In this document: in pieces, positions 1 to 46,976 of the stretch
How positions within the stretch are numbered: the first letter of the stretch is position 1
Layout of the letters: every line of letters starts with the position of its first letter
Origin: Candidatus Dojkabacteria bacterium
GTDB taxonomy: Bacteria > Patescibacteriota > Dojkabacteria > SC72 > JAHDCA01
DNA: 46,976 bases
Assembly (NCBI GenBank): GCA_027036675.1
Contig: JALWDW010000005.1
Coordinates: 1 to 46,976, forward strand
Direction of reading: 5' to 3'
Made by a program: the position numbers and the translations under genes
Notes under the pieces: model-generated
The model's input: the letters and a program-made list of their open reading frames with translations, nothing else
Told to the model about the DNA's origin: nothing
Databases searched by the model: none

Positions 1-27
1 GGGTATAAGGCGGGGGTCGGCATATTA

Positions 28-36
28 TGCTACAAT
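28..36 (+). promoter_or_regulatory. Extended -10 promoter element (TGcTACAAT) upstream of tyrS
   Basis: The sequence tatgCTACAATacacgc matches the element upstream of tmk (27136-27150) at 16 of 17 positions. The same ATGCTACAAT also occurs before truB. No good -35 is present, which is consistent with an extended -10 promoter. Confidence 0.4.
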
Positions 37-65
37 ACACGCGAATTAAACTAAACACCTGTACC

Positions 66-1193
66 ATGCCCACGAGTAAGAATTTACCGTTGACACAACG
101 TATGGAGCTGATCCAGAGCCTCGCAGAGGAAATCACCGACATCGACGAATTGGAGGCCTTGCTTCGATCCGAAGAAAACCTTTCGTGTTATGACGGGTTT
201 GAACCCTCAGGCAAATTGCATATAGCGCAGGGCACACTGCGAGCCATCAATACAAACAAGATGATCAAAGCAGGGTTCCAGTTTAAGTTCTACGTCGCCG
301 ATTGGTTCGCTCATCTCAACAAAAAACTCGGCGGTGATATGGAAAAAATCCGGATCGCCGGGCAGTATTTTGTGGAAGTGTGGAAAGCCAGCGGGATGAA
401 TTTAGACAATGTCGAATTCATTTGGGCCTCCGACCTTATCAAACAAGACGGTTACTGGGAAACAGTGATGAAAATAGCCGGGACCACGACTCTCAAACGG
501 GTATTACGCACAACACAGATCATGGGGCGTACCGATGGAGATGAGCTTCACGCCTCGCAAATACTTTACCCATGCATGCAGGCCGCCGACATACACCACC
601 TCGGAGTCCAAGTTACTCAACTCGGTCTGGACCAACGCAAGGTCAATATGCTTGCGCGTGAGATATTCCCTTCCCTCGGACTGAAGAAGCCAATCGTCGT
701 CAGCAGTCATATGTTGATGGGACTGCAAAAACCACCGTCAAAAGAAACTACCGATACAATCGAACGCGCCATCGCCATGAAAATGTCTAAATCCAACCCG
801 GACAGCGCGATCTTCATGACTGATCAAGAGGATGATATCAAACGGAAAATCAACAAAGCGTACTGTCCTCCAAATCAAGTGGAAGACAACCCGATACTTG
901 AATACGTGAAATATATTATATTTGAAGCGCATCATCTGATCGGACATGAAAATATACTTGCCGATGGTTTCGTCGTCGAACGACCTGACAAGTTTGGGGG
1001 AGATATAGTGTATCAATCTTACGATGAATTGGAAGACGCTTACGCCAAAGGAGAATTATTCCCGTTGGATTTGAAAAACGCCGTCGCGAAATATCTGAAT
1101 ATCCTCATCAGCCCTGTGCATAAGCATTTCCAGGAAAACAAACAAGCAAACGAGATCATGAAACAAGTGGATTCGTTTGAAATCACAAGGTGA
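66..1193 (+). CDS. tyrS: Tyrosyl-tRNA synthetase, archaeal/eukaryal type
   Basis: This is ORF 27..1193. It resembles M. jannaschii-type TyrRS along its whole length: FEPSGKLHIAQG, TTLKRVLRT, ILYPCMQAADIHHLGV, LGLDQRKVNMLARE, KMSKS, KKAYCP and ERPDKFGGD..SYDELE..ELFPLDLKNAVA. I set the start to ATG 66 because ATG 27 lies upstream of the -10 element at 28-36. ATG 102 is also possible. Confidence 0.9.
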   Translation: MPTSKNLPLTQRMELIQSLAEEITDIDELEALLRSEENLSCYDGFEPSGKLHIAQGTLRAINTNKMIKAGFQFKFYVADWFAHLNKKLGGDMEKIRIAGQYFVEVWKASGMNLDNVEFIWASDLIKQDGYWETVMKIAGTTTLKRVLRTTQIMGRTDGDELHASQILYPCMQAADIHHLGVQVTQLGLDQRKVNMLAREIFPSLGLKKPIVVSSHMLMGLQKPPSKETTDTIERAIAMKMSKSNPDSAIFMTDQEDDIKRKINKAYCPPNQVEDNPILEYVKYIIFEAHHLIGHENILADGFVVERPDKFGGDIVYQSYDELEDAYAKGELFPLDLKNAVAKYLNILISPVHKHFQENKQANEIMKQVDSFEITR

Positions 1194-1216
1194 GAGACAG
1201 CCGGAAATTTGGAAAC

Positions 1217-1289
1217 TGAGAGCGGAGGGACTCGAACCCTCGACCAGCGGGTTAAAAGCCCGATGCTCTACCAACTGAGCTACGCTCCC
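1217..1289 (-). tRNA. tRNA-Lys (anticodon UUU)
   Basis: The minus-strand 73-mer is GGGAGCGTAGCTCAGTTGGTAGAGCATCGGGCTTTTAACCCGCTGGTCGAGGGTTCGAGTCCCTCCGCTCTCA. It has a 7-bp acceptor stem with one G-U pair, a D arm GCTC/GAGC, an anticodon loop CTTTTAA and a T arm GAGGG-TTCGAGT-CCCTC. The 3' CCA is not encoded. Confidence 0.9.
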
Positions 1290-1333
1290 GATCGATTTCG
1301 AAATTACGCAGTAGTATACAAAAAAACACTACC

Positions 1334-1966
1334 CTACTCAAGCACTTTGTTGATAAACCGGTCCAAAACCGCAGTGAAGCTCTGATCAGGCACAAAGTTT
1401 GAATTTATTGGAATATACGAGTCGGGATTTTGTGCGGTTTGTGCACATTTTGTGCAAACCGACGTCATTTCAACCGGGTTCAAAGAAAGCCCGGCCCCCT
1501 TCTCCAATTGCTCCCCGCACACAGAGCATGTTTTCAAATCCGGCAGATAACCGAAATATCGCAATGCCAACAGCATAAAACGATTTGTTTTCTCTGCGTC
1601 AAAATCAGTTCTCAATAATTTTAGAAGCACGTCAAAAACCTCCTGCTCCGCTGAATCTTCAGGCACCAATTTCGTCATCAGATTCAATACCCTATGTATA
1701 TTCAATTGCTCCATATTCGCGTAATCAGGTGTATACAAGTTTTCACCGCGTCGCAGATGATACATATTTTTACCTGGGTAAACGATGAACGTATTGTAAG
1801 ACAATGTCTGTACTCCGGATCTGTTTTTGCTTTCCATTTTGCGAACCCCTTTTGCAAAGATTTTGATCAACCCACGCTCACGGGTAAACACTGTCAATAT
1901 CTTATCCGCCTCCGAAAAATTGACCGATTTGATGACAATACCGTGGAACTTCTGTATCCGTTGCAT
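1334..1966 (-). CDS. recO: DNA repair protein RecO
   Basis: ORF 1334..2134 is trimmed to ATG 1966 (MQRIQKFHGIVIK), which lies 4 nt after the stop of the upstream gene. It has an OB-fold-like N-terminus (VNFSEADKILTVFTRERGLIKIFAKG) and a C-terminal CxxC..CxxC pair (CSVCG...CTKC). Confidence 0.8.
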   Translation of the reverse strand: MQRIQKFHGIVIKSVNFSEADKILTVFTRERGLIKIFAKGVRKMESKNRSGVQTLSYNTFIVYPGKNMYHLRRGENLYTPDYANMEQLNIHRVLNLMTKLVPEDSAEQEVFDVLLKLLRTDFDAEKTNRFMLLALRYFGYLPDLKTCSVCGEQLEKGAGLSLNPVEMTSVCTKCAQTAQNPDSYIPINSNFVPDQSFTAVLDRFINKVLE

Positions 1967-1970
1967 TTTT

Positions 1971-3104
1971 TCAGAACTCCAATTTATCGAGGAAAACCCT
2001 TTTATCAAAACGGATGGCATTTTGCCTGCATGATTCGGGGGTAATATCAGTGGATAATTTTTCTTCAAACAATCTGATGGCTTCAGCCATAGCGGTGGCC
2101 GTGTATTCATCGAAAAAGACACCGCTACGCCCATCTGCGATCGTTTCCGTTACACCCCCGCCTTTGTAAGCGATCACCGGTACGCCCGCATAATTCGCTT
2201 CCACAGGCACCAAACCGAAGTCCTCATCCCGCACCGGGTACAAAAGCGCAGTGCACCTGGCAAACAACGATTTCTTTGTATTATCTGAAACAAATCCCAG
2301 GAACTTAATCAACTTACCGGCTTTGTGCAATTTCACAATTTTCCGCAATCTGTCTTCGTCACCTCCGGTACCGGCTATATACAGTTTTCTACCAAGTATG
2401 ATGCATGCCCTGATAGCCAATTCCACCCCTTTGTAACTTTCCAACCGACCAAAATATAGATAAAACCGCTCAGGGCGGCGGTCAATCGAAACTTCTTCGA
2501 AATTCACCGGCGGATACAGTACGGTTGATTCCACACCATAAAACTTTTCGATCCGAATTTGCACAGCATCGGAATTTGCATAGACCTTGTCAGCCAAAGT
2601 TACGGCTTCTCGGTCTTGTCTACGCCAGCCGGGGTGTAAAAAACGGCTTAGTGCAGACTTATAGATCCGATACAGCAAATTGGATGAATGCCGCATAGAG
2701 CGAGTCTTCATCCAAAGAAATCTTGGCGGGGTCATGATATGCAACACCGTATACGGTTTTCGGGCAGACTCACGGATACCGCGCAGGACCTGCTTCTCAA
2801 AACCGTCGGACAATATAAATACCTTATCATAGGAAGATATATCCATATGTTTGTACAAAAACCCTTGCAACGGGATCCAGATCGGATGGCGTTTGACGAA
2901 AATGGGTAATTTGTCGAACCACGTCGTCTTGATAGTCCGGCCGGGGAAGAGTTTTTGAGCCAATTTCATGTCCGCCCATGCTGTCATGATGATCGCATCG
3001 GGGTATTTGTCGCTTACCACCTTCAGATGCAATTCCGCACCGCCGTAAGTATGTAGAGGATGTATGACCAATGCTCTTTTTGCTTGAGTTTCGGATTCGA
3101 CCAC
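1971..3104 (-). CDS. Glycosyltransferase, GT-B fold, family 4-like
   Basis: It carries the C-terminal nucleotide-sugar binding region EDFGLVPVEANYAGVPVIAYKGGGVTETI (E-x7-E type). Confidence 0.85.
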   Translation of the reverse strand: MVESETQAKRALVIHPLHTYGGAELHLKVVSDKYPDAIIMTAWADMKLAQKLFPGRTIKTTWFDKLPIFVKRHPIWIPLQGFLYKHMDISSYDKVFILSDGFEKQVLRGIRESARKPYTVLHIMTPPRFLWMKTRSMRHSSNLLYRIYKSALSRFLHPGWRRQDREAVTLADKVYANSDAVQIRIEKFYGVESTVLYPPVNFEEVSIDRRPERFYLYFGRLESYKGVELAIRACIILGRKLYIAGTGGDEDRLRKIVKLHKAGKLIKFLGFVSDNTKKSLFARCTALLYPVRDEDFGLVPVEANYAGVPVIAYKGGGVTETIADGRSGVFFDEYTATAMAEAIRLFEEKLSTDITPESCRQNAIRFDKRVFLDKLEF

Positions 3105-3115
3105 GATTCATTATA

Positions 3116-4324
3116 TCACCGTAGAGTGTCTGCAATGCAATTTTCCATACCGTGTCGCTTCACGACCTTGTCTACGGCCTCCGTTATGCGTCGTACAAAC
3201 TCGTCCCTGCCATAAAGTTCCGCCCTCCGCCTAAGTGCATCCCGCCTAAACTGCGTTGACTCGAAACCGTCCATGATATCCGCCAGTTGTGCGGTCGTAT
3301 GAAAAATATACCCATACTTTGATCGACATGGAGGCTTGTCAGTAGGTGCGAAGTCCAATACCTCACGTATGGCGCCTCTATCATAGCCGATCACAGGACA
3401 TCCGTATGACAAAGCCTCCACGGTCACAAGGCCAAAATCCTCCTCCGTTGGAAACACCACCGCTTGCGCCTGACGGTACAATCCGATAAGCTCCGAGTCC
3501 GAAACATGCCCCGTAAAATAGATATTGTCGTGGCCTTTGGCAAGCCTCTTCAGACGTTTCGTGGCGGGACCGCGCCCCGTGATCAGCAAGTGCTTCCCTG
3601 TCTTGATACCCGCACGAATCGCAGTCGCTATGTTTTTGTAATCGTAATGCCTTGCCACAACCAAGAAGAATTCCTCCGGCAACGACTTTCCCTCCGTTAC
3701 CGACACTGCGGTTTCGACATCGCCGGTCAATGTGGTGCACGGGTAAATAACTTCGTCAGGTGTCCGCCTATAGTACTTCTCAATCTTCTGCGATATATAT
3801 TGGGAAATCGCTATCATATAATCAATCTTCTGCGCATAAATATAATCATATATGCGTGCCGTATGTCTTATCCGCAAAGCCACCGGCGACAAAAGCTTCC
3901 TCAACAAACCCCGGCCCACATTCAATTCCCCATCCCATAAAAACCTCGGCGGAGTCAGGATAATACCGATATGAGGAGTACTGTAATCCGTGACGATCCT
4001 TTTGGATACTCCGGCCGAAACTGAAATCACCATATCGTATCCCGAGGTATCGTAATTCTCAAACCCCATATATGCCACCGAGTTGAAATAACGGTATATC
4101 TTCCTGACAAAAGGAAGTTTTTGGATAAAAGTTGTTTTGATTTTGCTGACATACTCTTCAGAATATTCATAGTTTTCCGGGAAAAACACCGTAGTCAGTA
4201 CCTCTGCAGAGGGGAATATATCAACCAATGCCTCGACCAAGCGATCAGCTCCGCCGGGCGACGCCATCCAATCGGTCGTGATCAGGACCTTCAAGTCCTT
4301 AGTCGATTTGTGTGAATTCCGCAT
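3116..4324 (-). CDS. Glycosyltransferase, GT-B fold, family 4-like
   Basis: It contains EEDFGLVTVEALSYGCPVIGYDRGAIREVL. The longest ORF starts at GTG 4348. I prefer ATG 4324 (MRNSHKSTKDLKVLITTDW), which lies 7 nt downstream of a perfect TATAAT at 4332-4337. Confidence 0.85.
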   Translation of the reverse strand: MRNSHKSTKDLKVLITTDWMASPGGADRLVEALVDIFPSAEVLTTVFFPENYEYSEEYVSKIKTTFIQKLPFVRKIYRYFNSVAYMGFENYDTSGYDMVISVSAGVSKRIVTDYSTPHIGIILTPPRFLWDGELNVGRGLLRKLLSPVALRIRHTARIYDYIYAQKIDYMIAISQYISQKIEKYYRRTPDEVIYPCTTLTGDVETAVSVTEGKSLPEEFFLVVARHYDYKNIATAIRAGIKTGKHLLITGRGPATKRLKRLAKGHDNIYFTGHVSDSELIGLYRQAQAVVFPTEEDFGLVTVEALSYGCPVIGYDRGAIREVLDFAPTDKPPCRSKYGYIFHTTAQLADIMDGFESTQFRRDALRRRAELYGRDEFVRRITEAVDKVVKRHGMENCIADTLR

Positions 4325-4380
4325 GATAGAGATTATACCCCAGAACACACCGATCCCCTAAATTCTATTTTCGCGACGGC

Positions 4381-4700
4381 GAAGCCGGTCTGCGTCCCCG
4401 AGGCAGAGCCCAACCTTTGGAGTGAATGCCTGTCTCTACGGGACTGGCAGATGAAAATCCGTGACTTTGCGTGTACGTAAAAGTTCCCAAGTGCACTGCG
4501 CATCCCTCTCAGTACAGTGATAGAGCTTTTGAGAATGTCCCTGCCGATGCATGTACGACACAACAAGCTTACGACGAGCGAAGCCGGGCTTCGATCCCAT
4601 GGTAGTGCCCCAACCTTTGGAGCAAAAGGCTGAGCCCGCAATAAGAAAAAACCGTGGCTGTGCACTCATGCGCGAGAGGACGAGCATACAGCCTCTCCCA
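4381..4700. repeat. Two diverged tandem copies of a ~200-bp noncoding unit (4381-4579 and 4580-~4700)
   Basis: Both units begin with GAAGCCGG. Both carry the identical 14-mer CCCAACCTTTGGAG exactly 200 bp apart (4409-4422 and 4609-4622). Further shared blocks follow: AAAATCCGTGAC / AAAAACCGTGGC and GTGCACT..GCGC. Unit 2 starts with the perfect 7-1-7 palindrome CGAAGCCGGGCTTCG (4579-4593). Confidence 0.7.
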
Positions 4701-4733
4701 CGACCCTACGGTCGGGGACTTACGCCGGAGGGA

Positions 4734-5330
4734 CTAAAGGGAAGGTAAACTATCATCATCGCCCATCATCGCATTTGCCAGGGCTTCGACATCCTCACCA
4801 TCGGATGACTCATCCAACAACGCAAGAGCGTCCTCAAGATCCACATTATTTTCTGACTCGCCATCATCCGAACCGGTACCATAATCCGTAGCATCCTCCG
4901 GGAATATATCATCCAATTCAGACGCAAAGGCCACAATATCCGAGTCAAGCCCCAGGCTGTCCACAGCAGCTTCTTCTATCGCTTCCACAGAGTCGCGCCG
5001 CTTCCCCACCCCAGCCTTTGGCGACATCGCACCGCTTATCTGAATCTCAACATCATCTGCACCGTCGTCAAAATCTTCACCCACAAAATGAGAAGTCTTA
5101 CGTGTCGTTTTGGCATTTTTCTTGGATTGCAAAAGATCGAGGTACTTTTCAGCTTCATCGTCAAATTTCTCGATCACCTCTAGGACACGCAATGACGGAG
5201 GACAAATCATATACGATTGATTTTCGTCCGGGTCCACCATAGGATCGTTGGGCGCAAACACTATGATTTGCACCCTCTTGCGTTTGGCATTCGCAACGTC
5301 CTTGACTTTTCGTGTTTTTGGGGCAGCCAT
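4734..5330 (-). CDS. Hypothetical protein with a basic N-terminus and a strongly acidic C-terminal half
   Basis: This is a 198-aa ORF in the same orientation as secA and just downstream of it. The N-terminus is MAAPKTRKVKDVANAKRKR and the C-terminal half is D/E-rich (SDDGESENNVDLEDALALLDESSDGEDVE). I recognised no family. Confidence 0.55.
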   Translation of the reverse strand: MAAPKTRKVKDVANAKRKRVQIIVFAPNDPMVDPDENQSYMICPPSLRVLEVIEKFDDEAEKYLDLLQSKKNAKTTRKTSHFVGEDFDDGADDVEIQISGAMSPKAGVGKRRDSVEAIEEAAVDSLGLDSDIVAFASELDDIFPEDATDYGTGSDDGESENNVDLEDALALLDESSDGEDVEALANAMMGDDDSLPSL

Positions 5331-5416
5331 AAAAACACTTTATATATTAAAAACTCTATCCTTCTATGAAAGAATAGCATATCGGAATACGTATAGCAAA
5401 CACCCTATAGCCACTG

Positions 5417-8400
5417 TCAATTCTTACCGTGGCACTTTTTATATTTTTTGCCACTACCGCATGGGCACGGATCATTTCGACCAACCTTGCGAACATTGCG
5501 TACGGTAGTTTGCTTACCGGCAGTGGAATTACTCGCATTTTCTTTCCCATGTACGCGCAATACCTTTTGCACCGCATCTTGTGTGGCCTCCTCCGTCGAT
5601 TGTCGTCTAAACTGTGTTGACGGAGCGGGATGAGTATCCGTCACCTGAGCTGGAGGTCGAGATTGCCTGATCATCCTGATTTTGTAAAATCGCCCGATGA
5701 CTTGTTCTTCCACGTTGCGTAACATCTGTTCAAACAACGAGAAACCTTCATTTTTGTACTCAACCAACGGGTCCTTCTGAGCAAAACTCCTCATATTTAT
5801 CCCCTCGCGCAAATCTTGCATCGTATCCAGGTGTTCCATCCAGATCTGGTCCAAAGTATCTAGCAGAAGTACTTTGGAAAGTCGCGTAAGATTTGGTTCG
5901 CGCAACGACTTCGCATGGAAAATATACGCAGCTAATATCAATTTCAACAATAAGTTCTCTTTTTCGACGGTATCATCAAAGTTATGAACCGCATCCATCA
6001 AGTCTGAAAAACTTTCATACCCGAGCAGGCCTGCGGAAATTTTCGCAAGATCTTCACCTAAAAGGCTTTTGACAGCTGTCTCTACATTTTTCTCTTCAGC
6101 GTCATCCACCTGCATGTCATCACGCAATTGATTCGCAAACAAGGTTCGTACGTACTCTACAGTCTTTTTCAGCACCCACAAAGCGTTTGGCGAATCGATT
6201 CCCAACTCCGAAAGTACCGGTACTTCCCATGTTTTGTCATTGCGCAATTCAAATTTATCCAAGTGCTCCAAGACATGAGCGATATCCATATCTTGTATTT
6301 GATTTCGGAGCTCCTGGACTGTTTTGGCATCCAGCGGTTCGTTGGGTTGAAGGTCTTGCCCGTCATCTCTTGTTTTGGCCACCTCTAGGATATGCCTTCG
6401 CAGTGAGTAAATTATATTTCTTTGTTGATTCAGCACATCGTCGTATTCGACAAGTCTTTTTCGAGTGTCATAGTTGTAAGCTTCCACTTTCTTTTGAGCG
6501 TTTTCGATTGTTTTGCCCAAAAGCTTGACGGATACCGGCATATCGTCGGACATCCCCACCTTACTCATGATATTCGCCATGGAATCACCTCCAAACAGAC
6601 GCATCAGTTCATCTTCAAAAGACACATAGAAACGAGATAAACCAGGATCGCCTTGTCGTCCGGACCGTCCGCGAAGCTGGTTGTCGATTCGCCTTGATTC
6701 GTGCCTTTCAGAACCTATGACATAGAGTCCGCCCAATTCAGCGACTCCTTCGCCCAACGCTATATCCGTACCACGTCCGGCCATATTTGTAGCGATCGTC
6801 ACCTGCCCTTTTTGCCCTGCTTCACGCACTATTGCCGCCTCTTTCTCGTGTTGTTTGGCGTTCAACACATTATGCGGTATTCCCTCTTTGGCCAGCATAT
6901 CCGACAATCTTTCCGACTTTTCGATAGATGTCGTGCCCACAAGTACAGGTTGTCCCCTTTTGTGAGCTTCGATGATATCTCGCGCTATCGCCCTAAACTT
7001 GCCCTGCTCCGTCCGATATACCATGTCCGTTTTATCTTCCCGGATGACGGGCTTATTGGTCGGGATCACCACCACATCCAGATCGTAGATATTGGCGAAC
7101 TCTTCGGCCTCGGTCAACGCAGTCGCCGTCATACCGGCCAAATGCTCGTACAAACGGAAATAATTTTGCAATGTGATCGTTGCCAGTGTCCGCGATTCTT
7201 TCTTGACCTCCACGCCCTCTTTCGCTTCGATAGCCTGATGTAAACCTTCGGAAAACCTCCTACCTTCCATTGCCCTGCCTGTGAACTCGTCGATAATGAT
7301 GACTTCCCCGTCACGCACGATATATTCATCGTCCAATTTGTACAACCCGCGGGCTTTCAATGCATTGTCCAGATGATAGGCTAGTTGTGCGTCTTCATAC
7401 AAATTTGATACTCCCAGCGTTTTTTCCACCTTGGAGACACCTTGTTCGGTCAATAGTACGGCCCTGTCCTTTTCATCTACAGTGAAGTCTTCCTCTGGGA
7501 CGAGGTCGCGGACTATGGCCGCAAATTTCACGTACAGTTGATTGGAATCCGATGCGTTTTGCGAGATGATCAACGGCGTCCTGGCTTCATCTATAAGTAC
7601 CGAGTCCGCCTCGTCGATTATTGCGTAATGTAACCTCTTTTGCACACGTTCCGCAAGTGTCTTAGCCATATTGTCACGCAGATAATCGAAACCGAATTCA
7701 TTGTTTGTACCGTATACTATGTCGCAGTTGTAAACCTCTTTCTTGTCGACCTTCAACAGATTTGATCCATTCAACATATCTGTTTTCAAGATCCCCTTTT
7801 CCGTCGCTCGTCGTTGCCTTTCTTGCACCAATTCGTATGCTTCCGCGCCTTTAAGATCTTTGACATCTTCGTCAGGTATGAATTTGTACTGTTCATTGTT
7901 GTTGATAGCACCGACGCTTATACCGAGTGAATGTAGGATATAGCCGTTCCATTCGGCATGCAATCTTGCGAGATAATCGTTAACTGTGACCAAGTGGGCG
8001 CCCTTACCAGTCAAAGCGTATACATACAGAGGGAGATTGGCGGCGTTTGTTTTACCTTCACCTGTGAAAAGCTCTATCAATTTGCCATGGAAAAGGAAGT
8101 ATCCTGCGATGACCTGGACGTCAAAATGCCTATGGTTTGCTACACGTTTGGTAGCTTCTCGCACAACGGCAAAAGCTTCCGGCAATATTTCATTCAATAC
8201 CTCCCGTTCTTTTTTCAACTCCTCGGCCGTGTACTGATACGTGGGATCACCCGCTTTTTCCGGATCGTAATTCAGCATCTCGCGAAACTTCACAGTCCTT
8301 GCGGCCAGTTCATCATCGGAGAGAGCCGATATTTCCGGTTCCCAAGCGTTTACTTGCTCAAGAAACTTGTATCCCGCTTTAAGCTCCTTTTCATTGCTAT

Positions 8401-8437
8401 CGAACAATTTGGTCAATTTTTCCACTACACCCAGCAT
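5417..8437 (-). CDS. secA: Preprotein translocase ATPase SecA
   Basis: The ORF is 1006 aa. It has TGEGKT (Walker A), [29 protein letters not shown] and the C-terminal zinc finger [14 protein letters not shown]. Confidence 0.97.
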
Positions 8438-8474
8438 ACTATCTGTTACCTACATAAATTAATACTACACGGCA

Positions 8475-8483
8475 AGTATATCA
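8475..8483 (-). promoter_or_regulatory. Candidate extended -10 promoter (TGaTATACT) for secA
   Basis: The minus strand reads ccaTGATATACTtgcc about 38-46 nt upstream of the secA ATG. The AAGCCGGGCTT palindrome (8495-8505) lies immediately upstream, in the -35 region. Confidence 0.35.
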
Positions 8484-9279
8484 TGGATACTCCCAAGCCG
8501 GGCTTCGTACCCGGGGTTAAACCCCACCCTTGTTATAGGTAAGCCTGACCTCATGGGAATAGTACCTGCAAAATCAGGATTTTCGACATCATTGCAGACA
8601 AATTGAGACACGCGGTTGACGCCTTCACCAAAGCTTTTGTGATACACATCATGTTCGTAATTCGAAATATCCTATGACTACAAGGGTTGTTCTATCGCCT
8701 ACTGTTTTCTTGCCTGGGATGTAGAAATCCGTATACTTCCGAGCAAATGCCTGGAGAGCCTACACGCCCTGAACCCAATGACAGAGCACAATCCCACAAG
8801 TAATGGGGAAGTATTGCCGACGCGACCGGTTGGCAGGGTTCTCATCCACGACAATAAAACCTCTGTAACATCACGATCCGGCTACCGACAATATAAACTC
8901 CACCTGCCAGGATCTACTCTCGCTACATTAGGAGTATCTACATCAGCGAGGGACTAAGGAGCAGACCATTTCGAGACATCCGTACTCAGCACGGAATATA
9001 TCGGACTGCGAGCCAAAGTCACTATTTTTAGTAACCGTTTTTGGCCTTTAACCCTGAATTCTTAAGTCATCGAACAATTACGTGGCATTATAGGCCAGTT
9101 ATCGTACTTCGACCGTGAGTACGAGATTTTGCAATCATGGCAGGGTGCAAGTAAACGGCAGTGATTAAGCGTGATTACATACGCACACCAAATGTACGAA
9201 TATTTAATTTCAAATTCAGAGATATTTCATATCCGTTTGTTATTCTCTGATCAAGAAATTATATTTTTGACGATTACCT

Positions 9280-12200
9280 ATGAATACTAGCACAAAAACA
9301 AGCTTCTTCAGTGTATTGCATTACGCGTTGTTGTTATCTTTATTTGTAGCAATTTGGGCGGGAATACCGACGAGGCACGTGCTTGGATATCTGCATACAC
9401 AGTCTTCGACATTGGAAATCGACGCCGATACATATATAGAGGAAAACTTCCCAGATACGGCTCCATGGAACAATCGCAATTTTTATATCGGATTGGATAA
9501 TCTATACAACAAAGGGCATACCGTGGCATATCTGCATTACAATTTGGATGGATACAGGCAATTGTTGGAAGAAGGTCGGCTACTGGAGGCAAACTTGCAA
9601 ATATTCCAATATTATCCAAGCAACGGACAACCGTACACATTGAATATCTCTATTCCTTATGGCACTTGGGACGAAGAAAATCTGACATGGCACGACAATA
9701 TTCCCACATCGCAATATTCGACGGACATAAACCTGAGTGGCGGAGTCGGATACAAATACTTGGATATCGCGTCACTGATCCGCCTGCAGGCGCTAAACGG
9801 CTCGCTACAGGACAACGGCTTACGTCTGGCCCAGGCGGATGACAACGAGCACAGCAAGGTCTATTGGTCTATCGCATGCCTCAACCCACCCACCGGGGTC
9901 GGTTGCGTGGACGGGCAACAACCCAAGATCAGCTTATTGTTCGACGTCAACAACCCTCCGCCCACGCCATCCCCATCGTCTCCCACGAGCGGTCTGCTGT
10001 CCGGCCGATCGGACATCACCACGAGCTGGGACGCTGTGGACGATCCAGATGGAGATAACATCACATATACTCTCCAAGTTTCAACCTTACCGAGTTTTAC
10101 GTCGATCGCATACGAACATGATACGGATTCAACAAGCCTGGAGATAGGCCCGTTGGAAGACGGAGACTATTTTTGGCGACTCCGGGCCGGTGACGGAGAG
10201 AGAAACTCAGATTGGAGTAGTGCATACGGATTCACAATTGATACGGAAAATACCACAAAAATCAATTTGGTGGACGAACCAGAGTTGACGTATGGCAATG
10301 AAAACACAATTCGATGGAGTATTGTTGAATTGGATGAACATATTCATTCGGGTTTGCTTGAAGTATCAAAGGAAGCGGATTTTCCGGACGAGCTTACGCG
10401 TCAAGTGACTCTATCGTACGAACAGCTGAACTTGGGAGAAATTACAATTTCCGATCTTGCAGACGGGCAAGAATACTTCTACAGATTGAGAACCGATGAC
10501 GAAGTAGGGAATTTATCTCAATGGACGAATACCGTATCTTCCACTCAAGACCAATCACCACCGATTTTTGCGGACTTTCAGGCATCTCAACTATATATCT
10601 CACCGACAACAAGCCCAGGAATATTGGATGAAACGGAGATCTCTTTTCAAATTGACGACTTGACTGAAGTACAATGGACTTTGACATGGAGTAACGGAGG
10701 AAATAGTGGTGTCATCGCACAAACTGACGGATCAGATATTGACGGCAACCGTCATACTATCATATGGAAGCCCCTCGATTTAAGCGACGGAGATTACCTG
10801 CTGCAATTGACCGCATCCGACAAATTCGCACAAACATCTCAAAGTGATATCATTCTCGTACATATCGACAACACGCCTCCCAAGTCTCCTCATATCAAGG
10901 TTCCGCAAGACGGATATCGCACAAACAAAGACTCCGTATATTTTACTGCTGATTGCCCACGGGTCGCATCGCACCAAGTTTTGTTGGATACACGTATCGT
11001 ATATGATACATGCGACGAACAACTCATCGATATATCCGACTTAAATGACGGCCCGCATACATTATCCGTACAGTCGACCGACCGCGCCGGGAATACATCC
11101 AGCGAAGCTGTCACGTTTTCAATCGACAGGACACCACCCCGTACGCCGGATTTTGAGATCAACGCTGTCGGATCTGAACTCTATTTGGACGTCAAACCGG
11201 GTAGTACGTATAATAACCTGTCGATATTCACCAAGGCGGGAATGCTGTTGCAATCTGGTCCCAGCGTTACTCATATCAGACTTCGAGACAATTGGAGCTA
11301 CAATACAGTCTACGAATATCGCATCCGTGTATCCGACGAGTTGGGCAACACAAGCAATTTCTCAGACTGGCGAAGCTTCAAACGTATGCACGAAACACGT
11401 GTCGGCGGTGGCAACGATGACCCTACCATAAGCACGGAGTTACCCGCGGCCGAAATTTGCAATCTCACTTACGATATGAATAAACGAGCTCTGTACAGGG
11501 ATGAATGCCATGCTCCCGCACCCGTACTTGCCTCCGCAATCACTCAATCATCCGATGGCAAACAATGGATAACCTTCGGTATAGGACGTGTCAATCGACA
11601 TATACAGGCACATATACGATATATACAGTGTAAAAAACGATCGTGGCGAGACCCGCTCACATGGTTCCGTTGCGTTTCCGAGGAAGTGAAAACTGTAAAC
11701 ACGTCGATAACGCCAACAATTTCCTTCTCCGTCAATACCGGAGAATACTTGAGTACTCGTACGATTTTGGTACAAAGCGGCATCGATGACGGGTTAGTAA
11801 AATACCAGGCCTTTTCCAAAAGCAAGCCCTCCTCCCCCACCGCGTATATGACAGCTTATACTGACGCAAATATCAATGTGGAGGGCAATCTATATGATCT
11901 GCAGTTGGCACCGGTGAATTCAAATACCGTTACTATCGATTTCAAAAGTGTCGATTCGATCAAACAGGCACATGGTAAACAATTTCGATTCCCATTCGAC
12001 CATATAGTGGGGGTCACACAATGGCACGGACATACCGCATATGATCCCAACCATACGGGGATTGATTTCGGTGCGGTAAGAGAACCCATATATGCGATGG
12101 ATGACGGTTTCGTGCGGTACATAGGGTATGATACGTATTACGGACGTTGCAATAGCGGTGGAAATACCTTACGTATCGAGCACGACAACGGTATGCAAAC

Positions 12201-12486
12201 AGTATTCATGCACCTAAGTGACTATAACAACGGCAATGGTGGTTCATTGAAGGTCGGACAGCGAGTGAGCAAAGGAGATCGTATCGGTACCACAGGCAAC
12301 TCAGGCGCCGCAAATTGTAAACCGCTCGGTTACCATCTGCATATGGAAATACGCCGAGGGAGAGCCCAAAGCACGCACGTCGACCCTGTCCCATATATTG
12401 ATGTCGACTGGTCACAGGTACGTACATTGCGCGCCAGTGAATTCCCCGGACGCCTTACCGGCGACAACCCTCACCCGGGTTATTGA
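9280..12486 (+). CDS. Large membrane-anchored/secreted protein with repeated beta-sandwich (FN3/Ig-like) modules and a C-terminal M23 (LytM-type) peptidase domain
   Basis: It has an N-terminal hydrophobic helix (FFSVLHYALLLSLFVAIWAGI). Repeated modules include DPDGDNITYTLQVS..DGDYFWRLRAGD and TDRAGNTSSEAVTFSIDRTPP. The C-terminal region carries M23 motifs HTGIDFG, GNSGAAN and GYHLHMEIR. Confidence 0.9.
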   Translation: MNTSTKTSFFSVLHYALLLSLFVAIWAGIPTRHVLGYLHTQSSTLEIDADTYIEENFPDTAPWNNRNFYIGLDNLYNKGHTVAYLHYNLDGYRQLLEEGRLLEANLQIFQYYPSNGQPYTLNISIPYGTWDEENLTWHDNIPTSQYSTDINLSGGVGYKYLDIASLIRLQALNGSLQDNGLRLAQADDNEHSKVYWSIACLNPPTGVGCVDGQQPKISLLFDVNNPPPTPSPSSPTSGLLSGRSDITTSWDAVDDPDGDNITYTLQVSTLPSFTSIAYEHDTDSTSLEIGPLEDGDYFWRLRAGDGERNSDWSSAYGFTIDTENTTKINLVDEPELTYGNENTIRWSIVELDEHIHSGLLEVSKEADFPDELTRQVTLSYEQLNLGEITISDLADGQEYFYRLRTDDEVGNLSQWTNTVSSTQDQSPPIFADFQASQLYISPTTSPGILDETEISFQIDDLTEVQWTLTWSNGGNSGVIAQTDGSDIDGNRHTIIWKPLDLSDGDYLLQLTASDKFAQTSQSDIILVHIDNTPPKSPHIKVPQDGYRTNKDSVYFTADCPRVASHQVLLDTRIVYDTCDEQLIDISDLNDGPHTLSVQSTDRAGNTSSEAVTFSIDRTPPRTPDFEINAVGSELYLDVKPGSTYNNLSIFTKAGMLLQSGPSVTHIRLRDNWSYNTVYEYRIRVSDELGNTSNFSDWRSFKRMHETRVGGGNDDPTISTELPAAEICNLTYDMNKRALYRDECHAPAPVLASAITQSSDGKQWITFGIGRVNRHIQAHIRYIQCKKRSWRDPLTWFRCVSEEVKTVNTSITPTISFSVNTGEYLSTRTILVQSGIDDGLVKYQAFSKSKPSSPTAYMTAYTDANINVEGNLYDLQLAPVNSNTVTIDFKSVDSIKQAHGKQFRFPFDHIVGVTQWHGHTAYDPNHTGIDFGAVREPIYAMDDGFVRYIGYDTYYGRCNSGGNTLRIEHDNGMQTVFMHLSDYNNGNGGSLKVGQRVSKGDRIGTTGNSGAANCKPLGYHLHMEIRRGRAQSTHVDPVPYIDVDWSQVRTLRASEFPGRLTGDNPHPGY

Positions 12487-12529
12487 CGGATTGGATATGA
12501 GAATTAATATAATTACAGTATAATAAACT

Positions 12530-13372
12530 ATGAAATACAAAATAAAATCCATTTTATCCCTTCTAATCGTCCTTCTATCAATCGTAGTTCTGTTAATAAT
12601 CGGGTGGATCATTGTATCTTTGAACTCCGCCCCCGAGGGGAATGAAATGCATACTACCGCGCAAAATGAATTGGTAGAAGACCGACTATACACGATCGGT
12701 CAACTTGACGAGGACCCTCACAAGCCTTTGGAGACACGTTTTGGGTGGATTACTTCGGATACAGCATATCTCGTCACAGAGGATGCACTTGAGCTATATG
12801 ACCCGAAGTCAAGACAGGTGACAAATACCGATCTGTTGTTGAAGGAGAAAAGCATTATCTCAGTAAATTCCCCTCAAGAAGCTTTCATTTGTGAGTGGTC
12901 AAACAAAGACAGGCACGACGAATCCGACTACGGCACCAATATCAATATAGTCAGAGTCGACCTTGAGAGTCTTTTGAACAATGGCGCGACCCAACCCCAA
13001 GTAAAATCAATCGGATGGACACGCACAGTACAGATCAAACCCCTTCTGCAACCATTGTCGTGCGACGCAAAGTCTATCCGCTTGCAGGAGTATTTGCCGG
13101 TCTATGAGTATGCACAGTATCTGTATGATTTGGAAACAGGTACCTTGGCAAAATCAGACGAGGACAACACCGGCAACGATTGCACTTTGACTGCAAGTCA
13201 GACGGATCCCCGCGGTTCGGCCCAACCCGAAAAGACGGTGATCTCTTGCAACGGTGCTTCGCCGATTACAATCTCAGCTCCGGGGGTTGAATTTATATCG
13301 GCAAAGCTTGATCCAACAAACACAAAATACTTGATTTTGGATACGAACCTTCGCGTTTGGTATTACCACTGA
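12530..13372 (+). CDS. Hypothetical protein with an N-terminal membrane anchor
   Basis: This is a 280-aa ORF starting 43 nt after the M23 gene. It has an N-terminal TM segment (ILSLLIVLLSIVVLLIIGWIIV). A TATAAT box at 12519-12524 lies 5 nt before the ATG. I recognised no family. Confidence 0.6.
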   Translation: MKYKIKSILSLLIVLLSIVVLLIIGWIIVSLNSAPEGNEMHTTAQNELVEDRLYTIGQLDEDPHKPLETRFGWITSDTAYLVTEDALELYDPKSRQVTNTDLLLKEKSIISVNSPQEAFICEWSNKDRHDESDYGTNINIVRVDLESLLNNGATQPQVKSIGWTRTVQIKPLLQPLSCDAKSIRLQEYLPVYEYAQYLYDLETGTLAKSDEDNTGNDCTLTASQTDPRGSAQPEKTVISCNGASPITISAPGVEFISAKLDPTNTKYLILDTNLRVWYYH

Positions 13373-13957
13373 GTCCTAAGAGTTATCCTTTATTTAGCTT
13401 TATACTGAGAATCAGGACTATCATACAGGCCACAAAGTTTGGTTAAAGGCCAAAATTATTCGCTTCGTGGCAGGTCGCAATCCTGATCATATATGATACG
13501 TATACATGCCTACCTATACCGATGCGGCACCAGTATAAACTCAAATTTCTTTTTCACTGTAGTTCAGCACAACGACCGATTGCGACGAGACGGCGGCTAC
13601 CGTCATCGCCAATATTCCTTACGTAGGAGTTACGTTGTAGGCATCAAAAAGATGTTCGTACCAGTGCACCAGGCACTTCGACTCAACAGTCCGGACTTGT
13701 AATCGATGTTAATCGTTATACCCCGTACGTTGCACAGAATACATCGCACCGGCCAGGTACAACCAACTTTCAAACCGTACATGAAGCCCTCTCGCAACTA
13801 TGACGAACTCGTACTTGCAAGTTACAAACCCCGTTGCCCACTTGTGGTCTTGCATACGGGATCCGCTGATGGCGACATTCAAGTTGTATCCAACTGTCGT
13901 AATAAAGGCCTAGGAGACGTGATTCAACCACCACACAATCGTGGAAAGGCCCCGACT

Positions 13958-14422
13958 CTACAGCGAAAGTTCCTCTCGATCCGTACCAGAGTCCCGATAA
14001 CCGTTGACAATCGCCATCACTCTGATAAATGCCAACACAAAAACTATAACCGCGCTACCCCAACACCATTGGCAGATCTTATGTATCCTGAAAAACTCCA
14101 GATACCGCAGATAGATAGTGAACAAAACTCCGACTCCCAGCGTAAGATTTATCAACAATAATTTTCGTTGGGTCGGCAATGGCATCACAGAATTCAGGAT
14201 CAACAGCGAAAGGTAAAAAACAATCCCCAACACTGAAATCGGTATACCAGCGATATACCCATAGGCACTGTTCAATACTTCACCACACCCGGTGGTGCAC
14301 ATCATCGACAGCGATGCAGAGTGTTGCGAGTACCACAGGTACGCCGATATCATAAGTCCAACGGTCGACAACCCGGCGATGATTTGTCGTTCTCTTTCTA
14401 CAAGCGCGAGCATCGGCGTCAA
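13958..14422 (-). CDS. Vitamin K epoxide reductase (VKOR) family membrane protein
   Basis: The protein is polytopic, with the loop cysteine pair CTTGC and the membrane CxxC motif CQWC. It lies directly downstream of a DsbA-like gene. Confidence 0.8.
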   Translation of the reverse strand: MTPMLALVERERQIIAGLSTVGLMISAYLWYSQHSASLSMMCTTGCGEVLNSAYGYIAGIPISVLGIVFYLSLLILNSVMPLPTQRKLLLINLTLGVGVLFTIYLRYLEFFRIHKICQWCWGSAVIVFVLAFIRVMAIVNGYRDSGTDREELSL

Positions 14423-14476
14423 TATATGAACATGTATATTATCACGTTAACTGGCAAGCAACCCCGACCAACTCAC

Positions 14477-15325
14477 TTACTTCTCAGTTTCCAAGAGCGG
14501 GTCCAATATATCGGCAAAATAGCTGTATGGGTATGCACCGGCAACCACAGTACCTACAACATCTCCGTTTTCATCCAGCGTCCCAACCACAAACCCGGGC
14601 GTCCCACTGATGCCGAGCGAATTGGCTTCCTCAGCGTCCGAGTTGACTTTGGCCAGTGTATCATCATCATTCATACATGCTTCAAATTTGCTCTTATCCA
14701 ACCCTTGAGCGGTGGCCAAGGCTGATAAATCAATATTGCCACTAAAATTAGCGTCGGCAAATATGGCGTCATGCAACCCGAAAGCCGTCTCCGATCCGCC
14801 AAGCTTATTGGCGCATATTATTGCTTTTGCCCTATCCATAGCTTGGGCGTGCAATTGAGGTAAAGGTAGGTTTCGAAATACATATATCGCCTTACCAGTG
14901 TCAACATAGTTCTTGACCAATTCTTTCTGCGTATTCAACGCATGTCTTTGGCAAAACGGACATTCCATATCACTAAACTCTATGATAGCTACTTTGGCGG
15001 TATCACGGTTGCCAAGGTACGCATTGTCGCCACCAATATTGGTGGTCACTTTGGCACTTGGAGCAGGTGATTCAGCCTTTTTCCTACTCGGAGCCGTCGG
15101 TTGTTGCTCCCCGACACCCGGTTCGTTCGCAGCACTCGTAGCGGCAGTAGTACTCTGCGTTTGTGGTGTCTGCGATCTATTGTGTAGTCCGAAAAACACC
15201 CCCATTGCAATCATGAATCCAGCAGTCATGATCGCTATCGGCATCAGGAAAGGCCCTATGTCCACCATCTCGTTCTGCCCGTTGGAGACTAGGACATCGT
15301 CTTTGGATTTATTATCTTTCTTCAT
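14477..15325 (-). CDS. DsbA-family thiol:disulfide oxidoreductase, membrane anchored
   Basis: It has an N-terminal TM helix and a low-complexity linker, followed by a thioredoxin fold with the active site FSDMECPFCQRH. Confidence 0.85.
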   Translation of the reverse strand: MKKDNKSKDDVLVSNGQNEMVDIGPFLMPIAIMTAGFMIAMGVFFGLHNRSQTPQTQSTTAATSAANEPGVGEQQPTAPSRKKAESPAPSAKVTTNIGGDNAYLGNRDTAKVAIIEFSDMECPFCQRHALNTQKELVKNYVDTGKAIYVFRNLPLPQLHAQAMDRAKAIICANKLGGSETAFGLHDAIFADANFSGNIDLSALATAQGLDKSKFEACMNDDDTLAKVNSDAEEANSLGISGTPGFVVGTLDENGDVVGTVVAGAYPYSYFADILDPLLETEK

Positions 15326-15673
15326 AATTATATATGTGCTTTTATCTTAATTTTATCGATCCTCCGGATTACCGGTGTCATTACGGTATTGAAACAATGG
15401 AATAAGTAAAGACGATACTGAGCGAGTCTTCAGAATTCGATTGATTTCAACCCTATGTTAAGATGATAACATATCACATACATATTTCAAACGGTCGCAA
15501 ATTCTATTTCCGATTGCATCGGGGCTCAACTTCTCAATGTTGATTCCCAAGCCGGGACGTGGTATTCTGTATTACTCTACAAAGAGACCGATTGCTCTTA
15601 ACTTTACTAGCTCTACGGTTAAGTCAGTTCGTGGAGTACGAGTGGAGAAGTATAAATTATCAAAAACCTGCCC

Positions 15674-17260
15674 ATGCAAAAAGAATATATCCAATTAGGA
15701 AACAAAGACGTGTTCAACGGCCAATATATGTTGACTGCATTTCGTATAGAAGGGTACGACGGGAAGTCAATTTTGGACGTTGCAAGTGAGGTTGTGGCCG
15801 AATCATCAAACGGATCGAATGTACACGTCGGCTCAGGCACTTCATTTTCAGCGACAATGGGGGGTATCGTATATGAGGCGGATGAGTCCAAAAACCTTAT
15901 CTACGTCGCATACCCGTGGAGAATGTTTGATAGCGGTGGTAATGTGCAAAATATCATGACATTCATAGCCGGAAACATATTCGGCATGAGTTCGCTCAAG
16001 CAACTTAAACTTCTGGATGTATATTTCCCACCTCAGATGTTGCAACAATACGACGGGCCCAGCACAACAATCGACGACATGCGCAATTATCTGCAGGTTT
16101 ACGATAGCCCGATCCTCGGTACGATCATCAAGCCGAAAATAGGTTTGACCGCATCCGAATATGCCGAACTTTGCTACGATTTCTGGGTGGGTGGCGGTCA
16201 TTTCGTCAAAAACGATGAACCCCAGGCCGACCAGGATTTCTGTCCGTACTTCAAAATGGTTGACGGGATCCGCAGCGCGATGGACAAAGCCGAAGATGAA
16301 ACCGGACAGACAAAAGTTCATTCGTTCAACGTATCCTCGGCCGATTTTGATACAATGATACGTAGAGCCGATTACGTGTATTCCAAGATGCGCCCTGGTA
16401 GTTTTGCCTTCTTGATCGACGGAATCACAGCTGGATGGATGGCAGTACAGACTTTGCGCAGGCGTTATCCTGACGTATTTATCCATTTCCACCGGGCGGG
16501 TCACGGTGCGTATACACGCAGAGAAAACCCGTTTGGTTTTACCGTACCTGTGTTGACGAAATTCGCAAGACTTGCAGGAGCCTCGGCAATCCACACAGGC
16601 ACGCTCGGTGTCGGGAAGATGCAAGGGGATGTGAATGAAGACGGTACGGCCATGCAACAAGGTTTGCGTATACAAGCGCAAGGGCCGTATTTCAAACAGA
16701 CATGGTCCAAAGTATCGGAAGAAGACAGCGACTTGGAAACTATGATACGAGCCGAAGCCAAAATGTGGGAAGCCGGCCCGAGAGAAGTCAGCGATTTAAG
16801 GTCCAAGATAAACCATATGGATCCGCATACCAAACATGCTCACGCAGATTGGAGGCTTATCAAAAAGACCGCCCCGATAGCCTCCGGCGGACTTAATCCG
16901 GTATTATTGCCACGGCTTATCGACGAAGCCGGCACTATCGACTTCATCACCACAATGGGCGGGGGTACACATTCGCATCCGATGAAGACAGCAGCCGGTG
17001 CCAAGGCCATCGTGGAAGCTTTTCATGCGTGGAAACATGGACACACTTTACTGGATGAAGCTCACGACCATGTGGGACACGACACTGAATTGCAAAGCGC
17101 GATACGGTTCTTCGAAAAGCATGGGGTACATCTGACAGAGGAAGATCACCGCAATATCGGTGATGCTCCTGATGATGCTCAGCCGGTCGCACAAAGTCCG
17201 ACTACACATTCACAGCCGATACACGATCACCCTGATGATGCGTTCCCTAGTCAAGGGTAA
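15674..17260 (+). CDS. rbcL: Ribulose-1,5-bisphosphate carboxylase large subunit, form II or II/III-like
   Basis: It contains GTIIKPKIGL, the form II-type carbamylation/metal motif FVKNDEPQ, HFHRAGHGA and PIASGG. A roughly 45-50-aa insertion lies between ...KQTW and KKTAPIASGG. There is also a C-terminal His/Pro/Asp-rich tail (DAPDDAQPVAQSPTTHSQPIHDHPDDAFPSQG). Confidence 0.92.
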   Translation: MQKEYIQLGNKDVFNGQYMLTAFRIEGYDGKSILDVASEVVAESSNGSNVHVGSGTSFSATMGGIVYEADESKNLIYVAYPWRMFDSGGNVQNIMTFIAGNIFGMSSLKQLKLLDVYFPPQMLQQYDGPSTTIDDMRNYLQVYDSPILGTIIKPKIGLTASEYAELCYDFWVGGGHFVKNDEPQADQDFCPYFKMVDGIRSAMDKAEDETGQTKVHSFNVSSADFDTMIRRADYVYSKMRPGSFAFLIDGITAGWMAVQTLRRRYPDVFIHFHRAGHGAYTRRENPFGFTVPVLTKFARLAGASAIHTGTLGVGKMQGDVNEDGTAMQQGLRIQAQGPYFKQTWSKVSEEDSDLETMIRAEAKMWEAGPREVSDLRSKINHMDPHTKHAHADWRLIKKTAPIASGGLNPVLLPRLIDEAGTIDFITTMGGGTHSHPMKTAAGAKAIVEAFHAWKHGHTLLDEAHDHVGHDTELQSAIRFFEKHGVHLTEEDHRNIGDAPDDAQPVAQSPTTHSQPIHDHPDDAFPSQG

Positions 17261-17807
17261 ATGAATCTTTGGTGTAAGCGTACAAGTGAACACCGTTGCT
17301 TAAAACGAATTCGTTGGTGGGCTGAAAGTTTGGCAAGGGATACCTATACGAATAGAAAATACTGCCGGGTTGCAATTCCAAGATCAACTTCTTTTGCAAA
17401 GCCCCCAACGCGCGTCGATTGAGATGCGCGAAAATTCTGTCAAAAGATCCGAAATCTGCGTCAAATAAATTACCCGTCACATTGACCACTCCCCTGCTCA
17501 GCCCAAGGTGTCGCAATTTGAACAAACGCGAATACAACACGAGCAACGGGGAGATCTCGTACCCAACCCCTTTTACGCCGTAAAGTTTCTTCGCAAAGAC
17601 GAGAACACGCCCATCCCCCGACCCGAGGTCGAGTAAACGGCTTTTTTCATTCAAGTCCATTGCTCCAAGCACTTCCTTGACAATCTTGATCGGCGTCATC
17701 ACAGCAGGGACCAACAAAATGGACGACAAAAACAATGCAATCATCGCCCCGACAATCAAGATTATTATAAACATCAAAGCCAGAAAAAAACTGTTCACCA
17801 TAAACAA
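17247..17807 (-). CDS. Class I SAM-dependent methyltransferase with an N-terminal TM helix
   Basis: Motif I is LLDLGSGDGRVLVFA. The 3' end overlaps the 3' end of rbcL by 14 nt in convergent orientation. Confidence 0.75.
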   Translation of the reverse strand: MFMVNSFFLALMFIIILIVGAMIALFLSSILLVPAVMTPIKIVKEVLGAMDLNEKSRLLDLGSGDGRVLVFAKKLYGVKGVGYEISPLLVLYSRLFKLRHLGLSRGVVNVTGNLFDADFGSFDRIFAHLNRRALGALQKKLILELQPGSIFYSYRYPLPNFQPTNEFVLSNGVHLYAYTKDSFTLD

Positions 17808-17831
17808 AACCCTGCGTCAAATACATTTCAA

Positions 17832-17840
17832 TGCTACAAT
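17832..17840 (+). promoter_or_regulatory. Extended -10 promoter element (TGcTACAAT) for truB
   Basis: The sequence aATGCTACAAT lies 9 nt before the truB ATG at 17850. It is the same element as upstream of tyrS and tmk. A mirror-image TGgTATGAT on the minus strand overlaps it and could serve the divergent methyltransferase gene. Confidence 0.45.
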
Positions 17841-17849
17841 CATACCATA

Positions 17850-18560
17850 ATGACCCGAGATATAAGTGCAAATTTCGACGTACACGGCATTTTGCCGATA
17901 AATAAACCGAACGGGATAACATCGTATGACGTTATCCGCAAACTCAAACCATTGCTCCCAAGGAAATACAAAATCGGACACGGAGGCACACTCGATCCTT
18001 TTGCGACAGGTCTGCTACTCATACTGATCGGGCGATTCACCAAAAAGATGGAATATATCCATACTTTACCCAAAGAATATATCGTTGATATGGAGTTTGG
18101 ATTTGAAACCGACACTCAAGACATCACGGGCCGTATCGTCAAACGTATGGAAAATCTACCCCGAATACCGCGAGATACTATTGCAAAGAAGATCGCTGAT
18201 CTACCTGGAGATATCATGCAAACACCCCCAGCCTACAGCGCAGTCAAGGTGGATGGAGTGCCGGCCTACAAGTTGGCACGGCAAAATAAGAAAGTTTCGC
18301 TGAAACCCAAACCGCGAACCATATTCGACGCCACATTGTTGAGCTACGATTGGCCACATGCCGAGGTTCGGTTGAAGGTCAGCACCGGTACATATATACG
18401 CACTATCGTCGCAGATCTCGCACACGACTTAGACGCGGTGGCTACGGCAACCAAACTTATACGCACAAGGATCGGTGATATATCCGTGGAAGACAGTATC
18501 ACTCCGGAATCTGTCAGTACGCAACGGGACTTGATCAACGCCCTTATCCGACCGTTTTGA
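17850..18560 (+). CDS. truB: tRNA pseudouridine(55) synthase TruB
   Basis: It has the catalytic-Asp motif GHGGTLDPFATGLLLILIG and PPAYSAVKVDG. Confidence 0.92.
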   Translation: MTRDISANFDVHGILPINKPNGITSYDVIRKLKPLLPRKYKIGHGGTLDPFATGLLLILIGRFTKKMEYIHTLPKEYIVDMEFGFETDTQDITGRIVKRMENLPRIPRDTIAKKIADLPGDIMQTPPAYSAVKVDGVPAYKLARQNKKVSLKPKPRTIFDATLLSYDWPHAEVRLKVSTGTYIRTIVADLAHDLDAVATATKLIRTRIGDISVEDSITPESVSTQRDLINALIRPF

Positions 18561-18705
18561 CAGCACAGCCCTTAGGTCGGGGATGTCGACCAATGCGTCA
18601 CCCGACGTGGCCCCGTAGGTTCCGTTTTCACTATGTTCCGGCACGGCGACCGACTTTGACGACTTGGAAGCTACTTCATCTCCAAACAACCTTACGGTCA
18701 GGGGA

Positions 18706-19554
18706 TTAGGCTGAAGGCATCAAAAATCTGCGAAAGTTCTCATACGTTGTATCAATCACCCGACCTGCTGTAAGCCCCTTCGTTTCGGCCACCACCTCCG
18801 CTATTTCCAATATATCCACCGGTCGGCCAAACTTTTCCGTAGCGGCAACATGTTTGAGTTGCCTCCTGGTCTGAGTTGGTAAATACGGCGAATCGGTCTC
18901 CAACAAGATTTGCTCGATAGGTATTACATTTAACAACTCTCGGACATCCTTACCCGACGGATATGTGACAATCGCATTGACACCGATATAATATCCTTGA
19001 GCTATGATAGTTTCCAAAACGTCGGCCGTACCGGTATAGCTATGAAAGACAACCGGGTCGCTGAAATTATGCTCGGTCAATAACGCCAATGCCGACTTCA
19101 CAGCGATGTCCTCCCCCTTGACGTCGCGCGCATGTATTACCAAAGGCAACCCGCGGTCTACCGCAAGACGAATCTGACCTTCAAACAACAAATATTGCAA
19201 AGTATATAACTTTTCGAAATCGCTTTTGCTGACCCTGAAAAAATCGAAGCCACATTCTCCTATCGCGCTCACGTACTCGCTATGAACATCTACTGCACGT
19301 TCGAGCTTACGCAGGTCCTTCGCTACATCACGCTCTGTACGATCTGCGGTCAATATGCCGGGATGCAGTCCAAAAGAGTGAAAAATATTCATATTTGCAG
19401 GTATATTGTCAAGTTCGACCGATTTATATATATATTCAAAATCCTGTGCTATATTCAGTAAATCCTTCCCCCCATGCAATTGAAATTCGCGTAAAACCTC
19501 CGGCAAATGCGCCAACACCAACTCATCGGTCAAATGGATATGCGAGTCGTACAT
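18706..19554 (-). CDS. tatD: TatD-family metal-dependent hydrolase
   Basis: The N-terminus is MYDSHIHL. The size (~280 aa) and later His/Asp ligand regions (VIHARD, FHSYTG, LLETDSPYL) fit a TIM-barrel TatD enzyme. Confidence 0.88.
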   Translation of the reverse strand: MYDSHIHLTDELVLAHLPEVLREFQLHGGKDLLNIAQDFEYIYKSVELDNIPANMNIFHSFGLHPGILTADRTERDVAKDLRKLERAVDVHSEYVSAIGECGFDFFRVSKSDFEKLYTLQYLLFEGQIRLAVDRGLPLVIHARDVKGEDIAVKSALALLTEHNFSDPVVFHSYTGTADVLETIIAQGYYIGVNAIVTYPSGKDVRELLNVIPIEQILLETDSPYLPTQTRRQLKHVAATEKFGRPVDILEIAEVVAETKGLTAGRVIDTTYENFRRFLMPSA

Positions 19555-19560
19555 GGAAAT

Positions 19561-20844
19561 TCAACGTTGCAAATTATATTCTCTCAACACATCCAGCAAA
19601 GTCCCGTCACCACCCAAACGCCAGTACACCACCCCGGCAATATCATAACTCGTCACCAGATCAAAATGGTCGGACACCGACTCCTTCGACTGAAAATACA
19701 TGGTACATTGAATATGATTCCCACACTCATAGATGCTCATCGACTCACCTGTGGAGGCTATATACGATTGCTCCGTCTGCTCACCGAGGATGTCGGCGAC
19801 TTGCGTGTAAGTGTAAGAAGCCCGCCGACCGTCTGTACCCCATTCGTAAGCATACAACGGCAGACCGATTATCAATTTGTCCGCGGGTATGCGATCTTTT
19901 GCATAATCCATGATCTTAGTCAGCCAACCGGTCGGGGACACTGGACCGGGGTCGGGGTCGGCGGTATTGGTATAGTCGTAAGCCATCACTCGTACATAAT
20001 CCGCAATTTCCGCAATCCTAGCCCAGTCTTGCACCTGCCTTGTCTCAGGCGAGGACGAATAGGACACCCTACCCCATTTTGGTAATACAGTTACCGACAA
20101 AATCTTGTCCTTACGATGTAGTTTCCCTGCCAGCGCATCCAACATGAGAAAATAATTTTCTTTATCCTGCAAATATATTTGTTCGTAATCCAGATCTATA
20201 CCGTCGTATCCGTACGCATCCACTTCGTATACGATAGAGTTGATATGTCGCGTCATATTAACATCGGAATCCAGTACGGAATGCATCGTATCAGCGTCAA
20301 ACAAAGACACGGTAGGCACAACCGATATATCCCTATCCTCCTTCAAGTTCAACAGCTCTTTGTAAGTACCGGGTCGGCTGATTATCAAATCACCGTTGTT
20401 GTTCACATGGTACCAAACGGGAGATACCAAATTGACGAAAGAGTACCTCTTCACCGATTGCACACCCGCAGTATAATCCCATTGAGGTATCCACCCGCCG
20501 ATCAGCAAAGATCCACTACTACCCGTATCATTACCTACATCTTTTTCCTCGTCAACCGAAGACGATGATTTTTGGGTAATAATTTCTGTCTTATCCTCGC
20601 TCACGGGGTTTTGTGAATGATACTTTTCCACGTCAAACGGTACAAAATCGTCATCTTCGACCGCCTGTTGCACTGTAGTCCCCGTTTTTCCCGAGTCAGC
20701 CCCTGGCAACCATGTTTGCAATTTCGCATCCAGAACCGGTGAATAATTCTGATACAATAAGAAAGCTACAGATAAAACCAGCAATACAAATACGGCTTCT
20801 TTCAAAGATTTCAAGACTTGATAATTTCGCTTTTTCCCCTTCAT
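19561..20844 (-). CDS. Glycoside hydrolase family 18-like protein, membrane anchored
   Basis: It has an N-terminal TM helix and the GH18 catalytic motif YGYDGIDLDYE (DxxDxDxE). It starts 38 nt after ftsI, and tatD follows 6 nt later. Confidence 0.8.
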   Translation of the reverse strand: MKGKKRNYQVLKSLKEAVFVLLVLSVAFLLYQNYSPVLDAKLQTWLPGADSGKTGTTVQQAVEDDDFVPFDVEKYHSQNPVSEDKTEIITQKSSSSVDEEKDVGNDTGSSGSLLIGGWIPQWDYTAGVQSVKRYSFVNLVSPVWYHVNNNGDLIISRPGTYKELLNLKEDRDISVVPTVSLFDADTMHSVLDSDVNMTRHINSIVYEVDAYGYDGIDLDYEQIYLQDKENYFLMLDALAGKLHRKDKILSVTVLPKWGRVSYSSSPETRQVQDWARIAEIADYVRVMAYDYTNTADPDPGPVSPTGWLTKIMDYAKDRIPADKLIIGLPLYAYEWGTDGRRASYTYTQVADILGEQTEQSYIASTGESMSIYECGNHIQCTMYFQSKESVSDHFDLVTSYDIAGVVYWRLGGDGTLLDVLREYNLQR

Positions 20845-20882
20845 GATATACCCTCCATATGTACTGAAAGTATATCATTTAT

Positions 20883-22790
20883 CTACTTATATTTTGCCGG
20901 AATTCCGTTGCGTCTGGGTAAATTGAGTTCCGTGGCTATTTCCTTGAAAATCTCAACCCACGCCGGTACTACGTTTTCGGTGGAGAATTTTCCCACGCCC
21001 GGTTCTTCCAACCTCAATAGCATGATCATTTGAGCGTTGTGCGTCGGAGAAAATCCTATAAACGTCGTATTGTTGCGATCTTTGTAGTAACCGACCTTAC
21101 CGTTGCCCAACGGGATCTGCGCAGTACCAGTCTTACCTGCCACTGAGTAGTACGGTAGTACGTCGGTTTTCATAATCCACTTTGCATCCCCCTTACTTAC
21201 CGCATATTCCAACATATCCTGCACTTGATACGCTATATCAGGGTCGAATATATGCTCTTTCACAGCAGGTCGAGTGCGGATTTCTTCGGTATCATCCTTG
21301 ATGGAATCGATAATATACGGTTGCATCCTGTCCCCATGCGTATTTGCCAGTGAGCTAAACGCTGAGACCATCTGCAACGGGGTAACGGATTGCGACTGTC
21401 CAAAAGCGGCGACGGCAAGGTCCAAATCCAACCACTCCGACTCGGGCTTCACATAAGAAGTTGCTTCATCTTGCAGGCCTATATCGCTGAATTCTCCTAT
21501 CCCCAGCTTACCAAAGTATGGATAATATTTTTTAATCCCTATCTCTTGGCTGATCTGCGCGATACATGGGTTATTTGAATTCTTGAGAATATCTTCCAAC
21601 CTCTGCACACCGTCCGGATTTCTATCCCAGGTATATATCAAATGCTCATCCGTCGTACCTTCGTAAAAAGCATAATACCCTTTATCGTCATCGCAAATAT
21701 AATCACGTGGTATGGAACGAGTTTGTAGCCCGATGCCCACTGTCAACGGTTTGAAAACCGACCCAGGTTCGTATAAATCGGCCACCGCTTTGTTCTTTAG
21801 GATCCAAGATTCGCCAACCAACCAATATTGCCCGGGGTTGTAGTCCGGATAATTGGCCATCGCAATGATTTTGCCGGTTTGAGGGTCCATCAAAATCACT
21901 GAGCCACTTTTTGCTTGGTACTTCTCGACTTGTTCCTTGAGTTTGGACTCTACCAATGCTTGGATATGCGGTTGAATCGTCAATACGATGTCTTTACCCT
22001 CTCTGGCTTTGGTCCTGTCAAGATGCGTAGTCAGTATTGCGCTTCCCCCCGCATCCACTTCTATCGTATCGACACTTGTATCCGCTTTGATATCCCCATA
22101 AAAGAAACCTTGGACACCGTAAGCTCCGATATCTCGCCCTTTGTCATCCCTGCTGATAAACCCCAGTACGTGCGATGCCAGCCGATTGTTTGGATAAACG
22201 CGCCTTTGACTGGGAGAAAAGCGTAAAACAAATGCAGGCGATATACTATGCCCCTTCTCATCATGGAACGCATCAATCGCAAGCAATGCCTTCCTCTTTG
22301 TTTCGGACAACTTCCTAGGGTATCTGTAATACCGGAAATCATCTGTGAAATATTTATCCAAGTCGGCGGGATCGATATTCAAAATCTCTGAAGCCTGTGC
22401 GACAAACCCATCCTTTCCCGCAAAAAACTCCGACCTTTCTTGTTCTATGGAACTTAATTCAAACGTCAATTCCCAAGCAGGCTCATCGATAGCCAGTACC
22501 GTGCCGTCGGAGGCAAAGATCGTACCCCGTTTGGCTTCCGTGACGACCTCCGTCTTGTGAACGGCATCTGCTCCTACCGCCAATTCTTCATGCTTGAACA
22601 CCTGCCAATGCACCAATTGCGCAATGTTGGCGATTACAAGTAATATTAAGAACACTATAACCGCGCGAAGATTTCCCGCTGACAATCGCAAATCGTTGCT
22701 TACGGCGGTCCTCTGCCCACCAAAACGTCTTCTTCCATCAAAACCGCGTGTGACCATGGTGTTTCTCATACAAATAAGTAACGCTATCAC
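20883..22790 (-). CDS. ftsI: Penicillin-binding protein 2 / FtsI-type transpeptidase
   Basis: It has an N-terminal TM helix and the motifs SVFKP (SxxK), SNN (SxN) and GKTGTA (KTG). GTG 22790 overlaps the ftsL-like stop as GTGA. ATG 22769 or ATG 22757 are alternative starts. Confidence 0.92.
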   Translation of the reverse strand: MIALLICMRNTMVTRGFDGRRRFGGQRTAVSNDLRLSAGNLRAVIVFLILLVIANIAQLVHWQVFKHEELAVGADAVHKTEVVTEAKRGTIFASDGTVLAIDEPAWELTFELSSIEQERSEFFAGKDGFVAQASEILNIDPADLDKYFTDDFRYYRYPRKLSETKRKALLAIDAFHDEKGHSISPAFVLRFSPSQRRVYPNNRLASHVLGFISRDDKGRDIGAYGVQGFFYGDIKADTSVDTIEVDAGGSAILTTHLDRTKAREGKDIVLTIQPHIQALVESKLKEQVEKYQAKSGSVILMDPQTGKIIAMANYPDYNPGQYWLVGESWILKNKAVADLYEPGSVFKPLTVGIGLQTRSIPRDYICDDDKGYYAFYEGTTDEHLIYTWDRNPDGVQRLEDILKNSNNPCIAQISQEIGIKKYYPYFGKLGIGEFSDIGLQDEATSYVKPESEWLDLDLAVAAFGQSQSVTPLQMVSAFSSLANTHGDRMQPYIIDSIKDDTEEIRTRPAVKEHIFDPDIAYQVQDMLEYAVSKGDAKWIMKTDVLPYYSVAGKTGTAQIPLGNGKVGYYKDRNNTTFIGFSPTHNAQMIMLLRLEEPGVGKFSTENVVPAWVEIFKEIATELNLPRRNGIPAKYK

Positions 22791-23146
22791 TCGGCCTGAG
22801 CGATATTATCCATATCCGTATAGTAACTTACCATATGTGTGGACGCGATATCGGCTTTGTGCAGATTTAGAGTTTCACCGGCGTATTCACTGATAATGAT
22901 CATCGATTGATTCCTGGCGTTTTCTTGGACGAGGTCGTGATTTGCGGATTCCAGGCGGGATTTCAATTGCAATGCGGATTCATATTCTTCACCTTTATTG
23001 CTCAATATCGCCATAGTGGTAAGTCGCGTCACAAAGAAAAGCAGGATCACGACCACATTGAGAGCAATCAGTAGTTTCTTCCGGCTAAATGCGCCGATGT
23101 GGGCTCCGCTGAATACAATTTGTTTTATTTTTCTTTTACTTATCAT
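22787..23146 (-). CDS. ftsL: FtsL/DivIC-like small bitopic cell-division protein
   Basis: The protein is 119 aa with a single TM helix (LLIALNVVVILLFFV) followed by a coiled-coil-like segment. It sits between rsmH and ftsI. Its start overlaps the rsmH stop as ATGA. Confidence 0.6.
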   Translation of the reverse strand: MISKRKIKQIVFSGAHIGAFSRKKLLIALNVVVILLFFVTRLTTMAILSNKGEEYESALQLKSRLESANHDLVQENARNQSMIIISEYAGETLNLHKADIASTHMVSYYTDMDNIAQAE

Positions 23147-24105
23147 GACTTTTCGATGACTCTCAATTTTGCACTTCTGGCTCGTTGATTTTTCGACACT
23201 TCCTTTTCGTCGGGTTTGATCACCTCATCCGTTATCAGTACACCATGCCCTTCTCCAACTTGTTCGTTGAAGAATTTTTTTACAATCCTGTCTTCCAACG
23301 AATGGAAAGATATGACAGCAAGACGCCCGCGGTAAGCAAGCAACTCGTAAGCACTTGTCAGTGCTTGGGACAGTGAGTCGAGCTCGCTGTTTACCGCAAT
23401 CCTCAAAGCTTGATAAACTCTGCTTTGAGTCTTGGTCAACAAAGCCGGTGATGCCACCGGTATAGCCTTACGTATCACCTCGTTGAGGTCACGTACAGTC
23501 TGAACCCCGGCCTTGTATTCTTTGATAGTCCGGGCGATCTTACTGGCATACCTTTCCTCGCCATACTCCCTGATAATGCTCGCCAATTGCTTCACATCCA
23601 ATACTGCAAGCAGATCGGATGCTTTCACACCAAGTCTCGTGTCCATCCTCATATCTAACGGTTGGTCCGAATTCGATTCCTTATAGCTAAACCCACGATT
23701 TTCGTAGTCCAGCTGTCTGGAGGACATTCCCAAATCAAACAGGACACCATGTACGGTAAATCGCATTTGTTCTTCTTCCTCTACATGACGCACAATCTGG
23801 TCGATCTTGGCGAAGTTTTCGTTGACCAATATCCACCGGCCTTCGTCCAGAAGGTCATGATATTTGCGTTTCACAAAATTTATCGCCTCGATATCTTGGT
23901 CAATACTGAGAAGTCGACATTTGGTCGGCATCCGGTTTAGGAGCATTTCGCTATGTCCCCCTTCACCGAGGGTGGCGTCAATATACAGAGGAGTGCTACT
24001 TTCAGACGATTCCGCCGGACTTCGACTTCCTGCGAGTAAATACTCTACCGCTTCTTCGAGCATTACGGTTGTATGATATTTTTTCAAAGAGCTACGATCT
24101 TCCAT
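23143..24105 (-). CDS. rsmH: 16S rRNA (cytosine1402-N4)-methyltransferase RsmH
   Basis: It contains HTTVMLEEAV, IDATLGEGGHSE and SFHSLEDRIVKKFF. Confidence 0.95.
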   Translation of the reverse strand: MEDRSSLKKYHTTVMLEEAVEYLLAGSRSPAESSESSTPLYIDATLGEGGHSEMLLNRMPTKCRLLSIDQDIEAINFVKRKYHDLLDEGRWILVNENFAKIDQIVRHVEEEEQMRFTVHGVLFDLGMSSRQLDYENRGFSYKESNSDQPLDMRMDTRLGVKASDLLAVLDVKQLASIIREYGEERYASKIARTIKEYKAGVQTVRDLNEVIRKAIPVASPALLTKTQSRVYQALRIAVNSELDSLSQALTSAYELLAYRGRLAVISFHSLEDRIVKKFFNEQVGEGHGVLITDEVIKPDEKEVSKNQRARSAKLRVIEKS

Positions 24106-24107
24106 TT

Positions 24108-24542
24108 CTACACATTCTGAATTCCAGTCAGCCTTTGCGCCACTTCGCTTACGTTTTTGGCCAACTGATCCACTTTATTTTCCCACTTAGCTTTGTCCCA
24201 CACTTCTATCCAATTGATCAGACCTATGAAGACAATATCCGAATCAAGTTCCGCATATTGCCTCAACGCCTTGGGGATCACAAAACGTCCCTGTGCGTCA
24301 AGTTCGATTTCCTGAGCGCCCCCGACCAGAAATCTGGTGGAGTCTCGGACATCGGCATTTATGAAAGAGCCTTCGACGACTTCACGCGTGATAATGTCCC
24401 ACCGTGTTTTGTCTACGATCACCAAAGTTCCTTCAAAACCTCTTGTCAGGATGATTTCACCTGCAAATGCTTCTCGGAACTTCTTGGGGAATGCTGTTCT
24501 CCCCTTCGTATCGATTTTGGTAGCGATTTCTCCGGTAAGCAT
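24108..24542 (-). CDS. mraZ: Transcriptional regulator MraZ
   Basis: It has two SpoVT/AbrB-like halves with DTKGRTAFPKKFRE and DAQGRFVIPKALRQ. I set the start to ATG 24542 (MLTGEIATKID). The longer ORF reaching 24599 would run into the predicted operator. Confidence 0.92.
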   Translation of the reverse strand: MLTGEIATKIDTKGRTAFPKKFREAFAGEIILTRGFEGTLVIVDKTRWDIITREVVEGSFINADVRDSTRFLVGGAQEIELDAQGRFVIPKALRQYAELDSDIVFIGLINWIEVWDKAKWENKVDQLAKNVSEVAQRLTGIQNV

Positions 24543-24593
24543 TTGTTTTTTCGAAACTTTAGGATGGTAGAGGGTCGTTACTAGGTCGGGCCT

Positions 24594-24618
24594 CCCCACT
24601 TTTCACCACCCATCACCA
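24594..24618 (-). promoter_or_regulatory. Predicted MraZ operator: three direct repeats TGGTG-N5-TGGTG-N5-TGGGG
   Basis: The minus strand reads agTGGTGatgggTGGTGaaaagTGGGGagg. The repeat starts are exactly 10 bp apart (24618, 24608, 24598). The site lies immediately downstream of the -10 box. This matches the published TGGGN-N5 triple-repeat architecture of MraZ operators. Confidence 0.55.
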
Positions 24619-24623
24619 CTATC

Positions 24624-24652
24624 AATTTACACGCTATCGGGACCGGTGTCAA
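24624..24652 (-). promoter_or_regulatory. Sigma-70-type promoter of the mraZ operon (TTGACA-N17-TAAATT)
   Basis: On the minus strand, TTGACA lies at 24647-24652 and TAAATT at 24624-24629, separated by a 17-nt spacer. The -10 box is about 80 nt upstream of the mraZ ATG. Confidence 0.6.
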
Positions 24653-24731
24653 GAATGTTTTCAGACCCGGGGTCGAAACCCAACCTTTGAACAGAAACCT
24701 CGTCGTGACAGCGGTGGTAACACGAAAATCG

Positions 24732-24755
24732 GGATTTTGCATATATGCAAAATCC
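24732..24755. repeat. Perfect 24-bp palindrome GGATTTTGCATATATGCAAAATCC
   Basis: Read directly from the sequence; the 12+12 halves have no mismatch. On the minus strand the hairpin is followed by cgATTTTcg. It therefore could act as a terminator or insulator upstream of the mraZ promoter, or as a dimer-binding operator. Confidence 0.9.
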
Positions 24756-25103
24756 GGCATGTGTACGGTATTTTTAGGTTTCGTGCCATGACGACGGGCT
24801 TTGTACGTAACACCCCGGATGGCTGTTGCAGACATGATTTAGCGTGGATGGTGCTCCCCACCCCTCGGCAGATTTCCTGTGACAGAGCCACTATTGGAGT
24901 CTATGCCTGTCTGACCTATATACAAAAGGTTAGGCTGCCGTTCGACTGCGCCGTATTAGCGGGTCGGACGCCTTGCCACCTTCGGTCGATGGAGAACAGA
25001 GTCCTTTTCCGACCTTCGGGTCGGGGTGCAGGGCTAGCTACGACGCTCAGCCGACCTTTTTGGCAACCATTCATCCTCAGGCTCGGGTACCACGCCGGGC
25101 ATA

Positions 25104-25360
25104 CAGGTCGGTCTCCGCCCGCGGGTGGGGGTGTCGGCCACAGTGCTTCATCCGCCCGTTGGCCAAACCTCCGGGCTCAAAGTGCGGGGAACCGTATCGG
25201 TCGTCAGGTCGGTCTCCGCCCGCGGGTGGGGGTATCGACCACAGTGCTTCATCCGCCCATTGGCCAATCCTCCGCCTCAAAGTGCGGGGAACCGTATCGG
25301 TCATCAGGTCGGTCTCCGCCCGCGGGTGGGGGGTTGCCACAAACCCGCTTCTTCAGCCCG
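25104..25360 (+). repeat. GC-rich tandem repeat with period 100-101 bp, about 2.5 copies
   Basis: Units start with CAGGTCGGTCTCCGCCCGCGGGTGGGGG at 25104, 25205 and 25305. Units 1 and 2 are near-identical over about 100 bp. Unit 3 diverges after about 30 bp. Weaker similarity extends upstream to about 25060. Confidence 0.9.
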
Positions 25361-25740
25361 CAGTCCTGATGACACGCAGAGAACGCTAAACGACATAAAA
25401 ACCTCAGTACTCGCGAGACACACGGAAATCGTACACTGTCACAAGGATCGGGACAAGCAGACCTCTCCGATCTCTACGATAGATGGTGAGTAGAACCGCT
25501 ACCAGAGTGACAAACCTACGATAGCCCCGAAAGCCCTGGTATCACGGACAAGTTTACACACTGCAAAGTGAGTTCCCCGCAACCGTTTTCACAATAGCCT
25601 AAATCGGTTATCAGATTCACATCGCAAAAAACATCGAGATTCCCGATTTTCGGCCTGTTATGCTCATATCAACAAGCTTCAGACTCAAAGGGTGGGTACA
25701 ACCCCCGGGTCCGAACCCCGGCTTCGTGTCAGTTCCATCC

Positions 25741-25765
25741 AAAAAAAAATGGGGATCCAACCCCA
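25741..25765 (-). terminator. Intrinsic terminator downstream of murA
   Basis: The minus strand reads TGGGGTTGGATCCCCA followed by a run of nine T. It begins about 30 nt after the murA stop. Confidence 0.7.
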
Positions 25766-25793
25766 GACACGAGCCCCTACCTCGCAACGCCTC

Positions 25794-27095
25794 CTACTCC
25801 GCCCATTCCACATCGGCGCCAAGTTTGTGCAAATTTTGCACAAAGTGTGGGTGCGCCCTTTTGATTGTATCGGCACTTTTGACTACACTACGCCCGGGAA
25901 TCGAAGCGCTCACCATAAACAACGCCACTGCCACACGGATAATATACGGAGCATCCACTACGGCAGGATTCAAGCGTTTCCCTCCAAACACAATCACTCT
26001 GTGAGGGTCGGACATATGAACATGAGCCCCAAATTTCATCAATTCCGTAATCCAATGCATTGCCCCCTCGTAAATTTTATTCCAAAACAACAATGTACCG
26101 TCTACCCTCGTCGCCAACGCCATAAACGGTGGCATCAAGTCCGCCGGAAAGTACGGCCACGGTGCGGCCTCGACTTTTCGCAACATATTTTTCTGTTCCG
26201 TGGGTTTCAACTGGAATGTGGAATCAGGCAATACTGTAACAGTATCCGAACCGATATCCAAATGCACACCAAGATTGTCAAACGTCTTGTAAATCAACCC
26301 CATATACTGTTGATCAGGCATATTGACTGTCACTTTACCACCTGTCATCGCGCCCAAAGCCAAGAAGGTCGCCACCTCGTAGTAGTCGTCCGTTACTCTA
26401 TGATTTACCGGCGTATTCGACAATTCTCGCACCCCTTCGATGCTCAGTTTGTTGGAACCTGCACCTTCTATTTGCGCTCCCAACTTCATCAAAAATTGCG
26501 ATAAGTCCTGCACCTGCGGTTCGGATGCGCTATTTAACAATATCGAATGGCCGTTCGCCATGATCGCACTCAAGATGAAGTTTTCAGTGGAAGTGACCCC
26601 TTGATAATCGGCCCAGTGTTCACAAGCTCGAAATTTATCCAGGATGGAAAATTCCCGACTCCCGTTGACTCCACGCACCTTGACACCCATTTTCTTCCAG
26701 AATTCATAATCAACTTCACTGTCGCGCACACCCAATGTACATCCCTTAAGCTTATTTGGAATTCGCACGGTTTTGTACCTGTGCAACAAGCCGGGGATCA
26801 ACAACTTCGCCGACCCCATATTTGTCGGGTACTTATCCATATTGGGTGAGGCATGCAAATGGGAATTATCAATCTGTAAAGTATTTTCGGCGCGTTGCCA
26901 CGTAATCTTGGAACCGATGCTTTTGAGGAAACGTAACATATTCCGCACATCTGTAATATCTGGCACGTTGGTAAACGTTACCGGTGCATCTGTGAAAAGC
27001 GTAGCCGGTATCAATGCGACTATCGAGTTTTTGTATCCCGACGGTGTGATTGTACCTTGTAACGGTTTCCCACCCTGAATTATCAGATCAGCCAT
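25794..27095 (-). CDS. murA: UDP-N-acetylglucosamine 1-carboxyvinyltransferase MurA
   Basis: It has an EPSP-synthase-fold N-terminus MADLIIQGGKPLQGTITPSGYKNS and an active-site loop with Cys (KLKGCTLGVR). The length is 433 aa. Confidence 0.93.
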   Translation of the reverse strand: MADLIIQGGKPLQGTITPSGYKNSIVALIPATLFTDAPVTFTNVPDITDVRNMLRFLKSIGSKITWQRAENTLQIDNSHLHASPNMDKYPTNMGSAKLLIPGLLHRYKTVRIPNKLKGCTLGVRDSEVDYEFWKKMGVKVRGVNGSREFSILDKFRACEHWADYQGVTSTENFILSAIMANGHSILLNSASEPQVQDLSQFLMKLGAQIEGAGSNKLSIEGVRELSNTPVNHRVTDDYYEVATFLALGAMTGGKVTVNMPDQQYMGLIYKTFDNLGVHLDIGSDTVTVLPDSTFQLKPTEQKNMLRKVEAAPWPYFPADLMPPFMALATRVDGTLLFWNKIYEGAMHWITELMKFGAHVHMSDPHRVIVFGGKRLNPAVVDAPYIIRVAVALFMVSASIPGRSVVKSADTIKRAHPHFVQNLHKLGADVEWAE

Positions 27096-27135
27096 GGCGT
27101 AGTGTATGATATTTAGACGCCGACTTCAATATCTA

Positions 27136-27144
27136 TGTTACAAT
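27136..27144 (+). promoter_or_regulatory. Extended -10 promoter element (TGtTACAAT), apparently leaderless tmk-like gene
   Basis: The sequence tatgTTACAATacacgcATG places the hexamer end 6 nt before ATG 27151. It is near-identical to the element at 28-36. Confidence 0.45.
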
Positions 27145-27150
27145 ACACGC

Positions 27151-27804
27151 ATGTCAACACTAAATCGGTACGGAAACCGAGGAACGTTTATCGCCATATA
27201 CGGGGCCAACGGCCTTGGCAAATCAATGCAAATGTCCAAGCTCTCGCATAAGCTCTTACACCAAGGACATGAATCGTTATTTTTATTGAAATACCCTTTG
27301 TACCAATTACGACCGACTGGTCCAATCATCAATGACATCTTGCGCAACCCGAAATCCTCCAAACGTAATATCGACGCCATGGAGTTACAGAAACTATATG
27401 TGCAAAATCGCATCGATTTTCAGGAAAACTTGATAGGTATTCTAAATTCGGGAATCAACGTCATCGCCGAAGACTATGTAGGCACCGGAATAGCATGGGG
27501 TATGAAAGCAGGCGCGTCACGTCGCGAACTGGAACTACTGAACTACGGGCTAATCGAACCCGACATTGTGATACTGCTGGATGGCGAAAGATACAAAACT
27601 GCTATAGAGAAAGGACATAGAAACGAAGACATCGACAACGTCGAATGGAATAAAGTTCGCAATATCTACCGCCAGCTCGCCGGTGAATACGGCTGGCAAG
27701 TAGTCGATGCAAACCAGAGCGCGACCAAAGTTCACCAAGATATATGGAAGCTGTTAAAGAACGAATTCAAATCATATAAACAACTTAAATTAACTTTAAG
27801 CTAA
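27151..27804 (+). CDS. P-loop kinase, thymidylate kinase-like
   Basis: The P-loop is FIAIYGANGLGKSMQ, and the size and layout resemble dTMP kinases. The LID/DRY regions are divergent, so substrate specificity is uncertain. I set the start to ATG 27151; the longest ORF starts at 27106. Confidence 0.6.
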   Translation: MSTLNRYGNRGTFIAIYGANGLGKSMQMSKLSHKLLHQGHESLFLLKYPLYQLRPTGPIINDILRNPKSSKRNIDAMELQKLYVQNRIDFQENLIGILNSGINVIAEDYVGTGIAWGMKAGASRRELELLNYGLIEPDIVILLDGERYKTAIEKGHRNEDIDNVEWNKVRNIYRQLAGEYGWQVVDANQSATKVHQDIWKLLKNEFKSYKQLKLTLS

Positions 27805-27806
27805 AA

Positions 27807-28913
27807 GTGCCAAAACACACATATACCTTGACTCGAGAAAATGTTTCTCTAAAACCGTACAACGGCTATCGTGTCGAGGCTACGGCGAAACTTTTCGCTC
27901 CAATTCACAGCGGATCGGATATTATGACAATCTTGCAATCTCGCACGATACGGGATATGCCGAAACTCGTGCTGGGGCAAGGATTCAATACATTGCCTAT
28001 CGGTAATATCGACAGATTGGTGATGTTGAATAAGATCAAGGGCGTGGCGATGGTGGACGAAACCGATGATTACGTCATACTGAAAGTCGGCACCGGAGAA
28101 GATTGGATCAACCTGGTACGGTATACTGTCAAGCGCGGATGGGGCGGGATGGAAAATATGACTATGATATACGGTACGGTCGGGTCCTCCGTAGCTCAAA
28201 ATATCGCAGCATACGGGCAACAAACAAGCGATCTGGTAGTGGACGTGGAAGCCGTGGAATTGTCGACCGGCAAACTCCATAAATTCACCGCCGACCAATG
28301 CGGTTATGAGTACAGAGAAAGTTTTTTCAAAAACAAATGGTTTGGCAAGTATTTCTTAACTTATGTAACGCTTAAATTAACAAAGAAACCCAAAGTGGAT
28401 TTAACGTACTGGTCTTACAAACACGGAGCTGTCAGTACGGAAATAAAGAAAATGGCGAGAGAACCATTCACCGTAGCCGATATAGAAAGAACATTGCGGA
28501 TAATGCGGTTGAATAAATTTGGAGATGCACTCAAGGGATCCTACGGTATGTGTGGCAGCCACTTCAAAAATCCCAATATCACCAAAGAAAAGTACTTGGA
28601 GATACGAGCGGAAATGCCAGCCTTGCAATACTATCCGGTCGAAGGAATGAAATACCCACCAAACGACATAGATGCTCTACCCGACGGCGCGATGGTACGA
28701 GTCTCGTTGGCTCACATATTTGACGAGGTATTTAAATTCCGCAATTACTGGGAAGGACACGTGGGGGTATCCGAAAATCAAGCTCTGAATATTTACACCG
28801 ACGGTGAGGCGAGCGGACAGGAGGTACTGGATTTCACCGACATGATGGTACGCAAGATGAAAGAACGCTTCGATGTCGATATTGAGCGGGAAGTGAAAGT
28901 GATAAAAGATTAG
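27807..28913 (+). CDS. murB: UDP-N-acetylenolpyruvoylglucosamine reductase MurB
   Basis: It has a PCMH-type FAD-binding domain with GWGGMENMTMIYGTVGSSVAQNIAAYGQ. The start is a GTG, 3 nt after the stop of the preceding gene. Confidence 0.85.
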   Translation: MPKHTYTLTRENVSLKPYNGYRVEATAKLFAPIHSGSDIMTILQSRTIRDMPKLVLGQGFNTLPIGNIDRLVMLNKIKGVAMVDETDDYVILKVGTGEDWINLVRYTVKRGWGGMENMTMIYGTVGSSVAQNIAAYGQQTSDLVVDVEAVELSTGKLHKFTADQCGYEYRESFFKNKWFGKYFLTYVTLKLTKKPKVDLTYWSYKHGAVSTEIKKMAREPFTVADIERTLRIMRLNKFGDALKGSYGMCGSHFKNPNITKEKYLEIRAEMPALQYYPVEGMKYPPNDIDALPDGAMVRVSLAHIFDEVFKFRNYWEGHVGVSENQALNIYTDGEASGQEVLDFTDMMVRKMKERFDVDIEREVKVIKD

Positions 28914-28931
28914 CCATAAGCCGCGAGCCTT

Positions 28932-29756
28932 ATGAAATTCATCAGCGCAAATACTGGGTCAAAAAGGTTTCCACCTGATGCCAAGGTTGTTTATTCATGG
29001 GGTGCGCCTACTGGCAACATGTCTCCCAAGTATATTGCGGATAACGGGCAAACTCTGGCAAAACTATCGAAGCAATACACACGTTTGACTAAATTGTATA
29101 CGGCCCAATTGTCTGATTTATTTATGATGAATCCGGAGCACGGGGTGAATCACGCAATCGTTGATGAGTACGACAAGGCCGGTACGTCATCCATAGGACG
29201 ACTCGGCACAACTGAAGTCCCGAATTCGGATATCATCATCACCACCGACCGCAGTATAATACTCGGTGCGTTGCCGGCGGATTGCATCATCGCTGTGATC
29301 ACAGATGGCAATATTTTGGCATTGGTACACGCTGGCAGACGAGGTACAGATCTTATGATCGGGTACCATGCAATAGATGCAATACTCAAGGCCAGACCTG
29401 AGACAAATATCTCGAAGCTATCCGTCTGGATCAGTCCAAACCTTTCACCTGAAAGTGGTGCAATGCCACACTACGACACATTACTAAATACCGACATCTG
29501 GATCGACAATGGATTCTTACGTGAAGTTGAGGACAACCTTAACGGGCGATATGCATTGGACATCGAAGGTTTCTTCACGTGGCAACTCACCCAAAAAGGT
29601 ATCCCCATTTCAAATATTACTTCAACAGGATTGGATACATACCAAAATGCCTTAGAGCGTAAAACTTTTTCACATCGCCTCGCTTCACAAAGGGAAGACA
29701 TTCCAAACGGACGCTTTATCGTCACTGCTCAACTGACCTCTAGCAAAGACAAATAA
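28932..29756 (+). CDS. pgeF: YfiH/PgeF (DUF152, laccase-domain) family protein
   Basis: The signature region is LPADCIIAVITDGNILALVHAGRRGT, followed by the C-terminal FSHR. Confidence 0.8.
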   Translation: MKFISANTGSKRFPPDAKVVYSWGAPTGNMSPKYIADNGQTLAKLSKQYTRLTKLYTAQLSDLFMMNPEHGVNHAIVDEYDKAGTSSIGRLGTTEVPNSDIIITTDRSIILGALPADCIIAVITDGNILALVHAGRRGTDLMIGYHAIDAILKARPETNISKLSVWISPNLSPESGAMPHYDTLLNTDIWIDNGFLREVEDNLNGRYALDIEGFFTWQLTQKGIPISNITSTGLDTYQNALERKTFSHRLASQREDIPNGRFIVTAQLTSSKDK

Positions 29757-29773
29757 CGCTCGAATTAGCCGTG

Positions 29774-30490
29774 TTATTTAGCTGAACATATTACAACCCA
29801 CTCACCCTTGATGACTCCGTCCTCAAATACAGCTTTCAGGGATTCTTGCACCTCTACAGGGGTCCCAGTGAAAAACTCTTCATGCTTTTTCGTCATATCT
29901 TTCGCCAAAAAGACTTTGTGAAACTTATCCAACTGCACAAGCAGATCCAGCAATTTCATAATCCTATGCGGTGATTCGTACAGTACCGCGCTAAACCCTT
30001 CCGGGACCCGTGCCAAAAGTTCATGACGCCTCTTTTCGCTTTTTGGCAAAAAGCCCAAAAACACAAACTTATCTGTAGGTAAACCACTGACACTGAGAGC
30101 GGATATCACCGCAGACGCCCCGGGGACAGGGACGACTGCATATCCTTGTTCACGCAACCTTGCGACAAGTTTGTAACCTGGATCGGAGATCAACGGTGTA
30201 CCATTGTCACTTACCAACGCTAAATCCAAGCCTACATCCAGTTTTTCTTCAATCTTGCCAATCATCCGATCGTGATTTTGGTCTCTATACGACACCATCC
30301 GTGTGGTAATTTCGTACCGTTGAAACAATTTTGCCGTCTGTCGCGTATCCTCGGCTAAAACAAACGTCACTTGTTTTAGTATTTCTACAGCCCGAACCGT
30401 GATATCGCCCAGGTTACCGATGGGAGTGGCTACAACATACAAAGTGCCGGTACCTTTAGTTTTGTTATAGAGGGTTTGTCCCATCTTCAA
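29774..30490 (-). CDS. rsmI: 16S rRNA (cytidine1402-2'-O)-methyltransferase RsmI
   Basis: It has a tetrapyrrole-methylase fold with the N-terminus GTLYVVATPIGNLGDITVRAVEILKQVTFVLAEDTR. Confidence 0.9.
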   Translation of the reverse strand: MKMGQTLYNKTKGTGTLYVVATPIGNLGDITVRAVEILKQVTFVLAEDTRQTAKLFQRYEITTRMVSYRDQNHDRMIGKIEEKLDVGLDLALVSDNGTPLISDPGYKLVARLREQGYAVVPVPGASAVISALSVSGLPTDKFVFLGFLPKSEKRRHELLARVPEGFSAVLYESPHRIMKLLDLLVQLDKFHKVFLAKDMTKKHEEFFTGTPVEVQESLKAVFEDGVIKGEWVVICSAK

Positions 30491-30496
30491 AAATAA

Positions 30497-31966
30497 TCAG
30501 TTCGCCGGACGCAAATCGAGCCCCTCTACGAAGCTATCCAACGACTTTGCGCTCATGATGACAAATACGCTGTTTTTATCGGTATTTTCTGCGAGAAATC
30601 TCTTTATTTTCTCTGTCTTGGGAATATATGATACGTTTTTATTCGTTTTACCGATAACCTCCAGGAAGTCCTTCCCGTACACTCTCTTGTTCTCCGCTTG
30701 AGACGCTTTGACTATGATTTTGGGGATAATCACATGATCAGCCTGATCAAATACACCCTCGTAAGGTTTGATACTATCTTTGCCCTCGTTGTTTGAAAGT
30801 CGCGGATTAAACAATACAACCACGTTGTTTTCAGTGTAACGTGTACGGATCGCATCAAGAGTCGCTTTCACTTTTGGCGGTGAATGCGCGAAGTCATCCA
30901 ATACTATAGCGCCGGTAGGCAGGTATCCGAGAGGCTCCATTCTCCTTTTTACATTTTTAAAAGACTTCAATCCCGCCTGGATATCTTTTACCGATATTCC
31001 CAGATCGTGTAAAACCGCAATCACAGATAAAGCATTTTCCACATTGTGCATCCCTATAAGCGGAGACTGAAAGGTACCGAGGGATTCACCGGCATGTAAG
31101 ACCTCAAACGAGGTATATTGTTCACCAAATTGTATGTTTGTTGCGATATAATCGATCGCATCATCGGATACAGTTTCAGCCAACCTATTTGGCAACGAGT
31201 TTATCTTATAAGTCAAATATGTCCCGCCATTTACCATATGCTGCTCAAGCACTTTCTTGTTGTTTACACCACTCGCACAAACATAGAGTTTACCTTTGTT
31301 TTCAACGACCTTTTCACTAAGCATATAATATGCTTCCACATAGCTGTCCTCAGTAGGATAGATATTGACATGATCGTGTTGAGCTGATGTGAGGATAGCG
31401 TATTTCGGCGAATACCGGTAGAATTTTGGTACCTCATCGTGGTGGAATACCGAATAATACTCATCCCCTTCAATTACCGACCATTCGCTGTCCGTATGTC
31501 TGACTCCTCTTTCGAAGTCCAAAGGTTGTCCTCCCAACATAAATGACGGACTTTTGCCGGCTTCGTCGAGTATCCACGCAGTCAAGGCCGTAGTGGTCGT
31601 CTTGCCGTAACTGCCGGTCACGACTATGTTTTGCTCGTGGACTATGTATTTGTCAACAAGGTATACAAAGCCGTGCAAATCTTTGTTCAGTGTCTTCGCC
31701 TCCAAATACTCGGGGTTGTTTACATCTATCATCAAAGGGCCGCCACCTATAATGACAAGATCGGCGTCACGCACGTTCGCGAGGTCATCGTACTTGCCAA
31801 CATGTACAGCGATCCCATTGTTGTCGAACAGGCTTTTGGCAGGCTCCCAACAACTACTATCACTGCCGGTCACCTTCCAACCCAATTCACTCATCATCAC
31901 AGCAATCGGCGCTATCGCACTCCCGGCAATCCCTATAAAGTGTACATGTTTGATATCTGATTTCAT
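30497..31966 (-). CDS. murC: Mur ligase of the MurC/Mpl branch (Mpl-like central region)
   Basis: It contains HFIGIAGSAIAPIAVMMSELGWKVTGSD and TGSYGKTTTTALTAWIL. The central region EGDEYYSVFHHDEVPKFYRYSPKYAILTSAQHDH resembles Mpl (EADEYD.AFFDKRSKF.HY.P) more than canonical MurC (EADESDASF). Confidence 0.8.
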   Translation of the reverse strand: MKSDIKHVHFIGIAGSAIAPIAVMMSELGWKVTGSDSSCWEPAKSLFDNNGIAVHVGKYDDLANVRDADLVIIGGGPLMIDVNNPEYLEAKTLNKDLHGFVYLVDKYIVHEQNIVVTGSYGKTTTTALTAWILDEAGKSPSFMLGGQPLDFERGVRHTDSEWSVIEGDEYYSVFHHDEVPKFYRYSPKYAILTSAQHDHVNIYPTEDSYVEAYYMLSEKVVENKGKLYVCASGVNNKKVLEQHMVNGGTYLTYKINSLPNRLAETVSDDAIDYIATNIQFGEQYTSFEVLHAGESLGTFQSPLIGMHNVENALSVIAVLHDLGISVKDIQAGLKSFKNVKRRMEPLGYLPTGAIVLDDFAHSPPKVKATLDAIRTRYTENNVVVLFNPRLSNNEGKDSIKPYEGVFDQADHVIIPKIIVKASQAENKRVYGKDFLEVIGKTNKNVSYIPKTEKIKRFLAENTDKNSVFVIMSAKSLDSFVEGLDLRPAN

Positions 31967-32004
31967 AGCTTGATTATATCACTCACTGTCGGACTCACAT
32001 ATCC

Positions 32005-33423
32005 CTATTTCACCGATTTCCCGTTAGATTTCTCTGTGTTTATATTTCCCAATTCTTCTTGTACTACGGCAACATCGTCCCACGGTATTTCGTGGATCCC
32101 GTCAATATTCATACTTTGTTCATGACCTTTACCGGTGATCAAGACAAGTGACCCGGGTTTGGCAAGTTGCAATGCTTGCCGTATCGCTTCGCGCCGATCG
32201 GGGATATCATATACTTCCACCTTCCGTCCACTGTCTTCCAACTCTCGATCTATACCACGCCTGATTTCACTATTTATTTTCTTGACCGATTCGCCTCTAG
32301 GATCTTCCGCAGTCAGTATCACCATGTCGGCGTAGCGGGAGGCCCATTTCCCCATTTCGGGCCTTTTGTATGTATCCCGCTTGGACGCCGCGCCGAAGAC
32401 TACGATGAGTTGCTTGTTCTCTTGTATGTCTCGAGCATATTTCAGCACTTGATGCAGGCTGTTTGGCGTGTGGGCAAAGTCCACGACTACGGAGTACGGT
32501 CGGGTTTGGATAATTTGCCATCTCCCCCTCAGGCCATGCAGAGAGGACAACGCTTTGACTGCGTCACGGGGTGCGACGGCCAACGCCGCCGCCGCGACAG
32601 CGGCGGCGGCGTTGTATGCGTTGTAAACTCCGCCCACCGGCAATCGCACAGCATACCGCTCGGATACTTCCGCATGAGTCTCATTTTGACCACGAACGAT
32701 AAGGTCAAATGATACGTGATTGATGTCCTCCGCCTTGATATGCTCGATCTTATAATCACAATCCTCATTCGTACCATACGTGCGAAGTTGAATATCCGGA
32801 GCTTGGGCCGATATTTGTTTGTACTTAGACAATAACCGGTCAAAACTTTTGTCGTCCCGATTTAATACCGCAAGACCTCCGGGTTTCAGTTTCTCGATCA
32901 GTCGTCCTTTGACATTGACAAGGTTCTCGTACGTACCGTGGTGGTCCAAATGTTCGTTGGATATATTGGTAAAGACGGCGACTTCGAATTTAATTCCCTC
33001 GACCCTATGTTGGTAAAGCCCGTGTGATGTTGTTTCCAAGACGACATACTTCAGTCCTTTTTTGACCGCTTGTGCCAAAAGCTTCTGCAAGACCCGCGGG
33101 TCGGGGTTGGTCACATGGAGCCCGGTGGGAGATGTATCGTCACCCAATTTCGCGGCTATGGTAGATATCAACGCAACTTTCCCAAGGTTCTCGTTTAGTA
33201 TATGGTAGATCATCGTAGATGTAGTGGTCTTCCCGTCGGTCCCCGTCACACCGATCACCGTCAGTTTCCGTGCGGGGAACCGATAGTACAGGTTCCAAAA
33301 CCACGCCTTAGGCAAATGCCAGAAGGTGTTGATCAGGGCCTGGCATTTGAAGTCGGGGTTCAACCCCAGGGTTGAACCCCAGGCTTGACATATGTGCGTA
33401 ACCACTCTGCGGATTCTCGACAT
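32005..33423 (-). CDS. murE: UDP-N-acetylmuramoyl-L-alanyl-D-glutamate--diamino acid ligase MurE
   Basis: It contains VIGVTGTDGKTTTSTMIYHIL, the Mur ligase central and C-terminal domains, and EDPRGE where DAP-type MurE enzymes carry DNPR. Confidence 0.88.
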   Translation of the reverse strand: MSRIRRVVTHICQAWGSTLGLNPDFKCQALINTFWHLPKAWFWNLYYRFPARKLTVIGVTGTDGKTTTSTMIYHILNENLGKVALISTIAAKLGDDTSPTGLHVTNPDPRVLQKLLAQAVKKGLKYVVLETTSHGLYQHRVEGIKFEVAVFTNISNEHLDHHGTYENLVNVKGRLIEKLKPGGLAVLNRDDKSFDRLLSKYKQISAQAPDIQLRTYGTNEDCDYKIEHIKAEDINHVSFDLIVRGQNETHAEVSERYAVRLPVGGVYNAYNAAAAVAAAALAVAPRDAVKALSSLHGLRGRWQIIQTRPYSVVVDFAHTPNSLHQVLKYARDIQENKQLIVVFGAASKRDTYKRPEMGKWASRYADMVILTAEDPRGESVKKINSEIRRGIDRELEDSGRKVEVYDIPDRREAIRQALQLAKPGSLVLITGKGHEQSMNIDGIHEIPWDDVAVVQEELGNINTEKSNGKSVK

Positions 33424-33454
33424 GAAAAACTTTTTTATTTAATATAACTTTCAC

Positions 33455-34567
33455 CTACCACCCCAAAAAAAGCCCCAAAACCGCGGCAAGTGCCCCAATC
33501 AGCCAAAATCTCATCACCACCTTCTCCTCAGACCAGCCCCTAAATTGCAGATCGAGGTGCAACGGGGCAATTTTAAAAAGCCTTCGCCCGCGCAATATCC
33601 TATACACACTTTGCAAAAGCGACGAGCTGATGATTATTACAAACATGACCCCAACCACCGGCAACAATACGACTCTGTCCAGAGCAAACGCGATTGAAGC
33701 CATCATAGCACCCAATGCCAATGAACCGACGTCCCCCATCTCAAATCGTGCTGGTTTGATATTGAAATACAAATATGCCAATAGAGTCCCGATTGTCACT
33801 GAAATCAGCAACGATAGATCTGGATTGCCTTTGTGAATGGCAAACACCAACAGTGCACCGAATACCGGGATCGCCAATCCCGACGCCAATCCGTCTGCGC
33901 CGTCCGCTATATTCACAGCATTTGCCATCGATACGACTGTAAATACAATAAGCACCGGCATCAGGATTCCCAGCTTCAACGGCTCATGAAAAGGCAACCA
34001 TATGGTATCCCAACCCAGTCGGTAGTATATCCACCAGGCCACCATCACTCCCGCCCCAATTTGGACGAGTATTTTTTCACCGGCCTGTATACCTTTACCC
34101 GGATTGGAACCAAGCCTATACCAAAAATTCAGGTACATATTCCAGGGCAATTCCAAAAACAACCTGACCCGCTTCAGTTTGCTCCTATGAACTCGTACAA
34201 GCCGCCATTGTTTCCCGACAGGACGCAAAATCCTTTTACGGCCGTATATATTCAACACATCGTCAAGGCCCCCAAGTAATGCGGTCCCGAGCAATACGAT
34301 GATTGGCACGTATGTATTGCCGTTCCAATTGAAAAGCAGCGTTAGTATCGCAGTGGTAAGCACGATCAATAACCCTCCCATGATCGGAGTACCGGCTTTC
34401 GTGCCTTTTGTGTATACAATATGCGCATATTCGTTTTTGCTCAGCCTGACTATCTTGAATTTGTACAATACATGTATAAGTACGGGAGCCCAAGCCATCG
34501 AGATTGCAAATGACACCAAGATAAAAAACATTGATTCTTGAAACAAGCCATCTATATGAAAATGCAT
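33455..34567 (-). CDS. mraY: Phospho-N-acetylmuramoyl-pentapeptide transferase MraY
   Basis: The protein is polytopic, with GGLDDVLNIYGR, NAVNIADGADGLA and the C-terminal HLDLQFRGW region. Confidence 0.95.
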   Translation of the reverse strand: MHFHIDGLFQESMFFILVSFAISMAWAPVLIHVLYKFKIVRLSKNEYAHIVYTKGTKAGTPIMGGLLIVLTTAILTLLFNWNGNTYVPIIVLLGTALLGGLDDVLNIYGRKRILRPVGKQWRLVRVHRSKLKRVRLFLELPWNMYLNFWYRLGSNPGKGIQAGEKILVQIGAGVMVAWWIYYRLGWDTIWLPFHEPLKLGILMPVLIVFTVVSMANAVNIADGADGLASGLAIPVFGALLVFAIHKGNPDLSLLISVTIGTLLAYLYFNIKPARFEMGDVGSLALGAMMASIAFALDRVVLLPVVGVMFVIIISSSLLQSVYRILRGRRLFKIAPLHLDLQFRGWSEEKVVMRFWLIGALAAVLGLFLGW

Positions 34568-34572
34568 GTCGG

Positions 34573-35430
34573 TTACTTCTTCCTCAAATTACTGTGACAT
34601 TCCTCAGATATAATATCATTGCGGAGTTTGTCAAAAAACTTCAATCGTCTCAATCCGTTATCATCGGCGTTGTTTTTCATACCCTCCAGGGTCCAGCATT
34701 TATTGGCTTTACTATCCCAATCCTTCCAATTCTGTGTCTCCAGAGGCTCATCGGGGGAGGTTATCTCGATACGCCCCCTACGTACACCGTTTTGATCACC
34801 GTACTGCTCGTTGGAATTAACATACTCTATCTCAACAACCTTATGGCCTTTTTTCAACACCTTGGACACCAACAGTACGTGATCTCCTCGTTTGACACCT
34901 TTGGTCCGTATAAGATCTCCCGGCATCACTTCATTGAGGTGGACTCTATCCGTGTTTTTGTCGGAAGTCAGGATGTTTGCGCTAATATTTGAAATAGGAC
35001 GTAATCTCACTTTGATATGGGATAATAAATTCCTATACGGGTAATCCAAATTGGACAGCAATGAACCGGCATGCGCATGATGAATCCAATAATCCAATAC
35101 CTGTGCGACAAAACCGGAACAATCAATACCCAACCCGTGTTCACTCATAAACTGACGGATTTGCTCTTTGCCCATTTTTTGTAGATCGACACCCTTCAAC
35201 TGAGCGATAATCCGAGTCTCCAGTGCGATCTCGTCAGGCGAGCCTTTACCGACCAATGATCGCAAATCCGAATGGGAACGTTTGACATTGCGATAATACG
35301 GCACAGGCACCCGGACGTCAAATATACGCAATCCTTCATACTGCTTGATAAATGACTCCACATAGGACGGCAATTTGTATTCAGTGCAAACACCATTACT
35401 TTTGTTTGTCGCAGATTTGGGATTTTTCAT
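34573..35430 (-). CDS. NlpC/P60-like cysteine hydrolase
   Basis: The catalytic Cys context is GLGIDCSGFVAQV, with a downstream His context MPGDLIRTKGVKRGDHVLLVSKV. There is no obvious signal peptide or TM helix. The gene ends 5 nt before mraY. Confidence 0.65.
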   Translation of the reverse strand: MKNPKSATNKSNGVCTEYKLPSYVESFIKQYEGLRIFDVRVPVPYYRNVKRSHSDLRSLVGKGSPDEIALETRIIAQLKGVDLQKMGKEQIRQFMSEHGLGIDCSGFVAQVLDYWIHHAHAGSLLSNLDYPYRNLLSHIKVRLRPISNISANILTSDKNTDRVHLNEVMPGDLIRTKGVKRGDHVLLVSKVLKKGHKVVEIEYVNSNEQYGDQNGVRRGRIEITSPDEPLETQNWKDWDSKANKCWTLEGMKNNADDNGLRRLKFFDKLRNDIISEECHSNLRKK

Positions 35431-35436
35431 ATGTTT

Positions 35437-36882
35437 TCAGCTGATTATAGCATTGTCGAGCAGAAACGCCGTATCTATATTTTCATGCGAACATGCACAT
35501 TGTATCCTGGAAAACTCCGTCCCGACAGATACGTTTTGTCCATCTGCAGTATGAGTATACAAAAATTCACCTTCACCGACATTACGGAATGCATATGTTT
35601 CCCTCAGCATCGAGCGGGTACTGCCAGCGTAAACACCGATTGGTTTTTTGAACTTGTAAGCGGTCGGAGCGTCCCCGGTATTGCGGGCTAGTATCTGTGA
35701 AGCCTTGATATTGTCAAACGCATGGGAATTATAATCCTCCATATACTCATCGATATTCCGCGCGTCTATCGGTGTACCCAACCAGCGGGGATTTACACTC
35801 GACATATTTCCCCGAACCTCATTGACAACTCCATACCTCTTATACCGTGCGGATTTGCTCGCACTCATGAACCAATCTATATGAAAAGCCTCGAGAGGTA
35901 TCCACCCTCGGCCTTCATCCAGCATTGCATGCATACTTACAGAGGCTGTCTGACGAGCGTTCACTTCTATGATGACTGGGCGGTCGGCATTCACCATGAA
36001 ATCCACCCCAAAAAGGCCATAATACGACCGGGCGGTCAGCATCCTCCCGATATTCTCTATCTCCGCACGCAACGCATCTTTTACATTGGCGGACAGTTCA
36101 TCAGACTTGGACCAATCATTGCCGACGGTCCCTCCATCCACATACGGAGTCAAACCCGGCAACCCGGTGATCTGAAAAGACAACCCGCCGTACAAAACGC
36201 CTTCGGGCAAGTTTACGGCATTGATAGTCCACGTCGCTCCGTCCAACATTTCACTGACACGCACTTGCAGCCCCGTATGCTTTTGGACGATCTTTTCGTA
36301 TTCTCCCTCACCTGTAATGAATTTCGTGCCTGTACCGGAATGCCCTCTATCAAGTTGGACAACCAGGTTTTGAGTACCCAACTTTTGAGTTAACTTTTTA
36401 TACGAACCCTCGGTCAGTGTTGTAATCACAGACTTCGGGATGGTGATGCCATACTTCACAAACAATTCGTGTTGAGATACTTTTTTCTCGATCGTTGCAG
36501 ACACTTGTGCGGAAGCGTTTAGCAGTCTATATCCAAACATAGAAGCCAATCTTTCAATCTTCTCCGATATTTTGAATACTATGATATTTGGTTTGTATCC
36601 ACTGTCGTGTAATCCGGTATTTTCCAAGTACTCATCTGTGTGAGAAGAAATAAATTCACGAACGATATCTTGTTGCATCAACTTAGCCGTACTACGAAAT
36701 ATAGGGTTCGGGGTTTTCAAGGTTTCTCCCAAAGAAAAAACACTGACACAAGTTTCCCGCAGGTATGGGATCATAGGATGATCGTCGATACAAACTATAT
36801 GGAAGTTTTTGTATAATTTCTCCAATCCGAGAGCCCTTTCCGGATCGTTTGTCAGGTAAAAGACAGGTTCGTTCATCACCAA
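35437..36882 (-). CDS. ATP-grasp family ligase, substrate unknown
   Basis: The ATP-grasp core contains LVVQLDRGHSGTGTKFI and YYGLFGVDFMVNADRPVIIEVNARQTAS. It has N- and C-terminal extensions of about 100 aa that I cannot assign. Confidence 0.75.
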   Translation of the reverse strand: MVMNEPVFYLTNDPERALGLEKLYKNFHIVCIDDHPMIPYLRETCVSVFSLGETLKTPNPIFRSTAKLMQQDIVREFISSHTDEYLENTGLHDSGYKPNIIVFKISEKIERLASMFGYRLLNASAQVSATIEKKVSQHELFVKYGITIPKSVITTLTEGSYKKLTQKLGTQNLVVQLDRGHSGTGTKFITGEGEYEKIVQKHTGLQVRVSEMLDGATWTINAVNLPEGVLYGGLSFQITGLPGLTPYVDGGTVGNDWSKSDELSANVKDALRAEIENIGRMLTARSYYGLFGVDFMVNADRPVIIEVNARQTASVSMHAMLDEGRGWIPLEAFHIDWFMSASKSARYKRYGVVNEVRGNMSSVNPRWLGTPIDARNIDEYMEDYNSHAFDNIKASQILARNTGDAPTAYKFKKPIGVYAGSTRSMLRETYAFRNVGEGEFLYTHTADGQNVSVGTEFSRIQCACSHENIDTAFLLDNAIIS

Positions 36883-36903
36883 ATTCGATAAAATACGTAT
36901 AGA

Positions 36904-37878
36904 TTATATACCACCGGTCATCAATATCACGCTGCCGTTCAAGCGCTCAGGGTTTTTCGCAGTCCGTACCGCCCGCACAAATCCCGCAATCGCCAACGCG
37001 CCCTCATGCGATGTAGACAAATGCTCCCCGGAGCTTATGATCTCGTCCAAGTCCTCTTGACGAATCATATTTCGCACTTCGCTGACCGCACGGTCGTCCA
37101 TAACCCACCCCCGACCTCCTGTCGCAACTACAGCTGCCAACACTTCTTTTTTCCTATGCGCCACTTTGTCCACGATACTGTCTACAATACTAGTTTTCGT
37201 AGCTCCGACCGCCCGGTCAAACTCCGGATCGATACTCTCGGCGATTGTATAAACCCTTGTCGTCTGTACTATATGCAATGCAGGGATACGAAATTCACGA
37301 TACTCGATATGTATTTTCGCAAATCCGTCATATATCCCCACCGTCGTCGTACCGCTTGAGACGGGTATGAAAAGTGCCGGTATCTCTCCGTACTTTTTAT
37401 ACGGAAATTCGTCATAAATCTCAACGGCTATATTTTCATACCCTTTGGTGGCGTATTTATCAGTGGAACCTCGCAACAATGTCGATCCATGCTCTGTAGC
37501 AAACATATGCGCGTGAGAGATCGTTTTCGCTTCAATATGTACGGTGGTATGGGCTGGATTGACATAATTGCGCAATTTGCTCAGTTTTGCGGAGCTGATA
37601 CGCGGACTTATGAAAATATCCAGGTTGATGGGTCGCTGCGTGGTCGTTTGGTTTAACCTGTCTACCACGTATGCACCAGCTATTGCGGAGTTACCGGACG
37701 ACGATATCACAAAATTTCGCCGTCCATCGTCTATATGGGCCAATACTTGTTCGTATATTCCTCGTATTTTATGCGAACCGGTCACATTTAGATCTTCTCT
37801 TTTCAACAGAATCTCGTAAGATTCACCATCCACATTGATTTTTATTGCCTCCAACGGAGTTTTTTTACTCATATCCAT
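36904..37878 (-). CDS. Fold-type II PLP-dependent enzyme (threonine synthase/dehydratase/serine racemase-like)
   Basis: The PLP-lysine motif is LKREDLNVTGSHKIRG. It also has the SSSGNSAIAGA loop and the glycine-rich loop PVSSGTTTVG. Confidence 0.8.
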   Translation of the reverse strand: MDMSKKTPLEAIKINVDGESYEILLKREDLNVTGSHKIRGIYEQVLAHIDDGRRNFVISSSGNSAIAGAYVVDRLNQTTTQRPINLDIFISPRISSAKLSKLRNYVNPAHTTVHIEAKTISHAHMFATEHGSTLLRGSTDKYATKGYENIAVEIYDEFPYKKYGEIPALFIPVSSGTTTVGIYDGFAKIHIEYREFRIPALHIVQTTRVYTIAESIDPEFDRAVGATKTSIVDSIVDKVAHRKKEVLAAVVATGGRGWVMDDRAVSEVRNMIRQEDLDEIISSGEHLSTSHEGALAIAGFVRAVRTAKNPERLNGSVILMTGGI

Positions 37879-37883
37879 GGCAA

Positions 37884-37892
37884 ATCATAACA
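37884..37892 (-). promoter_or_regulatory. Extended -10 element (TGtTATGAT) 5 nt before the ATG of the PLP-enzyme gene
   Basis: The minus strand reads ttTGTTATGATttgccATG. It would give a leaderless transcript heading the PLP - ATP-grasp - P60 - mraY - murE - murC - rsmI gene string. Confidence 0.4.
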
Positions 37893-37933
37893 AAATGCCA
37901 CGAAGGATGGAAGTTACATGCGGGCGTAATAAA

Positions 37934-37942
37934 TGTTATACT
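37934..37942 (+). promoter_or_regulatory. Extended -10 element (TGtTATACT) upstream of the small LysW-like ORF
   Basis: The sequence aaATGTTATACTctg lies about 33 nt before ATG 37975. It has the same ATGTTAnAnT form as the tmk and tyrS elements. Confidence 0.35.
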
Positions 37943-37974
37943 CTGCAAACAATTAAGATAATACGTATAATGAC

Positions 37975-38151
37975 ATGGAAGAGAACAATACTACTGTCAT
38001 TTGTCCTGAATGTGGCAACCCCATCACCGTGGAAGACGGCAAAGTAGTGGGCGACATCATCGAGTGTGAGACTTGCTTGACTACTTGTGAAGTCGTCGAT
38101 GTCGCTGATGATGGGGCATTGGAAATCGAACTGGTCGAAGAAGAGAAGTAG
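37975..38151 (+). CDS. Small zinc-ribbon protein with an acidic tail, LysW/ArgW (amino-group carrier protein)-like
   Basis: This is a 58-aa ORF, below the 60-aa cutoff of the supplied track: MEENNTTVICPECGNPITVEDGKVVGDIIECETCLTTCEVVDVADDGALEIELVEEEK. The pattern CPxCG-x(15)-CxxC-x(4)-EVV followed by an acidic tail matches LysW as I recall it. However, the C-terminus is EEEK rather than EDWGE. Confidence 0.55.
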   Translation: MEENNTTVICPECGNPITVEDGKVVGDIIECETCLTTCEVVDVADDGALEIELVEEEK

Positions 38152-38396
38152 CTGACCGACATACCGCATCTGCTGAACGTCCCTCCACGGAACGATTCTG
38201 ACAGTTTGGAAACCGCTACACCCTCAACATCAACCTTACTATCGGGATATCGCACCGAGGGTGTTGAGCTTTCATCTATGGGAAAAAGTCTCTCCCAACG
38301 GCGGGGATGGTCCTCGGGAATGGGAAGGCTGGCAGAACCGCGAAGGCTGTACTCGTGCAACAAGTAACCACACTCAGGTAACGCGCGATTCACCTG

Positions 38397-38613
38397 TGGT
38401 GAAATTTTCATTAAAGTTTCATCTGCGGTCGCACACAACCAAGCCTACTACGACTGGTGGTCGCAACTAGACCATCATTGATCTGTACGCAGTGTGAGAA
38501 TTTCATTGGTTTGTCATCCGCAGGAATGGAACCCATGGATTAGAGTGGCCGACAGGATAAGCAAATCAACGCCATGCGGATTTGTCAAAAGCTTTCATTC
38601 GCAGTCACACACT
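38397..38613 (+). repeat. Three degenerate repeat blocks spaced about 90 bp apart, each holding two TTTCAT/TTGTCA half-sites 11 bp apart
   Basis: Block 1 is TTTTCATtaaaGTTTCATctgcggtcgcacaca (38404-38436). Block 2 is ATTTCATtggtTTGTCATccgcagg (38500-38524). Block 3 is TTTGTCAaaagCTTTCATtcgcagtcacacac (38581-38612). Blocks 1 and 3 match at about 21 of 25 positions over AAAG(C)TTTCATYYGCRGTCRCACAC. Confidence 0.55.
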
Positions 38614-38660
38614 GCCATACACCACTTGCGACGGTTTGCAAATGAGGGCAACAGCAGCCC

Positions 38661-41132
38661 TTACTTCACCTTTTCTATATGCAAGCTACCATTCTTAACA
38701 GTGACCTTGATGGTATCGCCTTCTTCAATATCCTCCGATAGTATCTTCTCAGATAAAGGAGTTTCTAATTCACGCTGTATAGTTCTTTTGATCGGTCTGG
38801 CGCCAAATTCCGGGTCATACCCAACCTCGGCAATAAACTCATATACTTTGTCATCTATCTCCAGCTTCAACCCTTGGGCACGTAACAATCCCTCCAAATC
38901 CTTAAGTAAAATCTTCACAATCTCAATAATTTGGGCTTTCTCCAAACCTTTGAAAACTATTACTTCGTCAAGTCTGTTAAGAAATTCAGGGCGGAAATAT
39001 TGCTTTAGATCTTCCTTTAATTCCTCAGTTAATTTGGCCCATTTTGACTCCAACTCTTTTTTATCCACCCCTGGCTTCTGTGAAGTCTTTAAGAATTTCA
39101 TAATCTTAGAAGACCCGATGTTGCTAGTTGCTATGATGATAGTATTTTTAAAGTCTACAGTACGTCCCTTGGCATCAGTCAATCGACCATCGTCCAGGAC
39201 TTGTAGCAATATATTGAACACATCAGGATGGGCTTTCTCTATCTCATCAAGCAAAATCACACTGTACGGCTTGCGTCGCACCGCTTCAGTCAATTGACCA
39301 CCCTCCTCGTGTCCGACATAACCCGGGGGAGAACCTACCAACCGCGATACGGCAAATTTTTCCATATACTCTGACATATCCAATCTGATCATAGCATCTT
39401 CGTCACCAAATATCTGTTGCGCTATGGCTTTGGCAAGCAATGTCTTCCCCACTCCGGTCGGACCCATGAATAAGAACGATGCAATTGGCCGGTTTTTATC
39501 CTTCAAGCCGACCCGTGAACGTCTGATTGCCTGTGATATGGCTTTGACTGCGTACTCTTGTCCTACCACTCGTTGGTGTAGCGTATCTTCTAACGCCAAA
39601 AGCTTCTCCCTTTCCTCGGCGCGTAAGTCCGATACTGGTATACCCGTCATCATCGCCACAACGTCAGCGATATCGTCAGCCACGACTCTCGGAGTGCCCG
39701 TACCTTTTTTGCGAAGCCATTCTTGTTCCAGAGGTTCAATTTCTTTCTTCTTCTTCTCGATCTGCACCTTGATTTCCGCGGCCTTTTTGTGCTCACCGGC
39801 ACGACTCAACGACTCACGCTCTTTTTCCAATTGCTCAAGCTGATGTTTGACTTCACGCAATTCATCAGGCTCCGAGGTCGCGGCCAATCTTACACGCGAA
39901 GCTGCCTCATCTATCAGGTCGATAGCTTTGTCCGGTAAAAATCGATCCTGTATATATCGAGCCGACAATTCCGCGGCGGCAACGATCGCTTCGTCGGTCA
40001 GCTTGACCTTGTGGTGTCCTTCATATCTGTCTTTAAGGCCTTGCAATATTTCGATTGTTTGTTCGACCGTAGGTTCATTTACCAACACCGGTTGGAATCT
40101 GCGTTCCAAAGCGGCATCTTTCTCTATATATTTTTTATACTCCGCAAGCGTGGTTGCACCGATTACTTGTAATTCGCCTCTGGCGAGTGCAGGTTTCAAC
40201 ATATTGGATAAGTCCATCTGACCTTCTTGCGCGCCGGTCCCGACGATAGTATGCAATTCATCTATGAATAGGATTATGTCCCTCCCAGCTTTGCCGAGTT
40301 CTTCAATCACCTTTTTGGCGCGTTCTTCAAATTCACCTCTATATTTACTACCTGCGACCAATCCCGCAACATCTAGTTCCAATACCTTTTTATTTTGCAA
40401 AACATCCGGGACCATACCTTGAGTAATCCTGTACGCAAGACCCTCCACGATTGCAGTTTTGCCCACACCAGGTTCTCCGATCAATACCGGATTGTTTTTC
40501 TTCCTGCGCGTCAGTATCTGGATTGTACGTGTAATCTCGTCAGATCGCCCAATCACAGGATCTATCTTGCCTTGTTTTGCCAATTCGGTAAGATTTCTCG
40601 AAAACTTGTCCAATGTCGGTGTTGCACTTTTTTCTTGCGATTTTTTACCCTCTTTATCACCTTCGCCGACAACCTTCATGACAGCTTGTCTTGCTTTCAC
40701 TTGCGTCACTCCCAATCTGTCAAACAACTGCGCGGCGATACCTTCACCTTCCATGATCAAACCCAACAGTATATGCTCACCGCCGATATAGTTGTGTTTC
40801 AATTGCATCGCTTCTTGAAACGCGTATTGCAACACTTGTTTCGCTCTGGGTGTCAATCCTGGTGTGTCAACATTTTCAGATCCCTCCGGCATCAACTCTT
40901 CAGCTTGCTTAAGTAGCATTTTTTTATCTGCGCCAAGTTCTTTCAATACTCTTTCCACAACCGGGTCATCTTGCAGAATACCTACCAGTAAATGTTCTGT
41001 ATCTATATTGCGAACATGGTGCATCAACGCTGATTCTGCAGCCTTCTGCAATGAATTTTTGGCCCGTTCTGAAAAATACGATGTAATATCAATCCTTTCA
41101 CCACCACCTCCATATTGATTAAATCCACTCAT
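38661..41132 (-). CDS. clpC: Clp/Hsp100 AAA+ chaperone, ClpC-like (two NBDs, short middle domain)
   Basis: It has N-terminal Clp repeats, Walker A motifs GEPGVGKT and GPTGVGKT, and a coiled-coil linker of only about 60 aa between the NBDs, which is ClpC-like rather than ClpB-like. I saw no obvious IGF-type ClpP-docking loop. Confidence 0.9.
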
Positions 41133-41176
41133 ATCTATAGTATCCTCATCAATTTATTTACTTAAAGCTAATATGG

Positions 41177-41204
41177 ATTATAAACTCTTTGTTTTTTCAG
41201 TCAA
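41177..41204 (-). promoter_or_regulatory. Sigma-70-type promoter of clpC (TTGACT-N16-TATAAT)
   Basis: On the minus strand, TTGACT lies at 41199-41204 and TATAAT at 41177-41182. A GAGGA Shine-Dalgarno-like element lies 11 nt before the ATG. Confidence 0.6.
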
Positions 41205-41289
41205 GTAAACTCACGACCCATAGAGAATTTAGTCGAAAACTACTGCTCATGATAAAATCATCTTTTCAAATAATGATATTATTCAATTT

Positions 41290-42009
41290 ATGAAGACTTT
41301 TTCTTCCGTCACAGTCAAGAAGCACAAATATCTGGTAAAAATTCGCTTTGTGCGATCTTACAATCATCTCAGAGGTGTATTACGACGATTTAAATTTAAC
41401 TACAATCATAAGCTTGCAAAGCTCGATATACATGCATTGCCATACCCGACGGACTGGCAAAAATTACGAAGGTACAAAAGGTTGGTTGTAGAGATAGGTT
41501 CGGGTCATGGGGAATTGATCGCCGATTTATCACAAAAACGACCTGATGACCTGTTTATCGGTTTTGAGATAATTTCAAAGTTTATGAGGATGGGTATGCG
41601 TCGGCTCTCTTCAGTAGACAATGCGCGAATTTTCAAAGCCGAAGCGTACGGGATTATTCCGCTTATATTTGCAGATGAGACGATCGACGAGACGTATATA
41701 CTTTTCCCGGACCCTTGGCACAAAAGACGCCATCACAAAAGGCGCCCGTTGACAACAGAGTGGTTCAGTATCTTACACAAAAAAACAACTTCGGGAGGTT
41801 CGTTCCTTTTCGTCACGGATTGGGAAGATTATTATGACTTCGTATCCGCGCAACTGGAGACCTGCGACGCAGGTTGGGACATCAAGACGGGTGAATACAA
41901 GCCGGAAAGTTTCGGACTACCGCAGACTCACTATTACAAAAAGTGGTTGAAATTGGGCAGAAATTTTCGCTATATCCTCGGTCGCAAACGTCAATCGAAT
42001 ATTTCGTGA
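41290..42009 (+). CDS. trmB: tRNA (guanine46-N7)-methyltransferase TrmB
   Basis: It contains VVEIGSGHGE and the hallmark FPDPWHKRRHHKRR. The 3' end overlaps the 3' end of murG by 19 nt. Confidence 0.9.
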   Translation: MKTFSSVTVKKHKYLVKIRFVRSYNHLRGVLRRFKFNYNHKLAKLDIHALPYPTDWQKLRRYKRLVVEIGSGHGELIADLSQKRPDDLFIGFEIISKFMRMGMRRLSSVDNARIFKAEAYGIIPLIFADETIDETYILFPDPWHKRRHHKRRPLTTEWFSILHKKTTSGGSFLFVTDWEDYYDFVSAQLETCDAGWDIKTGEYKPESFGLPQTHYYKKWLKLGRNFRYILGRKRQSNIS

Positions 42010-43166
42010 AATACGATCTCCGCTCCGTTGTCCGGGAAGAGATTTTGCAATGCATCCTCGTCGATCGGTAGTGTTTGTTTTTTGATGGCTTCATTCATCG
42101 AATCTATGGTTGCCGTCAGGGTACCGGGGTTCAGATCACTTTCTTCGATTACTTTGGCCAAACCAACATCGACGAGATTCTGCGCGTTTTTCATTTGCTC
42201 GTTGTGGGTAACCCACGGTATCGGGACAAGTATGGACGGTTTGCGCAACAACGCCATCTCATACACCAGCCCCGCACCGCTCCTACCTACGAAAATATCC
42301 GTCTTGGACATTACGTATCCAAAATCAGCCTCATGAACAAATTTTATAATCAGCACATTGTCACGCATAAACTCGGGCAGGTCTTCCACTCGTTTGGTCA
42401 ACTTGTCGAAATCGCCGGTAGCGGAATTATCCCCAGTTTGCAGTATCAAGAAATATTTTTCCAGTAATTTTGGCAATGTTTGCAAAAATACGGTATTCAA
42501 TTTATGCGACCCCTGACCACCGCCAATCAAAGTTACGACCGGTACATCCCCCACCTTGTCCAGTTGCGATTTGAGTTTATGCGCCAGTTTCGCTTGTTGG
42601 GTCAATGAAGTATCAAATATAGAACGGCGGATCAGGTGTCCTGACAATACCACCTTATCTTTGGGGAGTTCGTCCAATGAACTGGCAAATGATACGAACA
42701 CTTTTTTTGCAAATTTGGCCACAATCTTATTGGCAAGCCCCACACTTGCGGTCTGTTCATGCAAGTAAACAGGCACACGCAATGCGCGCGCGGCCATACA
42801 TACGGGCACCGTCACATATCCTCCGGTTGCGAAAACGAGGTCGGGGCTAAATTGCTTGATCAATTTCAACGATTGCAAAAATCCCTTCGTGACTTCAAAC
42901 GGCATAGTTAATGTTGTAAGGTCGGGTTTTCGTTGAAGTTTACCGGCACTTACCGCCTTGAACGGGATCTGTGTGTTTTGTTCGATGATTTTTTGCTCGA
43001 GGCTTAGAGAAGACGGATCTCCCGCCATACCTTTATTTCCACCAATGTATAGGATATTTTCCAGTACAGACCGCTCGCCGTATTCTCGCATCAGTTTATC
43101 AACAAACGCTTTGGCGGTATTTACGTGCCCGCCCGAACCGCCTCCGGTAACCAGTATTCTTTTCAT
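41991..43166 (-). CDS. murG: MurG-type (GT28) undecaprenyl-PP-MurNAc-pentapeptide GlcNAc transferase
   Basis: The N-terminus is MKRILVTGGGSGGHVNTAKAF, and the C-terminal domain carries GRSGAGLVYEMALLRKPSILVP. Confidence 0.85.
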   Translation of the reverse strand: MKRILVTGGGSGGHVNTAKAFVDKLMREYGERSVLENILYIGGNKGMAGDPSSLSLEQKIIEQNTQIPFKAVSAGKLQRKPDLTTLTMPFEVTKGFLQSLKLIKQFSPDLVFATGGYVTVPVCMAARALRVPVYLHEQTASVGLANKIVAKFAKKVFVSFASSLDELPKDKVVLSGHLIRRSIFDTSLTQQAKLAHKLKSQLDKVGDVPVVTLIGGGQGSHKLNTVFLQTLPKLLEKYFLILQTGDNSATGDFDKLTKRVEDLPEFMRDNVLIIKFVHEADFGYVMSKTDIFVGRSGAGLVYEMALLRKPSILVPIPWVTHNEQMKNAQNLVDVGLAKVIEESDLNPGTLTATIDSMNEAIKKQTLPIDEDALQNLFPDNGAEIVFHEIFD

Positions 43167-43248
43167 ATGTCAGTATATCACTATTGACCAAAGCCATGCG
43201 AGACTATTTCTACTCGACATGGGAAAAAGCCCGCCCGGTATAGCGCCC

Positions 43249-44478
43249 TTATGTCTTATTTTGTTTGGCAATATTCAGCAACAATGCAATCCCGGCCAGG
43301 TTCACTATCATGGCCGAGCCACCGTATGTCAAAAAAGGCAATGGGATACCAGTCAACGGGATGACACCGATATTAGCCGATATATTCAACATCGCTTGTG
43401 CAAAAAGCCATACCACGATGCCAACCCCGACCAGTTTAGCCTCATAATCGCTTGTATTTCGCACTATCTTGATACCGTAATACAGAAACCCCAACCACAG
43501 CGCGATGAAGATCAACCCACCGATCAACCCGGTTTCCTCCAGCATCACGGCGATGATCGAGTCCGTATGAGCCTCGAAGCCCAAGTATCCGAATTTTTGA
43601 CGGGAAGCACCCAACCCCCTTCCAAACCAACCGCCCGAACCTACCGCATACAATATTTGTTGCAGTTGATAGCCTTTGCCCAAAGGATCGAGCACGGCAC
43701 CAGTCGTCAGTAAATGTGTATACACCGCGATCCGCTCCGATCTGTACGACGCCAGACTCGCAGAGATCAGACCCAATATACCGGCTACAGCCCCCAACGC
43801 CATAGTGCCGTACGTATGGATTTTGTCCTCGCTTGACACAAAGAATACGGCCGTTACTACAAATCCTATGATTGCCGCAGTGCCCAGATCCCTTTCCAAC
43901 AATACCAAGCCAAGCACGAAGATCAATAAAATACCAAAGTACATAAATTTCTGTCCAACCCCCGACCTTTTGAGACTGGCCAGTCCTTTGTAATTTGTAT
44001 TCCACTTAGGTAACCATGAAGCCATGTATATGATCATCCCCAATTTGGCGAATTCCGCAGGCTGTATCGGTATACCTGCAACTCGTATCCATCGGGACGC
44101 CCCGTTTCTTGCCGAAACACCCAAAAGACCGTTGTCTATTTTCATCAGCGGGATCACCAAGATCGCTACCAGGAGAAATAAAACCCCGCCCATGATGAAC
44201 ACCGACATTCTTTGTAGCAGTTTGTAATTCAGGTTATAAAGTATCCAAGCCAATACCACCGCTATGAATGTCCAAATGATTTGCAATTTGACATAATAAA
44301 ATCTGTCGTAATGCGACAAAGCGCTTCGTCCGGCAGTATAGACACTTGCATCAAACACCATCAGTACCCCAAAGAGTACCATAAAGACCGTGAAAATTTT
44401 GATATATCCAGAAGCCGTCTCCAACTCCTTATTCACGTATTTTGCTTTTGACCTTCTGCCACTGGAAATATTTTTCAT
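43249..44478 (-). CDS. ftsW: SEDS-family peptidoglycan polymerase FtsW/RodA
   Basis: The protein is polytopic and 409 aa long. It carries the SEDS signatures HTDSIIAVMLEETGLIGG and PLTGIPLPFLTYGGSAM. It lies immediately upstream of murG. Confidence 0.9.
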   Translation of the reverse strand: MKNISSGRRSKAKYVNKELETASGYIKIFTVFMVLFGVLMVFDASVYTAGRSALSHYDRFYYVKLQIIWTFIAVVLAWILYNLNYKLLQRMSVFIMGGVLFLLVAILVIPLMKIDNGLLGVSARNGASRWIRVAGIPIQPAEFAKLGMIIYMASWLPKWNTNYKGLASLKRSGVGQKFMYFGILLIFVLGLVLLERDLGTAAIIGFVVTAVFFVSSEDKIHTYGTMALGAVAGILGLISASLASYRSERIAVYTHLLTTGAVLDPLGKGYQLQQILYAVGSGGWFGRGLGASRQKFGYLGFEAHTDSIIAVMLEETGLIGGLIFIALWLGFLYYGIKIVRNTSDYEAKLVGVGIVVWLFAQAMLNISANIGVIPLTGIPLPFLTYGGSAMIVNLAGIALLLNIAKQNKT

Positions 44479-44548
44479 AAATCAGTATACTATTTGTAAA
44501 CAGGATGTACTATACTATTTTCATCGGAATATATGTAATCACAAAGCT

Positions 44549-44887
44549 ATGGAAGGAAATACAAACAACACTGCGGATCCAACAACAGGTTTACCGCAAA
44601 CCCAGCCCCCGACCCCGAAACCTGTACCGACTCAGCCGACATTGCACCCGAAGCAACCCACCCCCAACACGGAGACTGCCACACAGACTACCCAACAAAA
44701 TGTGCAAAACTCGAACACGCCGAATGACCCGTTGCTGACCGACAAAACGTTTTCGGAGGATCTGACAGCTCGTTGGAATAGTTGGAAATGCATGGTGTGT
44801 GGATACGTTTACGAAGGGGTCCGCCCCAGGACTACCTGCCCTCGATGCGGTAACAGTGATCCTGACAAATTTTTAGATATAGACTGA
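44549..44887 (+). CDS. Small protein with a P/T/Q-rich N-terminal half and a C-terminal rubredoxin-type zinc ribbon
   Basis: ORF 44390..44887 is trimmed to ATG 44549 because the upstream part overlaps ftsW. The C-terminus is WKCMVCGYVYEGVRPRTTCPRCGNSDPDKF (CxxC-x13-CxxC). Confidence 0.6.
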   Translation: MEGNTNNTADPTTGLPQTQPPTPKPVPTQPTLHPKQPTPNTETATQTTQQNVQNSNTPNDPLLTDKTFSEDLTARWNSWKCMVCGYVYEGVRPRTTCPRCGNSDPDKFLDID

Positions 44888-45192
44888 TCGCACTTGCTCA
44901 AGACTTACACACCCTCGAAACTGTTCTGACGAAGATCCATTAGCAGGACGCGGTGTGCTGATCTACCCACGCATAATGTATGCATATTGCGCTCGAAGGT
45001 GGGTCATGATGCAAATTGATTGGCAAGCTTCTTGTTTGGGTAACCGCTAAATTCCCTCTTTTGGCCGTCCGGTATCGTATCGAGTAAATCAAGCTCGGAT
45101 TAATGTGACGAAGGTTACTCAGCGAAAGCAATATCCGTAGAAGTGCCAAGAGTCCTCCTCCATAGCACATTGATTTAGCTTGATTGTCGTAG

Positions 45193-46947
45193 TTATACCG
45201 AGTGCATCAACCGTTGGGCCAACCATTTTACCAACGGAGTCTCTACATCATAGTTTTCATAGAATTCAACCATTCCTTCGACATCTTGCCCATCGATCAT
45301 ATCCAACATTGCAATAAACTTGTCGGCCAAAGCATCCAATACTGCCCGGGTCTTGTCTCGATTGACATGCAATTTATCACCCTCAATGTACATGTAACCA
45401 GTTTCTTCATAGGTCTTGTACGTACCTTTTGCGCTGATAATATACGGTAACAGAGTCGAACTTTCATAATCGGCAAATCTGCGCAAATCTTGCAACGCAA
45501 AGCTGTATAATCTTTTGTCCGCTTCCTCGTCGGAGATCACACCGTTTTTCAGTAGGTAATTTAGCATGAATATCACTGTCAATTCCGCTCGAGTTTCTTC
45601 CAGTCGGGAACGATATCTGTCTTCCAGGCCCTCCAAATATTTCATGCCATATATGGCATGTCCAAATTCATGGACGGATACAAGGTTGACGATCGAGTCA
45701 ATAGCGTCCACATCCGCATCGGAGATAGGTACCGCCAAAACCTTATTCGCCAACATCTTTGCCTTGGCCTGCCTGCTGCGAGCCGACTCGGGGTTGAAAT
45801 ATATTTTGGTGCCGTATTCTCCTCGCACGTCTACTCTGTTTGGGATACTCTGCCCTGTGAAGGAAAAATAGAGGTCCACACCACTTTGGAAAGGAAGGTA
45901 ATATAGACCCGCACTGGAGTGCTCCAATGAAAACATACCTTTTTCCATAATTTCACCGTGTCTTTCATTTTTGTAGAAGTCCACCATATAGCCACGTAAT
46001 TTATTGATATCCTCGTTTTCTTCACGGTACCTATCGTCCAACAGTCTTATCGAAAAGGCCGGCATCACTTTTACACGCAACGGATCACCATAATCGTATT
46101 CCATTTCGTGTACGATTTCGACAGGATACGAGAATTTCATCCACTTGATATCCAACTCGCGCCATTCTTTTTCCAAGTCCTCAAATCTATCTACAGCCAA
46201 CGCCTTCCTATATTGCCTGAGGAATTCAAAATAGTCGTGTTGAACATCGGTCCTATCTGGTATAGCTTCCAATGCAACCATCAACTCATCAAATACTTCA
46301 TATATCGGCGTCAATTCTTCTGCAAATGCCTCGGCATACGGTATGCTTTTTATCTTATCTAGCGATCCGATGTTCTCCGTATCTTCGCCGTCCGGCAGTA
46401 TATTGACCGTATAATGGCTGAAGATCTGTTCGCGGTTTGGGTAATCGGTCAATTTATTCGGGGCAACTTGCAGGACATGCTTCAGAAGAACACTGGCCGA
46501 GCTGTTTTGCATTGCTCGGATCCACGCAAAGAAATATTTATCGTACAAATTTGACAAGACGGCAGAGTACTTCATCAAAGTTTTGTCAAATTCGGGCAAT
46601 TCGGTATCCGCATTATCCGTTTCCAGATAAGATACTATGCGCAATATGTCCTGAAATCTGCTCGCGACCGAGTATACTTCATAAAATTCCTCAGAATAGT
46701 CTTGAAACGCTGAGAAATCGTGATGCAGTACCGCGCGTTTCATCGCTTCAACTTTGTCTTCTCCATGTATTTCGCGGTCTTGCTTGAAAAACTCATCTTC
46801 CTGCCAGCTTTGTCGTATTTTTTTATCCAGTGCCTGCAATCTTTCTGTGTACGATGGGGCCGTATCCTTGCCGGCGTTCTGCGAGTACAAGTCCCGCGCT
46901 TTTTTTATCAGTGTCGGGTCGAAATATTTTTGTAAAAGGTCGGTCAT
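45193..46947 (-). CDS. Zinc metallopeptidase (HExxH gluzincin, M3/M32-like size)
   Basis: The ORF is 584 aa. It contains VHEFGHAIYG, followed about 20 aa later by acidic residues (SRLEETRAE) that could supply the third ligand. I cannot fix the family assignment. Confidence 0.7.
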   Translation of the reverse strand: MTDLLQKYFDPTLIKKARDLYSQNAGKDTAPSYTERLQALDKKIRQSWQEDEFFKQDREIHGEDKVEAMKRAVLHHDFSAFQDYSEEFYEVYSVASRFQDILRIVSYLETDNADTELPEFDKTLMKYSAVLSNLYDKYFFAWIRAMQNSSASVLLKHVLQVAPNKLTDYPNREQIFSHYTVNILPDGEDTENIGSLDKIKSIPYAEAFAEELTPIYEVFDELMVALEAIPDRTDVQHDYFEFLRQYRKALAVDRFEDLEKEWRELDIKWMKFSYPVEIVHEMEYDYGDPLRVKVMPAFSIRLLDDRYREENEDINKLRGYMVDFYKNERHGEIMEKGMFSLEHSSAGLYYLPFQSGVDLYFSFTGQSIPNRVDVRGEYGTKIYFNPESARSRQAKAKMLANKVLAVPISDADVDAIDSIVNLVSVHEFGHAIYGMKYLEGLEDRYRSRLEETRAELTVIFMLNYLLKNGVISDEEADKRLYSFALQDLRRFADYESSTLLPYIISAKGTYKTYEETGYMYIEGDKLHVNRDKTRAVLDALADKFIAMLDMIDGQDVEGMVEFYENYDVETPLVKWLAQRLMHSV

Positions 46948-46976
46948 TTGAACAATGTTTATAATTTATGTACGGG

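Follow-up and report, generated by a model that had tools for sequence, protein, structure and literature searches.

The window, by which we mean the whole stretch of 46,976 nucleotides that was analysed, carries housekeeping genes: secA, the mraZ-mraW-ftsL-PBP gene group, murA, murB, a murE-like gene, mraY, murG, ftsW, recO and an aminoacyl-tRNA synthetase gene. A form II/III-type RuBisCO gene lies at 15674-17260 and corresponds to the rbcL of the original prediction, and the sole Rfam match at gathering score in the window is a tRNA-Lys at 1217-1289. No transposase, recombinase, integrase or RAYT (Y1 transposase) was found within the 47-kb window. The MurE-like ligase gene (32005-33423, minus strand) directly follows mraY and encodes a protein without the N-terminal domain; its homology to solved structures starts at residue ~43 of the open reading frame, equivalent to residue ~92 in the enzyme of Thermotoga. 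The gene that immediately follows the PBP gene, where a Mur ligase would usually be found, encodes a glycoside hydrolase family 18 protein (19561-20844, minus strand).

Near-identical DNA was found in hydrothermal-vent metagenomes only. The closest SecA proteins are only 59% identical, and those bearing a name belong almost all to Candidatus Dojkabacteria (WS6), with one from Nomurabacteria, so that the host represents a divergent lineage of the Patescibacteria (CPR). Genomes of CPR/Patescibacteria are small and compact, and to our knowledge their non-coding DNA has been little studied.

The intergenic regions of the window harbor a family of related sequences, which was originally predicted from five main copies. 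All five were located at the predicted positions, four on the minus strand and one (copy E) on the plus strand, and a sixth copy (copy F) was found in addition, which gives a density of approximately one copy per 8 kb. Copy A' (4380-4482, minus strand, core 4380-4422; nhmmer E-value 6e-26, or 6e-13 when left out of the model) lies 31 nt 5' of the GTG start codon of a GT4 glycosyltransferase gene (3116-4348). Copy B' (4579-4680, minus strand, core 4579-4622; E-value 3e-6 when left out) is arranged in tandem with A', about 54 nt past the stop codon of a gene encoding 198 amino acids, and includes the palindrome CGAAGCCGGGCTTCG; as predicted, 4579-4593 forms a perfect 7-1-7 palindrome. Copy C' (8493-8593, minus strand, core 8493-8535; E-value 3e-26, or 7e-13 when left out) ends 55 nt 5' of the secA ATG (8437). 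Copy D' (24645-24752, minus strand, core 24650-24692; E-value 4e-25, or 1e-11 when left out) is located upstream of mraZ. It contains the palindromes TTTTGCATATATGCAAAA and AAAATCCCGATTTT, and in its diverged 3' end a TTGACA -35 box takes the place of CCGGCTTCG. Copy E (25624-25726, plus strand, core 25684-25726; E-value 1e-25, or 4e-12 when left out), the sole copy in the opposite orientation, lies 68 nt past the murA stop codon and is inverted with respect to D', the two 5' ends facing each other across 870 nt and a set of tandem repeats. Copy F (33348-33390, minus strand; E-value 3e-6 to 5e-4) consists of the core only and is found between the mraY stop codon (33455) and the homologous part of the MurE-like gene.

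The intergenic location that had been proposed for the family was borne out, since all five unambiguous copies fall in the non-coding 11% of the window (P ~2e-5). Copy F lies inside the longest open reading frame of the MurE-like gene, at codons 12-26. Since no part of this frame before residue ~43 is homologous to solved MurE structures, F is most likely situated in the leader, and a possible TTG start codon lies 32 nt downstream. The copies are, on the other hand, less widely scattered than the "at least five long gaps" of the original prediction, as they occupy only three long gaps and one gap of 139 nt.

Alignment beyond the 11-15-nt cores had been set beforehand as the refutation test for the family, and the copies were found to align over approximately 95-105 nt. 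When 60 nt of the upstream sequence was included, the five copies could be aligned over about 105 nt with a mean column identity of 65%, and an A/T palindrome, AAAATC-NN-GATTTT, and the motif CAGGCTT appeared as further common boxes. An nhmmer profile built from this alignment detected the five copies with E-values of 1e-22 to 1e-26 and copy F with an E-value of 7e-6. When each copy was omitted from the model in turn, it was recovered every time (E-values 3e-6 to 6e-13, alignments of ~95 nt), and copy F was recovered in every run. With up to two mismatches allowed, the palindrome CGAAGCCNGGCTTCG was found four times, whereas dinucleotide-preserving shuffles predict 0.08 occurrences. The CCCAACCTTTGGAG box, allowing up to three mismatches, gave 10 matches against 3.25 expected and is less striking by itself. 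A possible weak seventh copy at 13280-13343 on the minus strand (nhmmer E-value 0.03-0.6), with AAAATCAAGTATTTT and AACCCCCGG, lies antisense within the 3' end of the open reading frame 12530-13372.

The shorter partial copies that had been listed together with the main ones did not hold up. The 11-mer at 15546-15556, upstream of rbcL, gave no match to the profile and varies between strains at three of its 11 positions; we also considered it as the remnant of a deletion and rejected this, since it varies in this way and the element is present there in no strain. The match at 44994-45006 is at chance level. Those at 25178-25189 and 25278-25289 represent the start of a 100-bp tandem-repeat unit which has only its first ~14 nt in common with the element. 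This unit is present in three tandem copies at 25075-25340 (94-98% identity, 56% G+C) within the 1.25-kb gap between mraZ and murA, and it matches no family in Rfam or Pfam. Its copy number varies between strains, one of which also lacks 25477-25579. The unit starts with a box resembling the CTCAAAGGGTGGG of the element; in two other strains it begins with CTCAAAGGGCGGGTAA, which agrees with the 5' box of the element at 14 of 16 positions, and nothing further aligns.

The full element is about 100-125 nt long and is built as a fixed chain of short palindromes. From 5' to 3' it comprises the palindrome AAAATC-NN-GATTTT, a spacer of ~10 nt, a G+C hairpin with a T-tract and the 43-nt core, which in turn consists of CTCAAAGGNTGGG, two GGGn...nCCC mini-palindromes of the form GGGTnnnnACCC and the terminal CGAAGCC-N-GGCTTCG. 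Some copies carry an additional palindrome 5' of this chain (TTTTGCATATATGCAAAA in D'). The similarity among the copies always stops at ...GGCTTCG, and the 3' end is thus sharp. On the 5' side, copies from the metagenomes read AGCCCGTGGCGACGGGC-TTTCGT followed by (GA)CTCAAAGG, that is, a G+C hairpin and a short T-tract, whereas the window copies contain a degenerate form of this segment (GTCCCGTAGAGACAGGCATTCA in A'). The order of the modules (palindrome, hairpin with T-tract, core) is the same in A' to E and in the flanks of the metagenome copies; truncated variants are D' at its 3' end and F, which is reduced to the core. The originally proposed layout, in which CAAAGG(G/T)TGGG is followed after 20-21 nt by CCGGCTTCG, describes A', B' and E well. 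It does not describe C', which reads CAAGGG and CTTGG, or D', which is without the 3' box.

Copies of the element are also present outside the window. The assembled contigs of run X1, which contains 98% of the window's words, were compared with the copies. In X1, at least 10 further contigs match the core of E with 4-7 mismatches in 43 nt, two match the core of B' and four the core of F, and one contig of X4 matches the core of C'. The two B'-like contigs match 4579-4620 or 4579-4628, and in both the similarity begins exactly at 4579. At least 17 further contigs with the 43-nt core are thus found in the host's metagenomes, or at least 23 copies including those of the window, in a comparison whose floor of 80% identity must have concealed diverged copies. 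In X1 the word depth of the copy-bearing contigs (8-14) resembles that of the genome's own contigs (7-11), and in X2 both sets rise together about threefold, to 30-43 and 19-38, respectively; this equal depth and joint rise argue that the other copy-bearing contigs belong to the same genome population.

Wider searches suggested that the family is restricted to this lineage. A scan of 185,579 genomes (one per species) for the exact pattern CAAAGGKTGGG-N19-22-CCGGCTTCG gave nine matches, all single and unrelated, and the same scan of JGI metagenome contigs gave 19, again all single and unrelated; the one match that was inspected in its context lies within a coding sequence. The exact-pattern scan of viral contigs gave no match; the source genome is accordingly missing from these collections. 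No relative was found when copy E was compared by BLAST with phage and plasmid records. Since the genome, metagenome and viral collections and the BLAST search gave no relative, we regard the family as lineage-specific.

Strain variation was analyzed by comparing the window with a contig of a sister strain (L034) and with contigs of four further runs. In every strain compared, each of the six loci carries its copy, and no empty-site (insertion) polymorphism was detected; the deletions seen were internal or partial. A strain in X6 lacks 8506-8700 (195 nt) and with it most of C', while CCAAGCCGGGCTT and the -10 box are kept. A strain in X4 lacks 24725-24748, which corresponds to the A/T palindromes of D'. 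These strains indicate that upstream parts of the element are dispensable. A separate deletion of 58 nt (8758-8815) in the gap between secA and the M23 gene is common to L034 and run X2.

Copy C' is 100% identical in the window and L034, as is the core of A', and B' shows three differences. With ~20% divergence, mostly by transitions, the 102-nt spacer that separates B' from A' (4477-4578, minus strand) stands out from the DNA around it, which differs by 0-3%, and from the 840-nt gap between secA and the M23 gene, which differs by ~1.5%. The spacer contains no conserved open reading frame and has no second copy in the window. The better conservation of the elements than of the spacer hints at constraint or concerted evolution, and the diverged spacer may be an imported allele with crossovers within the repeats. 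In more distant strains the cores differ by ~3.5%, much like the gap upstream of rbcL.

Five of the six copies are co-oriented with the following gene, whose likely start codon is 31-64 nt away; the genes in question are those of the GT4 glycosyltransferase (A'), SecA (C'), MraZ (D') and the MurE-like ligase (F), while B' precedes A'. The exception is copy E, which points into the 3' end of murA and has no gene downstream. Moreover, a TAnnnT hexamer begins exactly 12 nt past the core in four of the 13 copies with a readable 3' flank, against a background of 0.016 per position; this offset was noticed after the fact, and with ~40 possible offsets the probability of its arising by chance is roughly 2e-3. 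The four boxes are TAGAAT at 4362-4367 (minus strand) past A', the hexamer of the extended -10-like box TGATATACT at 8475-8483 (minus strand) past C', TAGCGT at 24631-24636 (minus strand) past D' and TGATATAAT past an F-like copy from X1/X2. The TGn extension of a -10 box can substitute for a -35 box, and two of the four boxes have such an extension, reading TGATATA(A/C)T. After D' there is a better promoter candidate, consisting of TTGACA (24647-24652), a 17-nt spacer and TAAATT (24624-24629, minus strand).

Should the hexamer be a true -10 box, the core would span about -67 to -25 of the downstream promoter, and the -35 position would read GCCCGG, which is unlike TTGACA, the -35 box of sigma-70; a sigma-70 promoter would have its -35 hexamer 16-18 nt upstream of the -10 hexamer. 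The original remark that two copies sit at the -35 position of candidate promoters is roughly right for secA, where the element ends 12 nt before the extended -10 box TGATATACT; for rbcL it concerned a chance match. A scan of 4200-9400, which includes A', B' and C', for consensus promoters and terminators flagged no site at these copies. As to intrinsic terminators, for which a G+C hairpin and at least five T were required, the metagenome copies carry only 3-4 T (TTTCGT or TTTTGCT), and the hairpins of the window copies are degenerate.

Two neighboring signals are distinct from the element. In the stretch that separates copy E from the stop codon of murA, this gene is followed by a hairpin, GGGGTTGGATCCCC, with a run of nine T (25737-25765, minus strand), a plausible intrinsic terminator. 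The mraZ control region (24596-24652, minus strand) contains three GTGG boxes at 24616-24619, 24606-24609 and 24596-24599, 6 nt apart; three boxes spaced in this way at mraZ form the canonical MraZ operator (PMC12957436). The GTG start codon of the long open reading frame at 24599 falls inside this operator, since the last box occupies 24596-24599, and the ENA gene call places the MraZ start at 24542 (144 amino acids). MraZ was also considered as the binder of the CAAAGGGTGGG box of the element and rejected, because the core contains at most one GTGG and the true three-box operator (24596-24619, minus strand) lies downstream of D'.

The best reading of these data is that the family constitutes a lineage-specific, REP/BOX-like interspersed intergenic DNA repeat with promoter and hairpin signals within it or next to it. 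The REP-like option was one of three offered originally, and it fits best with the many homologous copies, the sharp 3' end, the chain of palindromes and the tolerance of partial deletions. Common descent of the copies follows from ~100 nt of shared, partly non-palindromic sequence at more than 20 places. The placement upstream of genes, the shared orientation and the fixed -10-like spacing suggest that the element carries or abuts promoters. It would then act as DNA and not as a folded RNA, and since it lies just upstream of genes in the same orientation, its 3' end would cover positions -35 to -25 of the promoter that follows. The element might thus represent a portable intergenic punctuation, with hairpins on the upstream side, which may limit read-through, and a promoter on the downstream side, and it might have spread by duplication or transposition. 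We consider the chances about even that it is indeed such a portable cassette acting at the DNA level, with the promoter or terminator activity and the spread that this implies.

The family is new and its host unusual, while the kind of element is already familiar. Palindromic repeats dispersed among intergenic regions are well known (PMC3184786, PMC10969869, PMC8049555), and so is the reuse of promoter regions (PMC3575422). The closest parallels are the BOX elements of Streptococcus pneumoniae and the BIME/REP mosaics of enterobacteria (reviewed in PMC3184786), which are likewise short non-coding intergenic repeats with many small palindromes in a fixed module order, present in tens to hundreds of copies per genome, with truncated variants and no gene of their own. 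The window family shares with them many intergenic copies, the same modules in the same order and truncated variants. It has no sequence similarity to BOX, BIME or REP and neither a GTAG-type REP head nor inverted doublets; in addition, its module number is invariant save for truncations, its CPR host has a small genome, and no associated transposase is known.

Like the Correia elements of Neisseria and promoter-bearing MITEs, which measure ~100-150 nt, lie beside genes and can bring promoter, hairpin or terminator signals, the family consists of short elements next to genes. Correia elements and MITEs, however, possess terminal inverted repeats as well as a TA target duplication. In copies A', B', C' and E the first 35 nt matched the reverse complement of the last 35 nt no better than shuffled sequences did, in a test for which the 5' boundary of the element is approximate only, and no direct repeat was found between their 12-nt flanks. 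Without terminal inverted repeats and target duplications the family is not a MITE. A further resemblance is to the reused or "mobile" promoters (PMC3575422), in which highly similar upstream regions precede unrelated genes in one genome; these are defined by similarity only, whereas in the window family most of the conserved part is 5' of the -10 box and no gene follows copy E.

REPIN/RAYT systems and palindromic elements derived from IS200/IS605 (PMC8049555) are also based on hairpins and have no terminal inverted repeats or target duplications. The strand bias seen in REPIN/RAYT has a counterpart in the window, where five of the six copies lie on one strand of a single replichore. Differences are that the 47-kb window contains no Y1 transposase, that no conserved target tetranucleotide was established, and that the window copies are single or, in one case, in tandem instead of in inverted pairs. 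The unit of REP/REPIN is an imperfect palindrome of 20-40 nt, usually found as inverted doublets. In the window the unit measures ~100 nt and holds four to five palindromes, A' and B' are direct repeats, and 870 nt separate the inverted copies D' and E.

Among the alternatives to such a repeat, the copies might be operators of a regulon, in which a dimeric or tetrameric transcription factor bound to the palindromes co-regulates cell-envelope genes; the sites would be AAAATC-NN-GATTTT, the two GGGTnnnnACCC units and CGAAGCC-N-GGCTTCG centred near -32, and the targets the GT4 glycosyltransferase gene, secA, the mraZ operon and murE. Several of the palindromes are indeed perfect or nearly so, their position relative to the -10-like box is fixed, the copies are co-oriented with downstream genes that are all envelope-related, and the elements are conserved between strains while the neighboring spacer is not. 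Nearly every gene of the window is envelope-related, though, so that the apparent enrichment means little. The shared sequence of ~100 nt, which is partly non-palindromic and is 84-90% identical over 43 nt in more than 10 copies, far exceeds what a binding site needs; this extent favors common descent over convergent sites. Moreover, copy E is without a downstream gene, strains lacking the upstream palindromes of C' or D' persist, and AAAATCNNGATTTT, allowing up to two mismatches, occurs only at about twice its frequency in shuffles. We therefore regard a regulon of this kind as rather unlikely.

A bolder version of the repeat reading would make it a self-propagating promoter/terminator cassette, copied by a hairpin-recognising enzyme such as a Y1 transposase acting on single strands, with neither terminal inverted repeats nor target duplications, and with the palindromes serving as a landing pad for a global regulator. 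If this were true, a tiny genome with few regulators could rewire many genes by moving one module. We rate this version as improbable.

Structured RNA, the third of the original options, has still less in its favor. The element could form the 5' leader of the downstream gene, or a small RNA could be transcribed from the opposite strand, running from CGAAGCC to the G+C hairpin. Two short G+C hairpins can be drawn in most copies (85.7% of cells paired), one G-U-compatible change occurs in the upstream hairpin of a metagenome copy, and the end at CGAAG is sharp. No Rfam family matches, however, even at an E-value of up to 10 in the gaps or in the 86 nt around copy E, and the fold z-scores of full units range from -2.3 to +0.6 over both strands. 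The earlier observation of a constant stem with a changing loop is correct but not informative, because the stems never vary and hence show no compensatory change: compensatory pairs in the hairpins number zero, and shuffles do as well, in a set of only six sequences. For the 7-1-7 pairing, 78% of cells are paired with two double changes, a value reached by 28 of 500 shuffles. The candidate -10 boxes, moreover, lie downstream of the core, which would accordingly be absent from the mRNA of the gene. An RNA role seems to us quite remote.

Least probable, and rejected here because ARAGORN and the Rfam tRNA model detected nothing at any copy (even at an E-value of up to 10 on 86 nt), is an origin from the 3' half of a tRNA, as integrase attachment-site scars or a tRNA-derived repeat with CTCAAAG as anticodon loop, CCGGG-TCCGAAC-CCCGG as T arm and CTTCG as acceptor strand: the visual resemblance (a 5-7-5 hairpin with a TnCGAAn loop, then CTTCG) stands against the missing strand complementary to the supposed anticodon stem, a homology that stops 5 nt into the supposed acceptor strand and extends ~60 nt upstream into tRNA-unlike sequence, and the absence of an integrase from the window.

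The repeat directly precedes essential genes, among them secA, the mraZ operon and the murE-like gene. If it supplies promoters or insulating hairpins, it would offer a handle on the organisation of transcription units in an uncultured lineage. Even as purely selfish DNA it would be worth knowing, since it breaks short-read assemblies and marks structural polymorphism between strains. Breaks in the Logan contigs fall within or beside copy F and within the tandem repeat that lies between D' and E. Contigs compared with the last 97 nt of the window yielded no sequence beyond it. The ENA and Logan contigs, which are independent assemblies, also both end at 46970, 23 nt upstream of a DUF7897 gene, and another copy of the repeat may lie just past the end of the window.

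Follow-up and report, generated by a model that had tools for sequence, protein, structure and literature searches.

A minus-strand run of mur genes and its divergent neighbour

The window, that is, the whole 46,976-nucleotide stretch of Candidatus Dojkabacteria DNA analysed here, carries on its minus strand seven closely spaced genes. These encode, in order, a PLP enzyme of the PALP type, an ATP-grasp protein, a P60-like protein, MraY, MurE, a MurC-like Mur ligase and, as the final gene of the run, RsmI (Table 1). Transcribed divergently from the first of these is a short ORF for a LysW-like zinc-ribbon protein. The eight ORFs, the gaps of 5-38 nt within the run, and the divergent 58-aa ORF 96 nt away had been described in a first-pass annotation, made from the letters alone, and are confirmed. 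Gap by gap, from the PLP-enzyme gene through to rsmI, the distances are 21 (or 27), 6, 5, 31, 38 and 6 nt, with the ATP-grasp product probably starting at the ATG at 36876, for a length of 479 aa.

Table 1. Features of the locus, in positions of the window
Feature	Positions	Strand	Details
PALP/PLP enzyme gene	36904-37878	-	324 aa; ORF and Pfam PF00291
ATP-grasp gene	35437-36882	-	481 aa from TTG; PF02655
P60-like gene	34573-35430	-	285 aa, pI 9.3
mraY, phospho-MurNAc-pentapeptide transferase	33455-34567	-	TIGR00445 at 1.8e-52
murE	32005-33423	-	TIGR01085, 379 bits (cut-off 257)
murC-like Mur ligase	30497-31966	-	TIGR01082 murC, 257.9 bits (cut-off 335); mpl, 199.9 bits
rsmI, 16S rRNA 2'-O-methyltransferase	29774-30490	-	TIGR00096, 217.6 bits (cut-off 167.9)
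LysW-like zinc-ribbon ORF	37975-38151	+	58 aa; PF21344
Intergenic region, carrier gene/PALP gene	37879-37974	.	96 nt, divergent

The families of the genes from mraY to rsmI are clearly assigned. Between the P60-like gene and mraY are found just TAA, 5 nt and ATG, and a consensus scan of the minus strand for terminator-like sites found none between any of the seven genes, including at this P60-like/mraY junction, across which continuity had been proposed. The 96-nt divergent region presumably houses the promoters of both the carrier gene and the PALP gene; a promoter-like site lies at 37913-37942 on the plus strand (9/12 matches, with TG), this being a consensus match only. The window's MurE, as aligned to that of E. 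coli, has EDPR in place of DNPR, the latter being the motif associated with diaminopimelate recognition in the E. coli enzyme.

Identities of the four proteins

The 58-aa protein has a pI of about 4 and an acidic tail ending in LVEEEK. It scores 29.6 bits against PF21344 (Zn_ribbon_LysW; cut-off 27), a model matched by all 25 of the 25 family members tested, and the family profile finds LysW structures in the PDB (3wwl at 8e-8 and 5k2m at 1e-7). The LysW-type identity suggested from the first pass is borne out by these matches, with the globular domain being a true LysW-type zinc ribbon homologous to LysW. Invariant in the family are C10, C13, C31, C34 and K58. Tails end in EEEK (28 sequences), DEGK (12), EDEK (2) or ETEK (1), with Glu found at position -3 in at least 90% of sequences and no Glu position invariant; the C-terminal lysine is the tail's sole invariant residue. 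A library-wide search returned about 28 small relatives, all ending in K, and one canonical LysW, ending in EDWGE. The earlier suggestion of attachment to a glutamate of an acidic tail is kept as regards the acidic tail but needs revision as regards the glutamate, as only the lysine is invariant.

The PLP enzyme scores 88.7 bits against PF00291 (cut-off 35; 5.5e-25). The best PDB matches of its family profile are threonine synthases (2zsj, 6cgq and 2d1f, about 1e-32), with serine and aspartate racemases matched at about 1e-16 to 1e-17. The PLP lysine is retained, as Lys37 in GSHKIRG, the SSSGN carboxylate loop is invariant in the family, and so too are the basic residues K26, R39, K98, R136 and R242, which are suited to an acidic partner. 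As read from the alignment, the Arg of the threonine synthase 'NPYR', which we take to be a phosphate-binding residue, is without counterpart, R136 being the family's own invariant Arg. Names given to relatives of this enzyme differ between sources. Its sequence places it as a fold-type II, Patescibacteria-specific, divergent relative of the threonine synthases. An orthodox threonine synthase, the ordinary identity that the first-pass annotation had held up against its own proposal, is ruled out by NCBIfam scores far under cut-off (at most 64.7 bits, versus 266). The enzyme may still act as a racemase; no racemase of the threonine-synthase-like type is known.

The ATP-grasp protein exceeds the cut-off of PF02655 (ATP-grasp_3; 31.5 versus 23.2 bits), and Foldseek matches its AlphaFold model (pLDDT 93.5) best to PurD, the L-amino-acid ligase 3vot, biotin carboxylase and PurK, at TM about 0.5. 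Its nearest relatives by sequence are amino-acid ligases. The family profile matches LdmS (7r8p, 6e-6) and BesA (8yi6, 1e-5) in the PDB, and NCBIfam names among relatives include L-propargylglycine--L-glutamate ligase (BesA) and tyramine--L-glutamate ligase (MfnD), both of them enzymes that activate the glutamate gamma-carboxylate. Among 79 homologues all named sources are Patescibacteria. Profiles and model together point to a carboxylate-amine ligase of a new family, one nearest L-amino-acid ligases, PurD and biotin carboxylase. With LysX, ArgX and RimK it shares nothing beyond the superfamily, LysX being missing from its profile and fold matches and RimK being at E~1, and the idea of its acting "as LysX does" needs revision. 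It also is not a standard Ddl, another ordinary identity that had been considered, the similarity to PDB Ddl being insignificant (E=0.095) and NCBIfam scores being far under cut-offs.

The P60-like protein reaches 16.5 bits against PF00877 (NLPC_P60), which is under the cut-off of 23. The 'P60' label is upheld nonetheless because the Cys of GIDCSG and His184 are invariant across 39 sequences and because its predicted model (pLDDT 92.2) weakly matches the folds of Spr/MepS, 7v6s, 2evr and 2hbw (E about 8e-3, probability up to 0.97). The triad consists of Cys104, His184 and Asn205, with the third member being His in most relatives. No signal peptide, hydrophobic N-terminus or transmembrane segment was seen in the protein. 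It is, by motif and model, a divergent, cytoplasmic NlpC/P60-type cysteine amidase. Enzymes of this type typically hydrolyse gamma-D-glutamyl amides, and normally they cleave stem peptides.

Linkage of the four genes across Patescibacteria

A scan for the module gave at least 307 species-level genomes of Patescibacteria, and neighbourhoods were surveyed at 80 species-representative loci. The P60-like gene adjoins, or is fused with, the ATP-grasp gene in 67 of the 71 loci having enough downstream sequence, natural fusions being P0004 and P0028. Where a locus has both a carrier and a PALP gene, the two lie side by side and point away from each other in 42 cases out of 44. All four genes are present in 25/31 full-flank loci, and mraY in 24/31. 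The strong linkage in relatives that the first-pass annotation had looked to is what is found, i.e., to an extent far exceeding chance. About 6 of the 31 full-flank loci have the ATP-grasp and P60-like genes but, out to 8 kb, no carrier-PLP pair.

Gene orders number at least six, all of them placing the module amid murB/C/D/E/F and mraY. Its placement beside mraY, as previously emphasized, is frequent, with mraY lying within 3.5 kb after the P60-like gene in 33/58 loci, but is not obligatory; the constant context is mur genes generally. MurD is the Mur ligase directly adjoining the carrier-PLP pair in three arrangements (L049/L057; L085; and L048/L055/L067/L076/L083/L086). MurC, MurE or MurF are as frequently neighbours of the module, however, and the neighbourhood therefore does not point to stem-peptide position 2 in particular. 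In one arrangement type the module adjoins murF, the murC-like ligase type adjoins the carrier gene also in arrangement types C and D, and rsmI adjoins the ATP-grasp gene in 8 further loci. No P60-like gene was found nearby in L049 and L057, so release may not always involve the P60-like protein. No MurI or Ddl homologue was found in 1.16 Mb of module neighbourhoods. A canonical alanine racemase adjoins the module in L005. FemAB-like or ATE_C-like aminoacyl transferases are frequent among neighbours.

A possible carrier cycle, its alternatives, and known systems

That the small protein would be loaded covalently, i.e., that it would be a carrier at all, is proposed on the one ground of its analogy with LysW. 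Some general carrier cycle feeding peptidoglycan synthesis has about an even chance of being correct. The reading preferred here is somewhat less assured than that: a Patescibacteria-specific module in which a substrate would be loaded onto the lysine, transformed and then released, toward peptidoglycan-precursor synthesis. Its most specific version, conversion of L-Glu to D-Glu, must be viewed as doubtful.

Under this preferred reading the acidic zinc-ribbon protein would be the carrier and its C-terminal lysine, alone invariant within an otherwise acidic tail, would be the residue of attachment. The ATP-grasp ligase would activate the carboxylate of a free amino acid, most likely the gamma-carboxylate of L-glutamate, and link this to the lysine's epsilon-amine. 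Tether polarity would be the reverse of that of LysW, that is, with both the alpha-amino and the alpha-carboxylate of the bound amino acid left free, and therefore the PLP enzyme could convert this amino acid by way of an aldimine, the likeliest reaction being inversion to the D form. The cytoplasmic NlpC/P60 amidase would then cleave the gamma-(D)-glutamyl-lysine amide, yielding D-Glu for Mur ligases and restoring the carrier. Adjacency and fusion of the ATP-grasp and P60-like genes fit with ligase and amidase working on the same bond, just as the divergent carrier-PLP pairing fits with the PLP enzyme acting on the carrier. Also consistent with it are MurD as direct neighbour of the carrier-PLP pair in three arrangements and the absence of MurI and Ddl homologues from the 1.16 Mb surveyed. 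Standing against this mechanism are the greater nearness of the PLP enzyme to threonine synthases than to racemases and the loci noted above that have no P60-like gene nearby or no carrier-PLP pair. Counting against the D-Glu version in particular is a reference cited in PMC11974145, whose title reports a working MurI from a bacterium of the candidate phyla radiation (CPR). If the carrier reading is right, a cell-wall building block would be made on a protein carrier, via a previously undescribed route. The first-pass annotation had known of no such described system, and indeed no literature account of the four-gene module was found.

That annotation had offered a carrier pathway of its own. 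It is partly supported: its framework of loading, PLP-enzyme action and P60 release survives as the best available, but its details need revision, in that the ATP-grasp is not LysX-like, the invariant tail residue is Lys rather than Glu, and a LysX-type amino-group tether would block the PLP enzyme. In such a pathway the alpha-amino group of the substrate would be joined to a carrier carboxylate, either on the side chain of a tail Glu or at the C-terminus (alpha-carboxylate). The PLP enzyme would generate an aminoacrylate-type intermediate from another, free molecule, e.g., O-phospho-serine or O-phospho-homoserine, coupling this to the tethered side chain, and the P60-like protein would release a diaminopimelate surrogate for MurE, i.e., a non-canonical diamino-dicarboxylic acid such as lanthionine or cystathionine. 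The LysW homology, the Glu-rich tail with its prevalent -3 Glu, a PLP enzyme that is nearest threonine synthases and has invariant basic residues, and the retention by the window's MurE of the Arg of DNPR all are consistent with this pathway. Since CPR genomes for the most part do not encode amino-acid biosynthesis, they would also profit from a short route to a diaminopimelate-like acid. It is nevertheless unlikely, as Glu positions vary across the four tail endings whereas the terminal Lys does not, the ATP-grasp is unrelated to the LysX, ArgX and RimK ligases other than by superfamily, the 'NPYR' Arg is unmatched in the alignment, and beta-replacement with a free thiol makes a carrier unnecessary.

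Equally improbable is that there is no covalent carrier, with ATP-grasp and P60-like proteins acting instead on soluble UDP-MurNAc-peptide precursors. They would add or trim a side-chain or cross-bridge residue in the manner of Aslfm, which had been the second hypothesis of the first pass, or would carry out amidation or proofreading of the stem. Free amino acids, whether D-forms or non-canonical, would come from the PLP enzyme, for which the zinc ribbon would be no more than a scaffold or regulator. The ATP-grasp/P60-like pair is linked most tightly to mraY and murB and occurs in those several full-flank loci without the carrier-PLP pair, and the aminoacyl transferases noted above as frequent neighbours suggest modified stems; stem-peptide cleavage also is usual for NlpC/P60 enzymes. 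The four genes nonetheless mostly occur together, LysW homology and the strict conservation of a Lys at the end of a flexible, acidic tail go unexplained, and no relatives of Aslfm or of a PLP-independent, MurI-type Asp/Glu racemase were detected. The Aslfm/Racfm-like version is not specifically supported, since it does not account for the conserved carrier gene and since it is threonine synthases that the PLP enzyme matches best.

Less likely still, the ATP-grasp would be a non-orthologous D-Ala-D-Ala (or D-Ala-D-X) ligase feeding MurF, partnered with the PLP enzyme as matching racemase and the P60-like protein as dipeptidase or proofreader. Though ddl usually is located in mur clusters, none was seen in the mur-cluster neighbourhoods surveyed, an absence that covers flanks of up to 8 kb only. 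There is a likeness between the ATP-grasp and L-amino-acid ligases that form dipeptides, and one arrangement places the module beside murF; but the similarity of the ATP-grasp to Ddl is insignificant, L005 has its own adjoining alanine racemase, and the carrier is left without a role. Least probable of all is that the small protein is a post-translationally modified end product, or a regulator of Mur enzymes, rather than a metabolite carrier (e.g., with a graspetide-like Glu-Lys tail lactam, or with C-terminal residues added or removed as by tubulin-tyrosine ligase), for although the ATP-grasp weakly resembles TTL-type and RimK-type proteins, and conserved acidic residues could form an isopeptide with the terminal Lys, Glu positions are variable, the PLP enzyme has no role, and a set of ligase, PLP enzyme and amidase better matches metabolite-carrier systems.

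Precedent for making peptidoglycan D-centres on a tethered substrate is provided by MurD2/MurL of Xanthomonas. Encoded beside murD, in hosts without ordinary D-Glu enzymes, this system effects an ATP-consuming, one-way conversion of tethered L-Glu to D-Glu, with UDP-MurNAc-L-Ala as tether and a PLP-independent epimerase of unknown fold (PMC8788868). Unlike the four-gene module it includes neither a protein carrier nor an ATP-grasp, a PLP enzyme or an amidase, and a D-Glu function is for the module something that we only infer. In the Aslfm/Racfm system of Enterococcus faecium, which provides D-aspartate side chains, an ATP-grasp ligase works alongside a racemase in building peptidoglycan, and Aslfm attaches a D-amino acid, through its side-chain carboxylate, to the epsilon-amine of a Lys, which is the bond chemistry proposed for carrier loading. 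There, however, the acceptor is Lys3 of UDP-MurNAc-pentapeptide rather than a protein, the racemase is PLP-independent, and carrier and amidase are lacking; no sequence relationship to the module proteins was detected in this analysis.

Glutathionylspermidine synthetase/amidase consists of an ATP-grasp ligase fused to a CHAP/papain-like amidase that cleaves the same amide bond, a layout which is that of the P0004 and P0028 fusions. It acts on the small molecules glutathione and spermidine, and it differs in its families and in its lack of a carrier, PLP partner or cell-wall link. In the CysO-CysM-Mec system of Mycobacterium, which synthesizes cysteine via a protein thiocarboxylate, a fold-type II PLP enzyme uses the C-terminus of a small carrier as co-substrate, with a protease releasing the amino acid. 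CysO, though, is a ubiquitin-like beta-grasp protein ending in a GG-thiocarboxylate, its activation is by adenylation rather than by ATP-grasp action, and release falls to a JAMM metalloenzyme.

Comparable in logic are the LysW/ArgW amino-group carrier systems of Thermus, Sulfolobus and Thermococcus (LysW-LysX-LysZ-LysY-LysJ-LysK), along with the AmCP systems of Streptomyces. Common to these and the module are a homologous zinc ribbon with flexible acidic tail and a carrier gene clustered with those for an ATP-grasp, PLP enzyme and amide hydrolase, and with them a sequence of load, modify and release, as proposed for the module. The module differs in a carrier ending in invariant Lys rather than in the Glu of EDWGE, in an ATP-grasp not of the LysX/ArgX/RimK type, and in being without LysZ kinase and LysY reductase. 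Its PLP enzyme, akin to the threonine synthases, is of fold type II rather than a fold-type I aminotransferase, its hydrolase is papain-like NlpC/P60 rather than an M20 metallopeptidase, and its setting is among the mur genes of Patescibacteria rather than in Lys or Arg biosynthesis.

Layout and conservation of the locus

Every gene which the first-pass annotation had named at this locus is present in the ORF list, in the order carrier, PLP enzyme, ATP-grasp, P60, mraY, murE, murC and rsmI. The minus-strand gaps from the PLP enzyme through rsmI measure 21, 6, 5, 31, 38 and 6 nt, which bears out the 5-38 nt spacing read from the sequence, and the 58-aa carrier ORF does indeed lie divergently opposite the PLP gene, 96 nt from that gene's start. 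For the ATP-grasp, the more likely start is an ATG at 36876, two codons downstream of that of the ORF list, in agreement with P0001 of the protein collection, a near-identical homologue 479 aa long.

Genes of the module and its mur-gene neighbours in the window
Gene	Position	Strand	Basis
LysW-like carrier, 58 aa	37975-38151	+	ORF list; Zn_ribbon_LysW above gathering score
PLP enzyme	36904-37878	-	ORF list, Pfam/NCBIfam PALP
ATP-grasp	35437-36882	-	ORF list, Pfam/NCBIfam
P60-like	34573-35430	-	ORF list; PF00877 below gathering score
mraY	33455-34567	-	ORF list, Pfam/NCBIfam MraY
murE	32005-33423	-	ORF list, Pfam/NCBIfam MurE
murC-like ligase	30497-31966	-	ORF list, Pfam/NCBIfam
rsmI	29774-30490	-	ORF list, Pfam/NCBIfam RsmI

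A terminator plus a promoter between P60 and mraY had been named in advance as what would tell against a single module, and a consensus scan turned up neither, i.e., no hairpin resembling a terminator between any of these genes on the minus strand and no clear promoter between P60 and mraY, the junction of which reads TAA-ccgac-ATG. A promoter-like hexamer pair, a consensus match only (GTGATA-16-TATAAT, 36930-36903, minus strand, 10/12 matches), lies inside the last codons of the PLP gene, immediately ahead of the ATP-grasp start, and may serve the ATP-grasp/P60/mraY part as an internal promoter. Beyond the carrier, the approximately 500 nt between the convergent carrier and clpC ends (38152-38660) hold no convincing ORF and no Rfam match; a minus-strand 161-aa ORF overlapping the carrier region (37953-38438) looks spurious.

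As a whole the window is of Patescibacteria type, its cell-division and cell-wall genes forming a scattered cluster. It carries as well mraZ, rsmH, a PBP, murA, murB, a YfiH/PgeF-like gene, murG, ftsW, ClpC and a RuBisCO large subunit; murD, murF and ddl are absent from the window. The RuBisCO homologue (528 aa, 15674-17260, plus strand), found here in a small-genome region, is typical of the nucleoside-salvage (form II/III-like) enzymes of CPR bacteria. Two candidate enzymes of host-wall or own-wall remodelling are a 1068-aa protein that combines Ig-like domains with a C-terminal M23 peptidase (9280-12486, plus strand) and a GH18 glycosyl hydrolase just downstream of the ftsI-type PBP (19561-20844, minus strand).

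The protein collection contains 79 relatives of the ATP-grasp, those with a named source all being from Patescibacteria; the distant homologue P0079 occurs in an unrelated conflict-system context and was set aside. A scan of one genome per species gave at least 307 confirmed loci, a lower bound as it relied on one strict peptide pattern, with 80 loci retained. Their labels are Dojkabacteria/WS6, Nomurabacteria, Magasanikbacteria, Uhrbacteria, Taylorbacteria, Paceibacterota, Parcubacteria and 'Saccharibacteria'. The label 'uncultured Gammaproteobacteria bacterium' (loci L040, L044, L045, L047, L051, L052, L054, L065, L066, L068, L071, L075, L080 and L081) is probably wrong, since gene order there matches that of Magasanikbacteria and Parcubacteria loci.

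Profiles made from the window proteins were run against ORFs called in every locus, over at most 8-10 kb each, with neighbouring Mur ligases typed by NCBIfam and best match. What is seen is two tight pairs, mostly together and always among mur genes. ATP-grasp and P60-like genes are adjacent or fused in 67 of the 71 loci having enough downstream sequence, natural fusions including P0004 (739 aa) and P0028 (718 aa), and two loci have no P60-like gene nearby. Of the 44 loci that have both the carrier and the PLP gene, 42 show them as a divergent adjacent pair; just 2 other loci have only one of the two. All four genes are found in 25 of the 31 loci with full 7.5-kb flanks, approximately one-fifth of which have no carrier-PLP pair nearby. 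In 33 of 58 loci mraY lies downstream, within 3.5 kb and in the same orientation. A want of conserved linkage, which the first-pass annotation had held to be fatal to its idea, is thus clearly not the case. The module takes at least six arrangements among the mur genes, all of them unlike that of the window. MurD is directly beside the carrier-PLP pair in three of these arrangements, with MurC, MurE and MurF neighbouring the module as often as MurD does.

Arrangements of the module in related loci (< and > give gene direction)
Arrangement	Gene order
A	carrier< PLP> ATP-grasp> P60> mraY> murF< murE>
B	mraY< ... carrier< PLP> (small methyltransferase) ATP-grasp> P60> murC>
C	murC> carrier< PLP> ATP-grasp> P60> mraY>
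D	murB< ATP-grasp> P60> mraY> (ATE_C-like) murC> carrier< PLP> murD<
E	mraY> murD> carrier< PLP> ATP-grasp> ftsW ...
F (L085)	P60> murD> carrier< PLP> ATP-grasp>

Several further genes accompany the module. In 18 Dojkabacteria-type loci, though not in the window, the PLP and ATP-grasp genes have between them a gene for approximately 170 aa (e.g., L003:7504-8004, plus strand; L019, L024-L029, L032, L034, L036, L038 and L039). Its product has an N-terminal membrane helix and a small SAM methyltransferase domain of class I (ELGAGDGR motif), whose substrate might be the carrier, the cargo or a lipid-linked precursor. An ATE_C-like gene, coding for an aminoacyl-tRNA transferase fold (PF04377, 4.7e-7; 228 aa in L072:4064-4750, plus strand), lies between mraY and murC in the 31 loci of arrangement D, and FemAB-type genes are seen in type A loci (L001, L009); in lineages with either, the stem peptides probably carry branches added in a tRNA-dependent way. 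A YfiH/PgeF-like protein (Cu-oxidase_4, peptidoglycan-editing-factor family) is encoded in the window between murB and rsmI (28932-29756, plus strand), and in a Nomurabacteria locus (L001:5825-6553) such a gene directly adjoins that of the carrier.

The four proteins

The globular domain of the carrier is that of a true LysW homologue, as follows from matches to Zn_ribbon_LysW (PF21344; 29.6 bits vs a cut-off of 27, with 25 of 25 relatives tested also matching) and, by family profile, to the LysW structures 3wwl (8e-8) and 5k2m (1e-7) of Thermus and Thermococcus. In LysW and ArgW it is the gamma-carboxylate of the terminal Glu, within an EDWGE motif, that binds the amine of the substrate. That motif is lacking from the present family, and models for lysW proper score well below their cut-offs (TIGR01206, 13.9 bits vs 53.2; NF041070, 29.6 vs 75). 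Invariant instead are the four Cys of CxxC...CxxC along with a C-terminal Lys, with tails ending in EEEK (28), DEGK (12), EDEK (2) or ETEK (1). A library-wide search added approximately 28 small relatives, all of them K-terminal (EEYK, LEEK, ESEK, EEDK, EQEK and others), as well as one canonical LysW, ending EDWGE. No acidic tail position is invariant, and Asp and Glu make up 17 of the 58 residues of the window carrier. Of the LysW-type carrier proposed from the sequence, the zinc ribbon stands, while the tail glutamate that was to be loaded has no invariant counterpart. Variants include a tandem double zinc ribbon (P0330, 103 aa) and a protein with a long poly-Asp N-terminal extension (L085:6717-7004, minus strand), both ending IEEEK.

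The PLP enzyme is clearly of fold-type II (PF00291, 88.7 bits vs a cut-off of 35). Invariant or nearly so are K37, S59-S60-S61-G-N63 and S174-S175-G176, i.e., the PLP lysine, the S-x-G-N loop and the Gly/Ser/Thr-rich phosphate loop; in fold-type II enzymes the SSSGN loop holds the alpha-carboxylate of the substrate. By family profile the best PDB matches are short threonine synthases, at approximately 1e-32 (8e-33), with serine/threonine dehydratases and serine/aspartate racemases well behind, at 1e-16 to 1e-20. It nevertheless does not fall in with threonine synthase at the equivalog level, the unrelated family which had been named as a way for the idea to fail, as the best such NCBIfam model gives 64.7 bits vs a cut-off of 266. 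Orthodox threonine synthase, threonine dehydratase and SbnA all have NCBIfam scores 4 to 10 times below their cut-offs, and were rejected. In the profile alignment, 'NSVNPYR' of threonine synthase, a segment (N-S-x-N-P-x-R) whose Arg I take to bind the phosphate of the substrate, stands opposite 'LRGStddna', and in my reading of this alignment that Arg has no counterpart. The family has its own invariant Arg, R136, and K26, R39, K98 and R242 are further basic residues that are invariant. Source names among relatives are inconsistent, being variously threonine synthase, threonine dehydratase, PLP enzyme or hypothetical.

The ATP-grasp protein (PF02655 above cut-off; model pLDDT 93.5) has 669 PDB fold matches at E<=1e-3, the best 50 of the 669 all being ATP-grasp enzymes, and its ATP- and Mg-binding residues K104, K134, E306 and N308 are invariant. 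Its best structural neighbours, at a TM of approximately 0.5, are PurD, an L-amino-acid ligase (3vot), biotin carboxylase and PurK. A profile comparison with solved structures places LdmS (7r8p), itself an L-amino-acid ligase, and BesA nearest in sequence, and NCBIfam gives weak matches to MfnD and 'PRK06524 biotin carboxylase'. BesA and MfnD, both weak relatives, are named by NCBIfam as L-glutamate ligases, and both activate the gamma-carboxylate of glutamate. The protein represents a new family, placed within the superfamily on the side of the amino-acid ligases. The LysX-like ligase that had been suggested is contradicted by fold and profile alike, with LysX not found by the family profile against the PDB and RimK at E~1. 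Nor is this a standard Ddl, the other family named in advance as telling against the idea: Pfam and NCBIfam yield no Ddl model, and the best PDB Ddl has E=0.095.

The P60 label is the weakest of these assignments, as PF00877 gives the window protein 16.5 bits vs a cut-off of 23, with precomputed matches in a few relatives (P0126, P0134, P0185 and the L085 gene). The first-pass label holds up better by fold: the model (pLDDT 92.2) has as its best matches NlpC/P60 proteins throughout, namely Spr/MepS, 7v6s, 2evr and 2hbw, weak as these are (E ~8e-3, probability 0.85-0.97), of which 2evr and 2hbw are gamma-D-glutamyl-L-diamino-acid endopeptidases. Over a 39-sequence alignment, C104 of GIDCSG, at the start of helix 104-118, and H184, on strand 183-194, are invariant, with position 205 (strand 197-207) being His or Asn; these are the NlpC/P60 triad, in the right order for the papain-like C40 fold. 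Gamma-D-glutamyl amides are the characteristic cleavage targets of NlpC/P60 enzymes. A secreted cell-wall hydrolase was considered and rejected, as the protein has no signal peptide or membrane segment and in some genomes is fused to the cytoplasmic ligase, which together place its action in the cytoplasm rather than on the sacculus.

A possible carrier cycle and its rivals

Functional statements going beyond family and fold assignment are inferential. Genes for a ligase, a PLP enzyme and an amidase around a LysW homologue fit a carrier cycle, and replacement of LysW's terminal Glu by an invariant Lys is most simply read as a reversal of polarity. The ATP-grasp thus would activate a carboxylate of the cargo and join it to the epsilon-amine of the carrier Lys, K58, with the PLP enzyme then acting on the tethered cargo and the P60-like amidase releasing it. 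A tether through the amine of the substrate, as with LysX, would block the PLP enzyme, which requires that this amino group be free. Retention of the loop for the alpha-carboxylate suggests that the cargo most likely is held by a side-chain carboxylate, pointing to Glu or Asp. Argued as it is by analogy, this general cycle seems to me about evenly balanced between right and wrong.

In its more specific form, L-Glu would be loaded onto the carrier, inverted there by the PLP enzyme, and released by the P60-like amidase only as the D form. This form is favoured given the cleavage habit of NlpC/P60 enzymes, the BesA and MfnD relatives, the MurD neighbours and a natural precedent, MurD2/MurL, in which a tethered, ATP-driven, one-way conversion of L-Glu to D-Glu occurs beside murD (PMC8788868). 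Against the cycle or this form of it are a PLP enzyme closer to threonine synthases than to racemases, neighbours that are as frequently MurC, MurE and MurF as MurD, the loci without a P60-like gene or a carrier-PLP pair nearby, and a CPR MurI reported to be experimentally active, going by a title cited in PMC11974145. The D-glutamate form is improbable as it stands.

One alternative, along the lines of the earlier proposal, has the cargo tethered to a tail carboxylate, where beta- or gamma-replacement would then build a DAP surrogate. It is possible, and the window MurE lends it support in keeping the Arg of the DNPR motif, which marks meso-DAP-type MurE ligases (EDPR at residues ~362-366, aligned to the E. 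coli motif). Such a DAP-type motif is notable in its own right given a host group thought to be without amino-acid biosynthesis. A rival in which the ATP-grasp and P60 act directly on UDP-MurNAc-peptides, and the zinc ribbon does no more than partner the PLP enzyme, would account for loci lacking the carrier, but it leaves the invariant Lys tail unexplained. The ATP-grasp might instead replace Ddl, in keeping with the lack of any homologue of E. coli DdlB, or indeed of MurI, in 1.16 Mb (the 8-kb neighbourhoods of L001-L087 plus the window); this rival, however, gives no role to the carrier, and in L005 a canonical Alr, the one Alr homologue in those 1.16 Mb, adjoins the module (14185-15450). 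Regulatory post-translational modification of the small protein, lastly, gives no role to the PLP enzyme.

Returning to the cycle with cargo on K58, its most far-reaching form is that of a first 'reverse-polarity' amino-acid carrier, in which a PLP enzyme reworks the free alpha-centre of a residue held on the epsilon-amine of a C-terminal Lys, giving much of Patescibacteria a third route, this one driven by ATP, to D-glutamate or some other D- or non-canonical stem-peptide residue, besides the known D-glutamate routes, MurI/Dat and MurD2/MurL. I consider this unlikely to hold in full. An even bolder variant would have MurD using the carrier-bound residue directly.

Significance and comparison with known systems

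Patescibacteria (CPR), mostly uncultured, account for a large share of bacterial diversity; they make peptidoglycan although nearly all amino-acid biosynthesis is thought to be missing in them. That their mur operons contain a conserved four-gene module suggests a missing or alternative step in the making of the stem peptide. A C-terminal-Lys carrier, if real, would extend the LysW principle to the opposite chemical polarity and to PLP chemistry, and would offer a lineage-specific cell-wall target; with four small soluble proteins involved, the hypothesis lends itself to direct testing. Database names are corrected by the module as well, i.e., 'threonine synthase', 'threonine dehydratase', 'biotin carboxylase' and 'hypothetical protein'.

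A literature search on LysW, carrier protein, ATP-grasp, NlpC and peptidoglycan in Patescibacteria or CPR found no description of the module. With the LysW/AmCP pathway it has in common a zinc-ribbon domain and, in how it would work, the logic of a carrier. It departs from that pathway in three of four defining features, that is, in tail motif, in the LysX-type ligase and in the LysZ/LysY/LysJ/LysK partners, no kinase, reductase, aminotransferase or M20 gene being present in the window or related loci. Shared with glutathionylspermidine synthetase/amidase is the idea of a ligase-amidase fusion, and with MurD2/MurL that of stereochemistry being set on a tether. What is new as a carrier-protein pathway, then, are the enzymes, the tail chemistry and the cellular role, and the reverse-polarity mechanism, if proven, would be categorically new.

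Follow-up and report, generated by a model that had tools for sequence, protein, structure and literature searches.

Known carrier-protein and ligase systems

To our knowledge, all described carriers of the LysW or amino-group carrier protein (AmCP) type have a terminal Glu, and their amino-acid chemistry is limited to lysine, arginine and a few Streptomyces metabolites. In other systems, an amide bond made by an ATP-grasp-type ligase is cut again by a Cys amidase of the papain/CHAP fold. These include glutathionylspermidine (Gsp) synthetase/amidase, as well as tubulin tyrosine ligase, which forms a cycle with vasohibin. Sets linked to the cell wall, such as the D-aspartate ligase Aslfm with aspartate racemase, or vanC-vanXY-vanT, pair an ATP-grasp ligase with an amino-acid-converting enzyme; the van set also includes a peptidase. 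In the Aslfm set, the acyl acceptor is the epsilon-amine of a Lys preceded by Glu. Patescibacteria lack most amino-acid biosynthesis, and we know of essentially no measurements of cell-wall chemistry in the candidate phyla radiation.

In LysW, the gamma-carboxylate of the terminal Glu in an EDWGE-type tail is the attachment site, and the carrier logic consists of loading, modification and hydrolytic release (PMC9303977). The C-terminus of a small protein can also be used by a PLP enzyme, as in the CysM-CysO pair (PMC12910592), and the threonine-synthase homologue MetM works with MetO (bioRxiv 10.1101/2024.10.14.618325). In the CysO-CysM-Mec and MetO-MetM systems, the C-terminus of the small partner is a co-substrate, and a peptidase frees the amino acid (PMC12910592; bioRxiv 10.1101/2024.10.14.618325).

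The gene module and its conservation

The window, the whole stretch of 46,976 nucleotides that was analyzed, comes from a hydrothermal-vent Patescibacterium. The following features are discussed:

37975..38151, + strand: ZnR, a 58-aa acidic LysW-like zinc ribbon ending LVEEEK (translation, Pfam, PDB profile, selection)
37953..38438, - strand: 161-aa antisense ORF, judged spurious and outside the system (no family hit, frame not kept)
37879..37974, no strand: divergent intergenic region between ZnR and PALP, 96 bp, with a promoter-like GTTACA-18-TGtTATACT on the + strand
36904..37878, - strand: PALP, a 324-aa fold-type II PLP enzyme, constant neighbor of ZnR (Pfam PALP 5.5e-25)
35437..36882, - strand: ATP-grasp carboxylate-amine ligase, 481-aa ORF (Pfam ATP-grasp_3, ATPgrasp_ST)
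34573..35430, - strand: X285, a 285-aa diverged NlpC/P60-like (papain-fold) Cys/His hydrolase (invariant Cys/His)
33455..34567, - strand: MraY, in the same operon direction and immediately downstream of the module (TIGR00445 1.8e-52, Glycos_transf_4)
32005..33423, - strand: MurE, UDP-MurNAc-tripeptide synthetase, with EDPR at the DNPR position (TIGR01085 379 bits, above cut-off)

ZnR, the threonine-synthase-like PLP enzyme, the ATP-grasp ligase and the NlpC/P60-like hydrolase form a conserved module inside the dcw/peptidoglycan cluster, adjoining MraY and Mur ligases. No description of this module was found in the literature. Its composition was counted in the 34 species genomes where the ATP-grasp gene is flanked by 7 kb or more on each side. 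ZnR is present in 29 of these fully flanked loci and PALP in the same 29, so that both or neither occur in 34/34; the other five have ATP-grasp with neither ZnR nor PALP within 8 kb. X285 is present or fused in 33/34 and MraY in 26/34. The ZnR and PALP genes are divergent in 43 of 44 loci (median gap 65 bp), and in three loci (L018, L023, L032) ZnR is co-directional with ATP-grasp, 0-26 bp upstream of it. Even the distant ZnR variants P0155 and P0160 retain the same partners. Relatives of the ATP-grasp protein occur in 395 species genomes, and among those listed all are Patescibacteria-type MAGs. ZnR is probably the mark of a pathway, so far undescribed, in which a carrier protein contributes to peptidoglycan synthesis.

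Reality and reading frame of the ZnR gene

Translation of 37975-38151 on the forward strand reproduces exactly the 58-aa protein given in the initial annotation, followed by a stop codon, and this ORF is a real conserved gene. The proposed Ka/Ks comparison places its frame under purifying selection, with dN/dS values of 0.03-0.19 (for example, 3 non-synonymous versus 16 synonymous changes) between more distant homologue pairs. These pairs were taken and the closest strains (L002-L005) left out, because the ZnR DNA is 100% identical in the latter and Ka/Ks against them is uninformative. The 96-bp region between ZnR and PALP also shows 0 differences among the strain contigs. Homologues with the same gene context were found in dozens of genomes, and a profile search gave 1,222 ZnR clusters at E<=1e-3. 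A word-indexed search with the single 58-aa sequence returned only ZnR itself, and exhaustive phmmer and profile searches were needed. The gene had been described as hidden below the ORF-track threshold, which applies to the length cut-off of that first reading only: gene callers found ZnR in public contigs, and 5 independent metagenome contigs already carry a gene call for the identical protein.

A spurious ORF, with either the antisense ORF or nothing at all as the real feature, has next to no probability. The ORF is indeed short and without an obvious Shine-Dalgarno sequence, and the promoter-like match lies at chance level. However, conserved synteny, purifying selection and the 1,222 homologous clusters led to the rejection of this explanation, and the behavior of the antisense ORF also speaks against it. 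The 161-aa ORF overlapping ZnR on the opposite strand does exist at 37953-38438, as had been reported, and its 5' part falls in a fast-evolving gap. It has no family match in NCBIfam or Pfam, and only 16 of 50 ZnR homologues keep its frame open, with 34 having it closed, which refutes the concern that it might be the conserved one. The TGtTATACT element proposed for ZnR is present within GTTACA-18-TGtTATACT at 37913-37942, but it is a consensus match only and does not rise above chance: 1 promoter-like site was found versus 1.7 expected from shuffles. The promoter and terminator scan around ZnR was at chance level overall. An Rfam search in and around the gene gave no match, and the 509-bp gap showed no remnant of a pseudogene.

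Homology to LysW and the lysine tail

The zinc ribbon and acidic tail seen initially were confirmed as CPEC...CETC, an acidic tail and a C-terminal EEEK. The protein contains 17 Asp/Glu versus 2 Lys/Arg, and its net charge of about -15 led to the rejection of a DNA-binding regulator. On profile evidence, ZnR is homologous to the globular zinc-ribbon domain of LysW. It scores 29.6 bits with Pfam PF21344 (Zn_ribbon_LysW), above the gathering score of 27, and the best PDB matches of the family profile are LysW structures: 5k2m_E (T. kodakarensis, 1.4e-8), 3wwl (T. thermophilus, 7e-8) and 3vpb_E. The search against LysW models nevertheless gave a divided result, as both NCBIfam cut-offs were missed (29.6 versus 75 for NF041070 and 13.9 versus 53.2 for TIGR01206).

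The invariant residues of ZnR are C10, C13, C31, C34 and K58. A terminal Lys occurs in 187/187 relatives examined (73/73 unique sequences and 114/114 further ones) and Glu in none; the departure from the canonical EDWGE that had been noted for EEEK is thus correct and extends across these relatives. The tails end in (I/V)EEEK or DEGK, and Glu stands at position -3 in 68 of the 73 unique sequences. The clade-B tail, D-E-G-K, matches in its spacing the LysW-type D-W-G-E of P0151, which is the sole canonical LysW match and ends in EDWGE. ZnR is a separate large family, so far restricted to Patescibacteria, with an acidic flexible tail ending (E/D)-E-(E/G)-K-COOH. Several of its members are named 'lysine biosynthesis protein LysW' by JGI.

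The earlier suggestion of a LysW/ArgW-like carrier stands as far as zinc-ribbon homology and strong acidity are concerned, but not as far as it implies the LysW/ArgW of lysine or arginine biosynthesis. A canonical amino-group carrier for lysine or arginine (ornithine) biosynthesis is extremely improbable, although the Pfam match, the JGI label and the acidic tail speak for it. It was rejected on the NCBIfam scores, the Lys end with Glu in 0/187 relatives, the ligase type, which is not that of LysX/RimK, and the gene context, which is invariably peptidoglycan synthesis. Moreover, no LysX/Z/Y/J/K-type gene was present among the annotated window ORFs or among the called genes of those relatives' loci that were inspected.

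A target of RimK-type poly-glutamylation, which had also been proposed, was rejected, as the chain ends in an invariant Lys in place of the C-terminal Glu acceptor and the ligase is not RimK-like. A broader explanation holds that modification of the ZnR tail is an end in itself, with a modified small protein or a RiPP-like product instead of a free metabolite. It could take the form of a RimK/TTL-like cycle that adds and removes terminal residues, or of an intramolecular, graspetide-like lactam that the ATP-grasp enzyme would form between Glu(-3) and Lys(-1). The conservation of both Glu -3 and Lys -1, separated by a small or flexible residue (E/G), is compatible with this, as are weak TTL and YheCD-type Pfam matches on the ATP-grasp protein; the pairing of a ligase with a papain-fold hydrolase also recalls, from general knowledge, tubulin tyrosine ligase and vasohibin. 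However, the ligase is structurally of the PurD/Lal/biotin-carboxylase type and not RimK- or MdnC-like, the always-adjacent PLP enzyme is left without a role, and conservation in the dcw cluster across many Patescibacteria classes looks like primary cell-wall metabolism. Such a purpose for the tail is very unlikely.

Enzymes encoded with ZnR

The true start of the ATP-grasp protein is likely the ATG two codons into the ORF, at 36876, which gives 479 aa as called in the strain contigs. Its AF2 model has a pLDDT of 94. The best Foldseek matches are PurD, the L-amino-acid ligase 3vot, PurK, PurT and biotin carboxylase, with TM values of only about 0.5, which do not reveal the substrates. Neither LysX nor RimK is among the best 50 matches, and NCBIfam and Pfam gave no RimK/LysX match for the window protein. 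The model thus suggests a ligase of the PurD / L-amino-acid-ligase class, the top Foldseek matches of which all activate small carboxylates. Searching the PDB with the ATP-grasp and X285 sequences brought no useful match; the profile search with ATP-grasp matched 7r8p and BesA 8yi6.

X285 always follows ATP-grasp, and in some genomes the two are fused (proteins P0005, P0006, P0038, P0116). Ligase and amidase likewise share one polypeptide in glutathionylspermidine synthetase/amidase. The motif G-x-D/E-C103-S-G and H183 are invariant in 24 sequences with 26-44% identity to the window protein. Assignment to the NlpC/P60-like hydrolases draws on a weak Pfam NLPC_P60 match (0.008, 16.5 bits versus a threshold of 23), an Amidase_6 match on one relative, and an AF2 model with a pLDDT of 84 built from a shallow 5-row alignment. 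The best Foldseek matches of this model are MepS/Spr and gamma-D-Glu-diamino-acid endopeptidases (2evr), and they are weak (E 0.012-0.04, TM about 0.2-0.4); the X285 profile reached E of about 0.7 against the PDB.

The PALP family profile matches threonine synthases in the PDB over the full length (2zsj 8e-33, 6cgq 2e-30, 2d1f 2e-28). The window protein is nevertheless far under all NCBIfam threonine-synthase cut-offs, with 64.6 bits versus 266 for the best model. Lys36, the PLP lysine, is invariant in GSHK(D/I)R (consensus GSHKDR, in agreement with the S-x-K-D-R motif), and an SSGN loop is present. The threonine synthase segment NSVNPYRIEGQK (NSxNPxRxEGQK) aligns with LRGSxDxxALxGY in PALP, where the Arg, which we take to have a functional role, is missing.

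The PLP enzyme could work on free amino acids without a carrier. In the main competing explanation, all three enzymes do without one, their direct substrates being free amino acids or peptidoglycan precursors. PALP would be a racemase, the NlpC/P60-like protein an editing dipeptidase, and the ATP-grasp enzyme a D-amino-acid/dipeptide ligase, either as a non-orthologous Ddl stand-in or as a D-Asp-ligase-like side-chain ligase. ZnR would bind the PLP enzyme non-covalently, as a regulatory or specificity subunit, or would be a decoy mimicking the ...Glu-Lys end of the stem tripeptide. The logic is that of vanT-vanC-vanXY or racD-asl. Serine and aspartate racemases share the PALP fold, and the PALP profile also matches aspartate racemase 5ybw (5e-20) and serine racemases, but its best full-length matches are the threonine synthases. 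An L-amino-acid ligase is among the best structural matches of the ATP-grasp protein. The three enzymes alone resemble a racemase/ligase/peptidase set in which ZnR is not needed, and some loci have ATP-grasp and X285 with no ZnR or PALP nearby.

The cell-wall genes bear on the same explanation. Near the module are MurF-like ligases, enzymes that depend on a dipeptide donor, and no ORF with a Ddl signature was found in 92 loci covering about 1.1 Mb of dcw neighborhoods, a result that concerns these loci and says nothing for whole genomes. On the other hand, an alanine racemase gene adjoins the module in L006, and ZnR is translationally close to ATP-grasp in three genomes. Above all, an action on free substrates leaves unexplained the invariant C-terminal Lys (187/187) on a LysW-type domain, the known role of which is covalent carriage. 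A carrier-free pathway is possible but rather unlikely.

Proposed carrier mechanism

The chances are about even that ZnR is a LysW-type carrier of reversed polarity that works in a cell-wall pathway with its three neighboring enzymes; covalent loading, the order of steps, the chemistry and the identity of cargo and product are what we infer. The analysis itself shows that the gene is real, that its product is a LysW homologue with an invariant terminal Lys, and that it belongs to a four-gene module with a cell-wall context. In LysW, the side-chain carboxylate of the terminal Glu is joined to the amino group of the substrate, whereas in ZnR the amine of the terminal Lys would be the tether. The PurD / L-amino-acid-ligase-type ATP-grasp enzyme would activate a carboxyl group of a small amino-acid substrate and join it to this Lys. 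The threonine-synthase-like PLP enzyme would then modify the ZnR-bound cargo by replacement, elimination or racemization, which it could do because the alpha-amino group of the cargo would stay free. Finally, the NlpC/P60-like Cys/His amidase would cut the same amide bond, and the product would be freed for a Mur ligase step before MraY. In a close alternative that follows the CysM-CysO / MetM-MetO pattern, the PLP enzyme would take the epsilon-amine of Lys as a nucleophile, and the hydrolase and ligase would remove and re-add the terminal Lys of ZnR.

A bolder variant is that a ribosomally made, pre-charged carrier builds a peptidoglycan-specific amino acid in Patescibacteria, which we regard as quite unlikely. 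Here, the encoded C-terminal Lys, its alpha-amine masked by the peptide bond, would attack an aminoacrylate-type intermediate on the threonine-synthase-like enzyme. The product would be a lysinoalanine-like diamino-dicarboxylic acid, a DAP surrogate, which the NlpC/P60-like enzyme would clip off, and free lysine would be loaded back onto the carrier by the ATP-grasp enzyme. The product would be installed at position 3 by MurE, in which the DAP-type DNPR motif reads EDPR with its Arg retained. The window MurE shares the EDPR motif with 4 orthologues encoded in other genomes; we take it to fit DAP-type substrates and presumably also Thermotoga-like Lys-adding enzymes, and it is not decisive. If true, this variant would represent a new carrier chemistry and a new route to a cell-wall building block, possibly with a new stem-peptide residue across a whole bacterial superphylum.

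Comparison with known systems

The Aslfm and vanC sets share with the module the logic of a cell-wall-linked ligase, and the ...Glu-Lys-COOH tail of ZnR resembles the Aslfm acceptor. However, these sets need no carrier protein and their racemases have other folds. Gsp synthetase/amidase is a ligase-hydrolase fusion, as are the proteins in which ATP-grasp and X285 are joined. It differs in showing no detectable sequence relationship and in having the reverse domain order, as the hydrolase is C-terminal here. In addition, the amine partner proposed here is a protein Lys, and a PLP enzyme belongs to the module.

As in CysO-CysM-Mec and MetO-MetM, a fold-type II PLP enzyme stands beside a small protein, the threonine-synthase-like enzyme being the constant neighbor of ZnR. 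ZnR is nevertheless not a ThiS/MoaD-type sulfur carrier, as it is a zinc ribbon ending in EEEK, with neither the beta-grasp fold nor a Gly-Gly thiocarboxylate end. The module also has no MoeZ-type adenylating enzyme or JAMM protease, and the nucleophile would be an amine instead of sulfur.

The LysW/ArgW carriers of Thermus, Sulfolobus, Thermococcus and Streptomyces share the homologous CxxC...CxxC zinc-ribbon globular domain, a very acidic chain of about 55 aa, and a flexible C-terminal tail of equal length with D-x-G-x spacing. They are also encoded with an ATP-grasp ligase and a hydrolase and follow a load/modify/release logic (PMC9303977). In ZnR, however, the gamma-carboxylate attachment that defines these carriers is impossible, because the terminal residue is Lys and not Glu. 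The module ligase is PurD/Lal-like, while theirs is LysX/RimK-like; release would be carried out by a putative papain-fold Cys hydrolase instead of the M20 metallopeptidase LysK; and a fold-type II PLP enzyme would be the sole modifying enzyme. The genes lie in the peptidoglycan cluster of Patescibacteria here and with lysine/arginine biosynthesis there.

What is new here is a LysW domain with its reactive end swapped to an invariant Lys, together with a different ATP-grasp class, a PLP enzyme and a Cys hydrolase recruited to a LysW-type protein, in a module located within the cell-division/cell-wall cluster in hundreds of species of Patescibacteria. The database names 'lysine biosynthesis protein LysW' and 'sulfonate ABC transporter' are thereby corrected. 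If the reversed-polarity carrier is true, it would add an unrecognized step or building block to candidate phyla radiation peptidoglycan, offer a concrete system of four proteins for reconstitution in E. coli, and provide a 'carboxyl-group carrier' counterpart to the amino-group carriers.

The zinc-ribbon gene

The small protein considered here (ZnR) and the open reading frame (ORF) opposite it are located as follows.

37975-38151, + strand: ZnR, 58 residues from ATG to stop, with CPEC...CETC and a C-terminal EEEK
37953-38438, - strand: antisense ORF of 161 aa overlapping ZnR

The translation of ZnR agrees exactly with that quoted in the initial annotation, and the described layout is present: a CPxCG...CxxC-type ribbon, an acidic stretch (17 Asp/Glu vs 2 Lys/Arg in this very acidic protein) and the EEEK end. 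Five independent metagenome contigs carry an annotated gene for the identical protein. About 30 small proteins align with it end to end in an exhaustive phmmer search of 1.8 billion representatives, and the family comprises 1,222 clusters at E<=1e-3 in a profile search. The frame is kept in relatives under strong purifying selection, with dN/dS of 0.03-0.19 among moderately diverged pairs (3 non-synonymous vs 16 synonymous changes in one example pair, 5 vs 16 in another). Near-identical strain contigs show no difference in ZnR or in the 96-bp upstream spacer. A spurious ORF at 37975-38151 is refuted. The proposed -10-like element TGtTATACT does exist, within a single GTTACA-18-TGtTATACT arrangement at 37913-37942, but shuffled sequences give as many such matches. 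The antisense ORF overlaps ZnR as described but is not a conserved frame: of 50 homologues, only 16 lack stops on the strand opposite ZnR across the entire gene, and a family search with the ORF gave no match.

Relation to canonical LysW

ZnR passes the Pfam Zn_ribbon_LysW model (29.6 bits vs a gathering score of 27) but falls far under both curated NCBIfam LysW cut-offs (29.6 vs 75; 13.9 vs 53.2). The best PDB matches of the family profile are solved LysW proteins, namely those of T. kodakarensis (5k2m_E, 1.4e-8), T. thermophilus (3wwl, 7e-8) and Sulfolobus (3vpb_E, 1e-3). It is near-certain that ZnR is a real gene and that its domain is homologous to LysW.

In LysW/ArgW, the attachment residue is the C-terminal Glu, which forms an isopeptide bond via its gamma-carboxylate (PMC9303977). 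The departure from the EDWGE end pointed out earlier holds throughout the family: the terminal residue is Lys, not Glu, in all 73 unique and all 114 further relatives, and Glu occupies position -3 in 68 of the 73. The majority of tails read (I/V)EEEK, with DEGK, EEGK and a few variants besides. The D-E-G-K tail of clade B keeps the spacing of D-W-G-E in LysW, with the terminal acid swapped for an amine. The only canonical LysW among the search matches (P0151) ends in EDWGE. The NCBIfam scores and the terminal Lys of all these relatives contradict a canonical LysW identity, and the terminal Lys, together with a partner ligase that is not RimK-like, contradicts the other suggested option, a RimK-type poly-glutamylation target. 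Of the first reading, the LysW domain thus stands, while ZnR is not a functional LysW/ArgW family member.

One 103-aa relative (P0132) carries two LysW-like zinc ribbons in tandem, the second ending in IEEEK. Three NCBI records of the family (P0175, P0187 and P0259) are labelled 'sulfonate ABC transporter', and JGI labels on other members include 'lysine biosynthesis protein LysW', RpoP and S27E. Across the module genes described below, labels are 'lysine biosynthesis protein LysW', 'sulfonate ABC transporter' or hypothetical. The database names of the ZnR family look wrong or over-specific.

Genomic context

The source is a Patescibacterium, and homologues of the neighbouring ATP-grasp gene come from organisms named Dojkabacteria, Nomurabacteria and similar. 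DNA of the window is found in hydrothermal-vent metagenomes. Most of the window is taken up by a dcw/peptidoglycan cluster, comprising MraZ, MraW, FtsI, MurA, Tmk and MurB; PgeF/YfiH-like, RsmI, MurC-like ligase, MurE and MraY; X285, ATP-grasp and PLP enzyme, then ZnR on the opposite strand; and ClpC/B-like ATPase, TrmB, MurG and FtsW. The three partners of ZnR are as follows.

36904-37878, - strand: PLP enzyme of fold type II; the PLP lysine (consensus GSHKDR) is invariant, and an SSGN loop is present
35437-36882, - strand: ATP-grasp protein, predicted model with pLDDT 94
34573-35430, - strand: X285, 285 aa, with one Cys (in G-x-D/E-C-S-G) and one His both invariant

A locus survey anchored on ATP-grasp found relatives in 395 species-level genomes, from which 80 loci were retrieved; co-occurrence was counted where both flanks extend for 7 kb or more, which is the case at 34 loci. 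ZnR occurs in 29 of these and the PLP enzyme in precisely the same 29, X285 is present or fused in 33, and MraY is found in 26. The ZnR and PLP-enzyme genes stand next to each other in divergent orientation at 43 of 44 loci (median gap 65 bp), even where other Mur genes separate the pair from ATP-grasp-X285-MraY. At three loci (L018, L023, L032), ZnR lies 0-26 bp upstream of ATP-grasp in the same direction. Two very divergent ZnR variants (P0155, P0160) still sit beside the PLP enzyme, ATP-grasp and Mur ligase/MraY. The co-occurrence counts, the adjacency and the constancy of partners in divergent variants argue that ZnR is one of four genes in a module linked to the synthesis of peptidoglycan precursors.

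The 509 bp between ZnR and the ClpC/B-like gene (38152-38660) hold no convincing ORF, an uncommon feature in a compact genome, and gave neither an Rfam match nor a pseudogene remnant. Near-identical strain contigs differ most here, by 10-14 substitutions and a 12-bp indel (vs 0 in ZnR). Relatives have a PgeF/YfiH-like gene or another ORF at this position. At three loci (L008 4933-5974, L010 4825-5915, L015 5825-6915), a Cu-oxidase_4 gene (PgeF/YfiH, peptidoglycan editing factor-like) lies 22-110 bp downstream of ZnR on the same strand; in the window such a gene lies elsewhere, at 28932-29756.

Three further features of the window were observed.

15674-17260, + strand: RuBisCO large-subunit homologue, 528 aa (RuBisCO_large, 6e-84)
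44390-44887, + strand: ORF with a rubredoxin-like (RUBY_RBDX) C-terminal match, overlapping the FtsW 5' end on the other strand
9280-12486, + strand: protein of 1,068 aa that combines Ig-like (Big_13) and, at its C-terminus, M23 peptidase domains

RuBisCO large-subunit homologues have been reported for some candidate-phyla-radiation bacteria. The real gene at 44390-44887, if any, is probably shorter than the ORF. The 1,068-aa protein is possibly a large secreted hydrolase acting on cell walls, such as epibiotic Patescibacteria might direct against their hosts.

Partner enzymes

Searched as a family profile, the PLP enzyme gives full-length matches to threonine synthases (2zsj, 8e-33), and the TS segment NSVNPYRIEGQK lines up with LRGSxDxxALxGY in the PLP enzyme. 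Lower-scoring matches include threonine/serine dehydratases, Asp/Ser racemases, CysM and SbnA. The enzyme falls far under every threonine-synthase equivalog cut-off; by its profile matches it is threonine-synthase-like, not a threonine synthase.

The solved structures nearest to the ATP-grasp model (TM ~0.5) are PurD, the L-amino-acid ligase 3vot, PurK, PurT and biotin carboxylase, with neither LysX nor RimK among the top 50 structural matches. The profile also touches BesA, a Glu-amino-acid ligase. A reading in which ZnR would bear a graspetide-like lactam is unlikely. The ATP-grasp ORF begins at TTG in a mechanical ORF list; the 479-aa protein of strain contigs fits an ATG two codons downstream (36876).

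X285 gives weak NlpC/P60 and Amidase_6 profile matches, and the best, but weak, structural neighbours of its model are MepS/Spr and gamma-D-Glu-diamino-acid endopeptidases. It is fused to the ATP-grasp C-terminus in several genomes. Natural ATP-grasp and NlpC/P60-like fusions of about 720-770 aa were seen at L008 7001-9220, L058 and L066 and in proteins P0005, P0006, P0038 and P0116.

The serious rival to a carrier function, though rather unlikely, is that the PLP enzyme would be a racemase, ATP-grasp a ligase for D-amino acids or dipeptides and X285 an editing peptidase, and that ZnR would serve as a subunit bound non-covalently or mimic the stem peptide. The racemases among the PLP-enzyme matches and the L-amino-acid ligase among the ATP-grasp matches speak for it, as does the finding that no ORF in 92 loci (about 1.1 Mb of dcw neighbourhoods) bears the D-Ala-D-Ala ligase signature E.N..PG.T; MurC-, MurD-, MurE- and MurF-like ligases are present there. 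Against it, it leaves unexplained why a carrier-type domain should always end in Lys.

Proposed mechanism and comparison with known systems

Established at the sequence level is the co-occurrence of a highly acidic small protein of predicted LysW fold, ending in an invariant Lys, with a putative ligase, hydrolase and PLP enzyme. Full-text literature searching found no description of this module, although it is widespread in its superphylum, whose cell walls are chemically little known. We propose as new a carrier of the LysW type that differs in its reactive end, partner enzymes and pathway. The carrier mechanism is plausible, with roughly even chances of being correct.

All ATP-grasp enzymes work by activating a carboxylate for transfer to an amine; with LysX, it is the carrier itself that supplies the carboxylate (terminal Glu). 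Since the structural neighbours of the module ATP-grasp all activate a small-molecule carboxylate, and Glu is replaced by Lys at the carrier end, a reversed carrier polarity is suggested. The ligase would join the carboxyl of an amino-acid cargo to the amine of the ZnR terminal Lys. Such a tether would suit the module chemically: a cargo attached through its carboxyl can form a PLP aldimine, whereas LysW-style attachment through the amino group prevents this. Once modified by the PLP enzyme, the tethered cargo would be set free through hydrolysis of the amide by the Cys/His amidase. The product presumably serves a Mur ligase, given the MurC-, MurD-, MurE- and MurF-like genes around the module. 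The MurE of the window (32005-33423, - strand) and four orthologues from other genomes (L009, L015, L016, L031) have EDPR at the DAP-type DNPR position, which would suit a position-3 substrate with a distal carboxylate; this is a hint and not decisive.

The proposed carrier cycle resembles glutathionylspermidine synthetase/amidase, in which a ligase and a papain-fold amidase acting on the same amide bond are fused in one chain. In a second version of the carrier mechanism, the carrier end would act as nucleophile on a PLP-bound intermediate, the hydrolase would take off the modified terminal residue and the ligase would restore Lys. Precedents for this version are CysM-CysO (PMC12910592) and the threonine-synthase homologue MetM with MetO (bioRxiv 10.1101/2024.10.14.618325).
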